Part shown: positions 1-64,000 of the stretch, in pieces | Layout of the letters: each line of letters begins with the position of its first letter | Position numbering within the stretch: the first letter of the stretch is position 1 | DNA from: Phycisphaerae bacterium | GTDB lineage: Bacteria > Planctomycetota > Phycisphaerae > UBA1845 | Reading direction: 5' to 3' | Assembly (NCBI GenBank): GCA_035356615.1 | Contig: DAOQSN010000013.1 | Location: forward strand, 28,882 to 92,881 | Length of the DNA stretch: 64,000 bases | Notes under the pieces: model-generated | The model's database searches: none | What the model saw: the letters and a program-made list of their open reading frames with translations, nothing else | What the model was told of the DNA's origin: nothing | Made by a program: the position numbers and the translations under genes

Positions 1-95
1 GGCACTGTAAGCAAACGCTTACAATATAACCCATGCTCCCCGCCCTGTCCAGTCGGGTCCGCCGTCCTGACAAGAATTGACACCCATCCCCCAAG

Positions 96-204
96 GGCAT
101 GGCGGCGCTGTGCTTGGCCAGGCCACACTACCCCGGCATGGCGGCGCTGCGTTTGGCCAGGCCACCCTGTCCCGACGTGGCGGCGCTGCGTTTGGCCATG
201 CCAC
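96..204. repeat. Tandem repeat, 3 copies of a 39-nt unit carrying the hairpin GGCATGGC-N13-GCCA(G/T)GCC (family R1)
   Basis: Copies were read directly at 96..126, 135..165 and 174..204. The array lies just downstream of the minus-strand helicase gene. Confidence 0.85.
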
Positions 205-248
205 GCCCCCGGCCTCTCGCATTCGCTATTCGGTATCCGTGCTTCGGC

Positions 249-1550
249 TCATAGCCGACGGCGGCGGGAGGGTCGGAACCGGCTGCCGAGGGTCTTGGGG
301 GGCAGCTTACGTTCCGTCGAGCCGCCCGCTTCGCTGAAAACCGGCGCTTGCAGGCGCGAGACTCGCTGGGGCGGTAGGGCTGGTGGCGGGCCTGCGTCGC
401 GCGGCGGGCCCGACGCGGTGAAACCCTCGATCTGCCGCGGGAGGATTTGCTTGTTGATCAGGCTCTCGATGGCCGTGAGCTGCTTGCCCTCCTCGCGCGT
501 GGTGAGCGTGACAGCTATCCCCTTGGCCCCCATGCGGGCGGTGCGCCCGATGCGGTGCACATAGCCTTCGGAGTCGGCGGGAATGTCATAGTTGATGATG
601 TGCGTGATGGCGCTGATGTCGATGCCGCGGGAGGCTAAGTCGGTGGCCACCAGCACGCGGATGCGGTGTTTGCGGAACCAGTCCATGACCTGGTCGCGCT
701 TGCGCTGGACCAGGTCGCCGTGAATCTCCCGGGCGCTGACGCCGGCGTCGTGCAGTTTCTTGGCGAGCTTGCGCGCCGCGTGACGCGTATTGCAGAAGAT
801 GATGCAGGTTGGGTAGTCCTCCTGCTTCAGGAAGAGCGAGAGCAGGCGAAACTTGTCCCACGGATCGACGGTGATGTAGTACTGCTCGACGCTGTCGACG
901 GTGAGTTCATCGCGCGAGACGTTCACCTCCATCGGGTCCGTGGCATAGCGGTTCGCCAGGTGCTTGATGTCATCCTCGATGGTGGCCGAGGTGAAGATCG
1001 TCTGGTGCCGCTGGGTGACGCGCTGGAGGATCCACTGGATGTCGTCTCGAAAGCCGATGTCCAGCATGCGGTCCACTTCGTCGAGGATGACGTGGCGGAC
1101 GCTGCTTACGTCGAGCGCGCGGCGGCTCATGAAGTCCATAACGCGCCCCGGCGTGCCCACCACGAAGTGCGGCTTGCGGCCTAGGTGGTGCAACTGGGTG
1201 GCCACCCGCTGCCCGCCGTAGATGGCCGCCACGTGCAGGCGCGTAAACTCCGCGAAGCGGGTCACCTCCCCCGCCACCTGGATGGCCAGCTCCCGGGTGG
1301 GCACCAGGCACAGGGCCTGCACCCCGCCGGCCGGGTCAAGCTGCTGCAGCACGGGCAGGGCGAACGCGGCCGTCTTGCCCGTCCCCGTCCGGGCCTGGCC
1401 CATGACGTCCCGCCCCGTCAGCGCCGGGGGGATCATGCCCTTCTGGATGTCGGTCGGCTCCTGGAACTGCATCTTGGCCAGCGCTTGCAGGAAGCGGGTC
1501 TCGACCCCGAGATCGGCGAAAGCGGCTGGAAGTTCAGGTGTCTTCTTCAT
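249..1550 (-). CDS. DEAD-box ATP-dependent RNA helicase
   Basis: ORF 249..1613 was trimmed to the ATG at 1550 (MKKTPELPAAF). It carries a Q motif FQEPTDIQ, Walker A GQARTGTGKTAAF, a DEVD variant of DEAD in ILDEVDRML, SAT and HRIGRTAR. Confidence 0.9.
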   Translation of the reverse strand: MKKTPELPAAFADLGVETRFLQALAKMQFQEPTDIQKGMIPPALTGRDVMGQARTGTGKTAAFALPVLQQLDPAGGVQALCLVPTRELAIQVAGEVTRFAEFTRLHVAAIYGGQRVATQLHHLGRKPHFVVGTPGRVMDFMSRRALDVSSVRHVILDEVDRMLDIGFRDDIQWILQRVTQRHQTIFTSATIEDDIKHLANRYATDPMEVNVSRDELTVDSVEQYYITVDPWDKFRLLSLFLKQEDYPTCIIFCNTRHAARKLAKKLHDAGVSAREIHGDLVQRKRDQVMDWFRKHRIRVLVATDLASRGIDISAITHIINYDIPADSEGYVHRIGRTARMGAKGIAVTLTTREEGKQLTAIESLINKQILPRQIEGFTASGPPRDAGPPPALPPQRVSRLQAPVFSEAGGSTERKLPPKTLGSRFRPSRRRRL

Positions 1551-1625
1551 TATTCTCTTTGCAACAGCATGCCGCGGCACGCGGAGCCGCACTATACGGG
1601 GTCCCGGGCCCACTGTAAATGGCGG

Positions 1626-1722
1626 GTGGCATGGTCAAGCCCAGCGCCGCCATGCCGTCAGGGGGTGGCGGGCGTGAACGGTGGGCCGCGGGTGGCATGG
1701 CCAAGCGCAGCGCCGCCATGCC
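1626..1722. repeat. Two copies of the R1 hairpin repeat in opposite orientation to 96..204
   Basis: gtggcatggtcaagcccagcgccgccatgcc lies at 1626..1656 and gtggcatggccaagcgcagcgccgccatgcc at 1692..1722. These are reverse complements of the unit at 135..165. Confidence 0.85.
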
Positions 1723-1837
1723 GTCAGCCGGGCGAGCAAGCCGCGGATGCGATGGTCCGCCGCCCGGCCGGCGGGCACCTGCGGCTTGGGCTGCTGCCGG
1801 GTTGCCCCGCGCGGGCGTCGCGGACGAGCGGCCCGCC

Positions 1838-2293
1838 TCACACGTCAGGCCGGCGGCGTTTGCGGTAGTAGCGGGCGGGCACGTCGTTGCGGTACCCCAG
1901 GCGTTCGAAGAGGGCGGCCGAGGCGTCGTTCTCCGGCTCGATGAGGGCGGCGAAAATCTCGATGCCGGCAGCCAGCAGGGCGGCCTCACAGGCGCGCACA
2001 AGCTGCTGGGCGATCCCCTGTCGGCGATACGCTGGCAGCACGGCCAACCGGTTGATCCATCCCTTGCGCTGGTCGTGAGAGCCGAGGACGACCCCCACGA
2101 CCCGCCGGCCGTGCTGGGCCACCAGGTAGAGGCCGTGGAAGTGCTCAAGCTGCCGGCCGAACGCCTCCTGGGACTCCCGCCCCTCCTGGCAGAAGGAGAG
2201 CCCGACCGCCTGCCAGACCGCGACAATCGCATCATAGTCTTCGGTCCGGGCCGGACGGATGCGTACTTCGTCACTCGTCTGGGCGTTGCTCAT
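1838..2293 (-). CDS. GNAT family N-acetyltransferase
   Basis: The ORF is 151 aa. It has the acetyl-CoA-site type motif RRQGIAQQLVRACEAAL and a C-terminal FERLGY, which is typical GNAT length and layout. Confidence 0.8.
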   Translation of the reverse strand: MSNAQTSDEVRIRPARTEDYDAIVAVWQAVGLSFCQEGRESQEAFGRQLEHFHGLYLVAQHGRRVVGVVLGSHDQRKGWINRLAVLPAYRRQGIAQQLVRACEAALLAAGIEIFAALIEPENDASAALFERLGYRNDVPARYYRKRRRPDV

Positions 2294-2318
2294 CCGTTGC
2301 TCCCGCCGCAGGTGCGCC

Positions 2319-3167
2319 CTACCCCTGGAGGAAACGCATGCCCATCATTTGCGAGAAGTTGAAGAGGGCGTGGGCCACGATGGCCGGTACCACCGACCGC
2401 CGCCAGATCGTCACCACGCTGAGTACCACCGACAGAGGCGCGATGAACAGCAGCGCTGCCGGGACCTGGTCCCCCAGATGGGCGGCCGCAAACAGCGCGG
2501 TCGAGACGACCACCGCGACCCACCAGCTTCCCGTCAGGCGGCGCAGTCGCGTCATCAGCATGCTTCGGAAGATCAGTTCCTCGCAAGTGCCGACCATGAT
2601 CATGAGGAGCAGCAGATGCGTCCACGGCATGTCCGGCGGCAGCAGGTCGCCGAGGCGTTCGGCATTGCTGCCCATCTGCTCCGCCAGCCCGGGCACGACC
2701 CACAGCAGTAAGAGCAGAGGCGGGTAGATCAGCAGGTAGGCGGCCACCAGCGCGGCCACACCCGCCAGCACGTTGAAGCCGAGGCCCCGGCTCTCCAACC
2801 CCAGCGACGCGGCCGGGTTCGGCCGCCTGCGCACCAGCAGCGCGAGCACCCCGACCGTGGCGACGAGCCGATACGCCGTGATCGGCAGCATCCACTTACC
2901 CAACCCCACCAAGTCCTCGTCGGACGATACCGCCAGCCCCACCATGAGCTCCATGGGAACGATGAGCCCCAGGAACAACAGCGCGAACAGGACAATCTCC
3001 CCCAGCGCCGCCCACCGTGGATACCCCACCAGCAGGATGGGATGGGCCACGCTGGGCGGCGTGCCGCCCACTGCCACCGGCGCCGCCACCGGACGCGCCC
3101 AGCCGACGGCCGGAAGCGTCTGCGCGGCCGAGGCGTGCACCTCATGCTGGTCCTGTTCGTCCGGCAC
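2319..3167 (-). CDS. CPBP (CAAX-type) intramembrane metalloprotease family protein
   Basis: The protein is polytopic and hydrophobic, with the three family motifs EELIFRSMLM, FAAAHL and HALFNF. Confidence 0.8.
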   Translation of the reverse strand: MPDEQDQHEVHASAAQTLPAVGWARPVAAPVAVGGTPPSVAHPILLVGYPRWAALGEIVLFALLFLGLIVPMELMVGLAVSSDEDLVGLGKWMLPITAYRLVATVGVLALLVRRRPNPAASLGLESRGLGFNVLAGVAALVAAYLLIYPPLLLLLWVVPGLAEQMGSNAERLGDLLPPDMPWTHLLLLMIMVGTCEELIFRSMLMTRLRRLTGSWWVAVVVSTALFAAAHLGDQVPAALLFIAPLSVVLSVVTIWRRSVVPAIVAHALFNFSQMMGMRFLQG

Positions 3168-3411
3168 CGGATTGGCTACCCCGTGGATGACTGGGGCTCC
3201 GCGTCAATGGCCCCGCATTGTAGGGTCGGTCGCCGCGGTTTCCACTGGGGTGCGAACGTGGGCCCGCGCCCGGCGGACGCGAGTGCTGTCCGTGCGCAGA
3301 TGCCCAGCCATCGCGCTCGCACCCGTTGGCCAGGCGGTCCACGGTGACCACACGGACGAGGTCGAGCAGGTGACGCAGCCCCCTTCCCCGCGGACGTGTG
3401 GCGCGGCCTGC

Positions 3412-4983
3412 TCAACGAGACGCGGGCGCGCCCGTTCCCCCGGCGGCGCCTCCACCGGCACGAGACGCACTATCCGCCTCCATCAATTGGCGGAGAACCG
3501 CACCGAGGTTGTAGCCCGCGGTGCTGGTCTCGATGACTCCGGCTTCGGTCCCGACGGCCCGCCATGACACACACAGTTGGTCGGCCACGTAGTCATAGGT
3601 CACGTCGGCCCGTTGGGCGGCCGGGTTGTACACCACGTCGACCTGCGACAGCAGAAACCCCTCGTGGAGCAGCTCCTCAAGCACGGCCGGCAGCGTCTGC
3701 GCGTCACGGGCGACCACGACGAAACGCACGTGCCGCCTTTCATACTTGTAAATGTCATAGGTCTTGATGTTCTTGACGATGTGTCCCAGCAGGTCCGTGG
3801 ACCCCTCACCGTAGACACGGTCGAACGGGCTGATGTGGGCCAGGTACGCGAAGCGTCGTGGATACGCGGCGATGAGGGCCGTGCACGTCGAGACGCCTCG
3901 GGTTTGCAGGGCCTCACCCGCCTGAGCCTTCACGAACTCGTCCATATCGACCTTCAGCAGGCGGGGTGCCGGGGCGGCGCATGGCCCCCCCGGTGGCGCG
4001 GGCTGCGCCGCCCGGGCCAGCAGGGGCGGGAGGTATTCCGCCTGATGCTCCCGGAAGTGATCCGTGAGCACCTCTGCCTCGTCAATCTTGGCAATAATGA
4101 GCCATTCACTGCTTAGAAAGCGAAACACGTCGAAGGAGCTGAGCGCCCGGCAGCCGCGGTAGTCGGTGATGATCCGGTTGCCCGCGCGTTCGGCGAACTT
4201 CGTGCGGATATTGTCCGGGTTCAGGTGCATCGAGAGGATGGTGGACTGGCCGATGAAGCGCGACTGGGTGAGCATGTACTGCTCTTTGTTGACCAGGAAC
4301 ACCTCCCCGGTCGCCCCCAGTTCGTCCGACCCGGCGAAGATGGAGTTGATCTTGTTAATCGCACATTGCAGGATCAGCCAGCCGAGGTGTTCCCCGTCCG
4401 CGAGCACGGGCTGCACGAAGAACGCCGCCGGCTCGTCCGAGGGGAAGAAGTACTGGAAATCGACAAACGCGCCCTGGGGCTGCTCACGCAAGAGCCGCGC
4501 CAGGTGGGTCTGGGCAAGCTCCCCGCTCAACAGGTTCCGTTGGTACTCCGCCTCCTTCCGAATCGTGTAGAACACGTCTCCCGCGCGTCCCACGAAGAGG
4601 ATGTCGTAGAACTGCCGGTAGTTTTCCAGGTAGTAGCTGTCAATTGTTGCCTTGTACTCGTCGATCGCCCGCACCGCGTCCGCCGGCGGAGGAGCCTCCT
4701 GCTGCAACCGGTAATACTCCTGCTTCAGGCGGAAGAAATCGCGCAGGACGGGATCAGCGCCGGCCCGCGTCGCCAGGGCGTGCATGCCGTTGCAGAAGTC
4801 GAGCAGCCGCTGCTTCCTGTCGTCCCGGACGTGCGTCAGCCGGGCATAGGCCGCGTCGTATACTTCCTGCAGGGACGCCGCGACACCCGCGTCCCCGCCG
4901 CTTGCGCCAACGCACCCCATCGCCGCCGCGATCAGCGCATAAAGAGCAGGACGGTGCCGGTACTGGCGACGTAGTTCGGCCAC
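3412..4983 (-). CDS. Signal-anchored Cache-domain sensor protein with a C-terminal CheD-like domain
   Basis: The N-terminus is basic and followed by LIAAAMGC (signal anchor or lipobox-like). The Cache-type core reads GATGEVFLVNKEQYMLTQSRF...DYRGCRALSSF...EWLIIAKIDEAEV. The C-terminal ~170 aa contain GVSTCTALI and YLAHISPFD, which resemble the CheD Cys/His motifs. Confidence 0.6.
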   Translation of the reverse strand: MAELRRQYRHRPALYALIAAAMGCVGASGGDAGVAASLQEVYDAAYARLTHVRDDRKQRLLDFCNGMHALATRAGADPVLRDFFRLKQEYYRLQQEAPPPADAVRAIDEYKATIDSYYLENYRQFYDILFVGRAGDVFYTIRKEAEYQRNLLSGELAQTHLARLLREQPQGAFVDFQYFFPSDEPAAFFVQPVLADGEHLGWLILQCAINKINSIFAGSDELGATGEVFLVNKEQYMLTQSRFIGQSTILSMHLNPDNIRTKFAERAGNRIITDYRGCRALSSFDVFRFLSSEWLIIAKIDEAEVLTDHFREHQAEYLPPLLARAAQPAPPGGPCAAPAPRLLKVDMDEFVKAQAGEALQTRGVSTCTALIAAYPRRFAYLAHISPFDRVYGEGSTDLLGHIVKNIKTYDIYKYERRHVRFVVVARDAQTLPAVLEELLHEGFLLSQVDVVYNPAAQRADVTYDYVADQLCVSWRAVGTEAGVIETSTAGYNLGAVLRQLMEADSASRAGGGAAGGTGAPASR

Positions 4984-5085
4984 GGTCGTCTTGTCCCCGC
5001 TGCGCCGCCCCCTCCCGCCCGGTCTTCACGAAGGCTCCCTGCCTTCCATCGGCAAACGGGTTCGTCCAGCCCAGCGTTTCGCCCG

Positions 5086-5970
<885 letters not shown>

Positions 5971-6208
5971 GACCTTCCTCGCACCTTGCCGCTGCGATCC
6001 GGCGTTCAGCGCCGGTGACGCCGGCTGGATCTCCTGCCTCCCCGCAACCTCGGGCACGGGGCAGAGTGGTCCCCCCGCGCCGGCACGCCCGCGCCCACCC
6101 GTAGCGGATAGGGGCAGAGCGTCGCCCGGACGAACCGCCGCTCGCAGTATGGCATGATGGGAACCGGATGTCCACGTCCAGCGACAAGGCCGGGCTTGCG
6201 GTGCCCGA

Positions 6209-6244
6209 CCCCTCTCCCCTCGGGAGAGGGGCAGGGGTGAGGGC
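6209..6244. repeat. Hairpin repeat family R2 (CCCCTCTCCCC-N-GGGAGAGGGG + CAGGGGTGAGGGC)
   Basis: The sequence was read directly. It is one of six related copies in the window (see the other R2 entries). Confidence 0.8.
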
Positions 6245-6378
6245 GGCGGACGCAACGACGCCCCCGGGTACGCAAACGCGCTTACCCGTCACCCGGAAGA
6301 ACTGAACACGCACCGCGGTACGCCGCTGTTCGGTCTCAAGCGCTGCGCCGGGCGCGCAGGGGGCCGACGCCCCGTGAA

Positions 6379-8289
6379 TCAAGCTGCGGGGGCGCCCGGT
6401 GCGTCCAGGGCCGCCTGCCCGGCGGCCAGCTCGGCAGCGTCGGCGGCCGCCTCCGCCCGCTCCTTCGCCCGACGGGCATCCTCCCGATACGCCCGGCACT
6501 CCTGGCGCGCGGCATCGGCGTCAGCACCGGCCGTGATCGCCTCCTGCTGCACACGCTCGACTTCCTGCTTCACACGCTCAACCTCCTGCTTCACGCGTTC
6601 AGCCTCCTGCAGCAGGATCGTGATGTGGGTGAACGTCTGCTCCGCCTGCGTCCGCAAGTCCGCCAGCGTTGCCAAGGCCTGCTGGCTGCGCGACCACTGA
6701 CCCGCCCATTCCCCGGTGCACGCCCGGGCGAGTTGCTCGATGAGGGTTTGAATGCGCGCCACCGCCTCCTCGGCCGAGCCCGCTTCCATGCCCGGCGCCC
6801 GGGCATCCCCGGCCGGCATGCCGGCAGCCTCGCCCATCGCCGCTCCGAGCATGTCGAGCGCCGGCGTGGTCTCGGGCCTCCGTCCGCCGGGAGCCGCCCC
6901 ATCCTCCGGCGCGTGTGACTCGCTCAGCGCAGAGGCGCCACCTTCGACGAGCCTCACGGTCTCGTCTCCGACAGCCGCCACGGGCAGACCATCGGCGGAG
7001 GAAGTCGGCCCGCCCGGTTCCCCGAGCCCTTGGCTGGATGCTTCCGCCACCGCGTTCGCCAATGCCGCCCCCGCGCTCGACAGGGCACGCAGCACGTCAG
7101 CCGACACCACTTCGCCGGGTGTCGCCTCCGCACCCCTGTCCGCGACGGCCTCCTCTACCATACCCGCGACCCCATCGACTGCCTCAGCCGCAGCCGGCTC
7201 CGCCGCCGCGGTCAACTCACTCGCCGCAGCCAACTCATCCTCGGTAACCGTCTCCATGCCTGCTGGGGCTTCGGCTGACGACATGGCCTCGAGGCCGGCA
7301 GCCGGCTCCATCTCCGCAAGGCACTCGTTGGCCGTTGATGATTCCGCAACCGCTGCTTCCCCAATAGCGTCAAACTCCGGGACCGACGCGGGCGGTCCTG
7401 CCGCCGCGGACGCCGCAGGTTCCACCGCGACCGGCGTGGCGGCTTCAACATCCGGTGCCGCAACGACCTCCACACTCGTTGCTACACTCGTCTCGACCGC
7501 TGGGCTCGCCCCCACGCCGGATTGGTCGGTCGGCGTGACCGCAGGCGTCACCTCCGCAACCTGCTGGGCAGGCGCAGCCGGCGGCCGCGGCGGTTCTACA
7601 CGCGTACCGGGTTCGGCCTTTTGCGGTGACGCGACGGCCGCCGCCGGCACCTTCGCTACCGGAGGTACCTGCCCCGGCTGCACGGGAGGCGGTGCGGGAG
7701 CTGCGGGGGCCGACGCGGTCACCGGCGTGCCTTGCCCGGCTGCCGATTTCGCCGACACAGCGCGGCTTGCGCCCGACGCCGGTGCGGCCACGCCGCTGGC
7801 GATGGCCTCCTGGACGATGTTCTCAGCCTCTTGCTGAATACGCGACATGACAATGTCCTTTCGCAGCTCGGGAGCAGATTCGTCGATGGCGGCCATGGCC
7901 GTGCGCACCGCCGGGTGCCCAGCGTCCTCCAGAATTCGCGCCAGCTCGTCCCGGTCCTCAGTGGTGTAAGCAGCGGCCTTTGCGGCCTGAGGTAGCGCCG
8001 GCCCCCCGCGGCCGATGTGGAGGCTGCCGGACGCACCGGCTCTTGAGGCGTCCACATCGGGCCCCGAGTCTGTCACCAAGGTCTCACACGCCACCCCCGC
8101 CACCGCCTGGGCAATGCGGTCCAGCAGTTCGAGCTCCGTCCGCAGGCGTAGCGCGCCCTCGTAATCCCCGACGGTTACTTCTTCCAGGCGGCCCGCCCGC
8201 GGCACCACGCATGTCCGCGGGAATCCCGCGCCGCTGGCATCCGGTGGTGATGCCACGCGCCTCACCTCGACCTGTTGGTCCTCGAGCAT
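6379..8289 (-). CDS. Ala/Pro-rich low-complexity protein with a C-terminal coiled coil (hypothetical)
   Basis: The ORF is 636 aa with a long A/P/V/E-rich centre. The C-terminal heptad-like tract QEAERVKQEVERVKQEVERVQQEA is encoded by a 3 x 21-nt tandem repeat at 6550..6612. I recognise no catalytic motif. Confidence 0.5.
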   Translation of the reverse strand: MLEDQQVEVRRVASPPDASGAGFPRTCVVPRAGRLEEVTVGDYEGALRLRTELELLDRIAQAVAGVACETLVTDSGPDVDASRAGASGSLHIGRGGPALPQAAKAAAYTTEDRDELARILEDAGHPAVRTAMAAIDESAPELRKDIVMSRIQQEAENIVQEAIASGVAAPASGASRAVSAKSAAGQGTPVTASAPAAPAPPPVQPGQVPPVAKVPAAAVASPQKAEPGTRVEPPRPPAAPAQQVAEVTPAVTPTDQSGVGASPAVETSVATSVEVVAAPDVEAATPVAVEPAASAAAGPPASVPEFDAIGEAAVAESSTANECLAEMEPAAGLEAMSSAEAPAGMETVTEDELAAASELTAAAEPAAAEAVDGVAGMVEEAVADRGAEATPGEVVSADVLRALSSAGAALANAVAEASSQGLGEPGGPTSSADGLPVAAVGDETVRLVEGGASALSESHAPEDGAAPGGRRPETTPALDMLGAAMGEAAGMPAGDARAPGMEAGSAEEAVARIQTLIEQLARACTGEWAGQWSRSQQALATLADLRTQAEQTFTHITILLQEAERVKQEVERVKQEVERVQQEAITAGADADAARQECRAYREDARRAKERAEAAADAAELAAGQAALDAPGAPAA

Positions 8290-8754
8290 TCGCGCTCTTC
8301 GCTCAGCGCGCCGCCGGCTTGCCCACCGTGACGCCCAGCGTCAACGGCTGCCCGCGCGGAATCCCCCAGGCCTGTGCACCGCACGGCCGCGTCGGTTTTA
8401 TCGGCTCCACGCGAGGCCCACGTCAGCTACGCGAAGGGCATGTTCACGGCCCGGTTCCCCCCGACGCCCCGTCCGCACGACGCATGGTCCGATATTCCCC
8501 CACGCGGCAGCAGGGCTCGCCGTCAGCATCCGGCGTCGGCGGTTGCTGCTCCGTCGTCACGCCCAGCGGAGCGGCTCGGGGTCTGCCCTGGGACTCGCGG
8601 GCCGCTCTGCCTTTGCGGCTTTCGAGAAGGCGGCCTCGCACGCCACGGTGGGGCTAGATAGGGACCTCTGTATCGAGCCGACGTGGCCTGGCTATAATCG
8701 TGCCCCGATCAGGGCAGGCTCGCAGCCGGACCTCGACTTGGCACGGATGCATGC

Positions 8755-11700
8755 ATGGGCGCGGCCACGCAACAACTCACCGACTACCTCGAACGTCTCC
8801 ACGAGTTGCGCCGGCATGGGGCGTCAGAGGACTCCATCCGTGACGGGTTCCTGAGCTTCCTGCGCGCCGCGTTTCCGCGGGTGGAGGAGGCCGAGCCGAT
8901 CGTGCTCGAGAAGCACATCCCGGGCCTGCGCGTGCGCGGCGGGTTCGCGGACGCCCTGTACGGCGACTTGATCCTGGAGTTCAAGCGGCGACTCGACGAG
9001 GTCGGCCGAGCGGACGGTCAGGCTGAACTTACCCGCTACATCACCAACCAGAGACACCCCGAACGATACCTTGGCGTCCTGACCGACGGGGAGACGCTCG
9101 AAGTCTATGGCCTCCGCGAGGGATCGCTGGGGAAGATCGACCAACTACGCCTGACCGCGTCCGACGCCGAGCGGGCGAGCCTCTGGCTCGACTGCTACCT
9201 GTTTCACGAGAAGAACCTGGTCCCCACCGCCAACGACGTTGCCCTGCGCTTCGGCGAGCGCAGCCCGAGCTTCTGGCGCACCCTGCGCGTGCTGGAGTCC
9301 CTCTGGCGACAGGCCGGCGCCGCGGCGCCCACGCAGACCAAGCTCGCCGAGTGGCAAAGCCTGCTCTCGATTGTCTACGGCTCCCGAGTCGGCGACGAGG
9401 ACCTCTTTCTGCGGCACACGTACCTCGCCTTGTTCGCTCGGGTGCTGGCATTCGTGGCGCTCGGACGCCGCGCCCCCGACGGCGACGCGCTGGCCGGGGT
9501 GGTGACCGGAGAGGTGTTCGAGCGGATGGGGCTGGAGAACTTCGTCGGGGATGATTTCTTCACCTGGGTCGACGCGCCCGAGTGTCGCCCGCGGACGTAC
9601 GGCATGCTGGCGGCCCTGGGTACGCGCCTGACGGTCGCCTACGACCTCAGCGCCATCAAGGAGGACCTGCTCAAGGAACTCTACCAGGAACTCGTTGATC
9701 CGGAGACCCGGCACGACCTCGGTGAGTTCTATACACCGGACTGGCTGGCGGAACTGACGCTGCGCGAGGCAGGCTTCCCCGGCCCCGGCGGTGCGTCGGA
9801 CGGCGTGCCCTCGCTGCTGGACCCCGCCTGCGGGTCCGGTACGTTCCTTTTCACGGCCATTCGCCTGCTGCGCGAGTCCGGACGCGACGGCGCCGCCCTG
9901 GCGGACTTCTGCGCCCACCACCTCGCCGGGCTCGATGTCCACCCCCTGGCCGTCATCATCGCCAAGACGAACCTGGTGCTGGCGCTGGGCGACGACCTCT
10001 CGCGGTTCCAGCAGGTGTTCACACTGCCGATCTTCATGGCCAACACGTTGGGTCTTGAGTTGCCTCGCATGCAAGCCGCCCCGGAGGGGCGACCCATTCG
10101 CGTCCCCATCGACCTGGACGCCCTGGTGAAGCGTTCCGGCAAGTCGCGGCCCCGGATCGCGCCTGAGTTCCATATCCCACCCGCACCACCCGAACGGGCC
10201 GAAGTGCTCCACCAACTTGTCGACCACATTGTGGGCCTGGGAGACCCGGGCGTGGAGGAGAAGGACGCGCTCGCGGGGCTCGATGAACGATTGAACGAAC
10301 TTACGGTCCCTCCGGCACACCGCCACTTCTGGCGCGACAATCTGCGTCTGATGCGCTGGCTTCTCGAACCGCCGGCTACGGACAGCGTTTGGCGGTTCAT
10401 CCTGAAGAACGCCTACCAGCCCGAACTGCTGGCCCGCCGGAAGTTCGCCTTTGTGGTCGGGAATCCACCCTGGCTCTCCTACCGTTACATCGAGCGCCGC
10501 GACTACCAGCAACGAGTGCGGGAACTGGTGTTCTTCTATGAGCTGTTGGGGAAACGCCAGGCCCACCTCTTCACGCACATGGAGCTGGCCACCGTGTTCT
10601 TCGCCCTCGGTGCCGAGCGCTTCCTGGCCGAGCGCGGCACGCTCGCGTTCGTCATGCCGCGGAGCATCATAACCGGCGCGAAGCAACACGTCGCCTTCGC
10701 CGATCGCTACCTGCGATGCGCACGGCTCATCGTTGACTGCGAACGCGTGGCCCCGCTGTTCCACGTTCCGGCATGCGCGGTAATCTGGGAGCGAACACGG
10801 ACCGCGCGTGGCAAGGACGCCGGGCGGGGGGCCCCGACCGTTCGGCTCCAGGGTGAGTTCCCCGTTCGCAACGCCTCGCTTGCCCAGGCAATGAAACACC
10901 TGGAACGCTCGGAAGGCGTCCACCATCCACCGGGCAGTACAGCGCCGAGCCCTTACTGGGAGCAAGTCACCCAAGGGGCGAGCATCGTTCCCCGCTGCCT
11001 CTGGTTCGTTTGCCCGCCCGCGACGGCGCGGCTTGTTGACAAGCGGCGTCCCTACCTGCAGACCGACTCGACGATTGAGCGCCAAGCCAAGCCGGCGTGG
11101 AAGGGCAAGCACGTCGAGGGCCCCGTCGAGGCGGACTTCCTCTACGCTACGTTGCTGTCGGACCACATGGTACCCTTCGGCTGGCGCCGTCTGTCCGTGG
11201 TAGTCCTGCCACTTGGAGAGAACGCCGATGGCGAGCGCCGGTTGCTCGATTCAGATGCAGCGGTCCGACTCGGGAAGCTGGGGCTCGCCGACTGGCTGCG
11301 CGCCGCGGCCGGACTCTGGGCGAAGCACGGGAAACACAGTCAGCGCATTCGGTCGGTTTCCGACAGGCTCGACTTCGGACGCTGCTTGACCCGGCAGCGC
11401 CCGTCCGGCGTTCTCAAGCTGCTGTACAACACCAGCGGGACACATCTGTGCGCCTGCCTCGTGGACGCCCGGTCGGAGTATCCGAAGACGATCTCTGGCT
11501 TGCCGGTTGGTGGGTTTGTTGCGCAGCATACAACCTACTGGTATGAGAGTGTGAAACCCAACGAAGCGCACTTCCTTTGCGCGGTGCTCAATGCCGCCAC
11601 GGTGGACAGGGTCATCAAGCCCTTGCAGGCCAAAGGCGCGTTTGGGGCGCAACACGGGGGCGGTGAGCGACACATCTGCCGACTGCCGTTCGAGGTTCTG

Positions 11701-11928
11701 CCAATTCCGGAGTTCTCGGGGAGCGACGGTCGGCACCGCGAATTGGCGAAGCTCAGCCGGCGCTGCCACGACCTGGTAGGCAGGTTCCTCGCGGAGCCGG
11801 ACGAGAAGACCATGAGTATGCCGATTGGGCGCCTGCGCACCCAGATTCGTCGGGAAGTGATCGCCGACGAACTCGCTCGAATCGACGCCCTGGTGGTGGA
11901 GTTGTTGGCCGAGCCCCCGGCCTCCTGA
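8755..11928 (+). CDS. MmeI-like type IIG/IIL single-chain restriction-modification enzyme (N6-adenine methyltransferase with an N-terminal PD-ExK-like motif)
   Basis: The N-terminal GFADALYGDLILEFK (D-x8-E-x-K) parallels MmeI GFVDLFWPGILLIEMK. The methyltransferase motifs are FYTPDWLAE, motif I LDPACGSGTFLF and motif IV VVGNPPWLSY. About 450 aa of C-terminal TRD-like region follow. Confidence 0.75.
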   Translation: MGAATQQLTDYLERLHELRRHGASEDSIRDGFLSFLRAAFPRVEEAEPIVLEKHIPGLRVRGGFADALYGDLILEFKRRLDEVGRADGQAELTRYITNQRHPERYLGVLTDGETLEVYGLREGSLGKIDQLRLTASDAERASLWLDCYLFHEKNLVPTANDVALRFGERSPSFWRTLRVLESLWRQAGAAAPTQTKLAEWQSLLSIVYGSRVGDEDLFLRHTYLALFARVLAFVALGRRAPDGDALAGVVTGEVFERMGLENFVGDDFFTWVDAPECRPRTYGMLAALGTRLTVAYDLSAIKEDLLKELYQELVDPETRHDLGEFYTPDWLAELTLREAGFPGPGGASDGVPSLLDPACGSGTFLFTAIRLLRESGRDGAALADFCAHHLAGLDVHPLAVIIAKTNLVLALGDDLSRFQQVFTLPIFMANTLGLELPRMQAAPEGRPIRVPIDLDALVKRSGKSRPRIAPEFHIPPAPPERAEVLHQLVDHIVGLGDPGVEEKDALAGLDERLNELTVPPAHRHFWRDNLRLMRWLLEPPATDSVWRFILKNAYQPELLARRKFAFVVGNPPWLSYRYIERRDYQQRVRELVFFYELLGKRQAHLFTHMELATVFFALGAERFLAERGTLAFVMPRSIITGAKQHVAFADRYLRCARLIVDCERVAPLFHVPACAVIWERTRTARGKDAGRGAPTVRLQGEFPVRNASLAQAMKHLERSEGVHHPPGSTAPSPYWEQVTQGASIVPRCLWFVCPPATARLVDKRRPYLQTDSTIERQAKPAWKGKHVEGPVEADFLYATLLSDHMVPFGWRRLSVVVLPLGENADGERRLLDSDAAVRLGKLGLADWLRAAAGLWAKHGKHSQRIRSVSDRLDFGRCLTRQRPSGVLKLLYNTSGTHLCACLVDARSEYPKTISGLPVGGFVAQHTTYWYESVKPNEAHFLCAVLNAATVDRVIKPLQAKGAFGAQHGGGERHICRLPFEVLPIPEFSGSDGRHRELAKLSRRCHDLVGRFLAEPDEKTMSMPIGRLRTQIRREVIADELARIDALVVELLAEPPAS

Positions 11929-11969
11929 CGGTCCCTCGCCTTGCGCCGAACAGTGGCGCCCGCGAGCCG

Positions 11970-12005
11970 CCCCTCGCCTCGCGGGAGACGGGCAGGGGTG
12001 AGGGC
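11970..12005. repeat. R2 hairpin repeat copy
   Basis: The sequence cccctcgcctcgcgggagacgggcaggggtgagggc lies directly after the methyltransferase stop codon. Confidence 0.75.
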
Positions 12006-12062
12006 AAAGGTGCTCCGCTGAGGCACCACTCCCCGCCCGTCGCGCAGGAGGCGCTGAGCACG

Positions 12063-12122
12063 CACGGGCGGGACGCCCGGGCCACGAGAGAAGGTTGCCA
12101 CGGGCGGGACGCCCGGGCCACG
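12063..12122. repeat. Two direct copies of the 24-nt unit cacgggcgggacgcccgggccacg (family R5), period 36 nt
   Basis: Copies are at 12063..12086 and 12099..12122. Each is an internal palindrome, and a related copy lies at 59831..59859. Confidence 0.8.
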
Positions 12123-12156
12123 GGGCGGAGCGGCTGGTGAATCCGGAGAGCGACGC

Positions 12157-13170
12157 GTGGGCGCTGAGGTCGGCACGTTCCTGAGCGTAAAGGGGGTCCG
12201 GTTCGGGTATCCGGCGGGGCCGGAGTTCCTGGGACCCATCGACCTGCGCTTGGGGCGGGGTGAATGCTGGGCGATCGTCGGGCCCAACGGCGCGGGCAAG
12301 AGCACGCTGCTGCGTCTGCTGGCCGGGCTGCTGCGGCCGCGGCGGGGTACGATCGAGCTGGAAGGCGCGGCATTGGCGGCCCTGTCCGCGCGGGAGCGTG
12401 CCCGGCGGGTGGCGCTGATCCCGCAGCAGGTACGCAGCGACATCGAGGACACGGCCCGCGGACTGGTGCTGCTGGGGCGGTTTCCGCATCGCTCGTTCGG
12501 GCTCTTCGAGACGGCACACGACCTGGCCGTCGCGGAACGCGCGTTGGCGCTGACGGAGACGCTGGACTTCGCCGAGCGTCCTTTGTGCACGCTCTCGGGC
12601 GGTGAGGCGCAGCGCGTGCACGTGGCGGCCGCCCTGGCGCAGGAGCCGCGGCTGCTGCTGGCCGATGAGCCCACGGCGTCGCTCGACGTGCAGCATCAAC
12701 TCACAATCTTCCGGATTCTGCGGGGGCAGGCGGTGCGGGAAGGCGTTACGGTGGTGGTGGTGACGCATGATGTCAATCTGGCGGCGCAGTTTTGCACGCA
12801 CGTGCTGGTGCTTGATAACGGACGGATTGTCGCCTGTGGCCCGCCGGCGGAGGTGGTTCGCGCGCAGGTGCTGAGTCCCATCTACAACACGCCGCTGGTG
12901 GAGGCGTGTGCGCCGGAGGCACCGGCCGTGTGCTGGGTGGTGCCGCATGTCCTCGCAGGTGAGCAGGTTGGTGACCAGTCTCCCCGGTGCGGCCCCCTCA
13001 CCCCGCCCCCTCCCCCGATGGGGGAGAGGGGTCTTGAAACGGCGCCTGAGAGCGTGAGGCGCCCCTCGGTTCATCAGTCCCCCAGGTCTAAAGACCTGGG
13101 CCACCCGCGGGACGACTTGGGCCACCCACGGGACGACCTGGGCCACCCCAAGGGAGGTGGCCGGGGATGA
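12157..13170 (+). CDS. ABC transporter ATP-binding protein, iron-chelate/cobalamin (FecE/BtuD-like) type, with a repeat-derived C-terminal tail
   Basis: It carries Walker A GPNGAGKSTLLRLLAG, signature LSGGEAQRV, Walker B LLLADEPTASLD and H-loop VVVVTHD. The last ~70 aa read through an R2 element and a 3 x 21-nt repeat. Confidence 0.85.
   Translation: MGAEVGTFLSVKGVRFGYPAGPEFLGPIDLRLGRGECWAIVGPNGAGKSTLLRLLAGLLRPRRGTIELEGAALAALSARERARRVALIPQQVRSDIEDTARGLVLLGRFPHRSFGLFETAHDLAVAERALALTETLDFAERPLCTLSGGEAQRVHVAAALAQEPRLLLADEPTASLDVQHQLTIFRILRGQAVREGVTVVVVTHDVNLAAQFCTHVLVLDNGRIVACGPPAEVVRAQVLSPIYNTPLVEACAPEAPAVCWVVPHVLAGEQVGDQSPRCGPLTPPPPPMGERGLETAPESVRRPSVHQSPRSKDLGHPRDDLGHPRDDLGHPKGGGRG
12992..13032. 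repeat. R2 hairpin repeat copy (inverted orientation) inside the ATPase ORF tail
   Basis: The sequence gccccctcaccccgccccctcccccgatgggggagaggggt translates as PLTPPPPPMGERG. Confidence 0.75.
13094..13156. repeat. 3 x 21-nt tandem repeat (gacctgggccacccgcgggac)
   Basis: Units are at 13094..13114, 13115..13135 and 13136..13156, translated as DLGHPRD x3 at the end of the ATPase ORF. Confidence 0.85.
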
Positions 13171-14327
13171 AAGTGATGTCGGCCGGGGGATATGCGTGGC
13201 GAGTGGGACTTTGCGGAGTGTGCCTGGCCGGTCTGCTGGTGCTCAGTCCGGGGATCGGCGTGACCAGCGCGTCGTTCGGCTGGGTCGATGCGTGGCGGGC
13301 GCGGCTTGGGTTGCCGATCGCCACGGAGGAACTTGCGGATCGGCCGCTGGTGGACGTGGACGGCGATGGGCAAGTCTCGGCCGCGGAGCTGACCGACTAT
13401 GCCGACGTGGCCCGCTACATCGGCTTCGAGCTGCGTTTCGCGCGGAGCCTGCTTGCGCTGCAAGTGGGGATCACGCTGGCGTTGTGCGGGGCGACGTTTC
13501 AGACGCTGTTCCGCAATCCGCTGGCGACGCCGTACACACTGGGGATCGCCAGCGGCGGAGCGTTAGGGGCGCTCATCGCCATCAAGGCCGGCTGGGAGTT
13601 GTCAGTGTGGGGTGTCTCGAGCACGGCCCTGTGCGCCTTCGTCGGCGGGCTCGGGGTCGTGGGGGCGGTGCTGTGGCTGGCGCGCGGCGCGCGCGGGCTG
13701 ACCTCCAACGAGATGCTGCTGGCGGGCGTGACGATGGGGTTGTTCTGCTCGGCCATGATGATGGTGGTGACCGTTCTGGCCGACGAACGACAGGTCTTCG
13801 AGGTCATCCGCTGGATGATGGGTTCGCTCGACGCGATCTCCACGACACGCAGCGCAATGCTCTGGCCGTTCATTCTGCCAGCGTGGGTCGTGCTGATCGT
13901 CAGCGCTCGGGCGCTCGATCAGTACCGCCTGGGGGATGAGTTGGCGACCACGCGCGGGGTCAACGTGCGCCGGTTGCAGATTGGGTGCGTGCTGGTGGCG
14001 ACGTTGGCGGTAGCGGCGGTGGCGGCCGTGTGCGGGCCGATCGGATTTGTGGGGCTGGTCGTGCCGCACATCGCGGCGTTGCTGTTCGGGTCGGACCGGC
14101 GGGTGGTGCTGCCGGCGTCGGCGCTGCTGGGGGGGGCGTTCCTGATCGTGTGCGATTGGGGTGCGCAGTTGGCGATGACGGCGGCCGGGGCGGTCACCGG
14201 GCGGGAGTTGGGCGGAACCGTGCTTCCGGTGGGGGTGGTGACGGCCGCGGTGGGCGTGCCGGTGTTCCTGGTGCTGCTGCGGGCACGGCGGGGTCGCGGC
14301 GGGCAGAGCCCGCCCTACGGACGGTGA
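13167..14327 (+). CDS. FecCD/BtuC-family ABC transporter permease with an EF-hand-like loop insertion
   Basis: The family core reads FELRFARSLLALQVGITLALCGATFQTLFRNPLATPYTLGIASGG and is followed by many TM segments. Its ATG overlaps the upstream stop (ATGA). The inserted DVDGDGQVSAAE is a canonical DxDxDG...E loop. Confidence 0.85.
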   Translation: MKVMSAGGYAWRVGLCGVCLAGLLVLSPGIGVTSASFGWVDAWRARLGLPIATEELADRPLVDVDGDGQVSAAELTDYADVARYIGFELRFARSLLALQVGITLALCGATFQTLFRNPLATPYTLGIASGGALGALIAIKAGWELSVWGVSSTALCAFVGGLGVVGAVLWLARGARGLTSNEMLLAGVTMGLFCSAMMMVVTVLADERQVFEVIRWMMGSLDAISTTRSAMLWPFILPAWVVLIVSARALDQYRLGDELATTRGVNVRRLQIGCVLVATLAVAAVAAVCGPIGFVGLVVPHIAALLFGSDRRVVLPASALLGGAFLIVCDWGAQLAMTAAGAVTGRELGGTVLPVGVVTAAVGVPVFLVLLRARRGRGGQSPPYGR

Positions 14328-14432
14328 TGCGTAGGGCGTGGTTGTTGGACCGGCGGCCCGCTTACGCGTTCAGCGCTTCCCGGTGTTGCGGAGACGCATG
14401 CCTGGGCATCGGGGAGCGTCTTCACCACCGCA

Positions 14433-14470
14433 GCCCTCACACCTACCCCTCTTACGGGGGGAGAGGGGTT
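14433..14470. repeat. R2 hairpin repeat copy
   Basis: The sequence is gccctcacacctacccctcttacggggggagaggggtt. Confidence 0.75.
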
Positions 14471-14668
14471 CAGGCCCCGTGCGGGTTGGCTTGACCCGTA
14501 GGTGGCGTCCCCGTCCAATAGGGTGCCGCCGGGTTTGGTGAACCTCAGAAGCGGATCGCGCGCCCGCCGGAGGCGGCTCGCTTGCCCCCTGGACGCGGGT
14601 CGCTCACGCGCCGGGAACGGGTCGTCTGTCTGTACGAGGCGGGTCGGTTGGCTGCCGGAGTCGGTTGC

Positions 14669-14929
14669 ATGGCCGAATGCGCTGGCGAATCCGGGTTTCC
14701 CCTGACGCCCGAGCACAGGCTGCTGTTGCAGATTCGTGATACGCTTTACGAGGGAAACTGGGAAGACTTCGTGCACGACCTGCGGGCCCGGCTGAACGAC
14801 GAACCGCACGTATTCGAGATCGTGCCACCCTCGCCCGCCATGAAGGCGACGATTGCGGGTCACTTGGCCTTGATCGAGGAGATGGCGGCCTGGGAGCGTG
14901 ACCACGACGTAGTACTGAAGCCTGGGTGA
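14669..14929 (+). CDS. Small hypothetical protein (86 aa)
   Basis: ORF 14582..14929 was trimmed to the ATG at 14669 (MAECAGESGFPLTPEHRLLLQIRDTLYEGNWEDF...). The composition is non-repetitive, and I recognise no family. Confidence 0.4.
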   Translation: MAECAGESGFPLTPEHRLLLQIRDTLYEGNWEDFVHDLRARLNDEPHVFEIVPPSPAMKATIAGHLALIEEMAAWERDHDVVLKPG

Positions 14930-15158
14930 GGTTGGCCGGAGGGGCGGGGTCGATTACACTGACGCCCGTGACGGGAGCCGCCTGGGGAACAAGCCAGGAG
15001 GAGCGGGGGGGCTGGGAAACGGTGCGTCGGGGGTATTCCCCGTCGGCCACGGGGGGGGCGACGCGACTTCGGGTCAGTAAGCTGCGGCCGGGGCGGTGCA
15101 AGACGCGGTAGGCCCTGCCGGGCGGCGGGGCGGTGGGTTCCTCGCGGAGAATGCGGGC

Positions 15159-16433
15159 ATGAAGTGGGCAGTTGGGCTAGTGGGGGCCGGCGTGGCGGCG
15201 GTGGTGCTGGTCGGGTTGGGCGGTTGCGGGCGACCACACCCCGGCGCCGGCGTGACGCACAGGGAGCAGATTGAGTCGGCGGCGTATCGCACGCAGTGGG
15301 CGACGCGGGCACCCGTGCGCCGCGGCGATGCCGTGAAGAGCTGCTACCTGGTGGATGACAACCTCTACGTGCTTACGCACGGCGGGGATGTGTTTGCCCT
15401 GCACGCGGAGCACGGCCTGCTGCGCTGGGGTGCCAGCCTGACGGAACGAGACTACACGGTCTACCCGCCGACACACCTGCAGACGCCGGATGGCCACGGG
15501 CCGGTGCTGTTCGTGACGACCACTCGGCTGTGGGTGCTGGACCGATACTCCGGCGACGTGCTGCTGTCGGTGCCCACGCCGTTTCCGCCCAGTGGCAGCG
15601 GGGTCGGCGACGAGCGTCGGCTGTACCTGGGCAGCACGGACGGGCACGTGTACTCACTGGCCTGGAAGCACGCCCTGGGTACGGAACCCAAGGAGCGATG
15701 GCGGGTGATGGTGGGTAGTCCCGTGGCCGGCGGACTGGTGTGGCAGGCCCCGGACGATCTGTATTTTGCCACGCAGACGGGGGCGGTGGTGCGTTGCGGG
15801 GCACGCCAGAAGTCGTTCGGCTGGGTGCAGCGCGTGGGAGGCAACGTGGTGGCGGACGTCTTCGTGGATGACACGGGCGTCTACGCGGCCAGCCTCGACC
15901 GTTCGCTGTATCGGCTCGAAGAGGCAAGCGGGGCGGTCCTGTGGCGGTGTCGGTTTGCGGACCCGTTGCGCAGCAGCCCGGTGACCGTGCACGAGACGTG
16001 CTACCAGTTCAACGAACGCGACGGACTGAGCGCCGTGGACATCAACACGGGGCTGGTTCGGTGGCAACGAGGTGACGGCTTGAGCGTGGTCGGCGCAGCT
16101 CCGGGCGAGGTCGTGGTACGCACGTCGGGCGGGGCGATTGAGGTGCTCGACGCGGCCACCGGGGCGACGCAGCGCGGGTTTGACGCGTCGGACGCGCGGG
16201 TGGCGGCGTGCAACCTGCGCGACTCGGCCGTCTATCTGGCCGCGGGTGACGGACGGGTGGAGTGTCTGCGTCCCGAGGGGGTGCCGTACCTGCGGCAGCA
16301 GGAAGTGGCGGCCTCGCGGGCCCAGCTTAACCGGGCCCCGCGCGGGACGGACGAGCTGATCGCTCCGCCGCCCGCGCTGCCGCCGGCACACGATGCCGAT
16401 CCGTTGCGCAGTTCCGTGGATCGCCGGCCGTAG
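15159..16433 (+). CDS. PQQ-like beta-propeller repeat lipoprotein (BamB-like fold)
   Basis: The ATG at 15159 gives MKWAVGLVGAGVAAVVLVGLGGCG, a signal peptide plus lipobox. The repeated blades end in ...G.VFAL....G.LLW / LYRLEEASGAVLWR / LSAVDINTGLVRWQ. Confidence 0.7.
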   Translation: MKWAVGLVGAGVAAVVLVGLGGCGRPHPGAGVTHREQIESAAYRTQWATRAPVRRGDAVKSCYLVDDNLYVLTHGGDVFALHAEHGLLRWGASLTERDYTVYPPTHLQTPDGHGPVLFVTTTRLWVLDRYSGDVLLSVPTPFPPSGSGVGDERRLYLGSTDGHVYSLAWKHALGTEPKERWRVMVGSPVAGGLVWQAPDDLYFATQTGAVVRCGARQKSFGWVQRVGGNVVADVFVDDTGVYAASLDRSLYRLEEASGAVLWRCRFADPLRSSPVTVHETCYQFNERDGLSAVDINTGLVRWQRGDGLSVVGAAPGEVVVRTSGGAIEVLDAATGATQRGFDASDARVAACNLRDSAVYLAAGDGRVECLRPEGVPYLRQQEVAASRAQLNRAPRGTDELIAPPPALPPAHDADPLRSSVDRRP

Positions 16434-16471
16434 AGCGGCTCGGTTGCTAATCAGGAGAGGCCCCCAGGCTC

Positions 16472-18187
16472 ATGACTCATCCCCAAGTACGGCGGGCGTT
16501 GCTGAGCACCTATGACAAATCGGGCATCGTGGAGTTCGCCCGAACCCTGAGCGTGGACTTCGGCGTGGAGCTGATCGCCACGGGCGGTACCGCGCGCCTG
16601 CTGAAGCAGCACCGGTTGCCGGTGACGCTGGTGGAGCAGATCACGGGTTTCCCGGAGATGCTGGACGGGCGGGTCAAGACGCTGCATCCGAAGATCCACG
16701 CGGGCATCCTGGCCGACCGTGACAACCCGGAGCACCTGCGGCAGCTTGAGGCCGCGGACGTCGTGCCGATCGACCTGGTGGTCGTCGATCTTTATCCGTT
16801 CGAGGAAGCAGTCGCGCAGCCGGGCTGCTCGCCGGCGACGGCCATTGAGATGATCGACATCGGGGGTCCGTGCATGCTGCGGGCGGCCGCCAAGAACCAC
16901 CGGCACGTGCTGGTGGCATCCGACGCGCACGGGCGGGAGCTGTGCCTGGCGTACCTGCGCGGCGAAGTACCGGGCGACGAGCTGACGTTGCGGCAGGAGC
17001 TGGCCGCGTTGGCGTTCAACCGCACGGAGGAATACGACGCGGCCGTCTGCACCTACCTGACCGAAGCGGCCCTGGGGCGACAGCCGGCGGCGCCGGGCGA
17101 GAGTGAAGAAGCGCCGTTTCTTACCGAGAAGGGGCAGGGGCTCATCCAGGTGCTGGAGGAGTCGCAGCCGCTGCGTTACGGCGAGAACCCGCATCAGCAG
17201 GCGGCCTACCTGGCGCTGTGCGGAGCCGAACTGGTGGGCGTGGCCCCCGCGTCTCAGGTCGCGGGCGACGAGGTGTCCTTCAACAACCTCGCCGACGCGG
17301 ACGCCGCCCTGCGGCTGGCTACGGAGCTTGCCTGCGCGGGCCGTGGCCTGCTCGGTGAGGAGGAAGGCCCGCCGCCGTCTGTCTGCGTGTTCATCAAGCA
17401 CGGCAACGCCTGCGGCGCGGGCGTGGCGGACGACCCGGTCGAGGCGTATCGCCGGGCGTATCTGGGTGATCCCAATGCGGCCATGGGCGGCGTATTGGCG
17501 TGCAACTTCGCCGTCGACGCCCAGTTCGCCGCGGCAGTGATGGATTCCTACGATCGCTGGGGCAAGGCGGCCGGCGCGGGCGGGTTCTTCGTGGAGGTGT
17601 GGGTAGCCCCGGCCTTCGACGACCATGCTCTTGGTCACGTCCGCGATGCGAAGAAATGGGGCCGCAAGGCCCGCCTGCTGGCGGTCGGCGACCTCGACAC
17701 GGAGTCCGAGTCGGCCGAGCTCGATTGCCGCCAGCTTACCGGCGGCATGCTCGTGCAGACGCCCGACCTGGTCGGACTCAACGAAGATGAGTGGAAGCTG
17801 GTGACGGATCGCCCGCCCACCGCGCGGGAGCTGGCGGACCTGCGGCTGGCGTGGCTGATCTGCAAACACACGCGCAGCAACGCGATCACTCTGTGTAGAG
17901 ATGGCATGCTCATCGGCAACGGCGCGGGGCAGATGTCGCGGGTGATGAGCTGTCGGATCGCCACCTGGCTGGCGCAGGAGAATGGGCATGCGGAGCGGCT
18001 GGGCGGGGCGGCCGCGGCCTCCGACGCCTTCTTCCCCTTCCGGGACGGTCCCGACCTGCTGCTGGCGGCCGGCGTTACCGCCTTCATCCAGCCCGGCGGC
18101 TCCAAGCGCGACGCCGACACGGTAGCCTCCTGCAAAGAGCGCGGGGCGGCGATGATCTTCACCGGCACGCGGCACTTCCGGCATTGA
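16472..18187 (+). CDS. purH: Bifunctional AICAR transformylase / IMP cyclohydrolase
   Basis: RALLSTYDKSGIVEFAR, ATGGTARLL, KTLHPKIHAGIL, VVVDLYPFEE and C-terminal SDAFFPFRDG...IQPGGSKRD all match PurH. Confidence 0.93.
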   Translation: MTHPQVRRALLSTYDKSGIVEFARTLSVDFGVELIATGGTARLLKQHRLPVTLVEQITGFPEMLDGRVKTLHPKIHAGILADRDNPEHLRQLEAADVVPIDLVVVDLYPFEEAVAQPGCSPATAIEMIDIGGPCMLRAAAKNHRHVLVASDAHGRELCLAYLRGEVPGDELTLRQELAALAFNRTEEYDAAVCTYLTEAALGRQPAAPGESEEAPFLTEKGQGLIQVLEESQPLRYGENPHQQAAYLALCGAELVGVAPASQVAGDEVSFNNLADADAALRLATELACAGRGLLGEEEGPPPSVCVFIKHGNACGAGVADDPVEAYRRAYLGDPNAAMGGVLACNFAVDAQFAAAVMDSYDRWGKAAGAGGFFVEVWVAPAFDDHALGHVRDAKKWGRKARLLAVGDLDTESESAELDCRQLTGGMLVQTPDLVGLNEDEWKLVTDRPPTARELADLRLAWLICKHTRSNAITLCRDGMLIGNGAGQMSRVMSCRIATWLAQENGHAERLGGAAAASDAFFPFRDGPDLLLAAGVTAFIQPGGSKRDADTVASCKERGAAMIFTGTRHFRH

Positions 18188-18293
18188 GGCGGCGCACCAT
18201 GAATCCCCGTGAATCGCGCCCGGTCGCGCGGGATGCGGTCCGTGCTTGTCGTCGTGGTAGACGGCGGAACACGGAGCGGCTATAGAAGCCGGG

Positions 18294-20462
18294 ATGCCGA
18301 CGTTGGAGGCACAATTGCGGGAGCAGCTTCTCGCGGACCTGACGGAGCCGCAGCGGGAGGCCGTCACGTGTACCGACGGGCCGCTGCTGGTACTGGCCGG
18401 GGCGGGCAGCGGCAAGACGCGGGTGATTACGCGGCGGGCGGCTTACCTCGCCGGCACGGTCGCGACGCCGGCGCAGGTGCTGGCCATCACGTTCACGAAC
18501 AAGGCCGCCCGCGAGATGCGCGAGCGCATCGACGCCCTGAGGTTGGCCGGCGGACTGCCGGTGGCGACGTTTCACGCCTGGTGCGCCCGCACCCTGCGTA
18601 TCCACCACGAACGGGCCGGCGTGCCGCGTGAGTTCACGATCCTGGACACCGACGATCGACGCAAGGTCATCAAGGACGCGACCCTCGCGGCCGAGTTGTC
18701 CCCGACGAACTTCCCGCCGGCGCGGGTCGAGAACCTCATCTCGCAGGCCAAGAACGCCCTGCGGCTGCCGGACCGCTATGAACAGCAGGCGGTCGATTGG
18801 GAGCAGCGAGCGGTGGCCCGCATTTACGCGGCGTATGAGAAGCTGCTGAGGCGGATGGCGTGCCTGGATTTCGACGACCTGCTCCTGCGCCTGGCCCTGC
18901 TGCTGGCCGAGGACGCCGAGTTGCGCGACCGGCTGGAGGAGCAGCACCGCTACCTGCTCATCGACGAGTACCAGGACACGAACGCGGCCCAGTACCAGAT
19001 CGCCCGGCTGCTCACCCAGCAGCGGCGCAACCTGTGCGCGACGGGGGATCCGGACCAGTCCATCTACGGCTGGCGTGGGGCGGACATACGCAACATCCTG
19101 TCCTTTGAGCATGACTACCCGGAGGCCCGCGTGGTGCGGCTGGAGCAGAACTACCGCTCGACGCAGCGCATCCTGGCGGTGGCGGACGCCCTGATTTCAG
19201 GCAACGTGCGTCGCAAGCAGAAACGGCTGTGGACGGAGAACCCGGCCGGGGCGGCAGTGCGCGTCGTCGAGTGTGAGACGTATGCGGACGAGGCCGAACT
19301 GGTGGCGCGGGAGATCGGGCAGGCAAAGACGGCCGGCACCCGCCTCGACGACGTGGCGGTGCTCTATCGCGTCAACGCCTTGAGCCGCGCGCTCGAGGAA
19401 GCGCTGCTGCGCGCGGGGATTCCTTACCAGATCGCGCGCGGGGTGGAGTTTTACAACCGCAAGGAGATCAAGGACGTCCTGGCGTACCTGCGGGCGCTGG
19501 TCAACCCGGCCGATGAGGTGTCGCTGTTGCGGGCGATCAACGTGCCGCCGCGGGGCATCGGCGAGACGACCCTGGAGCGGCTCGTTGGGCACGCGCGGGC
19601 TGCCGGTCGGACGGTGCTGGAGGTGATCCAGGCGGACGATCTGCAAGCCGTAGGGCGGGTGGCGGCGCGGGTGCGCGAGTTCGGCGTGCTGTGGGCGCAG
19701 TTACGGCCGCTGCTGGAGGGCCCGCCGTTTGCCGCCCTCGGCGCGGTGCTGCGGGAAAGCGGGCTGCGGGCGTACTATGGCGAGGAGAACGACCCGGACG
19801 AGGGGCGGCGCCGCAACCTGGATGAGCTGCTCAATGCCGCCCGCGAGTACGAGTTGCAGCAGCCGGAGGCCACCGTGCTCGACTGGCTCGAACACACGGC
19901 CCTCATCGGCGACGTGGATGCCGTGCGCGAGGGGACCGGGACGGTGACGCTCATGACGTTGCACGCGGCCAAGGGACTGGAGTTCCCGGTTGTCTTCATC
20001 ATCGGGCTCGAGGACGGGCTGTTGCCGTTCCGTCGCGAGAACGATCAGCCCGCTGACGACGAGGAGGAGCGGCGGCTGTGCTTCGTGGGGATGACACGGG
20101 CGCGCGAGGTGCTGACGCTGACGCGGGCGCGCCGACGCATGCTGCGGGGGAAGACGGAGTACACGACGCGCAGCGAATTCCTGGAGGAGGTACGCCGGGC
20201 AGGCGTGGAGTGGATCAGCACGGAGACGACCTCGCCAAGCCGGAGCCGGCACCCGGACGCGGGCGCGTTGCCCGAGGACGCGGAGGAGTGGGCTGTCGGC
20301 ACGCTGGTGCGCCACCCGCGTTACGGGCTGGGGCGTATCGAGGAGATCGCGCGCGGCGCCCGGCGGACGCACGTGCGGGTGCTCTTCGAGAGCGGGCATG
20401 AGCAGGCGTGGGTGCTGGAGTTTGCCGACCTGACGCGGGTGGACTTCCACGAAGTGGACTGA
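18294..20462 (+). CDS. UvrD/PcrA/Rep-family ATP-dependent DNA helicase
   Basis: It has Walker A AGAGSGKTRVITRR, ITFTNKAAREM, LLIDEYQDTN, QNYRS and TLHAAKGLEFPVVFI. A C-terminal Tudor-like segment reads VRHPRYGLGRIEEI. Confidence 0.9.
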   Translation: MPTLEAQLREQLLADLTEPQREAVTCTDGPLLVLAGAGSGKTRVITRRAAYLAGTVATPAQVLAITFTNKAAREMRERIDALRLAGGLPVATFHAWCARTLRIHHERAGVPREFTILDTDDRRKVIKDATLAAELSPTNFPPARVENLISQAKNALRLPDRYEQQAVDWEQRAVARIYAAYEKLLRRMACLDFDDLLLRLALLLAEDAELRDRLEEQHRYLLIDEYQDTNAAQYQIARLLTQQRRNLCATGDPDQSIYGWRGADIRNILSFEHDYPEARVVRLEQNYRSTQRILAVADALISGNVRRKQKRLWTENPAGAAVRVVECETYADEAELVAREIGQAKTAGTRLDDVAVLYRVNALSRALEEALLRAGIPYQIARGVEFYNRKEIKDVLAYLRALVNPADEVSLLRAINVPPRGIGETTLERLVGHARAAGRTVLEVIQADDLQAVGRVAARVREFGVLWAQLRPLLEGPPFAALGAVLRESGLRAYYGEENDPDEGRRRNLDELLNAAREYELQQPEATVLDWLEHTALIGDVDAVREGTGTVTLMTLHAAKGLEFPVVFIIGLEDGLLPFRRENDQPADDEEERRLCFVGMTRAREVLTLTRARRRMLRGKTEYTTRSEFLEEVRRAGVEWISTETTSPSRSRHPDAGALPEDAEEWAVGTLVRHPRYGLGRIEEIARGARRTHVRVLFESGHEQAWVLEFADLTRVDFHEVD

Positions 20463-20472
20463 GGAATCCGTC

Positions 20473-21531
20473 ATGGAACATGCCGTCATCATGGCCGGGG
20501 GGGGCGGGACGCGGCTGTGGCCGCTGAGTCGTGCGCAGCGCCCCAAGCAACTGCTGCGTCTGTTCGACAAGGTCAGTCTGTTGCGGCTCTCTTATGAACG
20601 GGCGGCCGCCCTGCTGCCTGCCGAGCGCATCTATGTAATCACGCTGGCCGGGTACCTGCCGCTGGTGGCTGAGGAGTTGCCCGAGCTGCCGGGCGAGAAC
20701 CTGCTCGACGAGCCCGTGCCGCGCGACACGGCCAATGCCGTCGCGTTGTCCGCGGCCATCCTGGCGCGCCGCGATCCGGACGCGGTCCTGGCGGTGTTGA
20801 CGGCCGACCAGCTTATCAGCCCGCTCGCTGAGTTCCGCCGGGCGGTCGAGACGGGATTGCGGCTCGCGCGCGAATACCCCGATGCGCTGGTGACGTTCGG
20901 CATCCGGCCGCAACGGGCCGAGACGCAGTTCGGCTACGTGCGGCGCGGGAAGGCCCTGGCACCGGGTGTGTATGAGGTTGAGAAGTTCACCGAGAAACCG
21001 ACGGCCGAAACGGCTGAGCAGTATATTCGCAGCGGCAACTATTACTGGAACAGCGGCATGTTCGCCTGGCGGGCGGAAACGATCCTGGCTCAACTGCGGG
21101 AGCGTCTGCCGGCCGCACATGAGGCGGGCGTGCGTCTCGCGGCGACCTGGGGCACGCCGCAGGGACAGCGCGCGTTGGCGGAAACGTACCCCGCGTTGCC
21201 GAAGATCAGTATCGACTTTGCCGTGCTGGAGCAGGCGCCGCGGGTGCTGGTGGTGGAGATGGACTGTCAGTGGCAGGACGTGGGCTCCTGGGCGGCGCTG
21301 GCCCGAGCGTTGCCGGCCGACGCCGATGGCAATGTGAACGCTGCTGGGCAGGTCGTCCAGCTTCGCTCGCGCGGCAACCTGGTCGTCTCCGAGCAGGCGC
21401 ACCTGATTGCCACGCTGGGCGTGCAGGACCTGGTGATCGTGCATGCCGCCGATGCCACGCTCATTTGCCACAAGGATCAGGCGGCGAACCTGAAGGAGCT
21501 GTTGGGATTGATCGGCGAAGGGCGCACGTGA
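20473..21531 (+). CDS. Mannose-1-phosphate guanylyltransferase-like nucleotidyltransferase
   Basis: The N-terminal IMAGGGGTRLWPLSR...PKQLL, then FGYV and a FTEKP segment, are typical of the ManC/CpsB N-terminal domain. There is no C-terminal cupin/isomerase domain. Confidence 0.82.
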   Translation: MEHAVIMAGGGGTRLWPLSRAQRPKQLLRLFDKVSLLRLSYERAAALLPAERIYVITLAGYLPLVAEELPELPGENLLDEPVPRDTANAVALSAAILARRDPDAVLAVLTADQLISPLAEFRRAVETGLRLAREYPDALVTFGIRPQRAETQFGYVRRGKALAPGVYEVEKFTEKPTAETAEQYIRSGNYYWNSGMFAWRAETILAQLRERLPAAHEAGVRLAATWGTPQGQRALAETYPALPKISIDFAVLEQAPRVLVVEMDCQWQDVGSWAALARALPADADGNVNAAGQVVQLRSRGNLVVSEQAHLIATLGVQDLVIVHAADATLICHKDQAANLKELLGLIGEGRT

Positions 21532-21632
21532 ATAGCGAATGGCGAATAGCGAATAGCAAATGAAGGGGGCGACAGGCTGTGTAGGGTGGGCATCGCCCAC
21601 CACGACAGCCGTGCGGGGTGGGCATCGCCCAC
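21531..21632. repeat. Composite intergenic mosaic element (aatagcgaatggcgaatagcgaatagc + gtagggYggg...cccRcc palindromes), copy 1
   Basis: It starts at the manC-like stop codon. Nearly the same arrangement recurs at 34983..35092. Confidence 0.8.
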
Positions 21633-21663
21633 CGGACCGTCCACCGGCGGATTGTTACTTTCG

Positions 21664-22086
21664 ATGTCTCGGTTTCTGGGTATTGACTACGGTACGAAGC
21701 GCATCGGTCTGGCGATCGGCGACACGGTCGGGCGCCTGGCCACGCCGCTGGCTACGCTGGAGGCACCGGAGCCTCCGGACCGCCAGGTCGAGGCGGTGCT
21801 CACCTGCGCGCGGGAGTACGAGGTGGATGCCTTTGTGGTCGGCTTGCCGCTGAACATGGACGACACGGAGGGTCCCCAGGCGCAGAGCGTCCGGCGCTTC
21901 GGCACCGCCCTGGAGGCGGCCGGCGGTTTGCCTGTCCATTATTGTGATGAGCGTCTTTCCAGCCTCACCGCCGATGAACTGATGCAGGGCACGGAGTTGA
22001 CGCGTAAGCAGAAGAAACGCCGGCGCGATCGCCTGGCGGCGCAAGTCATGCTCCAGGCTTTCCTCGACGCCGCCCCGTCGGCGTAG
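21664..22086 (+). CDS. ruvX: Holliday-junction resolvase-like nuclease YqgF/RuvX
   Basis: It was trimmed to the ATG at 21664 (MSRFLGIDYGTKRIGLAIGD...). VVGLPLNMDDTEGPQA, DERLSS and the ~140 aa length fit the family. Confidence 0.85.
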   Translation: MSRFLGIDYGTKRIGLAIGDTVGRLATPLATLEAPEPPDRQVEAVLTCAREYEVDAFVVGLPLNMDDTEGPQAQSVRRFGTALEAAGGLPVHYCDERLSSLTADELMQGTELTRKQKKRRRDRLAAQVMLQAFLDAAPSA

Positions 22087-22132
22087 CATCCGCCCCCTGC
22101 GGCCAACGCCACGCTGCTTCGGCGGTTGCTCG

Positions 22133-23044
22133 TCAGGTGCTTCGTGCGGCAGGGACCGGGGCTTTCTTGGGCGGGACGAGGAACTGCGCCTGGCACTTGC
22201 GACAGACGTGTCCCCGCCCCCGGGCATTGTCGGGAACGACGTTGGTCTCGCCACACTTCGGGCACATGATGCCGACACAGTCCTTGGGCAACGCCACGGC
22301 GGGGCATTTCGGCGGGGGGGCGGGCGTCTTGGCGCGAGCGGCCGGCAGGATGTCGTCCTGCGGCTTGCGCGCCGGACGGCGGGCGGGCGCCAGCGCGGGC
22401 TTGCGACGGGGCGGGGCGGTGGCCGCGGGCCGCGCCGGCAGCGGCATGCCGCGCGCTGCCTCATAACAGTGCGTGAAGAGCAATTCATACTCCAGAGACT
22501 GGAGTTGCCGGATGATCTGCTCGGTGGCCTGCGACAGCTTCCCGGCGCGGGCCTGCTCGTACAGGTCAATGAACATGTACGGCTCCCACTCCCCGGCCTG
22601 CACCAGAATGCCTTTGAAGCGGGCCAGCAGCGGATCCACCCCTAGCCCGATCAGTTCGCCGGACTGCTGGTGCAGCACCGACAGGATCACGTGGGCGCCG
22701 AGTTGGGTGTAGAGGGTCTTGCTGTTGTCCGGCTGGCCCGCGTGGCGAGCAGCCAGCGCGTCAAGGTAGATTCGCTCCTGCGGCGGTGCGGTCCGGCCCC
22801 AGGTGGCGCAGTCGGCGAGGTGCCCATTCCAGAGATACAGCAGCGCCCGCACGGCCGCCGCCATCGGCTGACTCGCCACGGACGCACAGCCGAGCAGCTT
22901 GGTGTCATCTCCGAGTCCGTTGAGCATTTCCTTGGCGAGGCGGACCGGCTTGGCGGACCACTGCAAAGGTGGCAGTTCGGCCCCCCGCAACAACAGCAAG
23001 GACGCCACCTCCGGCGCAAGCTGGGAAGGATCAAGCCTGAGCAT
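22133..23044 (-). CDS. Hypothetical protein with a C-terminal zinc-ribbon
   Basis: It was trimmed to MLRLDPSQ at 23044. The C-terminus MCPKCGETNVVPDNARGRGHVCRKCQAQFLVP is a CxxC...CxxC ribbon preceded by a Pro/Ala/Arg linker. Confidence 0.55.
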   Translation of the reverse strand: MLRLDPSQLAPEVASLLLLRGAELPPLQWSAKPVRLAKEMLNGLGDDTKLLGCASVASQPMAAAVRALLYLWNGHLADCATWGRTAPPQERIYLDALAARHAGQPDNSKTLYTQLGAHVILSVLHQQSGELIGLGVDPLLARFKGILVQAGEWEPYMFIDLYEQARAGKLSQATEQIIRQLQSLEYELLFTHCYEAARGMPLPARPAATAPPRRKPALAPARRPARKPQDDILPAARAKTPAPPPKCPAVALPKDCVGIMCPKCGETNVVPDNARGRGHVCRKCQAQFLVPPKKAPVPAARST

Positions 23045-23297
23045 GATAAGACCGCACCTTGTGAGACAATGGACCCCTGACGCGTGCTCCCGGCAGCCCG
23101 TTGGAGAAGCAGCGTCGGCCCCCCGGGCCGACGTAGAAGGTGTCAGGTACACCGGTCCGCGCGGCACCGACTGCGGACGCGAGACCCTCAACAGGCTGCC
23201 CGTGTTGTATCGGTGTCAACGTGGGTCGGCTTGGGTGGGTACGTTCGCGCCGCGTGCGAACCGTTGGGAAACCGGCGAAGTATCGGACTGTCACCCG

Positions 23298-25502
23298 TCA
23301 GCCGGCCGGGACGCTCGCGTCCACCGGTGCAGCCACCCGGATGATACAGGTCTCGCGCGTCGGCAATGCCCGCAGGGTCACGAGCGTCGTGGCGGACCCC
23401 GCCCGGTAGACCCACTGCGGGGGGCTCAGCACCCGTTCATTAACCCGCACCTCGCGAGGGGGCGCGGTGCCGACCAGTTCCAACACCGTATCGCGGCGGA
23501 AGGGCACGACGGCCGGTTCGCCTGCCAATGGCCCGACGTGGATTTCGTGCGCGCCGCCGTCCAGCGGGGCGTACTCCAGGTGGGTCCAGGCGTAGCGCCC
23601 GCCCTGATAGGCATTGGTCTCGCCGTCATCGTGGTAACAACGGGCGCTCCCGGCCGGCCCGGCGTGCACGCGTACGTGTAGGGCCCGCTCGGTCTGGCGG
23701 CTGTACAGGCAACCCGGCGGCGCCATCGGCACCGGCACGCCCGCGCGGACGAACACGGCCATCATGTCCAGCGGCAGGCTCAGCGTGAGCTCCACCGGCC
23801 CCACGTGCACGGCGCCGGTCAGCAGGTGGCACCAAGTCCCCGGCGGCAGCCAGACCGTAACGTCGGCCACGCGCTGCGGGCCGGTGCCAGGTTGGGTCAC
23901 CGGCGCCACGAGCAGGTCATCGCCGAACAGGAACTGCCCCTCGGCCCGGTAGGCGCGTTCCTCGTCGGGATACGCCAGGTACACTGGTCGTACCAGCGGC
24001 AGGCCCGTGTCGTACGTCCGGCGGGCCATCGTGTAGATATACGGCAACAGGCGATAACGCAGGGCATACGCGCGTCGGGCGACCTCGTCAAACGGCGGTC
24101 CGTCCAGCCAGGGCCGGCGGTCGTTGTGGGCCGAGCGCGTGCTGTGCACCCTCAGCGCGGCCGTGAACGCCCCGAATTGCAGCCAGCGCACGAACAGCTC
24201 GGGATCCGTCCGCTCGTCCGCGTAGTGTCCGCCCAGATCGTGCGACCAGTAGGTCGCCCCGACGTTGCCGCCGGCTGCCGTGAACCGCACCTGGAAACGC
24301 AACACCTCCCAGCTCGCGTGCGTGTCGCCGGAGAAGTGCAACGGGTAGCGATGGTTGCCCCAACCGGCCCAGCGGCTCAGGAGCAGCCCGCGCCGGTTCG
24401 TTCCGGGTCGCCCGGCGTCGGTGGCGTGCAGGTGATTCAGCCACAGGAGCGGATCGAGCCCGGGCACCGCGCAGCGACGCTCCTGTTGCCAGTCGATCCA
24501 CCAGAAGTCCACGCCCTGCCGCTCCAGCGGATGATGCAGGAGCCGGAAGTACTCACGCATGTAGTTGCGGTCGGTAACATCGAAGGGGATGGGTTGTCGC
24601 TCGCTGGGGTTGCGTCCCAACGCCTCCGCGAAGGCCGGGTACGCCCGTTCGTGCGGATGGACGCCGTCGGCCGGATGGAGGTTCAGCGTGACCCGCAGAC
24701 CTCGCGCGTGCAGGGCCTTCAGCAGCGCCGTCGGGTCGGGAATCAGCTTCGCGTTCCAGGTGTAGCCCGTCCACCCTTCCAGGTGCCAGTCCATGTCAAG
24801 CACCATGACGTCCAGCGGAAAGGCGTGGGCGCGGTACTGATCGGCGATCTTGACGAAGTCGCGTGCCGGGTACGGCCAGTAGCGGGAATACCAGCTTCCG
24901 AATGCAAACCGCGGCGGCAGAGGCACGGGGCCCGCCACGGCCAGCAGGTCGCGCAGGGCGGTCTCGTAGTCGCGCCCGTAGCCGAAGAAGTACCAGTCCA
25001 CGGCGGCCGGGTCGGCCGCGCGGGCCGCGATCCAGCCGTTGGTCAGCACCGGAGCGTGCGAGTCGTCCAGCACGAACCATCCCGCGCGGGAGAGCACGCC
25101 GTCACCAAGCGGGGCCGGGCCGCTGCACTCATCAAGCGTGCGCAAGGTGCCGCCGAGGCTCCCGGTGTTGCGCATCCCGGGTACCCAGCGAACCTCGCCG
25201 GCTGGTGTGGGCACGACAATCGAGAGGTTGTCCTGGCCGAGCCCCTCGGGCCCCGGCGCGTAGCGTACGCACAGGCGGTCCGTCTGGATCGTCAGAACCT
25301 CGCCGTCCCGTTGGACGGTCATGGCCGGAACCGGCAGGCGCCGTCGCACGGCGAACAGGGTGGGACGCCCCTCGAACCGCTCCGTAGGGTCGTACTCCAG
25401 GCGTACCAGGGAAGGCGTCAGCACGGTGAAGCGGGCCCGCCCGGCCTGGACCATCGCAGCGGGATGGGCACGCCCGGAGGCCGTTCTGCTTGGCTTCTTC
25501 AT
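23298..25502 (-). CDS. Glycoside hydrolase family 31 (alpha-glucosidase/alpha-xylosidase-like)
   Basis: DVMVLDMDWH...WTGYTWN...FPDP, GVDFWWIDWQQE and YWSHDLGGH match the GH31 (beta/alpha)8 core, nucleophile and acid/base regions. The start was set at MKKPSR (25502). Confidence 0.82.
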   Translation of the reverse strand: MKKPSRTASGRAHPAAMVQAGRARFTVLTPSLVRLEYDPTERFEGRPTLFAVRRRLPVPAMTVQRDGEVLTIQTDRLCVRYAPGPEGLGQDNLSIVVPTPAGEVRWVPGMRNTGSLGGTLRTLDECSGPAPLGDGVLSRAGWFVLDDSHAPVLTNGWIAARAADPAAVDWYFFGYGRDYETALRDLLAVAGPVPLPPRFAFGSWYSRYWPYPARDFVKIADQYRAHAFPLDVMVLDMDWHLEGWTGYTWNAKLIPDPTALLKALHARGLRVTLNLHPADGVHPHERAYPAFAEALGRNPSERQPIPFDVTDRNYMREYFRLLHHPLERQGVDFWWIDWQQERRCAVPGLDPLLWLNHLHATDAGRPGTNRRGLLLSRWAGWGNHRYPLHFSGDTHASWEVLRFQVRFTAAGGNVGATYWSHDLGGHYADERTDPELFVRWLQFGAFTAALRVHSTRSAHNDRRPWLDGPPFDEVARRAYALRYRLLPYIYTMARRTYDTGLPLVRPVYLAYPDEERAYRAEGQFLFGDDLLVAPVTQPGTGPQRVADVTVWLPPGTWCHLLTGAVHVGPVELTLSLPLDMMAVFVRAGVPVPMAPPGCLYSRQTERALHVRVHAGPAGSARCYHDDGETNAYQGGRYAWTHLEYAPLDGGAHEIHVGPLAGEPAVVPFRRDTVLELVGTAPPREVRVNERVLSPPQWVYRAGSATTLVTLRALPTRETCIIRVAAPVDASVPAG

Positions 25503-25936
25503 GACGGTCGCCTGCTTTCTCCCGGATCCCCCCAAGTGTCAACCGGGCCCGCGCCCTGCACCCCGGTGCCGCTTGTCGTATCGTAGCGTGTTCGACCAGG
25601 GGGTGATACAGCATCCCGGCATGACGCAGTGGCCGGCGCAGACGTGAGCAGGGGAACCGTGTCGGCGGCGGCGTCCAGCCGCAGGGCCCGGGCCTGGCCC
25701 CCCGCGAACCGCGCGCCGCCCGGCCCTCGTGGGCTCACGCAGTCCCCGGATGGGAAGCACCCCCTTCCCCCGGTGCCGGCTCCACGGTATCCTGGTGTCT
25801 ATCAACTCTGGTTCAGGATGGCAACACCCACTCGGCGGTGGGGACGCCATCCAGGTGCGACCGCAGTTGCCTGCGGTGCGAAGGCGTGGGGGGCTGACGC
25901 GAACGTGCTCACATCATATTTGGGAGGAATGGAAAC

Positions 25937-26494
25937 ATGAACCGTACATGGCTGCTCCTGGGGATGCTCGGGGTGGTGCTGTTCACCACCATCCGGGCGG
26001 AAGCTACGTGCTGAGGGTGACACAGGTACAGCGGGCAGTCTGCCTGCGATACCGATTGGGTGACGGCCGAACAGTGTCAACAAGCCTGCCAGGCCGGCGG
26101 GTGGGACTGGTGCGAGTGGGACCCGGACCCGTTCGCGGTCTGCAATCCCGACAACACCTGCCCTAACCCCACGATCTTCTTCTATTGTGGTACCGGATGT
26201 TGTGAGTGAAGGGACAGCGTCATTGGCGCCCAGGATGGGTGCATGAACAATGCGACGTACGACGCCTGCGTGGCTGCCTGCCAGGCCGGGCGGTACTCCT
26301 GGTGCCGCTGGACGCCGAGCCAGCAGTGCCAACCCGGGTACGTTTGTGACGGACCAAACGCCCAGCTCATTCATGGGTGCGCGGATCCGCCGGTGCCTGC
26401 GGTTGCCGCATGGGGTGTGCTGCTGCTGGCAAGCGGGCTCGCCGCGGGTGGAAGTGCCACGATATGGCACCGACACAGGCGACGGCACACGTGA
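25937..26494 (+). CDS. Cys-rich secreted/anchored small protein, continuous only through three in-frame TGA codons (26012, 26018, 26207): selenoprotein, recoding or pseudogene candidate
   Basis: GGAGG lies 9 nt upstream of the ATG, and the signal peptide is MNRTWLLLGMLGVVLFTTIRAEA. Two paralogous Cys modules share ACQAG..WC.W. The C-terminus is PVPAVAAWGVLLLASGLAAGG...HRHRRRH, a hydrophobic stretch plus basic anchor. A hairpin follows the final stop. Confidence 0.45.
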
Positions 26495-26500
26495 ACGCAG

Positions 26501-26522
26501 GCGCTGCCCGGTCGGGCAGCGC
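26501..26522 (+). terminator. Perfect 9-bp GC hairpin (gcgctgccc-ggtc-gggcagcgc) 7 nt after the stop of the Cys-rich ORF
   Basis: The hairpin was read directly. No U-tract follows, so the assignment as an intrinsic terminator is tentative. Confidence 0.4.
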
Positions 26523-26700
26523 GAGTACGCGGTGACTGGTGCACGCGCGCGTAACGCGCGGATGATCCACACGCGACCCCTACGCAACCCCGGCCCCCGG
26601 AGATCACTCCGTGGGCCGGCTTCGTTCCGGCTCAACTGACGTACCTGGCCGCGGTCCGCGCGACGGCTACTGCGCAACCCCGCAGGGCGGCGCTCACGCC

Positions 26701-26898
26701 TCAGAACAACTTGTCCAGCTCCTGATCAAGCCAGTCGTCAAACGTGATCTCGCGGTGCTCATCATAGTTTACCACCGCGTTGACGCCGGCAACGAGACGC
26801 TGGAAATCGGTGGGGCTGCACGTCGTCTCCGCCAATGTGGCCAGCAGCGCTCCCGCCAGAACCTTCGCCAGTCTCCGCCCGGTTTGGGTATGGGTCAT
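26701..26898 (-). CDS. Small hypothetical protein (65 aa)
   Basis: ORF 26701..27018 was trimmed to MTHTQTGRRLAKVLAGALLATLAETTC..., a signal-peptide-like N-terminus. I recognise no family. Confidence 0.3.
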   Translation of the reverse strand: MTHTQTGRRLAKVLAGALLATLAETTCSPTDFQRLVAGVNAVVNYDEHREITFDDWLDQELDKLF

Positions 26899-27472
26899 GC
26901 TCGTTACCTCCCACTCGCGCCTGCGCCCGACCTCCGTGACAGAGTGTGCGGCGGCCAAGCGGCACCTGGGCATCCTGCCCGATTCCGGCTGGACCACTAC
27001 TGATCCTAGTCGTTCCAATTATCCCATGTTATCGGACAACATTTACCCATATGACTATCGAAAATTGCGTTATAATATCGCCTCGCACTTGCATTGGATG
27101 GGGGCGAGCGGCAAGTACGGTCGCGTTGCGGTACCGGCGTGCGACTTGGTCGGCCGAGGAGCGCCGGCCGGGGCACGCGACGTGAGTTATTGACTTTGGG
27201 GCGATGAGGGCGTACCCTTCCCCCTTCCGAGCGCGACCGGGGGACGGGCGCGCCGGTGGAGAGTCTCACGACCCTGAGGGGCGGATTCTTGCCCGCGCCG
27301 TTGCAGCGCGGGCGAACGCTGGGCATTCTCGCAAGGCGGCAGGGTGCCCAGGCCTCGGTCGTGAGTGGCCGCCGCAACTCCTTCCTGATGCCTGGACGGG
27401 CCCCTCGGCTATCCCGGGTGCTTCAAGGGAACGTTGCCGCGGTCGAGGCGTGCGGGTATGCGCCCGGTGGAT

Positions 27473-27543
27473 TGCCCGGTGGTGTAATGGTAACACACCA
27501 GGTTTTGGTCCTGGCGTTCCAGGTTCGAATCCTGGCCGGGCAG
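27473..27543 (+). tRNA. tRNA-Gln (anticodon UUG)
   Basis: The cloverleaf was folded by hand. Acceptor tgcccgg/ccgggca has U1-A72, the D arm is gtgt-aatggta-acac, and the anticodon arm is ccagg-ttTTGgt-cctgg. The T arm is ccagg-ttcgaat-cctgg and the discriminator is G. CCA is not encoded. Confidence 0.9.
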
Positions 27544-27619
27544 GTTCGTCGGGGGCAGGAACACTCCGCGTGAGCACGTGGTTGAGCCGGCAGGCGGCGA
27601 CGAACGGAGTCAGGGCGAT

Positions 27620-28600
27620 ATGACGAGGCATGGCGAGCAGGCGGTGAACTCACCGGTCGGCGGGCTCCAGGTGTTCGGGGGCTCCGCGAGTTCGGCGCTG
27701 ACCGACAAGGTGTGTCAGTACCTCAACCTGCCGCGGGGCAAGGCGAGCAGCAGTCACTTCCCGGACGGCGAGACGCTGATCAAGCTGGAAGACGACGTGC
27801 GCGGGCGCGACTGCTTCGTGATTCAGTCAACGTGTCCGCCGGTCAACGACAACCTGATGGAGTTGCTGATTTTCATCGACTCCCTGCGGCGAGCGAGCGC
27901 GCAGCGGATCACGGCCGTCATCCCGTACTACGGTTATGCCCGGCAGGACCGCAAGGCGGAGGGGCGCACGCCGATTACCGCCAAGCTGGTGGCCAACATG
28001 ATCGCGCAGGCGGGGGCGGACCGGGTGCTGGCGATGAACCTGCACGCGGACCAGATTCAGGGGTTCTTCGATCTGCCGGTGGACCACCTGACGGCCGCCC
28101 CGGTGCTCGCCAGGCACTGCCTGTCGCGGAAGATCCCGGACGCGGTGTTCGTGTCGCCGGACGTGGGGAATCTCAAGCTGGGCAACGACTTCGCGGCCCG
28201 GCTGGGGGCGGAACTGGCGGTCATCTACAAGCGGCGGTTGTCGGGTGACAAGACGACCGCGGTGAAACTGGTGGGTGACGTGGCGGGCAAGACGGCGGTG
28301 ATGTTCGACGACATGATCACGACGGCGGGCACGGTGGCGGAGGCGGCCCACCTGGTGCGGGCGCACGGTGCGCGGGCGATCTACGTCGGGGCGACGCACG
28401 GGTTGTTCGCCGGCCCGGCCTTGCAGCGCTTGCGCGAGGCGGAGCTGGCGGAGATCGTGGTCACCGATACGGTGCCGCTGCGCCCGGACGTGGCAGCGGG
28501 TTTGAAGAACCTGACGGTGTTGTCAGTGGCCGAGTTGATCGGAGAGGCGATCCGGCGGATTCACGAGCACCGATCCGTAAGTGCGTTGTTTGACAGATAG
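27620..28600 (+). CDS. prs: Ribose-phosphate pyrophosphokinase (PRPP synthetase)
   Basis: DCFVIQSTCPPVNDNLMELLIFIDSLRRASAQRITAVIPYYGYARQDRK is the family core, and DDMITTAGT is the PRPP-binding loop. The start was trimmed to the ATG at 27620. Confidence 0.92.
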   Translation: MTRHGEQAVNSPVGGLQVFGGSASSALTDKVCQYLNLPRGKASSSHFPDGETLIKLEDDVRGRDCFVIQSTCPPVNDNLMELLIFIDSLRRASAQRITAVIPYYGYARQDRKAEGRTPITAKLVANMIAQAGADRVLAMNLHADQIQGFFDLPVDHLTAAPVLARHCLSRKIPDAVFVSPDVGNLKLGNDFAARLGAELAVIYKRRLSGDKTTAVKLVGDVAGKTAVMFDDMITTAGTVAEAAHLVRAHGARAIYVGATHGLFAGPALQRLREAELAEIVVTDTVPLRPDVAAGLKNLTVLSVAELIGEAIRRIHEHRSVSALFDR

Positions 28601-28625
28601 GACGGACACACGTAAGGAACCGACG

Positions 28626-29297
28626 ATGGAAATGCTGACACTGAAGGCCGAGCCGCGCACGCCGGGAGGCACCCGGACGGCCCGCGCACTGCGCGAGAAG
28701 GGCTCCTTGCCGGCCATCATCTACGGACACCATGAACCGCCGGAGCCGGTGACGCTCCACGAACACGAGGTGGAGGTGGCCATCGGCCACGGGGCGCGCA
28801 CCCTGCAGGTTGAGTTGAACGGGGAGGTCAAGCAGTACCTGATCAAGGAAGTGCAGTACGATCATCTGGGCCTCGCGCCGATCCACATCGATCTGGCCCG
28901 CGTGGACATGCACGAGCGGGTGCGGGTCAAGGTGGCGATCGAGCTACGCGGGGTGCCCAAGGGGGTGGCCGAGGGCGGCATTCTGGAGCAGTTGCTGGGC
29001 GAGGTCGAGGTCGAGTGCCGCGTGACCGACATTCCCGAGACCCTGCGTCCGGTGGTGACGGACATGGAGTTGGGACACGTGTTGTGCGTAAAGGACGTCC
29101 AGCTTCCGCCGGGCGTGGTCGCAGTGACGCCGCCGGAAGATCGCGTCGCCGTGGTCAAGGCGCTGGTCGAGGCACCGGAGGCAGCCGCGCCGGCGGTGGA
29201 AGGCGAAGCGGCCGCTGCCGAGCCGGAACGGATCGGCCGGGTGCGACCGGAGGAGCCCGCGGAGGACGAGGGGCAGAAGGCCAAGAAGAAGGAGTAG
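28626..29297 (+). CDS. rplY: 50S ribosomal protein L25 / general stress protein Ctc
   Basis: The gene opens MEMLTLKAEPRTPGGTRTARALREKGSLPAIIYGH. A beta-barrel domain is followed by a Ctc-type C-terminal domain and an acidic/basic tail. Confidence 0.88.
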   Translation: MEMLTLKAEPRTPGGTRTARALREKGSLPAIIYGHHEPPEPVTLHEHEVEVAIGHGARTLQVELNGEVKQYLIKEVQYDHLGLAPIHIDLARVDMHERVRVKVAIELRGVPKGVAEGGILEQLLGEVEVECRVTDIPETLRPVVTDMELGHVLCVKDVQLPPGVVAVTPPEDRVAVVKALVEAPEAAAPAVEGEAAAAEPERIGRVRPEEPAEDEGQKAKKKE

Positions 29298-29335
29298 CGG
29301 AACGAGCGGCGACGCGGTCGACCGGTTGAGCAGGC

Positions 29336-29905
29336 GTGAAGCTGATCGTGGGTCTGGGCAATCCTGGTCCGCAGTATGCGGAGACGCGGCACAACGTGGG
29401 TTTCCGCGTGGTGGACGTGCTGGCCCGGCAGGGCGGCATCAGCCTGGCGAGCGAGAAGTTTCACGGCTGGTTCGGGCAGGGGAGGCTCGCGGGTCAGCCG
29501 GTGGTGCTGCTGAAGCCGACGACGTTTATGAACCGCAGCGGACGGGCGGTGCTGGCCGCGGGGCAGTTTTACAAGTTGTCGTTTGAGGACCTGCTGGTCG
29601 TGGCCGACGACCTGGCGTTGCCGGTGGGGCGACTTCGCCTGCGAGCGCTGGGGTCCGCCGGCGGTCACAATGGCCTGCAGGACATCATCGACATGCTGGG
29701 CAGTGAGCAGTGGTGTCGTCTGCGGGTGGGAATCGGGACGGCCGTGGGCGACGCGACCGGCTACGTGCTGGGGCGGTTTGCGGAGGACGAGCAGCCGCTC
29801 ATCGAGGCCGCCTGGGAGCGGGCGGCGGAGGCGGTGTGTTGCTGGATCGAGCACGGGCCACAGGCGGCGATGAACCGCTTCAACGCGGGCGATGACCGCA
29901 AGTAA
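29336..29905 (+). CDS. pth: Peptidyl-tRNA hydrolase
   Basis: The GTG start gives MKLIVGLGNPGPQYAETRHNVGF. The motifs GGHNGLQDI and RLRVGIG are also present. Confidence 0.92.
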   Translation: MKLIVGLGNPGPQYAETRHNVGFRVVDVLARQGGISLASEKFHGWFGQGRLAGQPVVLLKPTTFMNRSGRAVLAAGQFYKLSFEDLLVVADDLALPVGRLRLRALGSAGGHNGLQDIIDMLGSEQWCRLRVGIGTAVGDATGYVLGRFAEDEQPLIEAAWERAAEAVCCWIEHGPQAAMNRFNAGDDRK

Positions 29906-29944
29906 CCGGACGGGCGAGGGACCCTGAGCAGGAGTGAACCGACG

Positions 29945-30526
29945 TTGAACCAATACGAAGCGATGTTTCTGTTTGATCCGACCTTCGGCGCGTCGTTTGA
30001 GGCGTGTGAAGGGGAGATCCGGCGGTTGATGGAGCGCGTCGGCGCGGAGATCGTGTTCTGCCGTCGGTGGGATGAGCGCCGGCTGGCGTACAAGATCAAG
30101 GGTCGCAAGCGCGGCGTGTACGTGCTGGTGTACTTCAAGGCGGGCCCCACCCGGATTGGCCAGCTCCATCGCGACGTGGAGATCTCGGAGAACGTGCTGC
30201 GGGCGCTGGTGTTGCGCGCGGATGCGGTGACGCCGGAGATGATGGAACGGGCGGCCGCCCTGCGTTCCGAGGCACGCGAGGGGGCGCCGGGCGGCGGCGA
30301 GGAGTCCGAGGGCGAGCGGTCGGGCGGTTTCCGGCGCGGGCGCCGGGAGGGCGGCGGTGACCGTGGCTCGGGCGGCGGGCGCGGGGACGGTCCGGGCCGG
30401 GAGCGCGGGGACGGCCCGGGCCGGGAACGCGGGGATGGCGCGGGTCGGGAACGCGGGGAAGCACCGCCGGTGGCTTCCCGGGAGGCCCCCGAGGCCGTTC
30501 CGGGTGCTGCCGACGAACAAGCGTAA
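29945..30526 (+). CDS. rpsF: 30S ribosomal protein S6 with a long Arg/Gly-rich repeat tail
   Basis: The TTG start gives MNQYEAMFLFDP...WDERRLAYKIKGRKRGVYVLVYF. The tail GDGPGRERGDGPGRERGDGAGRERGE is encoded by a 24-nt tandem repeat at 30380..30459. Confidence 0.85.
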   Translation: MNQYEAMFLFDPTFGASFEACEGEIRRLMERVGAEIVFCRRWDERRLAYKIKGRKRGVYVLVYFKAGPTRIGQLHRDVEISENVLRALVLRADAVTPEMMERAAALRSEAREGAPGGGEESEGERSGGFRRGRREGGGDRGSGGGRGDGPGRERGDGPGRERGDGAGRERGEAPPVASREAPEAVPGAADEQA

Positions 30527-30565
30527 CGCCTGCCCCTCGCGGACGGGCGTTTGGGAGAGGGCGTC

Positions 30566-31042
30566 ATGGCGAGTTACAACCGCATTGTGCTGATGGGGAA
30601 CCTCACGCGTGATCCACAGCTCAGCTACACGCCGGCGAACGTGCCGGTCTGCAAGTTCGGAATCGCCACGAACCGGAAGTGGCGTGACCGTGACGGGGCG
30701 GACCGCGAAGACGTGTGCTTCATCGACTGCACCCTGTTCGGCAAGGGCGGCGAGGTCTTCAACCAGTACATGAGCAAGGGGCGGTCGGTGCTGATCGAAG
30801 GTCGCCTCCAGCTTGACCAGTGGACGACGCCGGAAGGCGAGAAGAAGAGCAAGCACCAGGTGCTGGTGGAGAACTTCACCTTCCTCGGCGACGGGCGGGG
30901 CAGCGGTGGCGGCGGTGGTGGTGGTCGGAGCGAGACCCGGGCGGGGACGGGTGCGGCGGCCGGCAGTCGCCGGGAAGCCCCGGTTCCGGATTACGATGAC
31001 GGCGGCGCGCCGCCACCGAATGACAACGACATTCCGTTTTGA
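30566..31042 (+). CDS. ssb: Single-stranded DNA-binding protein
   Basis: MASYNRIVLMGNLTRDPQLSYTPANVPVCKFGIATNRKW is the OB fold. It is followed by a Gly-rich linker and the acidic tip NDNDIPF. Confidence 0.9.
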   Translation: MASYNRIVLMGNLTRDPQLSYTPANVPVCKFGIATNRKWRDRDGADREDVCFIDCTLFGKGGEVFNQYMSKGRSVLIEGRLQLDQWTTPEGEKKSKHQVLVENFTFLGDGRGSGGGGGGGRSETRAGTGAAAGSRREAPVPDYDDGGAPPPNDNDIPF

Positions 31043-31096
31043 GCGAGCGGCGGCTCGGGTAGAAATGAGACTGATTCAACGGCAGGGACCTGCATT

Positions 31097-31663
31097 ATGA
31101 AAGTGCTGCTGCGACGGACGGTGCCGAACCTGGGGATCGTGGGCGACGTGGTCGAGGTTTCGGCGGGTTATGCGCGGAATTACCTCTTGCCGGAGCGACT
31201 GGCCATCGAACCGACGGAGGCGAACATCAGGCAACTGGCCGAGGCCCGGCGGGTGGCCGAGCTGGAACGGGCGGCGGAGCGGGCCCGCATGGAGGGCGTG
31301 GCGCAGCGGCTGGCGGAACTGGAAGTGACGATCCCGGTCAAGGCCAACGCGGAGGGCGTGCTGTACGGGTCGGTCGGGCCGCGCGAGATCGCGGCCGCGC
31401 TCAATGCCGAGGGGCACGACGTAACGGCCGAGCAGGTCGTGCTGAAGACGCCGATTCGCCACCTCGACAACGTGAAGGTGGAGGTGAAGCTGCTTCCCGA
31501 GGTGGTGGCGACGGTGAAGGTCTGGGTAGTGCGCGAGCGTGGGGAGGAGGCGGGCGCGACGGAGGAGCCGCCGGCCGAGGGGCAGCCCGCGGCCAAGTCG
31601 GAGCACCCCGAGAAGGTCGAGCCGCACGGCGGCAAGGCACGCAAGCGACACGAGGAGGAGTAG
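31097..31663 (+). CDS. rplI: 50S ribosomal protein L9
   Basis: The gene opens MKVLLRRTVPNLGIVGDVVEVSAGYARNYLLP and has an extended charged C-terminus. Confidence 0.88.
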   Translation: MKVLLRRTVPNLGIVGDVVEVSAGYARNYLLPERLAIEPTEANIRQLAEARRVAELERAAERARMEGVAQRLAELEVTIPVKANAEGVLYGSVGPREIAAALNAEGHDVTAEQVVLKTPIRHLDNVKVEVKLLPEVVATVKVWVVRERGEEAGATEEPPAEGQPAAKSEHPEKVEPHGGKARKRHEEE

Positions 31664-31783
31664 CGCGGCAGCGCCGCCCGCGTCCGACGCCGCGAGGGTG
31701 ACAGGCCCACGCGGCCGGCGCCTGCCGGCTGGCGCAAACCGCACCGTATACGATGCTGCCGTTAGACCGCTCGACGCGGGAGG

Positions 31784-31814
31784 GGCATGGCGGCGCTGCG
31801 CTTGGCCATGCCAC
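31784..31814. repeat. R1 hairpin repeat, single copy
   Basis: The sequence ggcatggcggcgctgcgcttggccatgccac lies between rplI and dnaB. Confidence 0.8.
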
Positions 31815-31892
31815 CCTGCTCCTGTCCCCCGGGGTCGCCGGTCCCGTCGCCGTCGTGGGACAGAAGCGCGGTGGGCAAGGAGGCGTAAGCAG

Positions 31893-33314
31893 ATGACCAC
31901 GGCCGGGACGATGCGACCGGGACCGACACCGCCGGTGGCCGGGGAGCGCAAGCCGCCGCAGGACCTCGACGCGGAGCGTGCCCTGCTCGGCTCGATGCTG
32001 ATGAGCCGGGACGCCATCGGCGACGTGGTCACCATCATTTCGCGCAGCGAGAGCGCGTGGTTCTACCTGCCGGCCCACCAACGCATCTTCGAGATCCTTC
32101 TCGACCTTTATGAAGACCCGAGCAAGCCGATCGACCTGATCGTGATGCGCGAGGAGCTGCGGCGGCGCGAGTTGCTGGAGGAAATCGGCGGGGTTGACTA
32201 CCTGGTGCAACTCGCGGAGAGCTTCGCGGACTGGGCGAACGCCGAGCACTACGCACGGCTCGTCCGCGGCAAGGGCATGCTGCGGGACCTGATTCGCTGC
32301 GTGGGGGAAATCAACGACCTGGCCTATGCCGGTCTGGCCGAACCCGGCGAGATTCTCGAGGAATCGGAGCAGCGGTTCTTCGCCGTCGCGGAACGGCGCG
32401 TGTCCGGGCAGGCGGTGCCGATTCGGGAGCCGCTACGGCGGCTGGCCCAGCAGATCGAACGCCATGACCAGGGAATCATCACCGGGCTGGGGACGGGGTT
32501 CGTCAATCTGGATCAACTTACGACGGGTTTTCAGCGCGGCGACCTGGTGATCGTCGCGGGTCGGCCGTCGATGGGCAAGACGGCGCTGGGGCTGACCATC
32601 GCGCATCACGCGGCCGTGCGCGACCGGACGCCCGTGGTGTTCTTCTCGCTGGAGATGAGCGTGGACCAGCTCGCGCAGCGGCTGCTGTGCGCGGAGGCGC
32701 ATTTCGACATGCAGCGTCTGCGCCGGCGGATGCTGTCGGAGGAGGACGTGCGTGATCTGCTGGGCGCGTGCGATGAGCTGGACAAGGCGCCGCTGTACGT
32801 GGACGACACGCCGGGGATGACGCCGCTGGAGTTGCGTGCCAAGGCGCGCCGGCTCAAGCAGCGCCATGACATCCAGGCGGTGTTCGTGGATTACCTGCAA
32901 CTCATGCATCTGCCGGGAGCGGAGAGCCGGCAGGTCGAGATCGCCACGATCAGCCGTCATCTCAAGAGCCTGGCGCGGGAGTTGAAGGTCCCGGTGATCG
33001 CGATGGCCCAGCTCAACCGCAAGCCGGCCGACCGCAAGGACAACCGCCCGATGATGAGCGACCTGCGTGAGTCGGGCGCCATTGAGCAGGACGCCGACGT
33101 GATCCTGCTGCTGCACCGCGAGGAGTACTACGAGTACGACCCGCAGAAGCGCGAGGAGGTGAAGGGGCAGGCGGAGCTCATCATCGCCAAGCAGCGCAAC
33201 GGGCCGACGGACGTCGTGCCGCTGCACTTCCATAAGTCATTTGCGATCTTCACGCCGGCCGCGGTGGAAGCCGAGCCGCCGCCGGGTACCTACCGCGACG
33301 ACGCGCCGTTCTGA
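31893..33314 (+). CDS. dnaB: Replicative DNA helicase
   Basis: The ATG at 31893 is preceded by AAGGAGG. AERALLGSMLM, Walker A AGRPSMGKTALGL, FSLEMS, DYLQLM and LRESGAIEQDADVILLLHR are present. Confidence 0.92.
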   Translation: MTTAGTMRPGPTPPVAGERKPPQDLDAERALLGSMLMSRDAIGDVVTIISRSESAWFYLPAHQRIFEILLDLYEDPSKPIDLIVMREELRRRELLEEIGGVDYLVQLAESFADWANAEHYARLVRGKGMLRDLIRCVGEINDLAYAGLAEPGEILEESEQRFFAVAERRVSGQAVPIREPLRRLAQQIERHDQGIITGLGTGFVNLDQLTTGFQRGDLVIVAGRPSMGKTALGLTIAHHAAVRDRTPVVFFSLEMSVDQLAQRLLCAEAHFDMQRLRRRMLSEEDVRDLLGACDELDKAPLYVDDTPGMTPLELRAKARRLKQRHDIQAVFVDYLQLMHLPGAESRQVEIATISRHLKSLARELKVPVIAMAQLNRKPADRKDNRPMMSDLRESGAIEQDADVILLLHREEYYEYDPQKREEVKGQAELIIAKQRNGPTDVVPLHFHKSFAIFTPAAVEAEPPPGTYRDDAPF

Positions 33315-33541
33315 GAGTGCCTTTGGCACGCGGCCTCCTGTTGTCGAACTCGCGATTGCGCGGCCGAAGCCGCACGGGCCGGCGGGCGGGGACGCGTCGG
33401 TGTCGACCAGGGGGAGCCGCGCGGGCTCGACGCGTTCCGTGCGGTGGGGGCCATACCTGTCTGTGACTGCGGATGGGTTGGGCGTTCTTCGCGTGACGGG
33501 CGAGCATTCTGAGGCATCCGGTGGGCCTCATCACCACGCCC

Positions 33542-33579
33542 GCCCTCACCCCTACCCCTCTCCCGAGGGGAGAGGGGTT
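33542..33579. repeat. R2 hairpin repeat copy
   Basis: The sequence is gccctcacccctacccctctcccgaggggagaggggtt. Confidence 0.75.
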
Positions 33580-33871
33580 CACTGGCCACACGCTTGGTCT
33601 TGGCGGGCGCGGGTGAGGGGACGGCACCCAGGCACGGTGGCGTGGCCCACGCGCGGTGGCGCGACCCATGTGCGGCGGGCGGGTGCGGGGCGAATCTTGT
33701 AGAGGCCGGCTCCCCTTTGTCCGATAACAAATCCCAGACGGGGACGCGCGGGACGATTCCCCGCGGGCGGGCAAGGCCGAACGATGCCCGCGTTGATCAT
33801 CGCCCGCTCCCTAACGGTCGCGGTTCGGATCGGCGGCGCGGGATGGCGCCCGGTGCTACAGGGGACAGCGC

Positions 33872-34981
33872 ATGGTGAACGTAGGTCTGGTGGGTGCGGG
33901 TCCGTGGGGCAGGAACCTGGCACGGAATATCGCGGAGGGGGAGCAGACGGTGCTGGCGGCCGGGTGCGACACGGACGCTGCCGCCCGGCGGGCGCTGGCG
34001 AAGTCGTATCCCGCCGCGCGGGTGTACGAGACGTTCGAGCAGCTCCTGGCACACCGCGACCTTCAGGCGGTGGTGATCGCCACGCCGTCACGGCTTCACT
34101 GCGAGCAAACCCGGCAGGCCCTGGCGGCCGGCATGCACGTGCTCGTCGAGAAGCCGATGTGCATGACGGGCGTCGAGGCCGAGGCCCTGATCCGGCAGGC
34201 GGAGCAGGCCGGGCGGGTGCTGATGGTGGGGCACACGTTTCTGTACAGCAACTTGGTGCACGACGTGCGGCGGCGCGTTGTCTCGGGCGAACTGGGTGAG
34301 GTGCTGTGCATCTACGGACAGCGGCTTAACCTCGGGCGGGTGCGCAGCGACGTGGACGCGCTGTGGAACTTCGCGCCGCACGACATCTCGATCGCGTGCT
34401 ATCTGCTGGATGGCTGGCCGCGGAGCGTGAACGCGCGCGGCGCGTCGTTCGTGCAGTCGGCGCAGGGCGTGGCGGACGTGGCGTTCTTCCAGATGGATTT
34501 TGACGGGGGAGCGTTCGTCGGTGGGCACGTGTCGTGGCTGGATCCGCAGAAGGTGCGACGCATGGTCGTGGTGGGCAGCAGCAAGATGCTGGTCTACGAT
34601 GACATCGATACGGCGCACCACATCCAGATTTACGACAAGTCGGTGCAGTGCGACTTTCAGGGCTGCGCGACGGACTTCTCCGACTTCCGGACGCGGGTGC
34701 GGGCGGGCGATCTTGTGGTGCCGAACGTGCGGCTGATCGAGCCGCTCGGCGTGGAGATCACGCACTTTGCGGAGTGCATCCGGACCGGGGCGAGGCCGGT
34801 GAGCGACGGCGTGAACGGGCTGCGCGTGGTGAGCGTGCTGGAGGCGATGTCACGCTCCATGCGGCAGCGCGGGGCGCAGGTGGAGGTGGATTACGGAGCA
34901 TGGGGCCCGCGGGAAGCCGCCGCCGGCGCGCGAGAGGTCGCGGCGGCCGAGCCGGAGATGGTGGGGGCGGCCACGCAGTGA
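33872..34981 (+). CDS. Gfo/Idh/MocA-family NAD(P)-dependent sugar oxidoreductase
   Basis: The Rossmann start is MVNVGLVGAGPWGRNLARN, with the typical EKPM motif in VLVEKPMC. The C-terminal alpha/beta dimerisation domain is present. Confidence 0.85.
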   Translation: MVNVGLVGAGPWGRNLARNIAEGEQTVLAAGCDTDAAARRALAKSYPAARVYETFEQLLAHRDLQAVVIATPSRLHCEQTRQALAAGMHVLVEKPMCMTGVEAEALIRQAEQAGRVLMVGHTFLYSNLVHDVRRRVVSGELGEVLCIYGQRLNLGRVRSDVDALWNFAPHDISIACYLLDGWPRSVNARGASFVQSAQGVADVAFFQMDFDGGAFVGGHVSWLDPQKVRRMVVVGSSKMLVYDDIDTAHHIQIYDKSVQCDFQGCATDFSDFRTRVRAGDLVVPNVRLIEPLGVEITHFAECIRTGARPVSDGVNGLRVVSVLEAMSRSMRQRGAQVEVDYGAWGPREAAAGAREVAAAEPEMVGAATQ

Positions 34982-34982
34982 A

Positions 34983-35092
34983 GAGCGAATGGCGAATAGC
35001 GAATAGCGAATGAAGGCGTGGCGGGTTTCACCCGCTGCGATGTAGGGCGGGTTCTACCCGCCGAAGTGTAGGGCGGGTTTTACCCGCCGCGG
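34983..35092. repeat. Composite intergenic mosaic element, copy 2 (gagcgaatggcgaatagcgaatagcgaatgaagg + 3 tandem 25-nt gtagggcgggtt(c/t)tacccgcc units)
   Basis: It starts at the oxidoreductase stop. The units at 35018.., 35042..35065 and 35067..35090 were read directly. Confidence 0.8.
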
Positions 35093-35189
35093 AGGTGGAC
35101 CGGGTTTCGGGCCCAGTGGACCGCCCGGCGGGCGGAGCCCGCCCTACGATGGCGGGGCGGCATGGGGCGGACGTTACGGGTGACAGGGA

Positions 35190-36035
35190 ATGACCACGGC
35201 CGTGAATCGACGGATTGCATTCTTCGGCGGTAAGCCGTTGTCGGCGCGTTGCCTGCGCCATCTCTACGAGTTCCACCGGCGGGGAGAGATCGAGATTGTG
35301 GCCGTGCTGACGCGGGGGAAAGGGGAGCGCGGCTGGTGGTCGGGCCCCGGCGTGCCGGAGATGTACGAGACGGCCGAGGAGCTGGGGCTGCGGTTGCTGA
35401 CGCACGCGGATGAGCTGTTGGAAATGCCGGTGGACCTGGGTCTGTCGGTCCTGCATTACTGTATTCTGCCGGCGCGGATCGTGGGCCATCCGCGGCATGG
35501 GTTTCTCAACCTGCACTGCGCGCCGTTGCCGCACTACCGCGGCTGCAACGTCGGCTCGCACGCGATTCTCAACGGTGAGGCGCGTTTCGGCGCGACACTG
35601 CACTACATGGACGAGAAGCCGGACCACGGACCGGTGATCGCCGTGGAGTGGTTTGACATCCCGCCGCAGGCGACCGCGCGCGAGTTGATGACGTTGACCG
35701 AGGAGGCCGCGTACCGGCTCTTCGTGGCGCGAGTGCCAGCCCTGCTGGCCAATGACCTGTGCGGCGAGCCGCAGGAGCGGATCATCGCGCGCGAGCGGAT
35801 CGTGTCCTACTATTACCCGCGCACGTCGCTGGCACGGCCGGGGATGAAGGAAGTGGATTTGCACTGGCCGGCGGAGAAGATTCTGCGGCACGTGCGGGCC
35901 CTGGATTTCCCACCGTTTGAGCCGGCGTATGCACTGCTGGACGGACGGAAAGTGTATTTGAGTATGAGCTACCGCGGGGCGGAGCCGATCGTGTCGACCG
36001 CGCCCGTGGTGGCCGTGAGCGCAACCCATGCGTAA
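35190..36035 (+). CDS. Formyltransferase-family protein (Fmt/ArnA-N-like sugar N-formyltransferase candidate)
   Basis: HGFLNLHCAPLPHYRGCN corresponds to the N-x-H...LP.yRG catalytic motif of the formyl_trans_N family, and a following D lies in HYMDEKPDHGPVI. There is no tRNA-binding C-terminal domain. Confidence 0.75.
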   Translation: MTTAVNRRIAFFGGKPLSARCLRHLYEFHRRGEIEIVAVLTRGKGERGWWSGPGVPEMYETAEELGLRLLTHADELLEMPVDLGLSVLHYCILPARIVGHPRHGFLNLHCAPLPHYRGCNVGSHAILNGEARFGATLHYMDEKPDHGPVIAVEWFDIPPQATARELMTLTEEAAYRLFVARVPALLANDLCGEPQERIIARERIVSYYYPRTSLARPGMKEVDLHWPAEKILRHVRALDFPPFEPAYALLDGRKVYLSMSYRGAEPIVSTAPVVAVSATHA

Positions 36036-37176
36036 GAGCGGCGAGTCGGTACCTTTGTCGGACCTGAAGGCGCAGTACCGGGCCTTGCAGGCGGAGTTGG
36101 ATGAGGCGGTGCGCGAAGTAGTCGAGTCCTGCCGGTTCATCGGCGGGCCGGCAGTCGAGGGCTTCGCCCGCGAGTATGCCGCGTATTGCGGCGTGCAGCA
36201 TGCCATTCCCTGCGCCAACGGCACGGAGGCAGTGCGGCTGGCCCTCGTCGGCGTGCTGGGGCCGGGGGACGGCTCGGGCGAGGTCATCACCGTCTCGCAC
36301 ACGTTCGCGGCGACGGCGGAGGCGATCGTAGCGGCCGGGTACCGACCCGTGCTCGTCGATGTCGACCCGCATACGTTTCTGATGGACCTGCGGGCGGTCG
36401 AGGCCGCGCGCACCAGCAACACGGTGGCCGTCGTCCCCGTGCACCTGTACGGGCACATGGTGGACGTGGAGCAGCTTCGGGACTGGGCGGACCGCTACCG
36501 GATTGCCGTGATCGAGGACGCGGCGCAAGCCCACGGGGCGCGGATGAACGGCATGGGGCCGGGCCAACGCAGCCACGCGGCCGCGTTCAGCTTCTTCCCC
36601 GGCAAGAACCTCGGTGCCTGGGGCGACGCCGGCGCGGTGGTTACCGACGACGGTCCCACGGCCCGGCGGATCAGCCAGCTTGTGGACCACGGGCGGGGCG
36701 ACAAGTACAGCCACGCGCGCATCGGCTGCAACGCCCGCATGGATGCGCTCCAGGCGGCCGTGCTGCGCGTGAAGCTGCCGCACCTGGACCGCTGGAATAG
36801 CGCCCGCCGGCAGGTGGCACGCTGGTACGAGGAGTTACTGGGCGAGGTCGGCGGTTGCGTGACGCCCGCCCTGATGCCCGGGGCGCAGCACGTGTACCAC
36901 CAGTATGTCATTCAAGTGGAGCACCGCGACGAGGTGCAACAGGCGCTCAACGCGCAGGGCATCGCCACGGGCATCCACTACCCCATCCCCGTGCATGAGC
37001 AGCCGGCGTTTGCGTACCTGGGCATCCGACCCGACGATCTGCCGATCACGCACGGCCTGTGCCGGCACATTCTCTCGCTGCCCGTCTTCCCTGAACTGAC
37101 GCAGGCGCAGGTGGAACGGGTGTCCACGGCGTTGAGCGAAGCCCTCGGAGTAACAACCGGGGCGGGCGCCCGGTGA
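36028..37176 (+). CDS. DegT/DnrJ/EryC1/StrS-family PLP-dependent sugar aminotransferase
   Basis: FIGGPAVEGFAREYAAY, IEDAAQAHGA and FSFFPGKNLGAWGDAGAVVTDD (PLP lysine) are present. The gene overlaps the formyltransferase by 8 nt. Confidence 0.88.
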   Translation: MRKSGESVPLSDLKAQYRALQAELDEAVREVVESCRFIGGPAVEGFAREYAAYCGVQHAIPCANGTEAVRLALVGVLGPGDGSGEVITVSHTFAATAEAIVAAGYRPVLVDVDPHTFLMDLRAVEAARTSNTVAVVPVHLYGHMVDVEQLRDWADRYRIAVIEDAAQAHGARMNGMGPGQRSHAAAFSFFPGKNLGAWGDAGAVVTDDGPTARRISQLVDHGRGDKYSHARIGCNARMDALQAAVLRVKLPHLDRWNSARRQVARWYEELLGEVGGCVTPALMPGAQHVYHQYVIQVEHRDEVQQALNAQGIATGIHYPIPVHEQPAFAYLGIRPDDLPITHGLCRHILSLPVFPELTQAQVERVSTALSEALGVTTGAGAR

Positions 37177-37260
37177 GGGCGCGTGGTTCCCTGACGGCGT
37201 GCCCGTCGCGCCGCAAGCGCCGGTGATTCGAGTGTCCGCGAGACCGCTGTGTTCTTGTCC

Positions 37261-37486
37261 GCAGATTACACAGATTTCACAGATTACATGGATTTCGCTA
37301 CAGTATCCCATCCGCGTGGTTCTGCTCAGCAGCCTGTTGGATGAGTAGGGCGGGCCTCAGCGCCCGAGGCAGCGGGCTTTAAGTATATTGATTTTCAGAG
37401 CATCAACTGCGGGCTGCCCGTTCTTCGGCAGGCTGCCAGCCCTCGCACGGTGCGTCCACAATCTGTGTAATCTGCGTAATCTGTGG
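37261..37486. repeat. Two inverted arrays of the 9-nt unit CAGATTACA (4 units at 37262..37297, 3 units reverse-complemented at 37456..37486) flanking a ~160-bp core with an AT-rich patch
   Basis: A 17-nt perfect inverted repeat cgcagattacacagatt lies at 37260..37276 and 37460..37476. The core contains tttaagtatattgattttcagagc and a gtagggcggg motif. Confidence 0.8.
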
Positions 37487-37583
37487 AGAAGAATGCAAAC
37501 TGCATGAACCCGCAAAGCAGCAAGCGGCCGCCTTCCGCTCAGGCCAGGCTGTCGGCACGGAATGGGGAAGGTGGTTTGGCAGG

Positions 37584-40388
37584 TCACGCCCGGCCGGGGG
37601 TGGGCGGATGACCGCGGTGGGAGACGGGGACCGGACGGCGGACTTCTTCGTCCTCCTCTTCCGCGGCATCCTCGTCTTCCTCGTCGTCGTCATCCTCATC
37701 CTCGTCTTCTTCGTCCTCCTCGTCCTCTTCGCCTTCTTCGTAGTCGCCCTCAGGATCCTCGGCAACCCCAGCCTCGGCGGCGGCGGCGACATCTTCAACT
37801 TCGGCGTCTTCAGCCTCGTCGTCCTGGTCGGCCGCGTAGCCAGATTGCAGGTCGGCCGCCAGTTGCTTCTGAAGAGCATCCCAGTCGGCCAGCGTCATGA
37901 GCACCTCGCGGGCCTGCGAGCCCTTGTAATCCCCGACGAGCCCGGCGTCGGCCATCTGGTCGATCAACCGTGACGCCCGCGAATACCCGACCATCAATCG
38001 CCGCTGCAACAGGGACACACTGCCCCGCTTGGTCTCCAGCACGATGCGCACGGCTTGGTCGAACAGCGGATCGCGCGTGCCGGGATCGCCCTCGGCATTG
38101 TCGGGGCGCAGGCGCACCAGCTCGGGGTGGAACTCCGGCCCCCCGCGCTCGGCGAGGTAATCGAGCACCGCCTGGATCTCGTGGTCCTCCAGATAGGTGC
38201 CCTGCGCGCGGACCAGCTTGTGCACCCCCGGGGGCAGGAACAGCATGTCGCCCTGACCCATGAGCACCTCGCCGCCGTTCTGATCGAGCACGATCCGCGA
38301 GTCGATGCGCGACGAGACCCGGAACGCGATCCGACAGGGCAGGTTGGACTTGATGAGCCCGGTGACCACGCGGGCCTCGGGCCGCTGCGTCGCCACGATG
38401 ATGTGGATGCCCACCGCCCGCGACTTCTGCGCCAGACGCGAAAGGTGGTGCTCCACCTCCTTGGCGGCCGTCATCATCAGGTCCGCCAGCTCGTCGATGA
38501 TGACGACGATGTACGGCAACGCGGTGGGGATGAGCGCGCGTTCCTGGTCGTTGCTCGGCTGAAAACGCTCGTAAATGGCCTCGGCACCGAGCGCGTTGAA
38601 GTCGGCCACGTTGCGGACGCGGGCCTCGGCCAGCAACTCGTACCGCTCCTCCATCTTCGTCACTGCCCATTCCAGGATCTTCTCCGCGCGGGCCATGTCG
38701 GTGACGATCGGGCACATCAGGTGCGGCATGCCCTTGAACTGGCAGAGCTCCACCATCTTCGGGTCGACCAGGATCATCTTCACCCGGTCGGGCCGCTGCG
38801 TCATCAGGACGCTGGCGATGACGGAGTTGAGGCAGACGCTCTTGCCGGAGCCGGTCGTGCCGGCGATCAGCAGGTGCGGCATCTTGGTCAGGTCGGCGAC
38901 CAGCGCCTGACCCGCGGCATCCTTGCCCAGAAAGAGCGGCAGCGACATGCGGGCCGCCTTCGGGCCCGACATGAACATCAGTTCCTTCAGCCGGACGATC
39001 TCCTTGCGACTGTTGGGCACTTCGATGCCGACGGTGTTCTTGCCGGGGATCGGCGCGACGACACGAATGGCATGGGCTTTCAGCGCCCGGGCAATATCGT
39101 TGGACAGCGACGCGATCTGCGACACCTTCACGCCCGCGCCCAGCTTCAGCTCGAACATCGTGATGACTGGACCGGTGTCGATCTCGACCACCCGGGCGTC
39201 GAGGCGGAACTCCTCGAGCGTGCGTTCGAGGATGCGGGCCTGCTCGCGGACGAACGCTTCCTGCTCGGCCGTGAAACCGTGCTCCGGCTCATCGAGCAGC
39301 GACAACGGCGGCAGCGGCCAATCACCCAACTCACGCGGGTACGGCTCGGGCGGCCGGTCCGCCCCCGGCACGGTGAGCAACGCCTCGGCGGGCGCCGCCC
39401 CGGACCCCGTCTGCTGGTCGTCTTCCGCGTCGCTAGCACTCTCCGCGCGGCCGTCGTCGCCCGCGTCCGCGACGCGATCGTGTGCCGCGGCCGACGCCGC
39501 CCGCCCGGAGCCTCCGCTGTGGCCGGCACGCTTCGCCCCGGCGTGCCGCACCCGCGGTGCCTGTTCCGTGCGCACGGGCGGGGCCCCGGTCTCGCCCCCG
39601 CTGCGCGGCGTGTCCTCCTGGTCCTCGGCCGTTGCTTCGTCCCGATCGTCCGTCCTATCCTCGGCGGGCGGCGGAGGCGGCTCCACGCGGTCCGGCTTGC
39701 GGGTGGGCCGGGAGGGGTTGATCCGCGGCTCGAGCACGGCCGTCTCCGCTACCACTGCGGGGACGGCCACCGGCGCCGGCTTCAGGGCCGCCGCCCGCTC
39801 CGCCATCCGCTCCCGGGCGGCCGCCAAAGCCTGCCCCGACGCCTCGCCGGCCCGTCGCATCAAACGCGGCAGCCGCAGTATCCACCCGTGCGTCGCGAAG
39901 ACCAGCCCCACGAACAGGACCGCGCCGAGCACGATCACGGTTCCCAACTGTGAAACGTGGCGGGCAAGAAGCTGCCCCAGAACATGCCCAAGTACCCCCC
40001 CGGCTCCCACCGGCAGGGAATCGGCATTCGGGGCGGCCACCAGATGCACGGCAGCGGCCGTGCCCGGAACGACCAACGCCAGCCCGATGAGCCGCTCCCA
40101 GAGATGTCCCACCTGTCCGCGCACCAGACGCGTCACGAGGGCCAGCGTGGCGAAAAGGAGTAGCGGGTAGGCTCCGTCCCCCAAAGCGTAGCGAAGGCAA
40201 TACGCAGCCAGCGCCCCGACCGTACCACAGGCATTGCGCGGCGGATCGTTGAGCGGGAACTGGTGCGGGCTAGGCCAGTCGCCTATGTCGAAGGTCAGCA
40301 ACGCCGGCCAGAGCAGTGCACATGCACCAACGGTCAGTACCGGCCACAGAACCCGGCCGTGGGACGTCGTCTGGGTCGATGCGCTCAT
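37584..40388 (-). CDS. ftsK: DNA translocase FtsK/SpoIIIE with a poly-acidic C-terminal extension
   Basis: N-terminal TM segments are followed by Walker A IAGTTGSGKSVCLN and Walker B IVVIIDELADLMM. The gamma winged-helix reads SVSLLQRRLMVGYSRASRLIDQM. About 110 aa of D/E-rich tail follow (EEGEEDEEDEEDEDEDDDDEEDED). Confidence 0.92.
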   Translation of the reverse strand: MSASTQTTSHGRVLWPVLTVGACALLWPALLTFDIGDWPSPHQFPLNDPPRNACGTVGALAAYCLRYALGDGAYPLLLFATLALVTRLVRGQVGHLWERLIGLALVVPGTAAAVHLVAAPNADSLPVGAGGVLGHVLGQLLARHVSQLGTVIVLGAVLFVGLVFATHGWILRLPRLMRRAGEASGQALAAARERMAERAAALKPAPVAVPAVVAETAVLEPRINPSRPTRKPDRVEPPPPPAEDRTDDRDEATAEDQEDTPRSGGETGAPPVRTEQAPRVRHAGAKRAGHSGGSGRAASAAAHDRVADAGDDGRAESASDAEDDQQTGSGAAPAEALLTVPGADRPPEPYPRELGDWPLPPLSLLDEPEHGFTAEQEAFVREQARILERTLEEFRLDARVVEIDTGPVITMFELKLGAGVKVSQIASLSNDIARALKAHAIRVVAPIPGKNTVGIEVPNSRKEIVRLKELMFMSGPKAARMSLPLFLGKDAAGQALVADLTKMPHLLIAGTTGSGKSVCLNSVIASVLMTQRPDRVKMILVDPKMVELCQFKGMPHLMCPIVTDMARAEKILEWAVTKMEERYELLAEARVRNVADFNALGAEAIYERFQPSNDQERALIPTALPYIVVIIDELADLMMTAAKEVEHHLSRLAQKSRAVGIHIIVATQRPEARVVTGLIKSNLPCRIAFRVSSRIDSRIVLDQNGGEVLMGQGDMLFLPPGVHKLVRAQGTYLEDHEIQAVLDYLAERGGPEFHPELVRLRPDNAEGDPGTRDPLFDQAVRIVLETKRGSVSLLQRRLMVGYSRASRLIDQMADAGLVGDYKGSQAREVLMTLADWDALQKQLAADLQSGYAADQDDEAEDAEVEDVAAAAEAGVAEDPEGDYEEGEEDEEDEEDEDEDDDDEEDEDAAEEEDEEVRRPVPVSHRGHPPTPGRA

Positions 40389-41181
40389 CCATTACCACTC
40401 AGCTTCGCGGAGGTCGGGCAGCCGTCTCGTGCCCAACTTAGCGGGGTACCCTCGGGGCCTCCAGTGAGGTGCCACCCTCCGTCCTCGCCGATTCCCAGTA
40501 CTGACAGGGGCACTTCGCTTGCGTGCTTCCCGGCGTAGTGGTCAAACCGGCCGGCGCCCTTGCCTCCTGCCTGGCGCTACTGAGAACGCGCTTGTCCTGT
40601 TATCGGCCCCGGCGCAGTTCGGTCTGTAGGCAAAGGCCGCGCGACCCCGCGCATGGTCACGCCCTCCGTCGAGAAGAAACCACATTATCGGTCAGTTTGT
40701 TCTTTGACCCGCCGTTGGCAGCGGTCCTAGTATCAGTACCGGAACCCAGTTCCGGTGTCGGTGCTTCCGGGCCCGCGTGACCGCTGGCTCGGCGGGCTGG
40801 GTCGAAAGAGGCATCCCACGCGTGCCTCGGGGGGTAGGCAAACGCGTGGGGACCACTGTCCTTAGCCCTCCCTGGGACCGATTGAACAACCCCCGACGGT
40901 CAATCATACGCGTGGCTGCCCCACGGGGCGGCCGGATGTGGTGCGCCCTGGCGCACCACGCTTCTTTACGCGCACGCGGGTGGACCGACTGCGGCCGGTG
41001 CAACGCAAGGAGAGCGCGGAGCAACTCCGCGCGCACGACAACCGCCGGACGCGCCGTAGGGTTCCCGCCGGCCCGTGGCCGCCGCGTCGCAGACTGTTCC
41101 GTCAGAAGCACCGGAGCTGCCAAGTCGTGTCAGCAACCGGATGTCACACCCCACCGTGTGCCCACTGAGGGAATCAGGGTC

Positions 41182-41403
41182 CTACTTCATCCGAGCTGCT
41201 TCGCGTTGCAGCTCCTCTTTAGCCTGGTTCCAGTCGCCCAGCGCGTCGCCGCCGCGCCCGCGCGCTGCGCGACCCAGGTAGATCTTGTAGGCGCGCTCCC
41301 GAATCTGGTCTTCGGTCACCTGGACCGAACGCAGGGCGGTGGTGGTGCCCCGGCTGATGGTGCTGGTGGTGGTTACCTTCTCTCGAATCGCCGTACGTGC
41401 CAT
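41182..41403 (-). CDS. DUF2934-family small protein
   Basis: The 73-aa ORF contains IRERAYKIYLGRAARGRGGDALGDWNQAKEEL, the ERAY.IW..RG...G....DW..AE.EL signature. Confidence 0.7.
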   Translation of the reverse strand: MARTAIREKVTTTSTISRGTTTALRSVQVTEDQIRERAYKIYLGRAARGRGGDALGDWNQAKEELQREAARMK

Positions 41404-41608
41404 CGGTCATCCTCCATGCAAGAGGGATTGGACTCAGTCCTTTCTAGTATCTTACGACGCTGCCTGCCGGCGTCAACCGATTCGCTTTCGAGGCACGGGA
41501 GCTGTCTGGTGCAGAACTCCACGGCCGAACCGAGAGCCTCGAAAAGCGGGGGTCGGGCGACGCCTACACCGCCCGCGGGTGGGCTGACGTTGCGTTACGC
41601 TGAGCCGG

Positions 41609-44600
41609 TCATGGACCGGTGAACGCCTGCTGAAAGGCCGCCACGTCGGCCAGGTCCACGTCGTCATCGCCGTCGAAGTCCAGCGTGCCGCAATCAGGAA
41701 ACACGCCCCCCCGCGGGCCGGTCAGGCAGTCGGCAAGGGCGGTCAGGTCGTCGTAGTCCACGCGTCCATCGCCGTCCGCGTCGCCGTTGGCGCGCCGCAG
41801 CGCCCGCACCACTCGGAAGCCTATCTGAGCGAGCGTCGAGCGCGGATCGGCGAAGTTGCGCCGGTTGGTCGCCAGGCTCTCCGAACCGGTGGGTGGATGC
41901 ACGGTGCTGTAGCTGCCGCCGCGGACGGTACGAACGGCGAAGCTGCCCGGCGTGTAACGTCCCTGTAACCACTGATAGACGTTGCCGGACATGTCGAAGA
42001 GCTGGAACGTATTGGCATTGGCGTTCGTGGTGAACGAACCGCCGTGGTTCGAGCCGTCGTAGTAGCCCACCGGCGTGGTGCTGTTGTCGAACGGGTCGCC
42101 GCTGTTCTTGTAGTTGGCATCCGCGCCGGTCAGCGTGTCGCGTCCGCAGCCGTACACGGTGTTGCGCGCGAGGACGCTGTTCCAGGCGGCGGCCTTATAC
42201 CATTCGTTGTAGCCGTCGGCGAAGTCGACGCTGACGTCCGGGTTGTTGTAGCCTTCGTCCATCGGCAGGCGGTACCCGCGGTAGTTCTCCACCAGGGCAA
42301 GGCGTTCGTCATCGTTCAGGTCACGCGTGGACCACAGCGTGCCCGTTGCGGTGACCGGGCGCCAGCCCGCCAGGTCCGCGTCGCTGGCTTCGTTGTAGCA
42401 ACGCTGCTCCGGGCTCATCCCCTGGTCCAGCGTGAGCCAGTTGCAGTACTTCAGGGCCCCGTACCAGCTTGCGCCCGTAACGGGGTGGGCTTCGTAGCCG
42501 GTCTGCACCGAGTACATTTGCGTGCCGTCGTCGTAACTGATCCGCCCCCCCGCGGCCGGCGCAAACATCTTCACCGTGCGCGTGCCGGGCGAGGCTCCGG
42601 TTTCGCGCGCGGCGGTCGTGTTCACATACACGTCGCCCGTCGTCGTGTGGAAGAACATGTACGCACCGCGCGGGGCCGCAGACGTGGTTAGCGCGTCGTT
42701 CAGAAACGCCGCGAACTCGGCGTTGGTGGTGTGATACGCGGACATCTCGAAGTTGTACGCCGGCCCGCCCGGTTGGAGCACGTCCGCCGCGACGTGCGCC
42801 GACGACACGGCGAAGTGTGGATTCACCAGCGTCAGGCTCACGAGCCGCGTGCAGCTTACCGCGTTGGTGAGGTCGGTAAACACGACTTCGGCCTGGTTCT
42901 CGCCTTCCTGCAAGGGGGGGATGGTGGCGTTGCCCACGTCAATGGCGACGACGATGTGCGTCGTGCCGGCAGACGGGAGACTATCGACCACCGGCCCGGT
43001 CCCGCCGTTCAGCAGCACCCAACTGTTTGGTTCCGACGATTCGGCCCGCCACTGGATCGCGCCCGTGTCGTAATTCACGAGCGTGTAGATCGCCGTGGGA
43101 TCCAGGATCGGCCCCCCGGGCACGCCGTAGGCGGTCAAGCCGGTTCGCGGTCCAACCGAAAGCGTCTCCACAATGTGCAGGCGAACCGTCCGCGTCTGCA
43201 CGTGACCCGTGTAGGTGTCCGTGAACTGCACGGTGCCAACATACGTACCGTGGTACAACTGCAGTGCCAGCTCGTTCACCGAGACCGTCATGGTCGCAGG
43301 CGCGCCGCCGGGCAGCACCGTCACGGTGGCGGAACCGACATCCAGCCAATCCACGTCGGCCGCCACGTGAACGTCGATGCCCCTGTCCGTGCGGGCATTT
43401 GTAAGTGTATAGACTTGGAAGGGCAGCGGATCCAGCTCCGGCCCGACCTCCCAGGGGTCCTCGGTCGGCGTGATGAAGATCGGGTCCTGGACCACCACCG
43501 TGACCGTCTCCTCGAGCGTGGCCGAGAGGTTGTCGTTGCCGGGGTCAGTGAAGCGAAAGACCAGCACGGCGTCGTATTCTCCCACCGCCAGAGAGGCGGC
43601 GTCCTCATCCACGCTTACGTCGAAAGACAGGCCGGCGCCCGGCGTGAGCGTCCCGCTGAGCGGGTACTGCCCCGTGATGGACACCCACGGTTGGGCACAG
43701 CTTACCTGATATTGCAGGTTGAAACTTACGAGGCTGCTCAACGCAAACGTGCACGGGTTCGGGTTGATAAACGGGCCGCCGTAGAAACCGGTGAAGACGG
43801 CCGCGTCGTCCGGCGGCGTGACCGCGATGGGCCAGGCGACGTTCACGGTGGCGTTGCGGGTGCGGACTTCATTGGTCCGCGTGTTGCGCCAGGTGGCGAC
43901 GGCCACGTGGGTACCGGGGCCGAGGGCGTTGGCCTCACTGTTGAGCGTGAGGGTCACGGCGCCCTGTTGCCCGGCGTCCAGCGTGCCGCTCGCCTGCCCA
44001 GGCGTCGGCCCGGTGACGGTCAGCCAGGTCTTGTCCGCAGTCAGAGCCCACGGCATCGCGGCAGCCGAGCGGTTGGTGACCTCATAAAGCTGCGTCGTCC
44101 CCGCGGCCTGGCCGGAGCGGTACATACCGGCGTAACTGATACCGCCGCCCGGAGTCAGCAGGAACGGCTCGCGCAGATGCAGTAGGACAAAGCGTTTCTG
44201 CGTGGCACCGCTGAGAGAGTCGGTTACCGTGATCGCCGCCACCCGGCCGGGGTTGCGGACCACCCGAAACCCGACTTGGGCGTCGGCGAGGTCGGGCGCC
44301 AGCGGCTGGCGGGTGGCGTTGGTCAAGTACGCCGACTCCGGCGCGTCATCCCACCCACCGCCGCGCGCCGCCTGTTGCAGGTACGCATTTCCCTGCACCC
44401 ATTCGGCTGCGTTACCACATAGGTCGAACAAAGCGAACCCGTTGCCGGACGCGGTCGTCGGCGTTTCGCCGTCGCCGAGCACGTTTGCGCCATCGAAGAA
44501 ACCACGTGGTGTGGTTCCGCCGACTGTACAATCGTCCTCGTCCTCGAACGGGTCACCGCTGCACCGGAAGTTCGCGTCAGCGGCCGTCAGGGTACCGCGT

Positions 44601-47600
44601 CCGAAGCCGTAGGTGTGCTCGCCACCGGTCGCGTCGTCCCAGGCGGCCGCCTTGTACCACTCGTTGTAGCCACTTGCGCCCGCCTCGGCATCCAGCGGCA
44701 GGCGATAGCCTATGGTCTCGGCTACTATGTTTGCCGGGTCGAATGCCCCGGCAATCCAGTCGGCATCGCTTACGGTAACGGGGTGCCAGCTACTCAAGGC
44801 CGTGCTCGGGGCTTCCGTGTAGACGCGCAGCTCGGGCGGCAGGCCCGCGTTCAGGGTCAGCCAGTTACAATATTTGAGGGCTCCGTACCAGGTTACACCG
44901 GTAACGGGGTGATCCGTGTACCCGTCGTCAACCACGTAAGCGCCGCCGACAAACTGTATATGGCCCGCGCCGGCATCGTAGAGCAGCGGTCCTGCCCCGT
45001 CCGTACCCGCGGCGGGTTCCTGCGTGTCGTGTATATGCACATTGCCGGAGTCAGTGTCGAAATACATGTACTCGCTGCGTGGCCCCGGGTCAACCCCCAC
45101 GGCATCCTGATACGCGTTGTTGAGGAAGGCGGCGAAGTCGCTGTTGCGCACCTCGAATTGCGCCACCCAGTAGTCGTAGGCGGGCCCGCCGGGCTGAGCG
45201 GCATCTGCCGGCACCCAGGCACCGCTGCCCGGCGGTGCGGGTGACACACCGAGCGTATCCACCGCTTCTGACACCCGCAAACGTGCCTCCGCGGTGGCAC
45301 CGGGCGGAACGCGCGGACCGGCCGAGGTGTCCAGGGCCAGCCAGGCGGCGTCAACCGTCACGGACAACGTGTCCAGCGTGTAATCGCCCGCGTTCTCGAT
45401 GGCGAGAACGAACTCGGCAAGATCGTAGGGGCCGCCGACGTACGCCTCCAGACGCTGGGGGGGTACGGGAGTGAGATCGAACTGTGTAAGTGTGTCGGGG
45501 AGGGCCTGCGCCACTCGAAAGCCGAGGAACCGGTAGGCCGCGCTTGCTGCCTGCGAGTTGCGCCCGTCCGCGCGCAGGAGCGGCGCTTGAATCGCGTTGG
45601 TGTAGTTGCCGCCGCGCGTGGCGCGTTCCGAAGCGGTGCCGCCCACGTCCTGCATCCATTCGGATACGTTGCCCGTCATGTCATAGAGGCCGTAGCCGTT
45701 GGCCGTGTCGTTGGTGATGATCGGCCCGGCGATCTCGTGCACCCCATCATAGAACCCCACCGGTGTGGTGTCGGCGAAGGGATCAAGACTCAAGTAGAAG
45801 TTCGCATCGGCGACGGTAATCACGTTGCGCCCGAAACCGTAGTCGGCGTACAGGACGGTCTCCGGCAGCCAGGCCGCCGCCTTGTACCATTCGTTGTAGG
45901 TGCTGACCGCCGCGGCTCCGTCGTCCACGGGCAGGCGGAAGCCGCGCCATTGCCGCAGCTCCGCCGGCGTGCCGAGGGGGCACCACTGATCGGCCGGGTA
46001 GCCTTCGTGATACACCCGCTGGCCGGACATACCGTGAATGAGCGTCAGCCAGTTGCAGAACTTCAAGGCGCCGTACCACGAGACGCCGCCGACAGGGTGG
46101 TTCTCGAAGCCGCTCTGCGGGACGTAGCGACCGCCGGTGAAGCTGATGTAACCGTTGGCGGCCGCATCGAAGAGGACCGTGCCCGTTCCACTGGTTCCCT
46201 GGGTACCGGTCTGCGACGTGTGCAGGTAGACGTTGCCGCTGTCCACGTCGAAATACAGCCACGCGCCGCGTTCGTTGTTGACGTTGGCGAGCGCGTCATT
46301 GAGGAACAGGCAGTATTCGTGGTTGGTGACCTCGAAGCGGCCGATGCGGAAATTGTACGCAGGGGGGGCCGCGGCGTCGCCGGTGACCAGCGCCAGGTCG
46401 AGGACCACGCCGGCCGCGGTGATGACGAGCGTCACGCGGCGGGTGCTCTCGAACGCCGGTTCGAAGGTGGTGTCCGTGAAGATCAGGTCGCCGACGTACA
46501 CGCCCGCCGGCAACTGCGCCGCCACGTCGTTCGGTTCGATGGTCACCAGGGTGCTGCCGTTGGGCTCCAGGATCAGCCCTTCGGTCGGGTTGACGTCGAG
46601 CCAGTCGGCGCCGGACTCCGGGACAAACTCGGCTGACCACCAGCGCTCGCCGAGGGCATTGCCCGCCAGCGTGCAGGACGACGAAGGCGGGGTGAACTCC
46701 CCCCCGAGCGGGCGCGTGAAGCTGATATCGCCGGCCGGCGTTACCCAGTCGTTCACGGTCAGTCCGATGGTACGCTCCACGGTGAAGCCGCTGCCTGGAT
46801 CGTGCTGGAACCGCAGCGTGCTGTCATAGCTGCCGATGTCGAGGATCTCGGCCGCGTAGGTGAGCGTCGCGGCGACCTGCGTGCTGCCCAGCGCGGGGAG
46901 CGTACCCTGATAAGTGTTCAGGGCAAACCAGCTCGACGTCGGTTGTACCTCAACGCGCCAGGGAAGCGTCTCGCTCGCAAGGTTGCTGATCTGCCACTGG
47001 TGTTGCGCCGGCGCGAAGGGTCCCCCGGCCGGGCCGCTGAACAGTTGCGTGCCTGATGGTGCCACCGAGAACCACGGCAACACTTGCAGACTGACCGCGC
47101 GGACCCAGACGCTCCCCGTGCAGCCGTCTGCGAACGTCACCTCCGCAGTGAAGGTGCCGAGGTCCAGGCCGGCGGCCGCACCGGCGTCGATCGCAATGGT
47201 GACCGGCGCGGTGCCCTGCGCCGGGACTTCCCCGCCGACCGGCGGCTGGGTACCGTTCAGCGTCAGCCAATCCAGCCCCGAGGGCGTCGCCGTCGTTTCC
47301 TCCCAGGTGGCCGACCAGAGCACCGGCAGGTCCGAACCGTTCGTGAGTGTATACAGCTTGCTCCCCGGATTCGGCGTCCCACGATAGCGCATCGACGCCG
47401 CCAGGCCGCCGGAGGGCTCGACGTTCAGGGGCTCCGTAACCGTCAGGCGCAGGAGACGCTCGATGACCGTTCCCGGCGGCGGACCATACACAATACCCAC
47501 GGTGCCGATGTTCTCGCCCAGCGTCAGTTCATCGGTCGCGCACGCCGGCGCGACACGCACCGTGAACGCGTAGCTCTCCCCGGGGACCAGCGTGACGTTG

Positions 47601-48856
47601 ACTGGCAGACCGCCCTCGACCTCCAGCCACTCCGCGTCCAGCGTCACGCTGAACGTCGCGTCCTGGTCCGTCACGTTCGTTACGGTGTACTCGCGCGCGC
47701 CGGCGGCATCACTGTAGGGTCCGCCCCACGGTCCTGATACGACGTAGTCAGCCTGCGGCGTCACGAGTACGTCATCGTGCACCGCCTGCACGACGCGGAA
47801 CCCCGTGACGTTGCTGGTCGAATTCGCCGCCCGGTCGGCCCCGAGTGCCGTACGTAGCGAGGACGTCGTGCTGTTCCATGATCCGCCGCGATTGCGCCGG
47901 TCGGTGGCGGCCACGCCTTGATCCTGCATCCATTCCCATATGTTCCCGGAGGCATCATACAGACCGTAATAGTTCTGCTCCGCGTTGGTTTGATAGGTTC
48001 CGCCGTGGTCGCTACCATCGTAATACGCGACGGGCGTGGTGCCGTTGTCGAACGGGTCGCCGCTGTAGCGGAAGTTCGCGTCCGGCCCCGTAATCACATC
48101 CCGCCCGAAGCCGTACAGATGGTTGCAGCCGGCGGGCAGACAGCTCTCGTCCCAGGCGGCGGCCTTGTACCACTCATTGTAAACGGCCGCCGCGTCCGTG
48201 CGGGCGTCCATGGGCAGGCGATAGCCGAGATAGCCCAGCAACGCCTCGCGTTCCGCGCTGTTCAGGTCCCGCACCGCCCAGTTGGCAGCGCTGATCGTGA
48301 CCGGGCGCCAGCCCGACAAGTTCGTGTTCGCAGCCTCGCCATAGACGCGTTCAGCAGCGGTAAGCCCCGTTGCTAGCGTCAGCCAGTTGCAGTACTTGAG
48401 CGCCCCATACCATGACACGCCGATGACCGGATGCTGCTCGCAGCCGGACGCGATCAGGTAGACCCCCTGCCCGACGTTGTAGCTGAGGCAGCCGCCGACG
48501 GCCGCGCTGAACATCAACGTCCCCGACCCCGACGTACCCTTCTGGCCGGTGCTGCTGGTGTTGATGTACACGTCACCGCTGTCGGTATCGAAGTACAGGT
48601 ACGCGCCGCGCTCGTTGTTGAGGTTGTTGAGCGCGTCATTGAGGAACGCGGCGAACTGGGCGTTGGTCACCTCGTGCCTGCCGACGCGGAAGTCGTGCAC
48701 CGGCCCACCGGGTTGCCCATCAAGTCCGGGGACGTAGGTGAACTGCGGGACCGGCGGGTCCGCTTGCGTCGAAGCCACGACCCAAAGTACTGCCGCGATC
48801 GCGACGTCCACGGCGGGCTTGCGCCGCGTCGGTAGGCCACGCCAACGTGCAGCCAC
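41609..48856 (-). CDS. Giant (2415 aa) surface protein: 4 FGE-sulfatase-fold (SUMF1/EgtB/PvdO-like) domains separated by Ig-like spacers, with a C-terminal dockerin-like pair
   Basis: The signal anchor is AVDVAIAAVLWVVAST. FGE-fold units lie at about aa 50-358, 830-1117, 1222-1535 and 2028-2352. Each runs from F.(V/I)G..EVTN..F..FLND through HPV.GVSWYGALK(Y/F)CNWLT and YNEWYKAAAW to GFRV. The C-terminus is DADGDGRVDYDDL...DFDGDDDVDLADV. Confidence 0.85.
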   Translation of the reverse strand: MAARWRGLPTRRKPAVDVAIAAVLWVVASTQADPPVPQFTYVPGLDGQPGGPVHDFRVGRHEVTNAQFAAFLNDALNNLNNERGAYLYFDTDSGDVYINTSSTGQKGTSGSGTLMFSAAVGGCLSYNVGQGVYLIASGCEQHPVIGVSWYGALKYCNWLTLATGLTAAERVYGEAANTNLSGWRPVTISAANWAVRDLNSAEREALLGYLGYRLPMDARTDAAAVYNEWYKAAAWDESCLPAGCNHLYGFGRDVITGPDANFRYSGDPFDNGTTPVAYYDGSDHGGTYQTNAEQNYYGLYDASGNIWEWMQDQGVAATDRRNRGGSWNSTTSSLRTALGADRAANSTSNVTGFRVVQAVHDDVLVTPQADYVVSGPWGGPYSDAAGAREYTVTNVTDQDATFSVTLDAEWLEVEGGLPVNVTLVPGESYAFTVRVAPACATDELTLGENIGTVGIVYGPPPGTVIERLLRLTVTEPLNVEPSGGLAASMRYRGTPNPGSKLYTLTNGSDLPVLWSATWEETTATPSGLDWLTLNGTQPPVGGEVPAQGTAPVTIAIDAGAAAGLDLGTFTAEVTFADGCTGSVWVRAVSLQVLPWFSVAPSGTQLFSGPAGGPFAPAQHQWQISNLASETLPWRVEVQPTSSWFALNTYQGTLPALGSTQVAATLTYAAEILDIGSYDSTLRFQHDPGSGFTVERTIGLTVNDWVTPAGDISFTRPLGGEFTPPSSSCTLAGNALGERWWSAEFVPESGADWLDVNPTEGLILEPNGSTLVTIEPNDVAAQLPAGVYVGDLIFTDTTFEPAFESTRRVTLVITAAGVVLDLALVTGDAAAPPAYNFRIGRFEVTNHEYCLFLNDALANVNNERGAWLYFDVDSGNVYLHTSQTGTQGTSGTGTVLFDAAANGYISFTGGRYVPQSGFENHPVGGVSWYGALKFCNWLTLIHGMSGQRVYHEGYPADQWCPLGTPAELRQWRGFRLPVDDGAAAVSTYNEWYKAAAWLPETVLYADYGFGRNVITVADANFYLSLDPFADTTPVGFYDGVHEIAGPIITNDTANGYGLYDMTGNVSEWMQDVGGTASERATRGGNYTNAIQAPLLRADGRNSQAASAAYRFLGFRVAQALPDTLTQFDLTPVPPQRLEAYVGGPYDLAEFVLAIENAGDYTLDTLSVTVDAAWLALDTSAGPRVPPGATAEARLRVSEAVDTLGVSPAPPGSGAWVPADAAQPGGPAYDYWVAQFEVRNSDFAAFLNNAYQDAVGVDPGPRSEYMYFDTDSGNVHIHDTQEPAAGTDGAGPLLYDAGAGHIQFVGGAYVVDDGYTDHPVTGVTWYGALKYCNWLTLNAGLPPELRVYTEAPSTALSSWHPVTVSDADWIAGAFDPANIVAETIGYRLPLDAEAGASGYNEWYKAAAWDDATGGEHTYGFGRGTLTAADANFRCSGDPFEDEDDCTVGGTTPRGFFDGANVLGDGETPTTASGNGFALFDLCGNAAEWVQGNAYLQQAARGGGWDDAPESAYLTNATRQPLAPDLADAQVGFRVVRNPGRVAAITVTDSLSGATQKRFVLLHLREPFLLTPGGGISYAGMYRSGQAAGTTQLYEVTNRSAAAMPWALTADKTWLTVTGPTPGQASGTLDAGQQGAVTLTLNSEANALGPGTHVAVATWRNTRTNEVRTRNATVNVAWPIAVTPPDDAAVFTGFYGGPFINPNPCTFALSSLVSFNLQYQVSCAQPWVSITGQYPLSGTLTPGAGLSFDVSVDEDAASLAVGEYDAVLVFRFTDPGNDNLSATLEETVTVVVQDPIFITPTEDPWEVGPELDPLPFQVYTLTNARTDRGIDVHVAADVDWLDVGSATVTVLPGGAPATMTVSVNELALQLYHGTYVGTVQFTDTYTGHVQTRTVRLHIVETLSVGPRTGLTAYGVPGGPILDPTAIYTLVNYDTGAIQWRAESSEPNSWVLLNGGTGPVVDSLPSAGTTHIVVAIDVGNATIPPLQEGENQAEVVFTDLTNAVSCTRLVSLTLVNPHFAVSSAHVAADVLQPGGPAYNFEMSAYHTTNAEFAAFLNDALTTSAAPRGAYMFFHTTTGDVYVNTTAARETGASPGTRTVKMFAPAAGGRISYDDGTQMYSVQTGYEAHPVTGASWYGALKYCNWLTLDQGMSPEQRCYNEASDADLAGWRPVTATGTLWSTRDLNDDERLALVENYRGYRLPMDEGYNNPDVSVDFADGYNEWYKAAAWNSVLARNTVYGCGRDTLTGADANYKNSGDPFDNSTTPVGYYDGSNHGGSFTTNANANTFQLFDMSGNVYQWLQGRYTPGSFAVRTVRGGSYSTVHPPTGSESLATNRRNFADPRSTLAQIGFRVVRALRRANGDADGDGRVDYDDLTALADCLTGPRGGVFPDCGTLDFDGDDDVDLADVAAFQQAFTGP

Positions 48857-49180
48857 AGGTCAGCCTCCTTGCTGGGGCGGCCGTCGCCACGCGTTCCCGC
48901 CTCCTTGCCGGACTACCGCGCGGACCTCCCGCACCTGCCGTCCTCCGCTCCGGGCGCAGAGCGACGGACCCCGGTGCTCGGAGCGCGACGGGGCACGATC
49001 CGGTCGAGCGAAACGGCTGCGGCCGCTTGCTACTGGATATCGGTATCAGGCTAGCTTGCACGCCACCCGAGCGGCGCCGCTTGAGCTTCCTATGTATGCA
49101 TTTGGGCGAAGCGCAAGGGAAAAATGGGTAAAATGGGCAATGCCGCCGGCAGTTAGTGATCGCGGCGCCGGCCGTTCACG

Positions 49181-50152
49181 TCACTCGGAAAGCAAGGCCC
49201 CGGTCGTGGCGTCGTACTCCACCTCGCGCGGCGTGGACCCCACCAGGACCGTGACGGTGATCGTGAGCGTCTCGCCGGTTGCCCGGTAGCTAGCGGCGAC
49301 GCCGACTCCGCCGACGTGGCGTTCCGCCCTGGCGATGGCATCGGCCAGGGTCAACGCGGCGCGGGGCAGCAGGGTGTGGAGCGGCGCATCCGGCGTGGAA
49401 GCGGCCGGCTGAGCGGCCGCCTCGGGCGCGTCGCCAGTCGGCGAATCACCAGTATCCGGCGTGATGACAAGGTCATCGAACCAGGTGACCGCGTCCGCCT
49501 TGGTCCAGACTCCCACGCCACCGGCCGTCGGGAACGTGGAGTCACGCGCGTCCAGGAGCTTCTGCCCGTTCAGGAAGCAGCGGATACGCTGGCCGTGCTG
49601 TTCGATGGCAATGGTGTGCCACTGCCCGACCGGTGAGTCCACCTTGGTTCCGTCGAGCATCTTCCGCGCGCCGTCCTTGACGCAGTAGACGCGGAAGTTG
49701 CCCTCGAGCGGATTGACGCGGCAGATGTAGTAGTTGTTGGCATTCTGGGCGCGCCACATGGGGCCGCCGCCCTGGTCTTCCTTGCCGGCGACGGACTTGC
49801 ATTTCACCTCGATGCGGCCGTTGTCGAACGTCAGCTTGTCGGTCCAGCAGAGGTTGAACGTCGCGCTGGCCCCCTCTCGCGGGTCGCTGAGGGCGAGCAC
49901 GTTCGGCGGCGAGGGAGCGTCCTGCGCGGCCGTCACCTCCCACTTGGCGACGGGACCGGCCTGGTTGGTGCCCTCCAAGCGCCACGGGGTGGAGACGAGG
50001 CCGGGTGAGTCGCTGTCGAAGGACACGGTGGTCTGGCGTTTGGCGGGGCTTGCTTCGGCCGGCGGTTCAGCGGCCTGGGCGGCGGCAGCGGTGACGCACG
50101 CCCACGCCAGCAGCATCCAGACCCACGTTGTTGTACGAAGTGTCCGTTTCAT
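49181..50152 (-). CDS. Secreted DUF1080 (3-keto-disaccharide hydrolase / laminin-G-like) domain protein with a PepSY-like C-terminus
   Basis: It was trimmed to MKRTLRTTTWVWMLLAWACVTAAAAQA, a signal peptide. The DUF1080 motifs are F.DGRIEVKCK, YYICRV, WHTIAIEQHGQRIRCFLNG, GVGVWT and WFDDL. The tail is LTLADAIARAERHVGG...EVEYDATTGALL. Confidence 0.72.
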   Translation of the reverse strand: MKRTLRTTTWVWMLLAWACVTAAAAQAAEPPAEASPAKRQTTVSFDSDSPGLVSTPWRLEGTNQAGPVAKWEVTAAQDAPSPPNVLALSDPREGASATFNLCWTDKLTFDNGRIEVKCKSVAGKEDQGGGPMWRAQNANNYYICRVNPLEGNFRVYCVKDGARKMLDGTKVDSPVGQWHTIAIEQHGQRIRCFLNGQKLLDARDSTFPTAGGVGVWTKADAVTWFDDLVITPDTGDSPTGDAPEAAAQPAASTPDAPLHTLLPRAALTLADAIARAERHVGGVGVAASYRATGETLTITVTVLVGSTPREVEYDATTGALLSE

Positions 50153-50512
50153 TCGCGGCACTCCTCGGTTGTTGTTGTTGATCGAGGAGGCTGGATGGTA
50201 CACTGGGGGGGCTGGGGTGTCCACGAGGCGGCCGGGCACCTGCGGGAGCGGCTGCAACCGCCGAGGCGCCGTGGCTCGGGCGTCCCGCCCAGCAGGTGCT
50301 TAGCGTGTTCGGCGCTATGGGTGCCGTGCTTTCCCGCGACCGCCGTCGCGGGTAAGCATGGCTTTGCAGTCGTGGCACATGCCCACCCCCGCCTGCGGCG
50401 GCTGAAGGCATGGCACCCAGGCTAAACAGGTATCTCGCCCGAGTGCCCCCGCGCAGGCGAGTTAGCAACGGCTACACCTCTGGTGTGCCGGGCAAGACGG
50501 ACTGGAGGCACG

Positions 50513-51157
50513 ATGGACAAGGAGTGGCCGATCTTCTGTCCGCAGTGTGGCGAGCGGCTGCGGGCCCGCCGAGGCGTGGCCGGCAGGCAGGTCGAGTGTC
50601 CCCGGTGCCGCCAGGACTTCGTGGTTCCCGACGGGCTCTTTGCCGCTCCGCCGAGTGCCCCTGCGACCACGGACCAACCGGGGAATCCTGGGGCCGGAGC
50701 CGGTCAGTCTTCCGCGCCTGGCACATCCGCCTCCGGGTCGCGGGGTTGGGGGTCTGGGTCGGCCGGGTCGTCACCGCAGGCGTCTTCGGCAGCGGTCCGG
50801 CCGCCCGCGTGGAACCCTGCTTCGGCGGGCGTGCCGGGGACACAGGCGGGCGGGGGCCCTGTGTCACCGGGCGGTGTGGCGTGCGGGTCGCCTGTCTGGG
50901 TGCCCGAACCGCCGCCGCCCGGGGTGTCTGCCGCACGCACGAGCGGGCATGCCATAGCGGCGTTGATCGTCGGATTGTGCGGGCTGTTCGTGTTCAAACC
51001 GTTCCTGGCGATCATCGCCATTGCGTTGGGGATCCGCGCGCGGCGTGACATCGCGCGGAATCCGCACCTGGGCGGCTGGGGCCTGGCGACCGCGGGCATC
51101 GTGGCGGGCGCCATCGAATTGGTCTTCGTCCTGGTTGCGCTGCTGGCCTGCGCGTAG
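50513..51157 (+). CDS. Zinc-ribbon plus DUF4190-type membrane protein
   Basis: The ATG at 50513 gives MDKEWPIFCPQCGERL...VECPRCRQDFVVP. A Gly/Ser/Pro linker follows. The C-terminus is AIAALIVGLCGLFVF.PFLAIIAIALGIRARRDI..NP...G..LATAGIVAG. Confidence 0.7.
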   Translation: MDKEWPIFCPQCGERLRARRGVAGRQVECPRCRQDFVVPDGLFAAPPSAPATTDQPGNPGAGAGQSSAPGTSASGSRGWGSGSAGSSPQASSAAVRPPAWNPASAGVPGTQAGGGPVSPGGVACGSPVWVPEPPPPGVSAARTSGHAIAALIVGLCGLFVFKPFLAIIAIALGIRARRDIARNPHLGGWGLATAGIVAGAIELVFVLVALLACA

Positions 51158-51279
51158 GTCACCCATCACTGGTCGGCTGCCCCACGGAGACTGCGTCGGC
51201 ACCTGACAAGGAACCACGGGAACCGGGACGCACACGATCTTTGAAACTAGCTGCGTACCCGTTCCTCCCCGGGGAATCG

Positions 51280-51498
51280 CTACTGCGCTGGCGCAGCACA
51301 CCCAGATGATCCGGGCGCCTTGGGCGGTACCGCTTGAGGCGGAGCGGGTGTACCCCCGAGGATTCGCTGCTTCCAATCCGGCCAAGTTCCGACCACCCTA
51401 CTGGCCTGCTCCAAATGCTCGACGAACGCATCGCGTTGTCCTTGGTGCGCCTTTGCTTGAACCGGCATTTGCTTCGCTTTCTGCTTGTCAACCTCCAT
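51280..51498 (-). CDS. Small ORF (72 aa from the ATG) overlapping the stop of the deaminase gene; candidate partner protein
   Basis: The ATG at 51498..51496 is preceded by GGAG with a 7-nt spacer and overlaps the deaminase TGA (51490..51488) by 11 nt. The sequence is MEVDKQKAKQMPVQAKAHQGQRDAFVEHLEQASRVVGTWPDWKQRILGG followed by a Pro-rich tail. Confidence 0.4.
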   Translation of the reverse strand: MEVDKQKAKQMPVQAKAHQGQRDAFVEHLEQASRVVGTWPDWKQRILGGTPAPPQAVPPKAPGSSGCAAPAQ

Positions 51499-53341
51499 TG
51501 CCAAGCTCCGTGACCGCGCTGCGGGCTTTGTTGAACATGTCTCCGGCGACGAACTCCAGGTCCAGGTACGACGCGGGCAACATCTGGAGCCGGAGCCCGC
51601 TTTGCCCAGCCTTCCACTCCATCACCCGCCCCGCTACGTTCTTCCGCTCCACAGGATACCCGGAACCGAGCCGGATTGAAAAGAGGTCGAAAAACCGCCG
51701 GGGACCAACGCCGACGAAGGGCTCGAAGCATACCATCCGGCGGTCATCAGGCGGGGACCCCAGGTCGGCAAAACCGACCTGGATCGAGTCCGAATGAAAC
51801 TCGGCAGCCTTCGACTTCTCGTACGGCTCGATGAACACAACACGGTGGATTCCAGCCCCCACAATGTGCTTGGCGCAGTTGTGGCACGGGAAGGTGGTGC
51901 AGTAGAGTGTGCCGCCTTGGGTAGGCGCTCGGATTCGACCGCAGGAAAGCAGAGCGTCCATTTCCGCGTGCACTACGCGCCCAAACTCGGTCAAGTCGCG
52001 GATACGGCTTGCGTCGAGGGCCTCACGGACCTTCTCGCGGTCAAGCCCAGTCTTCTCCGCGCGGTCTAGGATCTCATCGATGATCTTCTGCTGTTCGACC
52101 TTGTTGGAATCTTCGCCCCTCATGTAATCGCGCCCGTCCTCCTGGTCCTCGATCCGGTGCGTCTTGGGATTGCGCACGGGCCAATATCGTCCGCCGTTTG
52201 CACGAGGGCAGTCATTGGCACCGGTGGCGACGACCTGCTCGTCGACCGCCACGACGGCGCCGACTTGACGGGACAGGTCGGCGGAGCTGAGTGAAGCCGC
52301 GAAGGCGAGAAACATGGCGTACTCATCGAAAGTCGGGGTCACGTACGGGTTCCCGAAGAGGAGTTCGAGAATCCGCCACACGCTGTCTTTCAGATGGTCG
52401 TCCTGCCCATCGATCCGCACGAAGAAGTCGGAGAGGTGAAACGTGTCGGCAACTCTCTGGCCGTGGGGTAGGTGCTCGTTCTCATCGCGGTCGATGAGCT
52501 CGTTCGCCTTGGCGTCGGATATCGATTTGTCTTTGGTCAGGTAGTCAAACCGCCGTTTTTCGTCAGCATGCACACCGATGAGGTAGAACCCCTGCGGATA
52601 GATCTCGCGCAGACGACCAACCTCGTCGGGGTGTTTGAGCGAACTGATGACGTACGCACACCTGGGTACATGTTGCGGGCACCCGTTCTCGTCCTTGCTC
52701 CTTTGGGAGTTGATGTACGCGGCAGCGCCAAGAGCCAGTATCGAGTTGTCACCTGATGTAGCGCGCGCCTCGTTCCCCGCATCCATGAGGCCACTGAGCC
52801 GATCGTATTCGGAGCTTCCGGAACGTGGGATGTTCTCGACGATCTTCGGGATCACGTCTTGCGTGATCCGGATCTGTCTGACCGAGTAGCCAGCCTTTCT
52901 TAGCCAGTCGTCGAGAATACCCCGCACCTTCTGCAGCTCTGTGCCGACCGCTCCAATCAGTGCAAACACCAACTCGGACTCGGAGAAGGCCCTCTGCAAC
53001 AGCCCAGACCGACCTGCCCCTGACTCTGCTGTTGCCATGGGCACGGGGACTGTGACTTCAGCACCGTGTCTCTCCGGGACAGTTTCCCTCTGCGGCGTCA
53101 AGCCGGGCGCAGCATCGACGGGCGTACCCGTGAGAGCGGCAATGACCTCGTCACGCAACTTCTCCGCACCAGGCGAGTTGCCTTGGAAGGTGAGCGATCC
53201 GGTCGACGGGTACCAGTTCAGGACTCCGCCTGCGGGCGTTCGGAGTTGCTTCTGGTTCGGGTTCAAATCGCGCCACACACCACTGATGTGCTGGAGCTTC
53301 TCCCTGAACTCCTCGTAGCTGCCGGTAAACCGTACGTTCAT
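51488..53341 (-). CDS. Anti-phage dCTP/deoxycytidylate deaminase (AvcD-like: kinase-like P-loop-derived domain + zinc deaminase) with an extra N-terminal module
   Basis: The C-terminal deaminase reads TPTFDEYAMFLAFAASLSSADLSRQVGAVV, HAEMDAL (zinc His plus catalytic Glu) and TTFPCHNCAKHI (PCxxC). The middle region ELVFALIGAVGTELQKV...YVISSLKHPDEV..LREIYPQGFYLIGV has the layout of the nucleotide-kinase-like domain of the defence deaminases. Residues 1-75 are additional. Confidence 0.82.
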   Translation of the reverse strand: MNVRFTGSYEEFREKLQHISGVWRDLNPNQKQLRTPAGGVLNWYPSTGSLTFQGNSPGAEKLRDEVIAALTGTPVDAAPGLTPQRETVPERHGAEVTVPVPMATAESGAGRSGLLQRAFSESELVFALIGAVGTELQKVRGILDDWLRKAGYSVRQIRITQDVIPKIVENIPRSGSSEYDRLSGLMDAGNEARATSGDNSILALGAAAYINSQRSKDENGCPQHVPRCAYVISSLKHPDEVGRLREIYPQGFYLIGVHADEKRRFDYLTKDKSISDAKANELIDRDENEHLPHGQRVADTFHLSDFFVRIDGQDDHLKDSVWRILELLFGNPYVTPTFDEYAMFLAFAASLSSADLSRQVGAVVAVDEQVVATGANDCPRANGGRYWPVRNPKTHRIEDQEDGRDYMRGEDSNKVEQQKIIDEILDRAEKTGLDREKVREALDASRIRDLTEFGRVVHAEMDALLSCGRIRAPTQGGTLYCTTFPCHNCAKHIVGAGIHRVVFIEPYEKSKAAEFHSDSIQVGFADLGSPPDDRRMVCFEPFVGVGPRRFFDLFSIRLGSGYPVERKNVAGRVMEWKAGQSGLRLQMLPASYLDLEFVAGDMFNKARSAVTELGNGG

Positions 53342-53399
53342 GTGTTGCCTCGGTTAGCTGGCTTTGCGTCTCAGCGCCGCTCGGCTGTGGGGACCCCAA

Positions 53400-53597
53400 C
53401 TACCCACCATCATACGACGTACTGCGCGGCAGGTCGAGTGGTTCCTCTGCTTCCTCCTGGTCGAGCACGTCCCAGCCCAGGGCCCTTAGTAACGGATTGA
53501 TCACCTTGCTGCGCGTGGGGGTCTCCTTGAGCTGCTCGCGGCGGAGCCTGGGAAGGCGGGCGCGCAGGTCCTCGATCTCTTTGATGAGCTGCTGCAT
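53400..53597 (-). pseudogene. Truncated HsdR_N-like ORF (65 aa); probable remnant of a restriction or other defence gene, or a small adaptor
   Basis: MQQLIKEIEDLRARLPRLRREQLKETPTRSKVINPLLRALGWDV matches the E.(Q/T)TR..(L/V)I.P.L..LGW opening of type I restriction-enzyme N-terminal domains, then stops after 20 acidic residues. GGAGG lies upstream. The ORF ends 58 nt before the deaminase start. Confidence 0.4.
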
Positions 53598-53916
53598 GGG
53601 ATGAGTACCTCCGGGAGTGCCACGACGACGCAAAGGAAACACCTCGACAGGGCTAACGCGTCGCGCGGGCTCATGTGGCGAATCGTAACCTGGGGGTCAG
53701 GTCGGTTCAAGGTCGAGCATCGAACCGGCCCGCTTGGGCGCGGGGATGGCAACCCAGGGGAACGTCTGCTGCTCGCTTTCCGCCTCGGCGGTCGGACGTA
53801 ACAGACACGCGCGGGAAATGACTGCCGGGTGACGACGTGCTCGGCATCCAGTTCGGCCCGTTCGAAGACTGCTCCGGCCGGGGAGCGCACCGGTGACGAT
53901 GGACGCGGGACGGCCT

Positions 53917-55212
53917 TCACACCGTCAAAACGACCTCCTGCGGCCAGGGTTGTTGGCCGGAGGTGCCCCAGAGGGCACCTACATAGTCGATGGAGAACAG
54001 GTCCTCCACCCAGTGCAGCCAGTAGGTGCCGCGATCCGAACAAACGATCTCGTCTCCGTCATCCGTGAGGAAGCCGGCCAGCGCTAACAGCTTGAAGTAC
54101 TTGCCGAATACCTCGTCGAATGATCTTCCGAAGCGCTCGTAGAAGCGCGACTTGCGGAATCTGGTCTCGTAGAGGCGCCAGTAGAGCCAGCCGGCCATTT
54201 GCATGTCCGGGGACAGATCGAGCGACAAGGCGATCGGCAAACGCCCCTGCTCAAGCGCCTCGCAATAGGCCCGCACGTTGAACGTATTGACGTAGAATAC
54301 GTCTCTTAGATACGAGCTGCCGCTGGCGCCCAGGCCGAGGTACAGCGGGACCGTCACCGAGCAGTACCGCGGCACGCCGCTGCGCGTAAACGCCCACACC
54401 GAGCTTCTGCGGAATCCGGCGTCGTAGAAGATGTGCTCCAGCGTTCGCAACATCCTCCGCTTGCGCAGGGCACCGAAGCGTCGGTAGCCGTTCTGGCGGG
54501 CAAGCTGGGGCCAACGGGTATAGGGGAACTCGAAGAGCGGATACGTGGTTACCTGGTCTGCGCCCAAAGCAACCATGCGGTGGCCCAGTTCCTCGATCTC
54601 GGCGAGCGTCTGGCCCGGCAAGGCGAAGATGGCGTCCACGTTGACACAGTCGAAGCCCGCGTGCACCGCTCGATTGACGGCGGCCATAGCCTGGTCAACA
54701 GTGTACGGTCGGCAGAGAGTCCTCAGGTGCCGGTCCTGGAGGGCCTCCACGCCAATGCTCAGGTGCTTGACCCCCAGGGAGAGAAGCAAGCCGAGGTTGT
54801 CGTGGCTCAGGTCGTTGACGTGGCTCTCCAGGTGGACGTCGCATTGCATGGGGAAGGAGGCGTAGACGTGTTCCAGGATCCGGTCGAGCCCGGCATGGAG
54901 CAGCGTCGTCGGCGTACCTCCGCCGATGTAGAAGGAGGTGACGGGCTTGTGACCGACGAGATCGGCGTAGATGTCGATCTCGCGCAGGGCAGCCTGGGTA
55001 TAACGCTGCGCCAGATCGGCATCGAAGAGCTCTTTGTTGTAGGGGCAGTAGGGACAGATCTGGCGACAGAACGGGACGTGCAGGTAGAGGCCCAGTTCAG
55101 GGAGGGCGTCGAGCCTGCTCTCCAGCGCGGGGACTTCGCGGCGCAGAACCAGCCGGCGCGCCCCGGTCAGCCGTCTCCCTACTGCGCGTTTTATGGACCG
55201 CTGCAACCACAT
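53917..55212 (-). CDS. Radical SAM protein, HemN/HemW (oxygen-independent coproporphyrinogen oxidase-like) family
   Basis: LYLHVPFCRQICPYCPY carries the CxxxCxxC cluster motif. SFYIGGGTPT is present, as is a HemN_C-like C-terminal domain. The start is either 55212 (MWLQ) or 55278. Confidence 0.82.
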   Translation of the reverse strand: MWLQRSIKRAVGRRLTGARRLVLRREVPALESRLDALPELGLYLHVPFCRQICPYCPYNKELFDADLAQRYTQAALREIDIYADLVGHKPVTSFYIGGGTPTTLLHAGLDRILEHVYASFPMQCDVHLESHVNDLSHDNLGLLLSLGVKHLSIGVEALQDRHLRTLCRPYTVDQAMAAVNRAVHAGFDCVNVDAIFALPGQTLAEIEELGHRMVALGADQVTTYPLFEFPYTRWPQLARQNGYRRFGALRKRRMLRTLEHIFYDAGFRRSSVWAFTRSGVPRYCSVTVPLYLGLGASGSSYLRDVFYVNTFNVRAYCEALEQGRLPIALSLDLSPDMQMAGWLYWRLYETRFRKSRFYERFGRSFDEVFGKYFKLLALAGFLTDDGDEIVCSDRGTYWLHWVEDLFSIDYVGALWGTSGQQPWPQEVVLTV

Positions 55213-55800
55213 GATCGCCCCCGACCGGTGTGCCAGCGTGTCACGGCGCCCGCAGGGCGCCCGCTTCCCGGTGGGCATGTTATCGAGGCGTCTTCGGCGT
55301 CGTCAAGTGACTGCCTGCCACTGCACTTCAGTGACGCTGGATCCGACAGGGTTTCCGGTTCCGCGGGCCCGAGCTGCAATCCGGGCGGGGCTGGGCTGCC
55401 CTGACGGGGGCACGAGCCCGCACGGCCAGTCCGGCGTGCATCAGATCTCCTGCCGATACCGGGACGTGGCGTGTTGCACAACCAAAGGCAAGCAGCGGTT
55501 CCCATCCGATCTGCACACGACCTGCCTGGCGGTCCGATCTTCGAGCCCGCGCCGACGTCCCACCAGTCGCATTAGCGGACGCGCCCGCGGCAGCGGATGG
55601 GGTGGAAGAACTGCTCAACGCACATGGTTGTCGTCCCGATTCACCGTGTAGAACGGACTGCGGGGACGGGGCCCACTTGCCCTGGTGCCAATTCGTGGCG
55701 ATGCGGGGACAGGGACTACCCCGAGTGTCTTCCGGGCAGGTCTTGCGGGAGAGGATGCTGATACGCTGCGCTCGTTTCTCAGACCGACGGAGATCGCACG

Positions 55801-56070
55801 ATGGACGACGATGCGCTCGACCTTTGCGGGAAGATCTGCCCGTATCCCGTGGTGGCGATCGTCCGGGAAGTGGCGCGGCTGCGACCGGGCCAGAAGCTCC
55901 GGTGCATGGTGGACGATCCGCTCGCCCTGAAGTCGGTGCCCGAGGAACTGGAAGAGTTTCCCGATGTATCCCTCACGATCAGCAGCCGTGGCAGCGTGTG
56001 GGAAGTGATCGTGAAGAGACAGTTGAAAGGCAACCAGGACCATGAACATGAACGAGACCACGGGCCATAA
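55801..56070 (+). CDS. TusA/SirA-family sulfurtransferase
   Basis: LDLCGKICPYPVVAIVREV contains the CP.P active-site motif. The ORF is 89 aa. Confidence 0.8.
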   Translation: MDDDALDLCGKICPYPVVAIVREVARLRPGQKLRCMVDDPLALKSVPEELEEFPDVSLTISSRGSVWEVIVKRQLKGNQDHEHERDHGP

Positions 56071-56653
56071 CGCGCCGACTCCCGGCACCCGCGGTGTCAC
56101 GGAGCGGGCAGGGGGCGCCACTCGTCCCGATGTTGAGGAACGCCTCCGGCAGATTCCCACCGGGCAACCCGGGCGGGGAGAGACCGGCCGTCTGACCGAG
56201 CCCGCCTCTCCTGAGCCCCGCCGCACGACGCGGCGCAAGCTGAGCAACCCCCTGTTCCTCGTGGGCTGCTTCGCCGTCCTCAACGTCATCATGTACCTGA
56301 CCATCCAGAAGTTCTGGATCGGCGGCAGCAGCTTCCTGCCGTTGATCGGGATCCTGGGAGACAACCACGGCTTCCTCTTCGCTTTCCTGGTGAACGTCGG
56401 TGTCGTGGCGGGGGCCCTGGTGGGTGCACTCAGCAGTGGTGAGTTCCGCCTGCGGCTTCCCCGGAAAAGGGATTTGGCCAAAGCGATCGTGGGCGGGTTC
56501 CTGATCGGAATGGGTATCACGGTGGCGCCGGGCACGTGCACCACCGCCTTTGTCACCGGCATACCGATGCTCTCGGTGTCCTCGTTTCTGTCGGTGGCGG
56601 GCATCTTCATCGGCGCTCATCTGATATACGGCCACACCCTGGGGAGGCAATAG
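56042..56653 (+). CDS. YeeE/YedE-family sulfur-compound transport membrane protein (first half-size unit)
   Basis: The polytopic C-terminal 130 aa contain IVGGFLIGMGITVAPGTCTTAF. The first ~70 aa are disordered, so the true start may lie downstream. Confidence 0.6.
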   Translation: MNMNETTGHNAPTPGTRGVTERAGGATRPDVEERLRQIPTGQPGRGETGRLTEPASPEPRRTTRRKLSNPLFLVGCFAVLNVIMYLTIQKFWIGGSSFLPLIGILGDNHGFLFAFLVNVGVVAGALVGALSSGEFRLRLPRKRDLAKAIVGGFLIGMGITVAPGTCTTAFVTGIPMLSVSSFLSVAGIFIGAHLIYGHTLGRQ

Positions 56654-56655
56654 AC

Positions 56656-57200
56656 ATGTCATTTCCACTGCTGGCAACGCTGGGCGTGTTGTTCGGGATC
56701 GGCTTCGGCTACTTCGTGCAGCGGGCGGGGCTCTGCTTCGCCCACGGCCTGGGGGAGATCTACTTAGGCAGAGGCAAGCGTATTACCCGGATGTTCCTGG
56801 TGGTGTTTACGATCACCAGCGTGGGCTTCCTCCTGAGCGGGTATGTTTCTGACGCGCTGGGGCTGAAGGCCGTCGGCCAACTGCGCGGCTTTGGGTTCTA
56901 CAACGTGCTGTCCGGCATTCTGTTTGGGGCGGGGATTGCCCTGTGCGGCGGCTGCATTCTGGGTACCCTGCGCCAGCTCGGCGAGGGGAACCTCATGTAC
57001 CTGGTCGTGCTGGTTGCCTTGATTCCGGGAATGGCCCTGGTCGTGTACGGCCTCGATCCGCTCCTGGAGAAGGGTTACCACGTGGAGAAGCTCCTGCTTC
57101 CCGGACTGTTGGGCGTCGCGGCGCCGTACGTGACGGCCACGCTGGCAGCCGGTGCCGTGATCTGGTTCCTGGCCATCCGCAAGCGGACTCCTCGGACACG

Positions 57201-57204
<4 letters not shown>
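56656..57204 (+). CDS. YeeE/YedE-family sulfur-compound transport membrane protein (second unit)
   Basis: The ATG at 56656 follows directly after the upstream [19 protein letters not shown] and [13 protein letters not shown] are the conserved Cys-containing helices. Confidence 0.75.
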
Positions 57205-59807
<2,603 letters not shown>

Positions 59808-59830
59808 GCCCTCCGAGCCCGAGCGCGCAC

Positions 59831-59859
59831 GTGGCACGGGCGTCGCGCCCGTGGCAGCC
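59831..59859. repeat. R5-related palindromic repeat
   Basis: gtggcacgggcgtcgcgcccgtggcagcc is related to the units at 12063..12122. Confidence 0.6.
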
Positions 59860-59968
59860 CCATCGCAGCACGAGCGCTCCGCCCGCGGGCTCGCCGGCCA
59901 CGCCTGTGTTCAGCATGGGTGCCACGCCCTCACGGCCCGCGGGCGGGGGGTAGGCATGCGGCAGGCGA

Positions 59969-59998
59969 CCCCTCCCTCGCAGGGGCAGGGGTGAGGGT
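59969..59998. repeat. R2 hairpin repeat copy (degenerate)
   Basis: The sequence is cccctccctcgcaggggcaggggtgagggt. Confidence 0.65.
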
Positions 59999-60354
59999 GA
60001 CGGAGGCAAAGACGCCTGCGGCCAGCCTGTCTGCCTCCCCCGCGAAACACGCCGAACACCTGCCCGGCGAGACGCCGGTGCCCTGAATCCTCGCGGGCCG
60101 CGAAAGCTACTGGGCGTTTGCGGCAGACACTCCGCAGACGCCGGGAGCAGCGGGTTGCGTTCGCCTCGGAATGTCCCAACAATGCCTGCCGGAGTGGACG
60201 GCCGACGGGCGGGGCTGGTACCGGCGCCTTCATGGCCTCCTGCAAAACCGCCACCCGCGCCCGCAGCCGCCGTGTCGACCGAACCCCAACAGTCGAAGGC
60301 CGCGAGCGGAGAGCTGGCGGCTGAAAGCTGATAGCTTATCGCTGAGAGCTTCCC

Positions 60355-61734
60355 ATGCTGACTCTTACTGCCCCACCACACGTCTACCGTGAACGCCGAG
60401 CCCGGCTGGCCGCGGCGCTCTCACGCCCGCTGGTCATCCTGGCCGGCTACGCCCCGGCCCGGAATTACGCCACGAACCCGCATCCGTTCCGCGCGGGCAG
60501 TACGTACCTGTATTTCGGCGGCCCACCGGTCGAAGCGGCGGCGTGGGTGATCGAGCCGGGCAGTGACGGCGATCTGGGTTGCACGCTGCTGCGCCCGCCG
60601 GCGGGACCGGACGATGCGCTGTGGTTCGGCGAGCTGCCTCAGGACGCCGAGCTGGCGGCTGCGGCCGGGGTGCAGGCGGCCGCGCTCTCGGATATCGCCG
60701 GACTGGAACAACTACTGGGCGATCGGCTGGCCGCCGTCGTCTGTCCGCCGCATCCGACCTGCACGGCCCTGGTGCGGGAGCTGGACCTCGAACCGGCCGG
60801 CGAAGCGGAACTGCTGCCGATCATCGACTTGCGCCTCCTCAAGGATGAGCATGAGCTGGCGGCCCTGCGTCGGGCGGCCGGCGTCAGCGTGGAGGCCCAC
60901 CGGGCCATGCTGGCGGCAACGGCCGTCGGCCGCAACGAGGCGGACGTCGAAGCGGCGTTCCATGCCGTGGCCGTAGCGCACGGCTGTACGCCGTCGTTCA
61001 CGCCGATCGTGACGGTACGCGGCGAGGTCCTGCACGGCCACAACCGCTGCCTGACGCTACAAGACGGCGCCCTGCTGCTGGCCGATGCCGGCGTCGAGGA
61101 GCCCGGCGGCTATGCCGGCGACATCACGCGGACGTACCCCGTCAACGGGCGGTTCACGCCGCTGCAGCGTTCTCTCTATGAGGCGGTGCTCGGCGCCCAG
61201 CGCGCCGGCTGCGCGGCGTGTGTGCCGGGGAAGCGCTTCCGCGAAATCCACGAACTGGCCGCCCGCGTTCTGTGCGCGGGACTCGTGAACGCAGGGCTCC
61301 TGCGCGGCGACGCGGCGCAGCTTGCCGAGCGCGGCGCGCATACGCTCTTCTTCCCGCACGGCCTGGGACACCTGCTCGGTCTGGACGCGCACGACATGGA
61401 GGATTTCGGCGACCTGGCCGGTTATGCCCCGGGCCGCACGCGACCGACGCGCTTCGGTGACAAGTATCTGCGCCTGGACCGAGACCTGGAACCGGGAATG
61501 GTCGTCACTATTGAGCCGGGCTTCTACATGGTGCCGGCCATCTGGCGCCGACAGGACCTGGTCGATCCCTACGCCGACGCGCTGAATCGTTCCATGGTGG
61601 ACGGCCTGCTGCGCGACGGCTTCGGCGGCATCCGCATCGAGGATGACATCCACGTCACCCCCACGGGCCCGGAGAACCTCACGGCCGAGCTGCCTACCGA
61701 TGCCGAGACGCTGGCCGCCCTCGTCAGCCCCTGA
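60355..61734 (+). CDS. pepP: Xaa-Pro aminopeptidase (M24B family)
   Basis: The metal ligand and catalytic motifs are DAGVEEPGGYAGDITRT, HGLGHLLGLDAHD, VVTIEPG and GGIRIEDDIHV. A creatinase-like N-terminal domain is present. Confidence 0.88.
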   Translation: MLTLTAPPHVYRERRARLAAALSRPLVILAGYAPARNYATNPHPFRAGSTYLYFGGPPVEAAAWVIEPGSDGDLGCTLLRPPAGPDDALWFGELPQDAELAAAAGVQAAALSDIAGLEQLLGDRLAAVVCPPHPTCTALVRELDLEPAGEAELLPIIDLRLLKDEHELAALRRAAGVSVEAHRAMLAATAVGRNEADVEAAFHAVAVAHGCTPSFTPIVTVRGEVLHGHNRCLTLQDGALLLADAGVEEPGGYAGDITRTYPVNGRFTPLQRSLYEAVLGAQRAGCAACVPGKRFREIHELAARVLCAGLVNAGLLRGDAAQLAERGAHTLFFPHGLGHLLGLDAHDMEDFGDLAGYAPGRTRPTRFGDKYLRLDRDLEPGMVVTIEPGFYMVPAIWRRQDLVDPYADALNRSMVDGLLRDGFGGIRIEDDIHVTPTGPENLTAELPTDAETLAALVSP

Positions 61735-61886
61735 GCCCGACGGTGCCTCGGCTATGTACACTCAAACACCGCGGCCCGCACCGGCCCCGGCGCTCTCGCC
61801 GAAGCCGGTGCGGGCCCGGAACTGTTCCTTGTGTATAGCTTCGCCGCACCGGGGCGCCGGCGGAACAGCCCCCGGGGCGGGACCCT

Positions 61887-64000
61887 CTAATTCCCGCTCG
61901 TGGTGAAGTCCTTAATCGCCGCCCAGAACGTCAGGTCCGTGTCCGTGACCGTCACGGACTTCGAGGGGCCCGAGTGCAGCACCGCGCCCGGCGCGTAGAA
62001 GTCCAGCAGCAGCATGGCCGGCACCTGCTCGTACTCGTTGCCGTCCAGGTTCAACTGGCCCGGCGTTCCCGTCGGCTGCCCGTGGGCCACCGTAGCCACC
62101 GTCTGGAACGCCCAGGCGTTGTACTCCCAAGCGGTGCCCTTGTCATAGTTCATGATGAGGACGTCACCCTTCAGGTGGTTCCAGCGGATCTCCTCCATCG
62201 TCACCGGATCCACCGCCCAAGCGATGATGTAACCGCGCATCCGCCGACCGCCCGGGTTCTCCGGATCGGTGTCCGGGCACGGCGGCTCCAGGACCGGGAA
62301 CGGCGACACGCCCTTCGGCCAGCCCGTGGAGACTCCCCAGTACGCCGGCTCGTTGCCCGTCAGCGTGATCGCGTTGTCCACCCAGATGCACAGGTCACCG
62401 TTGACGAAGTACATCTGCACCATGACCGAACCGGGGTAGTCATTCGTGAGGTCCACGAAGGTCTCCTGCACCAGCCGACCGGCGGCGTTCCACTTCACTT
62501 CCACCTTCGGGAACACCAGGAAGCTGCCCTTGCTGGTGACCTGCCCGCGGGTCAGCACGGTCCGCTCGCCTCCGCCGAGCGCATTCGCCCTGCCCCCTGA
62601 GCGCGGCCGTGGCCATTCGCCGGGCACCGCTCCGCCCTCTCCTTCGGGCTCTTCATCGCCGCCCGGCCCCAGCACCCAAACGTCGCGCAGCACGTCCTGC
62701 ATCGGGTAGGCAGAAATCGCCCCCACGCCACCTCCCGACACTCCCGCCGGCGGCAGCGACGGCGGCGGAGGCTCCCCGCCGCCACCGAAAGCCCAGATAA
62801 CCTGCCCGGCCTCGCTGCCCAGCCCCACCATGTTCGTGCCGGCCGTCTCCACCTCACCGCCTTCGAACGTCAGCAGCTTCATCGCCACGCCCAGCAGCGG
62901 GGCATCCACGCTGGGGTGATCAGGGTCGTCGTCGCACACCTGGCTGGCCACGCCGTCGATTCGAGCCTGGCCCTTGGTCGTTTGCAGATACTGCCACAGG
63001 AAGTGGTTGGGCACGTCGTACTCCGTCACCCACTGCTGCTCCCACGACCACATGCAGTGCTCCGTCCCCGAGAACTTCACTTCGTTCTGGTTCCAGATGT
63101 CGAACTTGACCTTCACCCGCGGCGGACAGGGAGGCGGGGTGCAAGGTTCCGGTGCGATCGTCACCCGAGCGCTGCAGTCATGCTCCACCGGCAGTACGTC
63201 GTCGGGCGGGCAGATGTCCACTGCCACCTCCGGCATGCCCTGTACGGTCGCGGTGTTGTCGTAGCACCTGTCCTCGCTGCCCGGCGGCATCAGCGGGCAA
63301 CCTACTCCGTCGAGCTTCGCAAATGCATCCCAGGCAGCCTGATCCGCCACCTCAATCGTGCAGAACAACTCCACCTCGGGCGAACCTACAGCCAACGGCC
63401 CCAGGTCCGCCGAGCACCCGGTGATGGGGTCGAGGTCACAGGTCACGAACGTGACCCCCGGCGCACTGGCAGTCACGTCCTGCACGAAATCGAGATCGCA
63501 GAGAACCACGTTCGTCAGGACCGTCTCCCCCTCGTTCTTGGCCGTGAACCTGTACTTCAGCCGCACGGGGTACACGATGTCACCGGTCGTGATCACCAGG
63601 TCCTGCTGGAACGGATAGGCCGCCTCGCAGGCGTCGGCAAACGGTTCAAAGTCTGGGCATACCGTCTTGGTGCATGTTATCGCCGGCACCTTGACGTTGA
63701 TGGTGGCCGTGTCGCTGTCCTCGTCGCACGGACCCGCCGGACCGCAAATATCGGAGAACCCACCCACCGTCATCTCGTTCACGCACGGATCCGGCGTCTC
63801 GTCCACGATCACGCAGAAGATGATCGTCAGTGTCTCACCCGGCGCAATCCCATCTGCCTTGCACGGGGTAAGGTCCTTCAGCCCGTTGATATCCGAGAAC
63901 TGATCGCAGTTGCCTGCGGGGTTCGTGCAGATACAGTTCGTCACGTCCGTGCCGTCGATATCCGCCGTCACCGAACTCACCGCGTACCACGGCAAGCAGC
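61887..64000 (-). CDS. Large Cys-rich secreted/surface protein, 5' end outside the window (hypothetical)
   Basis: The ORF is open to the window edge. The N-terminal part has repeated Cys-containing Ig/DUF11-like segments (CTKTVCPDFEPFADACE..., FVTCDLDPITGCSADLG). The C-terminal ~300 aa is a distinct beta-rich domain (GSFLVFPKVEVKWN...LRGYIIAWAVD...AWEYNAWAF) that I cannot assign. Confidence 0.6.
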   Translation of the reverse strand, partial: CLPWYAVSSVTADIDGTDVTNCICTNPAGNCDQFSDINGLKDLTPCKADGIAPGETLTIIFCVIVDETPDPCVNEMTVGGFSDICGPAGPCDEDSDTATINVKVPAITCTKTVCPDFEPFADACEAAYPFQQDLVITTGDIVYPVRLKYRFTAKNEGETVLTNVVLCDLDFVQDVTASAPGVTFVTCDLDPITGCSADLGPLAVGSPEVELFCTIEVADQAAWDAFAKLDGVGCPLMPPGSEDRCYDNTATVQGMPEVAVDICPPDDVLPVEHDCSARVTIAPEPCTPPPCPPRVKVKFDIWNQNEVKFSGTEHCMWSWEQQWVTEYDVPNHFLWQYLQTTKGQARIDGVASQVCDDDPDHPSVDAPLLGVAMKLLTFEGGEVETAGTNMVGLGSEAGQVIWAFGGGGEPPPPSLPPAGVSGGGVGAISAYPMQDVLRDVWVLGPGGDEEPEGEGGAVPGEWPRPRSGGRANALGGGERTVLTRGQVTSKGSFLVFPKVEVKWNAAGRLVQETFVDLTNDYPGSVMVQMYFVNGDLCIWVDNAITLTGNEPAYWGVSTGWPKGVSPFPVLEPPCPDTDPENPGGRRMRGYIIAWAVDPVTMEEIRWNHLKGDVLIMNYDKGTAWEYNAWAFQTVATVAHGQPTGTPGQLNLDGNEYEQVPAMLLLDFYAPGAVLHSGPSKSVTVTDTDLTFWAAIKDFTTSGN

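What the first reader, a model, noticed from the sequence alone, without database searches (positions are those of the whole stretch)
25937..26522. Secreted Cys-rich protein whose frame continues through three in-frame TGA codons (multi-selenocysteine or recoding candidate)
Seen in sequence: a good SD (GGAGG, 9-nt spacer) precedes the ATG at 25937, and the signal peptide is MNRTWLLLGMLGVVLFTTIRAEATC. In-frame TGA codons then occur at 26012 and 26018 (context C-TGA-G-TGA-H). After them the same frame encodes a Cys module SACDTDWVTAEQCQQACQAGGWDWCEWDPDPFAVCNPDNTCPNP...YCGTGCCE. A third TGA lies at 26207, and the frame then continues into a clearly paralogous module CMNNATYDACVAACQAGRYSWCRWTPSQQCQPGYVCDGPN. 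Both modules have the spacing C-x8/9-C-x3-C-x7-C-x7/9-C-x5-C. The frame ends in a hydrophobic plus basic anchor (PVPAVAAWGVLLLASGLAAGG..HRHRRRH, PEP-CTERM-like layout), then the real stop and a perfect hairpin. Module 1 has no start codon of its own. The anchored C-terminal part has no signal peptide unless the TGAs are decoded. All three interruptions are TGA, none TAA or TAG, with no frameshift, and all sit next to Cys. TGA is an ordinary stop elsewhere in the window (for example purH at 18185..18187). A hairpin at 26025..26053 has a 7-bp upper stem gcgggca/tgcctgc and loop gtc starting 10 nt after the second TGA. That placement resembles a bacterial SECIS. Only a weak hairpin (26221..26237) follows the third TGA.
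Basis: partly seen in the sequence, partly recalled or inferred. Interest (0 to 1): 0.8.

Follow-up and report, generated by a model that had tools for sequence, protein, structure and literature searches.

The report
Surface-anchored multi-selenocysteine protein family
This is very probably a real gene for a secreted, surface-anchored, cysteine-rich protein whose three in-frame TGA codons are read as selenocysteine with the help of two conserved RNA hairpins; it appears to be an undescribed selenoprotein family, though the genome's selenocysteine machinery could not be checked.

Summary
From ATG 25937 one frame runs through TGA at 26012, 26018 and 26207 to the stop at 26492. Five independent assemblies are 100% identical here, so it is not an assembly error.

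An exhaustive profile search found five diverged relatives with the same layout: signal peptide, CC-x-TGA, Cys module, GCCE-TGA-RDS, Cys module(s), IPTL-CTERM anchor.
- All 14 internal stops are TGA. Four of five true terminators are TAA or TAG.
- Codons on both sides of each TGA are under strong purifying selection (dN/dS about 0.09).
- The Arg-Asp-Ser codons directly after the TGA vary synonymously, so they are translated.
- Each TGA is followed, 10 or 16 nt later, by a 7-bp/3-nt-loop hairpin. The hairpin is invariant even at synonymous sites. Its two types differ by compensatory changes. It resembles the E. coli fdhF SECIS apex.
- The window's extra TGA (26012) aligns with Cys codons in the relatives.

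Decay, separate cistrons and a reassigned code are all contradicted.

Main gap: selA, selB, selC and selD could not be searched in this Phycisphaerae MAG (GCA_035343535.1).

No matching family was found in Pfam, NCBIfam, Rfam or the literature searched.

The parts
25923..25927 (+). Shine-Dalgarno GGAGG, 9 nt before the start codon
   Evidence: Sequence read. A GGAGG is also present 8 nt before the ATG in relative L086.
25937..26494 (+). Complete recoded CDS: 185 codons including three UGA (Sec) codons, plus the terminal TGA
   Evidence: Translation. Same-frame architecture is conserved in L086-L090. dN/dS is about 0.09-0.10 in both modules.
25937..26005 (+). Signal peptide (MNRTWLLLGMLGVVLFTTIRAEA), predicted cleavage after A-x-A
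   Evidence: By inspection: n-region with Arg, a hydrophobic core, and an A-x-A c-region. The c-region is conserved as AEA/TYA/THA/ASA/AYA in the relatives. No signal-peptide predictor was available.
26012..26014 (+). UGA-1, specific to the window. It aligns with a Cys codon (TGC/TGT) in L087, L088, L089 and L090, and lies 16 nt before hairpin A.
26018..26020 (+). UGA-2, conserved in five of six loci in the motif T-C-C-x-U-[HN]. It lies 10 nt before hairpin A.
26031..26047 (+). SECIS-like hairpin type A: GCGGGCA-GUC-UGCCUGC. In the window a lower stem extends it to 26025-26053.
   Evidence: Fold z=-4.1. It is 100% identical in five loci of 48-67% GC, with 0 of 6 codons showing synonymous change. 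All pairs form. It resembles the E. coli fdhF apex GGUUGCAGGUCUGCACC, which lies 11 nt after UGA-CAC.
26021..26206 (+). Cys-rich module 1 (62 aa, 9 Cys), ending in G-C-C-E
   Evidence: dN/dS is 0.089 against L090. It has no start codon of its own in the window, because the relatives' ATG is AGG here.
26207..26209 (+). UGA-3, conserved in all six loci (8 of 8 junctions) in the motif G-C-C-E-U-R-D-S. It lies 16 nt before hairpin B.
26226..26242 (+). SECIS-like hairpin type B: GCGCCCA-GGA-UGGGUGC
   Evidence: It is 100% identical in 8 of 8 junctions, with 0 of 6 codons showing synonymous change. Pairs 4 and 5 are compensatory relative to type A. The apex folds at -10.1 kcal/mol.
26210..26389 (+). 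Linker (RDSVIGAQDGC) plus Cys-rich module 2 (7 Cys)
   Evidence: dN/dS is 0.098 against L090. The Arg after the UGA uses AGG/CGA/CGC/CGG across loci.
26390..26491 (+). C-terminal anchor PVPAVAAWGVLLLASGLAAGGSATIWHRHRRRHT: a diverged IPTL-CTERM-type sorting signal (motif, hydrophobic helix, basic cluster)
   Evidence: It is the positional homologue of IPTVSQWGLIVLALLLLIAG..RRRP in L090, which scores 30.2 bits on PF18203 against a cutoff of 20.8. L088 scores 23.5. The window's tail itself gives no Pfam or NCBIfam hit.
26501..26522 (+). GC-rich hairpin 7 nt after the stop; probable terminator, without a U-tract
   Evidence: Fold -22.4 kcal/mol, z=-3.1. The consensus terminator scan does not call it because it lacks a T-run.

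Best explanation
Window 25937-26494 is one gene for an exported, cell-surface-anchored, disulfide-rich selenoprotein of a previously undescribed family.

**Protein layout (inferred).** A Sec-type signal peptide is cleaved after A-x-A. This leaves a mature N-terminus T-C-U-G-U-H. Two paralogous Cys modules of about 60 aa follow, joined by G-C-C-E-U-R-D-S. The protein ends in an IPTL-CTERM-type anchor.

**Recoding (inferred).** Each UGA is recoded as selenocysteine by the bacterial SelB mechanism. A 7-bp stem with a 3-nt G-starting loop lies inside the coding sequence, 10 or 16 nt after the UGA, and acts as the SECIS.

**Cassette structure (sequence evidence).** The hairpin is encoded by the first conserved residues of each module (S-G-Q-S-A-C or G-A-Q-D-G-C). 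The repeating unit is therefore a cassette of UGA + SECIS + Cys module. Duplication of this cassette explains the 2- and 3-module relatives.

**The extra UGA (inferred).** In the window, hairpin A would serve two UGAs 6 nt apart, at spacings of 16 and 10 nt. Both spacings are used elsewhere in the family.

**What is shown:** conserved in-frame TGA, translation across it, purifying selection on all segments, an RNA-level constraint on the hairpins, and one Cys/TGA alternation.

**What is inferred:** that the inserted residue is Sec, that SelB binds these hairpins, and export and anchoring.

**Speculative (about 0.3):** the CC-x-U triads between disulfide-knotted modules form redox-active or metal/chalcogen-binding sites at the cell surface.
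For: 1. **Not an artefact.** Five independent assemblies are 100% identical.
2. **The architecture is conserved in relatives.** The profile search and contig look-ups found five relatives (L086-L090) falling into at least three further lineages. They are 66-79% nt identical to the window and to each other, and range from 48 to 64% GC. All have the same same-frame interrupted architecture.
3. **The internal stops are always TGA.** All 14 internal stops are TGA, while the terminators are TAA x3, TAG x1 and TGA x1 (Fisher p=0.0013).
4. **Translation crosses the UGA.**
   - The R-D-S codons directly after the TGA, with no start codon before them, keep the amino acid while the codons change: AGG/CGA/CGC/CGG, GAC/GAT, AGC/AGT.
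   - dN/dS is 0.089 for module 1 and 0.098 for linker plus module 2, at pS about 0.7.
5. **The hairpins are constrained at the RNA level.**
   - 0 of 12 degenerate codon columns vary inside the hairpins, against 5 of 5 in the flanks (p=1.6e-4).
   - The probability of zero synonymous differences ranges from 7e-5 to 1e-8.
   - 100% of 91 cells pair, two pairs are compensatory between types A and B, and the slid controls reach 50% at most.
   - The generic hairpin motif occurs once in 2.7 Mb of unrelated DNA, and never with a TGA 10 or 16 nt upstream.
6. **The position and apex resemble E. coli fdhF.** fdhF has UGA-CAC, 11 nt, then GGUUGCAGGUCUGCACC. Type A has UGA-CAC, 10 nt, then GCGGGCAGUCUGCCUGC.
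7. **One Cys/TGA pair.** TGA 26012 aligns with TGC or TGT in four relatives.
8. **No global reassignment.** TGA is the normal stop in this genome, in 10 of 16 genes.
9. **The sorting signals make sense only for one polypeptide.** The signal peptide is on the first segment only and the IPTL-CTERM is on the last only. A validated IPTL-CTERM surface protein has both signals (PMC8671808).
10. **The trait exists in the phylum.** Sec machinery is present in some Planctomycetes (PMC4807772).
Against: - The Sec machinery (selA, selB, selC, selD) was not demonstrated in this MAG. None lies in the ~72 kb held, but that is only about 1-2% of a genome and so is uninformative.
- No report of Sec use in Phycisphaerae was found.
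- UGA-2 and UGA-3 have no Cys-containing homologues anywhere. This is atypical, because almost all selenoproteins have Cys homologues (PMC12013277).
- No Rfam or other curated model recognises the hairpins, and bSECISearch itself could not be run.
- Two UGAs sharing one SECIS has, to my knowledge, no documented bacterial precedent. UGA-1 could be a recent nonsense mutation.
- In the relatives, each segment after a TGA has an ATG nearby, which is why gene callers called them as separate ORFs.
- The window's tail does not score as IPTL-CTERM.
- The family is tiny (six loci), and three of those loci are close relatives of one another.
Confidence: 0.75

Rival explanations
1. The family is a genuine selenoprotein family, but the window's copy is disabled. 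The extra TGA at 26012 (TGC to TGA) is a plain nonsense mutation, and translation stops after 25 residues in this strain.
For: This TGA is unique to the window; four relatives have Cys there. I know of no bacterial case of two UGAs served by one SECIS. The window has also lost the ATG after UGA-2 (ATG to AGG), and its IPTL motif has diverged.
Against: The TGA lies 16 nt before hairpin A, which is exactly the spacing used at all eight type-B junctions. A Cys-to-TGA change next to a SECIS is the classic Cys/Sec exchange. There are no other lesions: downstream there are no frameshifts or stops, and dN/dS is about 0.09. The allele is identical in at least five samples. dN/dS over a long branch cannot, however, detect a recent inactivation.
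Confidence: 0.13
2. The UGAs are decoded, but not as selenocysteine. A near-cognate or suppressor tRNA (Trp, Cys or Gly) reads through them, and the downstream hairpin merely stimulates this.
For: Translation across the UGA is shown, but the identity of the inserted residue is not. Sec machinery was not demonstrated in the MAG.
Against: The only established bacterial mechanism that uses a coding-region hairpin 10-20 nt after a UGA is SelB/SECIS. The apex resembles that of fdhF. A Cys/TGA alternation and a Cys-rich redox context are typical of Sec. If another residue would do, an ordinary sense codon would be expected in some lineage, yet TGA is kept 14 of 14 times.
Confidence: 0.06
3. The stops are real. 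The locus is an operon of three or four tiny cistrons, and the conserved hairpins are intercistronic regulatory or processing elements, with reinitiation at nearby ATG codons.
For: In the relatives each post-TGA segment has an ATG (TGA-CAC-ATG, and GGG-TGC-ATG preceded by AGGA). Gene callers annotate the segments as separate ORFs of 49-86 aa.
Against: The codons between the TGA and the ATG (R-D-S) evolve synonymously, so they are translated. The window's module 1 has no such ATG yet is under dN/dS 0.089. The frame is kept at 14 of 14 junctions. Only the first segment has a signal peptide and only the last has the C-terminal sorting signal, so the middle Cys-rich segments could not be exported. 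The first 'cistron' would be a bare 25-29-aa signal peptide.
Confidence: 0.04
4. The locus is a decaying pseudogene of a secreted Cys-rich protein. The TGAs are accumulated nonsense mutations, biased towards TGA by the high GC content.
For: No gene was called here in any assembly. The first word-indexed protein search found no homologue. GC3 (0.75) is lower than in housekeeping genes (0.82-0.89).
Against: The stops are positionally conserved across lineages whose synonymous sites are saturated. They are always TGA and always in frame. dN/dS is about 0.09 on both sides. There are no frameshifts or other stops. The adjacent RNA hairpins are conserved.
Confidence: 0.02

Closest known systems
Bacterial SelB/SECIS-dependent selenoprotein genes, prototype E. 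coli fdhF (formate dehydrogenase H)
   Same: Both have an in-frame UGA followed within the coding region by a stem-loop whose apex lies about 10-11 nt downstream. The core GCA-G(G)UC-UGC is shared, and a His codon (CAC) follows the UGA in both. The hairpin constrains synonymous sites.
   Different: This protein is unrelated to fdhF: it is a small, exported, Cys-rich surface protein and not a cytoplasmic molybdoenzyme. It has two or three Sec residues per protein, each with its own SECIS supplied by a duplicated cassette. The hairpin is a perfect 7-bp stem with a 3-nt loop and no bulged U. The spacing is 16 nt as well as 10 nt. No Cys-only homologues are known for two of the three positions.
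IPTL-CTERM sorting-domain proteins (Pfam PF18203), e.g. the Methylomirabilis lanthanidiphila S-layer protein mela_00855
   Same: Both have an N-terminal signal peptide plus a C-terminal I-P-T-[LV]-x-x-W-G motif, a hydrophobic helix and an Arg cluster. Relatives L090 and L088 pass the Pfam cutoff. mela_00855 was localised to the cell surface (PMC8671808).
   Different: The passenger domain is unrelated. No IPTL-CTERM protein has been reported to contain selenocysteine in the literature searched. The window's own tail (PVPAVAAWG...RHRRRH) has diverged below detection.
Eukaryotic selenoprotein P
   Same: Both are secreted, Cys/Sec-rich proteins with several Sec residues (PMC6301783 abstract).
   Different: There is no homology. 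SelP uses 3'-UTR SECIS elements that act at a distance on many UGAs, whereas here each UGA (or pair of UGAs) needs an adjacent coding-region hairpin. Any functional analogy, such as selenium transport or storage, is speculation.
Archaeal FrhD/VhuD with multiple Sec residues
   Same: They are prokaryotic proteins with more than one Sec (PMC13188914).
   Different: They are cytoplasmic hydrogenase-associated proteins with archaeal 3'-UTR SECIS elements, and are unrelated in sequence.
PEP-CTERM/exosortase substrates
   Same: The general layout is shared: a short motif, a transmembrane helix and a basic cluster at the extreme C-terminus of a secreted protein.
   Different: There is no P-E-P motif and no PEP-CTERM model hit in NCBIfam or Pfam. 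The relatives match IPTL-CTERM instead.

Membership tests
Bacterial selenoprotein gene (SelB/SECIS recoding) | In-frame UGA with conserved coding sequence on both sides in homologues | tested here: met
   14 of 14 junctions in six loci are TGA and in frame. dN/dS is about 0.09 on both sides. The R-D-S codons after the UGA vary synonymously.
Bacterial selenoprotein gene (SelB/SECIS recoding) | Stem-loop immediately downstream of the UGA within the coding region, with G in the apical loop and the loop about 16-37 nt from the UGA (bSECISearch consensus, recalled from memory) | tested here: met
   The hairpins have a 7-bp stem and loops GUC or GGA. The distance from the U of the UGA to the first loop nucleotide is 20 or 26 nt. 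The hairpins are invariant at synonymous sites, with compensatory pairs between the two types. bSECISearch itself was not run, and Rfam has no match.
Bacterial selenoprotein gene (SelB/SECIS recoding) | Homologues with Cys in place of Sec | tested here: inconclusive
   Met for UGA-1 (TGA in the window against TGC or TGT in four relatives). Not met for UGA-2 and UGA-3: no Cys-containing homologue was found among 1.84 billion representatives or 5.8 billion clusters.
Bacterial selenoprotein gene (SelB/SECIS recoding) | selA, selB, selD and tRNA-Sec present in the same genome | not testable with these tools
   Only ~72 kb of MAG GCA_035343535.1 could be reached, and it has no SelA or SelB match and no tRNA-Sec. 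The genome-collection scans were exhausted. Some Planctomycetes do have the full set (PMC4807772).
Bacterial selenoprotein gene (SelB/SECIS recoding) | Selenium actually incorporated at the UGA positions | not testable with these tools
   This needs 75Se labelling or mass spectrometry.
IPTL-CTERM sorting-domain protein (PF18203) | C-terminal IPTL motif, transmembrane helix and Arg cluster that score above the Pfam gathering threshold | tested here: inconclusive
   Relatives score 30.2 bits (L090) and 23.5 bits (L088), both above the 20.8 cutoff; L087 scores 20.5, just below it. The window's tail gives no hit at E<=1, but it is positionally homologous and keeps the P-x-x-W-G, hydrophobic and RHRRRH layout.
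IPTL-CTERM sorting-domain protein (PF18203) | N-terminal signal peptide on the same polypeptide | tested here: met
   By inspection: a basic n-region, a hydrophobic core and a conserved A-x-A site in all six loci. It lies on the same polypeptide only if the UGAs are decoded. No predictor was run.
PEP-CTERM/exosortase substrate | P-E-P motif and a match to the PEP-CTERM models | tested here: not met
   No PEP-CTERM hit in NCBIfam or Pfam even at E<=10, and the sequence has no PEP motif.
Alternative genetic code (UGA as a sense codon genome-wide, codes 4/25) | UGA not used as a terminator, and frequent in-frame UGA in ordinary genes | tested here: not met
   10 of 16 confident genes end in TGA and none has an internal stop. 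No other read-through candidates were found in the window.
Pseudogene | Relaxed selection, with lesions at varying positions in relatives | tested here: not met
   dN/dS is 0.09-0.10. The lesions are positionally conserved, there are no frameshifts, and the stops are only TGA.

The most novel reading that the evidence does not exclude
This is a previously undescribed, obligately Sec-containing family of secreted, IPTL-CTERM-anchored surface proteins. It is built by duplication of a self-contained 'UGA + SECIS + disulfide module' cassette. In the window's Phycisphaerae strain, a single SECIS hairpin directs selenocysteine insertion at two UGA codons only 6 nt apart (T-C-U-G-U-H). That would be the first bacterial case of one SECIS serving two UGAs, and one of the very few exported, multi-Sec bacterial proteins.
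Probability: 0.45. Interest if true: 0.85.

Novelty: new variant of a known kind. Interest (0 to 1): 0.72.

Why it matters
**Why the family would be unusual among bacterial selenoproteins**
- Known bacterial selenoproteins are almost all intracellular or Tat-exported redox enzymes, with a single Sec and abundant Cys homologues.
- This family would be Sec-pathway secreted and anchored to the cell surface.
- It carries several Sec residues and appears never to replace two of them with Cys.
- It achieves multi-Sec content by duplicating a cassette that carries its own SECIS.

**What it offers for study**
- It gives a compact natural system for asking how tolerant SelB is to the UGA-SECIS spacing (10 versus 16 nt), and whether one SECIS can be re-used for adjacent UGAs.
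- It suggests extracellular selenium chemistry (CC-x-U triads) in Planctomycetota from engineered or anaerobic communities.
- Hairpins this small and well defined could also be useful for engineered multi-Sec proteins.

**A practical lesson**
Every gene caller missed or fragmented the gene. Word-indexed protein searches also failed. Only an exhaustive profile search followed by DNA-level inspection recovered the family.

Tried and rejected
**Searches that found nothing useful**
1. The search for homologous proteins with the read-through sequence found nothing. The relatives exist only as called fragments, and the word index missed them.
2. I scanned genome contigs with the neighbouring GH31 gene, hoping for syntenic copies. 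The best hit was only 56% identical (a Planctomycetota MAG), and none of the 80 loci contained a relative of the Cys-rich gene.
3. Two metagenome-contig scans, one with the single sequence and one with the two-module alignment, found no confirmed relative.
4. Pfam and NCBIfam on the read-through protein gave no family. Rfam found nothing at gathering score or at E<=10.
5. An AF2 model of module 1 reached pLDDT 67.7, and Foldseek against the PDB found no significant match (best E=1.8). No fold was assigned.
6. The invariant hairpin strings were searched in viral contigs, with no hits.
7. tblastn of E. coli SelA and SelB against the ~72 kb held from this MAG found nothing, which is uninformative. 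The positive control worked: selA and selB were found in an unrelated Lachnospiraceae locus, L074.
8. Literature searches for this family, for IPTL-CTERM together with Sec, and for Phycisphaerae together with Sec found nothing relevant. The two Haft papers on new selenoprotein families are not in the library.

**Leads considered and dropped**
9. P0003, P0007, P0008 and P0009 from the profile search are Kunitz-type or other repeat proteins, so they are spurious Cys-pattern matches.
10. The TusA-like plus Sulf_transp genes at 55.8-57.2 kb were checked as a possible selenium (YedF/YedE) link. All hits fall far below the cutoffs and are ambiguous with the thiosulfate transporter TsuA, so they were rejected as evidence.
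11. The lower stems around the hairpins (GGUA/UACC and UCAU/AUGA in the window) are not conserved in the relatives. Only the 7-bp apex is claimed.

**Left unused on purpose**
12. I did not use the last protein-database search on SelB. The results cannot be filtered by genome, and they would list only the query's nearest relatives.
Full report
**1. The observation**

- GGAGG lies at 25923-25927, 9 nt before ATG 25937.
- The frame encodes a signal peptide, MNRTWLLLGMLGVVLFTTIRAEA.
- It then passes through TGA at 26012 and 26018 (T-C-*-G-*-H) into a 62-aa module with 9 Cys that ends in G-C-C-E.
- A third TGA follows at 26207, then a paralogous module, a hydrophobic-plus-basic tail, and the terminal TGA at 26492.
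- A strong hairpin follows at 26501-26522 (z=-3.1).

The two modules are significantly similar (BLASTP E=3e-7; alignment). GC3 stays at 0.74-0.80 in this frame across all the stops. TGA is an ordinary terminator in this genome: 10 of 16 confident neighbouring genes end in TGA and none has an internal stop.

**2. Not an artefact**

A neighbouring gene's product was found on 15 contigs. Five loci from independent assemblies were fetched: ENA ERZ27257442, JGI 3300009685, 3300025859 and 3300009687, and Logan SRR4236648. All are 100% identical to the window over 25700-26700.

No gene caller placed a gene across the region. NCBI annotated two fragments as hypothetical proteins PKK06_08575 and PKK06_08570 of a 'Phycisphaerae bacterium' MAG. 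The assembly is GCA_035343535.1, contig DAOQZI010000012.1.

**3. Finding relatives**

Most searches failed.
- The word-indexed protein search found nothing.
- Pfam and NCBIfam found nothing.
- A synteny-based genome scan found no copy.
- Two metagenome scans found none.

An exhaustive HMMER search of 1.84 billion representatives did work. It used a profile of the window's own two modules. It returned the window's fragments plus three true relatives, P0004, P0005 and P0006. Its other four hits were spurious Cys-repeat proteins. A second, alignment-based search added P0010, P0011 and P0012. Their contigs are L086-L090.

**4. What the relatives show**

Translating each contig in one frame gives the same architecture as the window:

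signal peptide ... A-T-C-C-[GSE] * [HN]-M-Y-S-G-Q-S-A-C ... module ... G-C-C-E * R-D-S-x-x-G-A-Q-D-G-C-M-[ND]-[ND]-A-[TS]-Y ... module (... G-C-C-E * R-D-S ... module) ... I-P-T-[LV]-x-x-W-G ... R-R-R.

- There are 2-module members (window, L087, L090) and 3-module members (L086, L088; L089 is cut off by the contig end).
- L086 lacks the N-terminal T-C-C-G-* segment.
- All 14 internal interruptions are TGA and in frame. The true terminators are TAA x3, TAG x1 and TGA x1 (Fisher p=0.0013).
- The loci fall into at least four lineages: the window; L090 (79% nt identity to the window); L087 (68%, and only 48% GC against 67.5% for the window); and the L086/L088/L089 group.

**5. Translation continues across the UGA**

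- The three codons directly after the junction TGA encode R-D-S in all eight junctions, but with different codons: Arg AGG/CGA/CGC/CGG, Asp GAC/GAT, Ser AGC/AGT. No start codon precedes them.
- Window against L090 gives dN/dS = 0.089 for module 1 and 0.098 for linker plus module 2, with pS about 0.7. Every segment downstream of a TGA is therefore under strong protein-level purifying selection.
- In the window, module 1 has no start codon of its own. The ATG present in the relatives two codons after the TGA is AGG here.
- The signal peptide is on the first segment only and the C-terminal sorting signal is on the last only. The design makes sense only as one polypeptide.

These facts argue against a pseudogene and against separate cistrons.

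**6. The hairpins**

A perfect 7-bp stem with a 3-nt loop follows each TGA.
- Type A is GCGGGCA-GUC-UGCCUGC at window 26031-26047. It lies 10 nt after the conserved N-terminal TGA.
- Type B is GCGCCCA-GGA-UGGGUGC at window 26226-26242. It lies 16 nt after each junction TGA.

Both are 100% identical in every locus, despite the 48-67% GC range.
- Of 12 degenerate codon columns with a conserved amino acid inside the hairpins, none shows a synonymous change. In the flanking codons, 5 of 5 do (p=1.6e-4).
- Given pS of 0.70-0.90 and 8.0 synonymous sites, the chance of zero differences is about 7e-5 (L090) to 1e-8 (L087).
- On the 13-element alignment all 91 cells pair. Pairs 4 and 5 are G-C in type A and C-G in type B, which is compensatory. 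The slid controls pair at 50% or less.
- The generic motif occurs only at these two sites in the window. It occurs once in 2.7 Mb of unrelated DNA, and never with a TGA 10 or 16 nt upstream.

The two hairpins encode homologous residues at the start of each module, S-G-Q-S-A-C and G-A-Q-D-G-C. The repeat unit is therefore a cassette of UGA + hairpin + module.

I checked the resemblance to the best-studied bacterial SECIS on real sequence. E. coli fdhF reads UGA-CAC, then 11 nt, then GGUUGCAGGUCUGCACC. Type A reads UGA-CAC, then 10 nt, then GCGGGCAGUCUGCCUGC. They share the core GCA-G(G)UC-UGC.

**7. The window-specific UGA**

TGA 26012 aligns with TGC or TGT (Cys) in L087, L088, L089 and L090. 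This is a natural Cys/TGA pair. It lies 16 nt before hairpin A, which is the spacing used by every type-B junction. Decoding it as Sec is therefore plausible, and would give T-C-U-G-U-H at the mature N-terminus. I cannot exclude that it is a recent inactivating mutation in this strain (rival 1, confidence 0.13).

**8. The anchor**

The tails of L090 and L088 pass Pfam's IPTL-CTERM threshold (30.2 and 23.5 bits against 20.8), and L087 is borderline at 20.5. The window's tail, PVPAVAAWGVLLLASGLAAGG...RHRRRH, is positionally homologous but has diverged below detection. No PEP-CTERM model matches.

The one paper in the library that mentions IPTL-CTERM describes a protein with an N-terminal signal peptide and a C-terminal IPTL-CTERM domain. 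That protein is the experimentally localised surface S-layer protein of Methylomirabilis (PMC8671808).

**9. What remains open**

- I could not search the MAG for selA, selB, selC and selD. The ~72 kb I could reach has none, which is uninformative.
- Some Planctomycetes (Gemmata, Isosphaera and two algal isolates) carry the full set (PMC4807772). Nothing was found for Phycisphaerae.
- No Cys-only homologue exists for UGA-2 or UGA-3. This is unusual, given the statement that almost all selenoproteins have Cys homologues (PMC12013277).
- Function is unknown. The AF2 model of a module is of moderate quality (pLDDT 67.7) and has no PDB match. My working idea is that the CC-x-U triads between disulfide-knotted modules act as surface redox or metal/chalcogen-binding sites. 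That is speculation.

**10. Novelty**

Nothing in the sources available mentions a CTERM-anchored, secreted, Cys-rich or planctomycete multi-Sec family. Those sources were:
- the 2022 review's family table;
- the 2025 deep-Sep paper;
- the 2026 BSepDB paper, which covers 111 families;
- the 2026 review of the prokaryotic selenoproteome.

NCBIfam release 20 has no model for the family. The two Haft papers on new selenoprotein families could not be read, so prior description cannot be fully excluded.

I rate it a new variant of a known kind. The recoding mechanism is most likely standard SelB/SECIS. The protein family, the cassette-based multi-Sec architecture, the export and anchoring, and the possible sharing of one SECIS by two UGAs are new.

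**Verdict**

- Confidence in the Sec-recoding explanation: 0.75.
- Interest: 0.72.

Noticed in passing
window 55801-57204 (+): A TusA-like gene (89 aa) is followed by two half-size Sulf_transp (YedE/YeeE-type) genes of 201 and 182 aa. NCBIfam hits to the selenium-linked YedF/YedE and to the thiosulfate transporter TsuA are all far below the cutoffs, so it is unclear whether this is a selenium or a sulfur uptake system.
   Followed up: partly
window 51488-53341 (-): A 617-aa protein matches the NCBIfam anti-phage dCTP deaminase model above its cutoff (460 bits against 400), so it is a phage-defence gene.
   Followed up: partly
window 26701-26898 (-): A 65-aa ORF converges on the selenoprotein gene and was called in all assemblies. 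Its N-terminus is hydrophobic (LAKVLAGALLATLAETTC), resembling a signal or lipoprotein peptide. It has no family match.
   Followed up: partly
L087 2-640 and 1055-1546: In the 48%-GC relative, both the family member and an unrelated upstream IPTL-CTERM protein carry the same extra ~100-aa extension with multiple transmembrane helices after the IPTL-CTERM Arg cluster. This looks like a lineage-specific elaboration of the sorting signal, not a lost stop codon.
   Followed up: partly
window 41609-48856 (-), and the right flank in L091/L092 11533-19905 (-): Two giant ORFs of 2415 aa and 2790 aa (the latter with faint CLIPPER/DUF7927 hits), followed by a PKD-repeat protein. They are probably large surface proteins and were not examined.
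   Followed up: no
window 25802-26677 (-): A 291-aa Arg-rich open frame lies antisense to the whole locus. It is a typical high-GC shadow ORF and no gene caller called it.
   Followed up: no
L074 16314-19597: An unrelated Lachnospiraceae locus, fetched through the GH31 scan, happens to carry adjacent selA and selB genes. It served as a positive control for the tblastn screen.
   Followed up: no
window 8755-11928 (+): A 1057-aa protein has weak N6_Mtase, MmeI_Mtase and Eco57I hits. It is probably a type IIG/IIL restriction-modification enzyme.
   Followed up: no

What the first reader, a model, noticed from the sequence alone, without database searches (positions are those of the whole stretch)
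51488..53341. AvcD/dCTP-deaminase-type anti-phage gene embedded between housekeeping genes
The 617-aa protein joins a kinase-like domain with a degenerate P-loop (ELVFALIGAVGTEL) to a zinc deoxycytidylate-deaminase domain (HAEMDAL...PCHNC). This is the architecture described for nucleotide-depleting defence deaminases, namely the dCTP deaminase defence genes and Vibrio AvcD. A hand count gives 58 G+C per 100 nt at 52383..52482, against 65 per 100 at 48001..48100. This hints at, but does not prove, foreign origin. The flanks contain a truncated restriction-like ORF and a small overlapping ORF, reported separately.
Basis: partly seen in the sequence, partly recalled or inferred. Interest (0 to 1): 0.65.

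Follow-up and report, generated by a model that had tools for sequence, protein, structure and literature searches.

The report
Anti-phage dCTP deaminase with small partner
The gene is an ordinary member of the known family of bacterial anti-phage dCTP deaminases (already named so in NCBI), but it has two undescribed extras: a small N-terminal module and a tiny, widely conserved partner gene whose core also occurs in phage proteins.

Summary
It scores above the curated cut-off of NCBIfam's anti-phage dCTP deaminase equivalog (460 vs 400 bits) and matches PADLOC dCTPase at E = 1.6e-161. An identical protein is already named 'anti-phage dCTP deaminase' in NCBI (Phycisphaerae MAG). The structure model shows a P-loop-kinase-like domain plus a dCMP-deaminase domain, with HAE/PCHNC intact. 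ComEB is excluded (58 vs 219 bits). The gene sits in the lowest-GC 2.4 kb of the window, and its closest relatives lie in DISARM-like or R-M islands.

Two things are new relative to the papers I could search.

1. Residues 1-72 form a separate β-α-β4-α (TBP-like) module. The same module is fused elsewhere to CAP12-type TIR (PADLOC PDC-S35) and to DUF1653.
2. A 72-aa ORF (51280..51498, minus strand) overlaps the deaminase stop codon. Its core (F..HL..A...V..WPxWKQ..LG) follows the deaminase in at least 50 of 85 loci across phyla, including E. coli P4-like satellites. It is under purifying selection (pN/pS 0.22) and is fused in-frame to the deaminase twice. It also recurs in phage proteins (phiTE_068, D3 orf44, and MazG, radical-SAM and helicase fusions).

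The role of both features is inferred only. Verdict: a known system with an undescribed accessory layer.

The parts
51488..53341 (-). Anti-phage dCTP deaminase gene (AvcD/DcdV family), 617 aa, ATG start, TGA stop
   Evidence: The ORF is and its translation. Matches: PADLOC dCTPase at E = 1.6e-161; NCBIfam NF041025 at 460 bits against a 400-bit cut-off. The 100%-identical protein P0001 is named 'anti-phage dCTP deaminase [Phycisphaerae bacterium]'.
53126..53341 (-). N-terminal module, aa 1-72 (β-α-β4-α, TBP-like fold); probably a sensor or regulatory domain
   Evidence: It matches only PADLOC PDC-S35, at E = 6.8e-9; there is no Pfam or PDB sequence match. A profile search finds 796 cluster representatives. 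Elsewhere it is fused to the CAP12/Pycsar TIR domain and to DUF1653. AF2 gives pLDDT 91.5 with topology S1-H1-S2-S3-S4-S5-H2. The best fold hits are the RNase H3 N-domain 4py5 (E = 4e-3, TM 0.64) and RnlA/LsoA N-domain-like viral proteins.
52988..53125 (-). Disordered Pro/Ala/Thr-rich linker, aa 73-118
   Evidence: pLDDT is about 30. Sequence and length vary among homologues.
52337..52987 (-). P-loop-kinase-like domain, aa 119-335, with the family motif (G/A)LIGAVGT (aa 127-134) in place of a canonical Walker A
   Evidence: The model has pLDDT about 90. Foldseek matches adenylate-kinase-related 3h0k/3lw7 (E = 3e-5, TM 0.80), CoaE 6n39 and AK 6ln3. The motif is conserved; position 127 is G in 87, A in 12 and S in 1 of 100 homologues.
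51674..52330 (-). Zinc dCMP/dCTP-deaminase domain, aa 338-556, with HAE (458-460) and PCHNC (485-489)
   Evidence: Pfam dCMP_cyt_deam_1 at E = 1.5e-15. PDB sequence and fold hits to the dCMP deaminases 1vq2, 2w4l and 2hvw and to the bifunctional dCMP/dCTP deaminase 7fh4. HAE and PCHNC are present in 119 of 120 homologues.
51280..51498 (-). Small partner gene, 72 aa, whose ATG overlaps the deaminase stop (ATGGAGGTTGA). Its core is DAFVEHLEQASRVVGTWPDWKQRILGG ('WPxWK' module).
   Evidence: Sequence. The profile hits 50 of 20,049 six-frame ORFs in 85 loci; all are on the deaminase strand and 47 lie at the deaminase stop. In L081 and L082 the module is fused in-frame to the deaminase C-terminus. 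pN/pS is 0.22 and codon-position differences are 83/78/161. It is present in the closest relatives and annotated 'hypothetical protein' in E. coli. It matches phrog_38465 at E = 5e-6.
53400..53642 (-). Short ORF 5' of the deaminase, same strand (65 aa from the ATG at 53597). It is probably the remnant of the N-terminus of a restriction enzyme. It also occupies the position where AvcI/DifV RNA lies in Vibrio.
   Evidence: Weak matches: HSDR_N (17.8 bits, E = 0.003), and PADLOC REase_MTase_IIG and PDC-M54B. It is not conserved in related loci. There is no Rfam hit, and the RNA fold z-score is +1.85.
53409..53437 (-). Sigma-70-like promoter match (TCGACC-17-TATGAT), about 70 nt upstream of the deaminase ATG
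   Evidence: This is a consensus scan only: 1 site against 0.3 expected. It is weak evidence.
51280..53642 (.). Low-GC cassette (61.0% against 67.6%) holding the three elements above, flanked by a DUF4190 membrane-protein gene and a HemN-like radical-SAM gene
   Evidence: It is the lowest-GC stretch of its length in the window. Neighbours are identified.

Best explanation
The ORF encodes a true member of the anti-phage dCTP deaminase family (the AvcD/DcdV family of Vibrio; the 'dCTP deaminase' of Tal et al.). It was acquired horizontally by a Phycisphaerae chromosome as a cassette of about 2.4 kb. By homology, the enzyme is held inactive in uninfected cells. When a phage shuts down host gene expression, it deaminates dCTP (and dCMP) to deoxyuridine nucleotides. 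That starves phage DNA replication of dC. Both the zinc deaminase domain and the P-loop-kinase-like domain are needed in the characterised relatives. The catalytic steps are inferred from conserved residues and from experiments on relatives at roughly 33-50% identity; none was shown here. This copy has two extra parts. One is an N-terminal TBP-like module on a disordered tether. The other is a translationally coupled 72-aa partner protein with a WPxWK core. The partner is shown here to be a real, selected gene that is physically and evolutionarily tied to this deaminase clade. I infer that these two parts form the control or targeting layer of the system, meaning that they keep the enzyme off, sense infection, or dock it to a partner. 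The reasons are that they are the variable, swappable parts of the family, that they tend to replace each other, and that the partner's core also occurs in phage early and replication-associated proteins.
For: Family identity: PADLOC dCTPase at E = 1.6e-161; NCBIfam equivalog at 460 bits against a 400-bit cut-off; an identical NCBI protein already so named. Architecture: the AF2 model (pLDDT 78) has fold matches to nucleotide kinases and dCMP/dCTP deaminases. HAE and PCHNC are intact, as is the family nucleotide-binding motif. The equivalent residues are essential in E. coli AW1.7 and V. cholerae (bioRxiv 10.1101/2021.04.26.441389; 10.1101/2021.03.31.437871). Foreign origin: the cassette is the lowest-GC segment of the window, with lower GC3. 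The family is patchy across more than 8 phyla at 42-64% identity. There is no synteny with relatives of the HemN-like neighbour. A restriction-enzyme N-terminal remnant lies next to it. Defence context of the closest relatives: XamI/Eco57I-type R-M, DISARM-like islands, hsdS-deaminase-hsdR operons, and the P4-like satellite hotspot in E. coli and Klebsiella. Partner gene. The N-module and the partner are anti-correlated: 8 of 30 loci against 46 of 53, Fisher p = 9e-8. The module occurs in phages.
Against: No biochemical or phage-challenge data exist for this protein or its subclade. The experimentally tested proteins appear to belong to more distant clades, such as L090-type proteins at about 33% identity that lack the partner gene. 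In this window the only neighbouring defence-like element is a degenerate fragment, so the local context is not a defence island. The first glycine of the nucleotide-binding motif is Ala here, a minority state seen in 12% of homologues. The regulatory role of the N-module and the partner is inference only. The TBP-like fold assignment rests on individually weak Foldseek hits (E = 4e-3 to 6e-2). The anti-correlation is not corrected for phylogeny. Fusion of the WPxWK module to unrelated phage enzymes argues against a simple deaminase-specific antitoxin.
Confidence: 0.85

Rival explanations
1. This is an AvcID-type type III toxin-antitoxin system. The deaminase would be held off by a labile non-coding RNA encoded immediately 5' of the gene on the same strand, in the 575-nt spacer that contains the HSDR_N-like small ORF. 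The small downstream protein would then be secondary.
For: In Vibrio, Proteus and ETEC, AvcI/DifV lies immediately 5' of the gene, is co-transcribed, is 152-280 nt long, and coincides with an annotated small hypothetical ORF. There is no sequence conservation between species (10.1101/2021.03.31.437871; PMC10511110). The window has a same-strand small ORF and a 575-nt spacer in exactly that position. A small upstream ORF is also seen in L005, L090 and L124.
Against: There is no Rfam match. The 299 nt upstream fold less well than shuffled controls (z = +1.85). The upstream sequence is not conserved in any related locus. In the closest relatives the upstream gene is a full-length 1332-aa enzyme ending 110 nt before the deaminase. 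The only conserved upstream element found is the coding end of hsdS. The downstream protein gene, by contrast, is conserved.
Confidence: 0.15
2. It is a housekeeping nucleotide-metabolism enzyme (a ComEB/dCMP deaminase fused to a kinase) that supplies dUMP for thymidylate synthesis, not a defence gene.
For: The catalytic core is homologous to dCMP deaminases. The gene lies among ordinary chromosomal genes. JGI's automatic name is 'deoxycytidylate deaminase'.
Against: ComEB scores 58 bits against a 219-bit cut-off, while the anti-phage equivalog passes its own cut-off. The family distribution is sporadic across phyla. Composition is atypical. There is no conserved synteny. Close relatives sit in R-M or DISARM islands and in P4-like satellites.
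Confidence: 0.03
3. It is a decaying or inactive relic. The cassette once belonged to a restriction-linked defence island that has eroded, as the truncated restriction-like ORF suggests, and the deaminase no longer works in defence.
For: The adjacent restriction-like ORF is truncated to about 65-80 aa. No intact defence gene lies within ±10 kb. Position 127 carries Ala instead of the majority Gly.
Against: The 617-codon ORF is intact, with all invariant catalytic and structural residues of the family. The partner ORF is also intact, and its translational coupling is preserved. The identical protein is found on 14 contigs from several samples with the same context. Ala at position 127 occurs in 12% of homologues.
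Confidence: 0.08

Closest known systems
Anti-phage dCTP deaminase (Tal et al. 2022, E. coli AW1.7 / U09; DefenseFinder/PADLOC 'dCTPdeaminase'; NCBIfam NF041025)
   Same: A single polypeptide with an N-terminal kinase-like domain and a C-terminal zinc deaminase, longer than 350 aa. It passes the curated HMM cut-off. The Zn-binding and nucleotide-binding motifs are conserved. Relatives sit in defence islands.
   Different: The tested AW1.7 protein is 576 aa and was described as a single-gene system. From motif positions, it seems to belong to a more distant clade (about 33% identity, GFCGAVGSG-type) that lacks the downstream WPxWK gene. The window protein adds a 72-aa N-terminal module with a linker, and has the small partner gene.
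AvcID / DcdV-DifV of Vibrio cholerae VSP-I (Hsueh et al. 2022, 2023)
   Same: The same P-loop-kinase plus dCMP-deaminase architecture and catalytic residues. It is expected to deaminate dCTP and dCMP and to be activated when host transcription is shut off.
   Different: AvcD is controlled by the sRNA AvcI, encoded 5' of the gene. No such RNA could be detected here. Instead, a conserved protein-coding gene lies 3' of the deaminase and overlaps its stop codon.
PADLOC candidate system PDC-S35 (N-module + CAP12/Pycsar-type TIR domain)
   Same: It shares the 72-aa N-terminal module (E = 6.8e-9).
   Different: The effector domain is a TIR-like domain, not a deaminase. I found no paper on PDC-S35 in the searchable library.
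RNase HIII N-terminal substrate-binding domain and RnlA/LsoA N-terminal domain (TBP-like, helix-grip fold)
   Same: The predicted topology is the same: five β-strands with two helices on one face. They are the best Foldseek matches (fold description in PMC3597702 and PMC4132731).
   Different: There is no detectable sequence similarity. The matches are weak (E = 4e-3 to 6e-2). Nucleic-acid binding is not shown.
Housekeeping dCMP deaminase / ComEB
   Same: The same deaminase fold and the same HAE...PCxxC zinc site.
   Different: It is a single domain of about 150 aa, regulated allosterically by dCTP and dTTP. The window protein fails the ComEB model cut-off (58 vs 219 bits).

Membership tests
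Anti-phage dCTP deaminase (NF041025 / PADLOC dCTPase / Tal et al.) | Score at or above the curated cut-off of the family's equivalog HMM | tested here: met
   460.2 bits against a 400-bit cut-off, covering aa 123-556 and profile positions 1-432 of 437. PADLOC dCTPase matches at E = 1.6e-161.
Anti-phage dCTP deaminase (NF041025 / PADLOC dCTPase / Tal et al.) | N-terminal kinase-like domain and C-terminal cytidine/dCMP-type deaminase in one protein longer than 350 aa | tested here: met
   Pfam places a deaminase domain at aa 338-504. In the AF2 model, aa 124-330 match adenylate-kinase-related and CoaE folds, and aa 338-555 match dCMP deaminases. The definition is taken from 10.1101/2021.04.26.441389.
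Anti-phage dCTP deaminase (NF041025 / PADLOC dCTPase / Tal et al.) | Zinc-binding and catalytic residues ([H/C]AE ... PCxxC) intact | tested here: met
   H458-A-E460 and P485-C-H-N-C489 are present. The same motifs occur in 119 of 120 homologues.
Anti-phage dCTP deaminase (NF041025 / PADLOC dCTPase / Tal et al.) | [quoted passage not shown] | tested here: met
   The sequence A127-L-I-G-A-V-G-T134 matches the family motif (G/A)xxGAVG(T/S). Position 127 is Ala, as in 12% of homologues; Gly is found in 87%. The canonical Walker-A Lys is absent across the whole family.
Anti-phage dCTP deaminase (NF041025 / PADLOC dCTPase / Tal et al.) | Preferential location next to known defence systems | tested here: inconclusive
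   In this window only a truncated restriction-like ORF is adjacent. The closest relatives (65-76% identity) lie in DISARM-like or R-M islands, and others lie in hsdS-deaminase-hsdR operons or P4-like satellite hotspots.
Anti-phage dCTP deaminase (NF041025 / PADLOC dCTPase / Tal et al.) | Infection-triggered conversion of dCTP to deoxyuridine nucleotides, and phage resistance | not testable with these tools
   This needs heterologous expression, LC-MS of dNTP pools and plaque assays.
AvcID type III toxin-antitoxin system | Inhibitory sRNA (AvcI/DifV) encoded immediately 5' of the deaminase, same orientation, co-transcribed | tested here: inconclusive
   A same-strand small ORF and a 575-nt spacer occupy the right position. 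However, there is no Rfam hit, no excess RNA structure (z = +1.85) and no conservation in related loci. AvcI is not sequence-conserved even among proven systems, so its absence cannot be shown.
AvcID type III toxin-antitoxin system | Toxicity of the deaminase alone (filamentation), relieved by the cognate RNA | not testable with these tools
   This needs expression experiments.
Housekeeping ComEB / dCMP deaminase | Score at or above the ComEB (TIGR02571) cut-off; single-domain protein of about 150 aa; conserved chromosomal synteny | tested here: not met
   58 bits against a 219.45-bit cut-off, matching only aa 455-511. The protein is 617 aa with three domains. None of 8 relatives of the neighbouring HemN-like gene has a deaminase nearby.
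PADLOC PDC-S35 (candidate defence gene) | N-terminal 70-aa module followed by a CAP12/Pycsar-type TIR domain | tested here: not met
   The N-module matches (aa 4-70 against profile positions 3-71 of 245, E = 6.8e-9). The rest of the profile is not matched, because the effector here is the deaminase. TIR fusions are seen in P0160, P0213, P0218 and P0268.

The most novel reading that the evidence does not exclude
The 50-75-aa WPxWK protein, encoded at the stop codon of the deaminase, is a previously unrecognised second component of a large clade of dCTP-deaminase defence systems. That clade includes the copies in E. coli and Klebsiella P4-like satellites. The protein would be an inhibitor or a trigger-sensing or docking subunit, taking the place that the sRNA AvcI holds in Vibrio. 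Phages carry the same ~26-aa module in early and replication-associated proteins (phiTE_068/CB5 gp09, D3 orf44, and MazG, radical-SAM and RecG-like fusions). They would do so either to neutralise the system by mimicry or because both sides dock to the same replication or nucleotide-metabolism partner. The N-terminal TBP-like module, shared with TIR effectors, would be an alternative input domain.
Probability: 0.3. Interest if true: 0.75.

Novelty: new variant of a known kind. Interest (0 to 1): 0.5.

Why it matters
The core gene adds nothing new: NCBI's pipeline already names it. How dCTP-deaminase defence is switched on, however, is only understood for the Vibrio AvcI RNA. For the many family members without a recognisable AvcI, the control mechanism is open. 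A conserved, translationally coupled mini-protein that is sometimes fused to the enzyme and that shares its core with phage early proteins is a concrete candidate for that missing control or targeting layer. It is cheap to test: delete it, co-express it, pull it down. It is present in culturable hosts and phages, namely E. coli P4-like satellites, Photorhabdus, Acinetobacter, and the phages phiTE, CB5 and D3. The N-terminal module, shared between deaminase and TIR effectors, is likewise a candidate portable sensor domain. If either proves to be a regulator, current single-gene definitions of this system in DefenseFinder and PADLOC would need amending.

Tried and rejected
1. A protein search with the N-module alone found nothing because of the word filter, which wasted one search. 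The profile search then worked.

2. A search for an AvcI-like RNA gave no support. Rfam had nothing, and the upstream 299 nt fold worse than shuffles. An all-against-all comparison of 82 upstream regions did find a conserved element, but it is the coding C-terminus of HsdS, not an RNA.

3. I tried to find an 'empty site' or synteny using the HemN-like neighbour. Relatives at 60-83% identity share none of the other neighbours, so the insertion boundaries could not be defined.

4. I tested whether the HSDR_N-like fragment is a remnant of the MmeI-like gene found upstream in the closest relatives. There was no supporting similarity.

5. The simple 'deaminase-specific antitoxin, with phage copies as antitoxin mimics' reading of the small protein is weakened. 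In phages the module is fused to unrelated enzymes: MazG, radical SAM and a RecG-like helicase.

6. Similarity of the WPxWK core to the villin headpiece was seen for 4 of 40 members at E ≥ 0.006. The PDB profile search did not recover it, so I treat it as a lead only.

8. The published Hsueh et al. 2022 paper (PMC9830645) is not held, so I used its preprint instead.

9. The 331-aa ORF at 55615..56610 (minus strand) is probably spurious. Called genes on the other strand (TusA and two Sulf_transp genes) cover it.
Full report
OBSERVATION. The ORF at 51488..53341 is real: ATG to TGA, 617 codons. It is on the minus strand; the plus-strand reading is full of stop codons.

The region 51280..53642 is the lowest-GC stretch of its length in the whole window, at 61.0% against a mean of 67.6% (sd 2.0%). 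Only 0.24% of windows are as low. GC3 of the gene is 0.74, against 0.80-0.88 in the neighbours.

WHAT IT IS. The protein matches PADLOC's dCTPase model at E = 1.6e-161. It scores 460 bits on NCBIfam NF041025, 'anti-phage dCTP deaminase', an equivalog with a 400-bit cut-off. The housekeeping ComEB model reaches only 58 bits against a 219-bit cut-off. A 100%-identical protein is already in NCBI as 'MAG TPA: anti-phage dCTP deaminase [Phycisphaerae bacterium]', and it occurs on 14 metagenomic contigs with the same context.

An AlphaFold model built from 30 homologues (pLDDT 78) has four parts:
- an N-terminal module, aa 1-72;
- a disordered linker, aa 76-117;
- a well-predicted α/β domain, aa 124-330;
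- a deaminase domain, aa 338-555, followed by a C-terminal helix.

Foldseek matches the third part to adenylate-kinase-related proteins (3h0k/3lw7, TM 0.80), CoaE and adenylate kinase. It matches the fourth to the dCMP deaminases of S. mutans, T4 and human, and to the bifunctional dCMP/dCTP deaminase of PBCV-1. The catalytic HAE and zinc-binding PCHNC are present, as in 119 of 120 homologues. The family's nucleotide-binding motif (G/A)xxGAVG(T/S) is also present, with Ala at position 127, as in 12% of homologues.

These are the features that define the family in the two founding studies. Both domains are required for defence in E. coli AW1.7 and for activity in V. cholerae DcdV/AvcD (10.1101/2021.04.26.441389; 10.1101/2021.03.31.437871).

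CONTEXT. The neighbours are ordinary chromosomal genes:
- a HemN-like radical-SAM gene;
- TusA and sulfur-transporter genes;
- a PocR hybrid histidine kinase;
- a DUF4190 membrane protein;
- a 2415-aa protein with four FGE-sulfatase domains;
- FtsK.

The only defence-like neighbour is a truncated ORF 5' of the deaminase. It has weak matches to the N-termini of restriction enzymes (HSDR_N 17.8 bits; PADLOC type IIG). Relatives of the HemN-like gene at 60-83% identity carry no deaminase and none of the other neighbours. So there is no conserved synteny, but the insertion boundaries could not be defined either.

The family is scattered over Planctomycetota, Myxococcota, several classes of Pseudomonadota, Desulfobacterota, Chlorobiota, Bacteroidota, Verrucomicrobiota and Bacillota at 42-64% identity. 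It is also found on plasmids and in a few phages.

The closest relatives lie in clear defence islands:
- P0009 (67% identity) is next to an XamI/Eco57I-type R-M system.
- P0002 (76%) and P0010 (65%) lie between an MmeI-like methyltransferase/endonuclease and a large helicase followed by an MZB (DUF1998) protein, plus a PLD nuclease. That arrangement is DISARM-like.
- Other relatives sit between hsdS and hsdR.
- Others sit in the psu-int hotspot of P4-like satellites in E. coli and Klebsiella.

THE N-TERMINAL MODULE. Residues 1-72 are not part of the NCBIfam model (which starts at aa 123) and are absent from about 40% of the close homologues. They match only PADLOC's candidate PDC-S35 (E = 6.8e-9). 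There is no Pfam or PDB sequence match.

A profile search of 1.84 billion cluster representatives finds 796 proteins. Most are deaminases or fragments. Some carry the CAP12/Pycsar-type TIR domain (P0160, P0213, P0218, P0268) or DUF1653 (P0260), and a few have tandem copies of the module.

Modelled alone, it is confidently predicted (pLDDT 91.5) as β-α-β4-α. That is the topology of a single TBP-like (helix-grip) domain, as described in PMC3597702. The best PDB match is the substrate-binding N-domain of RNase H3 (4py5, E = 4e-3, TM 0.64). In the viral library, RnlA/LsoA-N-domain-like proteins are among the top hits. These matches are individually weak, so the fold assignment is tentative. Its function, such as ligand, nucleic-acid or protein binding, is inferred only from its behaviour as a portable module placed in front of different defence effectors.

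THE SMALL PARTNER GENE. A 72-aa ORF (51280..51498, minus strand) starts at an ATG inside the last codons of the deaminase (ATGGAGGTTGA), with a GGAG 7 nt upstream. Gene callers did not call it on the source contigs.

Its core, DAFVEHLEQASRVVGTWPDWKQRILGG, is conserved downstream of the deaminase in relatives from many phyla. I built and iterated a profile from 12 seeds. It hit 50 of 20,049 six-frame open frames in 85 non-redundant loci (940 kb). All 50 hits are on the deaminase strand. Forty-seven begin within -26 to +73 nt of the deaminase stop. One lies 1.2 kb downstream. Two (L081, L082) are fused in-frame to the deaminase C-terminus.

Purifying selection at the protein level is clear. Pooled pN/pS is 0.22, and differences by codon position are 83/78/161. 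All of the closest relatives have the gene.

In E. coli it is annotated only as a 57-aa hypothetical protein, WP_000021256.1, starting 2 nt after the deaminase stop. A profile search of 5.8 billion proteins returned only 'hypothetical' entries with no Pfam family, and there is no PDB relative. I then started from three such hits chosen without reference to the deaminase, and each lies directly after an AvcD-type deaminase.

The more distant plasmid clade (about 33% identity, L090-type) probably includes the experimentally tested AW1.7 protein, judging from motif positions. It lacks the small gene.

AvcI/DifV, the known regulator in Vibrio, is an RNA encoded 5' of the gene (PMC9455884). It is therefore a different element. 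I found no paper describing the downstream protein, but the searchable library is incomplete.

THE SAME MODULE IN PHAGES. Other profile hits lie in phage contexts:
- after a portal gene, with a Mu-F gene downstream (L110);
- after a D5-primase/RecG-like helicase pair on an IMG/VR contig;
- in strings of small co-directional genes.

A scan of IMG/VR found 10 contigs with the WPEWKR-type core. In some it is stand-alone. In others it is fused to MazG, to a radical-SAM enzyme, or to an HNH plus RecG-like helicase. None of these loci has a deaminase. Their neighbours are phage genes, including a UvsX-like recombinase, a DNA methyltransferase, an exonuclease and baseplate proteins.

The window's own small protein matches phrog_38465 (E = 5e-6) and phrog_29728. 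In cultured phages the module occurs in Pectobacterium phages CB5 gp09 and phiTE_068 (profile E = 1e-10) and at the N-terminus of Pseudomonas phage D3 orf44 (E = 9e-7). These genes lie in early or recombination regions.

The core is therefore a portable mini-domain of about 26 aa, used by both defence deaminases and phages. That favours a docking or interaction role with a common partner. It weakens, without excluding, a simple deaminase-specific antitoxin model.

Across the 85 loci the N-module and the partner tend to exclude each other. The partner is present in 8 of 30 loci with the N-module and in 46 of 53 without it (Fisher p = 9e-8, not corrected for phylogeny). The window belongs to the minority that has both.

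MECHANISM.
- Shown here: family membership, domain architecture, intact catalytic motifs, atypical composition, the defence context of relatives, and the reality, conservation and linkage of the partner gene.
- Taken from the literature on relatives: deamination of dCTP/dCMP on infection, triggered by shut-off of host transcription, which depletes dC and blocks phage DNA replication.
- Inferred: that this copy works in the same way, and that the N-module and the WPxWK protein form its control or targeting layer.

An AvcI-like RNA in the 575-nt upstream spacer cannot be excluded, because AvcI is not sequence-conserved. Nothing supports it, however: there is no Rfam hit, the fold z-score is +1.85, and there is no conservation.

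VERDICT. The locus is a new variant only in its accessory parts. These are an uncharacterised N-terminal module shared with TIR effectors, and a small partner gene that is conserved and, as far as I could find, undescribed, with relatives in phages. Interest is moderate (0.5): low for the core gene, but higher for the partner gene, which offers a directly testable handle on how this widespread defence enzyme is regulated.

Noticed in passing
window 51280..51498 (-); related loci L005, L008-L089, L123-L125: A small 'WPxWK' protein gene overlaps or abuts the deaminase stop in at least 50 of 85 loci across phyla. It is fused in-frame to the deaminase in L081 and L082. In E. coli it is annotated only as a hypothetical protein (WP_000021256.1).
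   Followed up: yes
L110, L113-L122; phage D3 orf44 (L126:2396-3676), CB5 gp09 (L127:2333-2611), phiTE_068 (L128:2333-2611): The same ~26-aa core occurs in phage proteins. It is stand-alone in early regions, or fused to MazG, radical SAM, or HNH plus a RecG-like helicase. It matches phrog_38465 and phrog_29728, both of unknown function.
   Followed up: partly
window 53126..53341 (-); P0160, P0213, P0218, P0268, P0260, P0152, P0153: The 72-aa N-terminal module (predicted TBP-like fold) also occurs in front of CAP12/Pycsar-type TIR domains (the PADLOC PDC-S35 architecture) and DUF1653. It is also found as tandem repeats and as apparent stand-alone small proteins.
   Followed up: partly
85 related loci: Presence of the N-module and of the small partner gene is strongly anti-correlated (8 of 30 against 46 of 53; Fisher p = 9e-8, not corrected for phylogeny). 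This suggests they are alternative accessory parts.
   Followed up: partly
L019, L021, L030, L035, L042, L048, L058, L062, L072, L075, L078: In these loci the deaminase is embedded in type I R-M operons. The coding end of hsdS lies just upstream, and in several a ~1000-aa hsdR starts at or overlaps the deaminase stop (ATGA).
   Followed up: partly
window 53400..53642 (-): A truncated ORF with weak similarity to restriction-enzyme N-termini (ETPTRSKVINPLLRALGWDV). It is not conserved in any related locus. It is probably a remnant of a lost neighbouring restriction gene.
   Followed up: partly
A3 members: Four of 40 small-partner proteins give weak Pfam hits to the villin headpiece (best E = 0.006). 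From memory, the headpiece C-terminus ...LPLWKQQNLKKEKGLF resembles WPxWKQxxLGG. A PDB profile search did not recover it.
   Followed up: no
window 41609..48856 (-): A 2415-aa protein with four FGE-sulfatase (sulfatase-modifying-factor-like) domains and a BACON-like domain. It is unusually large for this domain family.
   Followed up: no
window 55615..56610 (-) versus 55801..57204 (+): The 331-aa minus-strand ORF has no family match. It is antisense to called TusA and two Sulf_transp genes on the plus strand, so it is probably spurious.
   Followed up: no
L088 (E. coli NZ_CP106924.1 55516-57211); L102/L103 (Klebsiella-type): The deaminase and small-partner pair occupies the psu-int cargo hotspot of P4-like satellites, next to tRNA-Sec. 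This gives a culturable model of the two-gene unit.
   Followed up: partly

Follow-up and report, generated by a model that had tools for sequence, protein, structure and literature searches.

The closest described systems to the locus reported here are the AvcID (DcdV-DifV) systems of Vibrio cholerae and its relatives, which combine a dCTP/dCMP deaminase toxin with a small RNA antitoxin, AvcI. AvcI lies 5' of avcD and acts as an untranslated RNA (bioRxiv 10.1101/2021.03.31.437871). Without restraint, the characterized members of the family are toxic, and the labile AvcI controls them post-translationally (bioRxiv 10.1101/2021.03.31.437871; PMC10511110), and in the work on V. parahaemolyticus AvcID, in which a C-terminally His-tagged AvcD was used, AvcI alone sufficed for control (PMC10511110). 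The deaminase of E. coli AW1.7, described by Tal et al. (bioRxiv 10.1101/2021.04.26.441389), defends as a single gene accompanied by approximately 83 nt of upstream DNA. Defense by dCTP deaminases (AvcD) is widespread, with more than 7,800 homologues, and current descriptions give it as one gene or as an enzyme accompanied by a small RNA. A further point of comparison is provided by type II toxin-antitoxin operons in which the toxin gene comes first, such as higBA and mqsRA.

Here, we examined a stretch of 64,000 nucleotides from a Phycisphaerae bacterium (GenBank assembly GCA_035356615.1, contig DAOQSN010000013.1), referred to below as the window, in which a large ORF is followed by a small one on the same strand. 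Judged from its sequence, the large ORF encodes an anti-phage dCTP deaminase of the AvcD type. Its match to the PADLOC dCTPase profile (PDLC02373) spans residues 119–606, the deaminase domain occupies residues 338–504 and carries the HAE and PCHNC zinc motifs (VHAEMDAL and PCHNCAKH in the translation), and 7,898 homologues were found at E ≤ 1e-30, many of them named “anti-phage dCTP deaminase.” The N-terminal extension of the enzyme is absent from many homologues, which align only from approximately residue 115, and is common to the window enzyme and a yecA-adjacent E. coli variant. At the expected Walker A site of an N-terminal P-loop kinase-like domain, the window enzyme has GAVGTE and the AW1.7 enzyme GRTGSGCT; this region aligns within the PADLOC profile, and no Pfam kinase match was found in the window deaminase. 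The AW1.7 deaminase has the same enzymatic defense strategy and annotation as the window enzyme, but the two are 25% identical, the AW1.7 enzyme is an outgroup in the deaminase tree, and its native locus has no ORF encoding a WPxWK motif downstream of the deaminase. The window pair and AvcID have in common the enzyme family (PADLOC dCTPase and deaminase zinc motifs), an operon in which a small element adjoins the enzyme gene, and probably the same logic, in which a nucleotide-depleting enzyme stays silent until infection. The window element differs from AvcI in that it lies 3' of the deaminase, is apparently coupled to it translationally, and is conserved as a protein.

Table 1. Positions of the deaminase operon and its parts in the window
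Feature	Position	Strand	Basis or remark
AvcD-type anti-phage dCTP deaminase, 617 aa	51488..53341	minus	PF00383, E 1.5e-15; PADLOC dCTPase, E 1.6e-161
Optional N-terminal extension of the deaminase, approximately residues 1-115	52997..53341	minus	PDC-S35, E 1.5e-7, residues 4-74
Leader/intergenic region	53342..53916	minus	Position of AvcI in characterized systems; no AvcI-like element recognized
Small ORF	51280..51498	minus	ATG 51498..51496, 72 codons, stop TAG 51282..51280
Alternative TTG start of the small ORF	51504	minus	74-aa version in the ORF listing
GGAG, Shine-Dalgarno-like	51506..51509	minus	7-nt spacer to ATG; within the last deaminase codons
Overlap of small-ORF start and deaminase stop	51488..51498	minus	11 nt, GCAATGGAGGTTGA; geometry of translational coupling
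Conserved core, residues 21-48 (QRDAFVEHLEQASRVVGTWPDWKQRILG)	51355..51438	minus	Alignments, AlphaFold2 two-helix hairpin, PHROG matches
W-P-D-W-K turn motif, residues 39-43	51370..51384	minus	Family alignments
Variable Pro/Ala/Ser-rich tail, residues 49-72	51283..51354	minus	Predicted disordered (AlphaFold2)

The start codon, the GGAG element and the overlap with the deaminase stop that an earlier note on this DNA had described were all confirmed on the minus strand (Table 1); the deaminase stop is the TGA at 51490..51488 in minus-strand reading, and a start lying on it is consistent with translational coupling, as that note had proposed. The same note had allowed that the small ORF might have arisen by chance in GC-rich DNA, and taken by itself, the ORF is indeed unremarkable. 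Many ORFs of similar or greater length overlap it in other frames (e.g., a 190-aa ORF at 51159..51731), its GC3 of 0.60 is atypically low compared with the 0.74–0.85 of the neighboring genes, and a single-sequence word search with the 72-aa peptide returned no homologue. This last result reflects the limit of the word index rather than a true absence, and tblastn and profile HMM searches of deaminase loci recovered a family. Of 78 related loci, at least 62 have a homologous ORF of 47–76 aa directly 3' of the deaminase and in the same orientation (60 recognized by motif and 2 by HMM, with approximately 9 further divergent versions judged by eye), and the family core follows the pattern F..HLE.AS..V..WP.WK(Q)..LG. 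When 81 regions (80 related loci and the window, approximately 0.57 Mb) were scanned in six frames with the profile HMM, a homologue was found at E < 1e-3 in 62, and every match at E < 0.01 was immediately 3' of the deaminase on the same strand. The loci belong to Planctomycetota, Myxococcota, Pseudomonas, Vibrio, Photorhabdus, E. coli P4 satellites, and Firmicutes, and those carrying the small ORF range in GC content from 31 to 69%. In most of 61 loci, the start overlaps or abuts the deaminase stop, its position relative to the end of the stop being −3 in 17 loci, −7 in 7, −10 in 5 (the window included), and −16 in 5.

The dN/dS ratio of the core was 0.26–0.39 in frame and 1.15–1.68 in the other two frames, and W39, P40, W42, and K43 were invariant in an alignment of 107 sequences. 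The small-protein family comprised 172 cluster representatives at E ≤ 1e-3, and in the deaminase tree, the small ORF occurred throughout the clade with scattered losses. In a DNA-pattern scan of metagenomes, 120 matches included 4 true hits, mostly at contig ends, which is too few for a fraction to be estimated. The small ORF is conserved as the second of two genes in an operon headed by an AvcD-type deaminase, and it is almost certainly a real protein-coding gene; it stands above chance because it is conserved, not because of its properties as a bare ORF. Conservation across phyla effectively refutes a chance origin, to which we attach a negligible likelihood. The earlier note had named conservation, co-occurrence, and dN/dS beforehand as the test that could overturn its proposal, and the ORF proved to be conserved, co-oriented, coupled, and under purifying selection across phyla, which together support the suggestion of a protein partner well at the genomic level.

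The deaminase family has a known regulator, an RNA in which the embedded ORF needs no translation (bioRxiv 10.1101/2021.03.31.437871), and by analogy the conserved element might act as RNA, as a 3' counterpart of AvcI or as a regulatory 3' UTR, with the ORF being incidental. We consider this very improbable. The element is conserved at the amino acid level with synonymous turnover, dN/dS exceeding 1 only out of frame, and its entropy is highest at the third codon position (3>1>2). The WPxWK motif is kept while the nucleotides diverge across the GC range given above, and most of the related copies start with ATG and have Shine-Dalgarno-like elements before the chosen start. The 3' flank of the small ORF had no terminator, no structured RNA, and no excess structure, and no Rfam match was obtained. 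Upstream of the deaminase, where AvcI lies in the characterized systems, the 575-nt region had a fold z-score of +1.85, meaning no excess structure, and no match to Rfam, which has no AvcI model; AvcI homologues share no sequence similarity with one another (bioRxiv 10.1101/2021.03.31.437871). This leader holds a 65-aa ORF (53400..53597) with a weak N-terminal match to HSDR_N (E 0.0019), below the cut-off.

The product of the small ORF is predicted to be a two-helix hairpin of approximately 30 residues that turns at the invariant W-P-x-W-K and is followed by a variable, disordered tail. The AlphaFold2 model, built from 107 sequences, placed helices at residues 13–37 and 41–47, with a pLDDT of 96–97 for residues 21–40; the tail had a pLDDT of 64–69 and lacked secondary structure. 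The window peptide, which includes VVGTWPDWKQRIL and a Pro/Ala-rich tail, has a pI of 9.4, so the description of it as a basic helical peptide with a Pro-rich tail holds for this sequence. Basic charge as a family trait was rejected, the median pI of the family being 8.0 (IQR, 5.7–9.8); family tails are rich in S, G, A, K, P, E, and T and have a median length of 23 aa. Neither the window ORF nor 49 family members belonged to any Pfam, NCBIfam, or PADLOC family, and we found no paper on the small-protein family, which is apparently undescribed. Weak matches to the villin headpiece (VHP, PF02209) were obtained in 5 of the 49 members, the best having E values of 0.0035–0.0054 (approximately 17 bits, against a Pfam cut-off of 27), and the window ORF had none. 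Locally, F..(hydrophobic)..LP.WKQ..L in the villin headpiece is similar to ...WP.WKQ..L in the small family, but the villin headpiece is a three-helix fold whereas the small protein is modeled as a two-helix hairpin, and there was no structural match. Membership of the villin headpiece family was rejected on these sub-threshold scores and the number of helices, and the likeness is taken to be motif convergence.

The hairpin also occurs in phages. Residues 17–47 of the small ORF matched phrog_38465 (E 5e-6) and residues 21–47 matched phrog_29728 (E 2.8e-4), both of which are phage families annotated as being of unknown function. The module is present at the N-terminus of orf44 of Pseudomonas phage D3 (approximately residues 30–70), in Vibrio phage P018-4 in a 178-aa protein (N-terminus of XDG30861.1), in a 64-aa protein of IMG/VR locus L209, and in diverse phage early-region proteins, alone, fused, or in tandem. 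The PHROG copies have the hairpin module in common with the small ORF by profile match; unlike the small ORF, they do not lie beside an AvcD-type deaminase and are often within larger proteins or tandem-duplicated. Copies in phages and other mobile genetic elements commonly have no deaminase nearby, and two further loci (L288 and L220) have the module but not the deaminase. These occurrences and the PHROG matches would suit a small protein that is real but independent of the deaminase, namely, a mobile, phage-derived hairpin that has a different target in the host or phage and is a mere co-traveler in defense islands and satellites. Within the 80 related loci, however, no module was found in any position other than directly after the deaminase, and a tight start–stop overlap kept across phyla and across GC contents of 31–69%, together with the presence of the ORF throughout the deaminase clade, would be difficult to account for if the two genes were not functionally coupled. 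We therefore regard independence as improbable and a functional tie between the small protein and the deaminase as highly likely.

Most likely, the small protein is co-translated with the deaminase and binds to it as a subunit. Our main reading of its role, to which we give a probability of roughly 0.4, is that it is a labile, antitoxin-like inhibitor. In this role, the hairpin would be a small regulatory subunit bound to the deaminase, and this labile protein lock would keep a potentially self-toxic, dCTP/dCMP-depleting enzyme quiet until the lock disappeared on phage-induced shut-off of host gene expression. The lock would work together with AvcI, the upstream RNA known from Vibrio, or replace it in some lineages. 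A hairpin with a disordered tail is a fold type that usually needs a partner, and because the characterized members are restrained by the labile AvcI, a second labile lock fits the known logic. Phage modules without a deaminase are as expected of mimics or triggers: the phage copies might mimic the lock, as an anti-defense, or titrate it by pairing, as a trigger. Like the window pair, toxin-first type II operons have a small downstream co-transcribed gene beside a potentially toxic enzyme, and like the small-ORF family, they include a partly disordered small protein and tolerate an orphan small gene. The small ORF differs from type II antitoxins in lacking homology to antitoxin families and in that the deaminase tolerates its loss. 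Among the features by which type II antitoxins are recognized, a small, adjacent, co-transcribed gene is seen here (same strand, 11-nt overlap), and neither a known antitoxin family nor a DNA-binding autoregulatory domain was found in Pfam, NCBIfam, or PADLOC, which counts against the inhibitor, as do the low GC3 and the absence of any natural deaminase–hairpin fusion among 120 homologues. Antitoxins, moreover, are usually produced in excess, but a downstream coupled gene can yield no more than approximately equimolar amounts.

Equimolar, coupled synthesis would better suit a stoichiometric subunit, and the small protein could instead be a positive partner, i.e., a sensor, adaptor, or assembly cofactor that switches the deaminase on or aids its assembly, with the hairpin recognizing a phage cue or pairing with phage proteins that carry the same module. 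The evidence of genomic partnership is the same for this role as for inhibition, the recurrence of the module in diverse phage early proteins fits a like-with-like recognition motif, and the characterized relatives already have an RNA inhibitor, which would make a second inhibitor redundant. We consider such a role unlikely. The small ORF is not universal in the AvcD-type family: intact deaminases without it occur within the clade (loci L007, L008, L049, and L060), and the yecA-adjacent E. coli variant is an intact deaminase without it in at least 18 complete genomes. Besides these ORF-less members, which persist intact, the AW1.7 deaminase defends without the ORF, and published AvcD constructs, apparently without the ORF, were activated by phage (PMC10511110). 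In L288, a metagenomic locus, the deaminase is missing and the small ORF is intact beside the same upstream neighbor, a pattern expected of an orphan antitoxin and easier to explain for an inhibitor than for a positive partner. The same losses also weigh on the inhibitor, because deaminases that lack the ORF, including the single-gene defense of AW1.7, indicate that it is not generally required to prevent toxicity; the intolerance of a lone toxin typical of type II systems is not seen in this clade.

The labile inhibitor, if extended to the phage copies, leads to a broader proposal, namely, that the WPxWK hairpin is a bacteria–phage interaction module that serves in most lineages as a co-translated lock on the deaminase, and that phage copies either impersonate this lock and so disarm the defense or, by pairing with the lock, strip it off and act as the direct trigger. 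We offer this tentatively and consider it somewhat doubtful. If true, it would add a protein-level layer of sensing and evasion to a defense now described as purely RNA-controlled (type III) and would give two PHROG families their first function, and the homologous modules among phage early genes are candidate anti-defense or trigger proteins.

The small ORF is probably an overlooked regulatory part of deaminase defense. It is not mentioned in the AvcID and dCTP deaminase literature that we examined, including a 2025 review, and in published constructs, the deaminase ORF is expressed by itself or carries a C-terminal tag; given a conserved, coupled gene present across most of the diversity of the family, one part of the system has probably been missing from the studies so far. 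If the small protein regulates the enzyme, the model of silencing and activation would change, and this might also account for the poor defense given by some homologues in heterologous hosts. The earlier note had seen in a coupled small protein a regulatory solution different from that of Vibrio AvcID, which is unsupported as stated, since the same small ORF is present in Vibrio hepatarius and also in V. harveyi, whose locus has a VSP-I-like vspR-HTH-avcD context. These two species are the Vibrio examples, V. cholerae AvcD not being among the best 120 of the 7,898 homologues. From these comparisons, the small ORF seems to be an additional component that much of the family has and that was overlooked, not a replacement specific to this genome. 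At NZ_CP106924.1 55516–57211, the E. coli P4-satellite allele also has both genes, which are already annotated (WP_044686932.1 and WP_000021256.1).

The small ORF that the earlier note had placed directly 3′ of the deaminase gene was recovered with every element of its description, namely the ATG, the upstream GGAG, the overlap with the deaminase stop and the peptide (MEVDKQKAKQMPVQAKAHQGQRDAFVEHLEQASRVVGTWPDWKQRILGGTPAPPQAVPPKAPGSSGCAAPAQ; pI 9.4). The ORF listing also gave an alternative TTG start and contained longer ORFs in other frames across the same stretch, and the GC3 of the small ORF (0.60) was lower than that of the neighbouring genes (0.74–0.85). By itself, without comparative data, such a frame means little. 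The deaminase and small ORF together have a GC content of 0.61–0.62, compared with 0.675 for the window and 0.64–0.72 for the flanking genes, which suggests that the pair is a horizontally acquired island.

Positions of the small ORF, the deaminase gene and other features in the window
Feature	Position	Strand	Remark
Deaminase ORF	51488..53341	-	617 aa; 3′ end ...GAG CTT GGC AAT GGA GGT TGA
Deaminase N-terminal extension	52997..53341	-	residues 1–115; optional
Deaminase leader ORF	53400..53597	-	65 aa
SD-like GGAG	51509..51506	-	7 nt 5′ of small-ORF ATG
Alternative small-ORF start, TTG	51504		two codons before ATG
Small-ORF start, ATG	51498..51496	-	second frame, opens 11 nt ahead of deaminase stop
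Small-ORF stop, TAG	51282..51280	-	closes 72-codon frame
Deaminase and small-ORF pair	51280..53341		
Convergent neighbour	50483..51157	+	zinc-ribbon and DUF4190 membrane protein (PF13828, E 1.5e-13)
Repeat-containing ORF	41609..48856	-	2,415 aa
tRNA gene	27473..27543	+	

From its sequence, the large ORF is assigned to the AvcD-type anti-phage dCTP deaminases, a known defence gene. It matched the PADLOC dCTPase model (E 1.6e-161, residues 119–606) and Pfam dCMP_cyt_deam_1 (E 1.5e-15), HAE and PCHNC motifs were seen in its translation, and NCBI and UniRef give its close homologues the name “anti-phage dCTP deaminase”. The N-terminal extension matched PADLOC PDC-S35 weakly (E 1.5e-7, residues 4–74) and is common to the Pseudomonas homologues and a yecA-adjacent E. 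coli variant; many relatives lack it, their alignment beginning only at about residue 115, and its presence does not follow that of the small ORF.

To follow the small ORF across species, one genome per species was scanned, which gave 80 loci with deaminase relatives (41–69% identity across the best-matching segment). With the 72-aa peptide as the tblastn query, the DNA directly 3′ of the deaminase was matched in locus after locus. An ORF with the motif W-[PA]-x-W-[KRE] lay just 3′ of the deaminase and co-oriented with it, both in the window and in 60 of the 78 loci with a complete deaminase 3′ end, and a profile HMM trained on these ORFs raised the count by two (L027 and L039), so that the conservation and co-occurrence called for in the earlier note were indeed found. 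When the HMM was run over all 80 loci in six frames, no match at E<0.01 occurred outside the post-deaminase position. Divergent versions were recognised by eye in about nine further loci (L028, L041, L055, L068, L069, L073, L074, L078 and, probably, L059); among the related loci, the small ORF was clearly absent only in L007, L008, L049, L060 and L071, and its status was uncertain in L056 and L072. The carriers include Planctomycetota, Myxococcota, Thermodesulfobacteriota, Acidobacteriota, Lentisphaerae and Lachnospiraceae/Oscillospiraceae, as well as Pseudomonas, Vibrio, Photorhabdus, Morganella and Enterobacter, at locus GC contents of 31 to 69%. In a neighbour-joining tree built from the deaminases, the small ORF occurred throughout the clade and its absences were scattered tips, the sole deep branch without it being the distant E. 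coli AW1.7 enzyme.

The start of the small ORF, usually an ATG with an SD-like element, was counted from the final base of the deaminase stop codon. It lay at −3 (an ATGA overlap) in 17 loci, at −7 in seven, at −10 (the geometry of the window) in five, at −16 in five and at −13 in three, and most of the remaining starts fell within about 20 nt of the deaminase stop. Because the starts cluster in this way, the geometry of translational coupling, which the earlier note had read from one locus, is a trait of the whole family.

Selection was assessed on a 26-codon core anchored on the first Trp, as pooled pN/pS in the ORF frame and the two other frames. The ratio was 0.26 in the ORF frame and 1.15–1.38 in the others for 10 Photorhabdus species, 0.27 and 1.27–1.50 for seven Pseudomonas, and 0.39 and 1.22–1.68 for 12 Planctomycetota/Myxococcota-type loci including the window; this was the dN/dS comparison proposed earlier. 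The ratio for the whole small ORF was higher than that of the core (0.44–0.64), since its tail varies freely. Column entropy across all 61 loci was highest at codon position 3 (1.64), followed by positions 1 (1.33) and 2 (1.08). These sequence patterns indicate a translated gene, neither an RNA element nor a chance frame. An RNA-only function, as for the sRNA AvcI, is thus effectively excluded, since selection acts on the protein frame, and a chance ORF in GC-rich DNA, which the earlier note had allowed, has a negligible probability given the conservation, the frame-specific selection and the GC range of the carriers. The observation in that note is confirmed and its interpretation partly supported: the frame is a genuine gene, conserved and coupled to that of the deaminase.

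In a 107-sequence alignment (consensus F..HLE.AS..V..WP.WKQ..LG), W39, P40, W42 and K43 were invariant, and L29 and V36 almost so. AlphaFold2, using this alignment, predicted a helix at residues 13–37, a tight W-P-D turn and a helix at 41–47 (pLDDT 96–97 at residues 21–40 and 87 at 41–50), a topology that a shallower alignment reproduced; the rest of the protein had no predicted secondary structure (pLDDT 64–69). The product is thus modelled as a hairpin with a disordered tail, and the most plausible role for so small a hairpin is binding. Across the family, the tail is 23 aa long at the median and rich in S/G/A/K/P/E/T, and net charge varies (median pI 8.0). In a subset of the family, the hairpin is followed by another short conserved motif, S.xPT(V/N)SxPRxP(V/I), present in both deaminase-linked (L052, L067, L027, L028, L041) and phage-like members (P0040, P0041, P0082, P0087, P0121, P0127); L028 and L041 retain it with a decayed WPxWK. 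No model in Pfam, NCBIfam or PADLOC matched the window ORF or 49 homologues, and structure comparison gave no match among solved or predicted viral structures. Five members matched the villin headpiece weakly (best E 0.0035; roughly 17 bits, where the cut-off is 27). These matches were treated as a resemblance of the ..P.WKQ..L motif and kinship was rejected, because the model shows two helices where the headpiece has three, and the scores fall below the cut-off. Helix 1 of the family profile also aligned, at E 0.4–9, with the helix before the catalytic HAE motif (residues about 436–455, ..F.KHL..S.I.D.TE(F/Y)GR..) in the window deaminase and its homologues P0165, P0248 and P0190, a similarity that is probably due to chance. 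When 1.84 billion cluster representatives were searched exhaustively with the profile, 172 proteins reached E<=1e-3; almost all were 50–75 aa long and almost all had the motif. In full-text searches and the accessible AvcD papers, the system is presented either as a deaminase with AvcI, the 5′ sRNA, or as one gene alone, and a 3′ small ORF is unmentioned. The conserved 3′ small protein therefore appears to be an undescribed component of a known defence gene system and merits experimental follow-up.

The module also occurs in phages. The window small ORF matched phrog_38465 (E 5e-6) and phrog_29728 (E 2.8e-4), both annotated as of unknown function. The module is N-terminal in orf44 of Pseudomonas phage D3, in the early region beside erf and an exonuclease gene, and in a 178-aa protein of Vibrio phage P018-4; it also occurs fused to an HNH endonuclease, embedded in phage-like proteins of 150–340 aa, and as tandem duplicates (double hairpins in P0012, P0013, P0043, P0057 and P0080). 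About 12 IMG/VR contigs among the first 120 pattern matches carried it, none with an adjoining AvcD-type deaminase. Of the representative hits whose context was looked up, P0009 and P0015 lie directly 3′ of deaminase fragments with the 11-nt overlap of the window, and P0019, P0031, P0040 and P0050 are either flanked by a Dam-like methylase and a UvrD helicase or placed in same-strand small-gene arrays. An independent mobile module, which such deaminase-free copies would represent, is an improbable account of a gene so regularly coupled to the deaminase. In metagenomic locus L288 (424..642), an orphan small ORF shares 77% nucleotide identity with that of L029 (2794..4607), and the end of the upstream neighbour also matches, with the whole deaminase gene missing; in this single case, an inhibitor can have outlived the loss of its target.

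Characterised AvcD relatives are toxic enzymes restrained post-translationally by an unstable antitoxin (bioRxiv 10.1101/2021.03.31.437871; PMC10511110), and a disordered small protein produced in step with the enzyme fits this pattern. We therefore favour a labile inhibitory subunit of the deaminase as the likeliest reading, at a probability of roughly 0.4. We infer that the hairpin binds the deaminase; the small protein would then be a second labile lock, and the phage homologues might be mimics or titrators of it. The main rival, a role as a positive sensor or adaptor, is rather unlikely. The E. coli AW1.7 enzyme, which has been validated experimentally and shares 25% identity with the window deaminase, has no downstream WPxWK ORF, unlike the window, and the cloned fragment included only about 83 nt upstream of the gene (bioRxiv 10.1101/2021.04.26.441389). 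The yecA-adjacent variant likewise lacks the downstream ORF and occurs in intact form in at least 18 complete genomes, and in V. parahaemolyticus, with C-terminally His-tagged AvcD under its native promoter, AvcI loss alone activated AvcD (PMC10511110). The small protein is thus not universally needed, either to prevent self-toxicity or for activation. No AvcI-like RNA was recognised upstream in the window, a search of limited reach because AvcI homologues share no sequence similarity (bioRxiv 10.1101/2021.03.31.437871); the missing match therefore says nothing about replacement of the RNA by a protein.

In RefSeq, an E. coli copy is the “hypothetical protein” WP_000021256.1 (MSIENGFIKHVVATKKIINEWPEWKKNMLGG...), which lies 1 nt 3′ of an “anti-phage dCTP deaminase”; 12 complete genomes have this arrangement in the psu-integrase hotspot of P4-like satellites. 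This cargo hotspot lies beside tRNA-Sec (L081, L082; NZ_CP106924.1 55516-57211, O157:H7 strains), and with both genes annotated by PGAP, the pair is a convenient experimental allele. The V. harveyi small ORF (MSPNSTLVAHLSKSKNRVESWPAWKQEQ...; 55 aa, WPAWK) has a 14-nt overlap with the deaminase stop, and its vspR-HTH-avcD context resembles VSP-I (L093-L096, CP025537.1 1095886-1101406), with an AAA ATPase gene before the VspR-like gene; the small ORF is missing from the recorded gene calls of the two NCBI assemblies and is called in ENA/Logan assemblies of identical sequence.

Around the pair, the 65-aa leader ORF matched HSDR_N, the N-terminus of type I restriction R subunits, below the cut-off (E 0.0019) and is probably a gene remnant; in characterised avcD homologues, small unannotated or hypothetical ORFs occupy the equivalent place, where AvcI lies. 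The convergent neighbour ends 123 nt from the small-ORF stop, with no terminator-like or unusually stable structure between them. The tRNA gene was the sole Rfam gathering-threshold match in the window, and the 2,415-aa ORF consists of several long internal repeats with recurring ...NEWYKAAAW... and ...GFRVV... segments.
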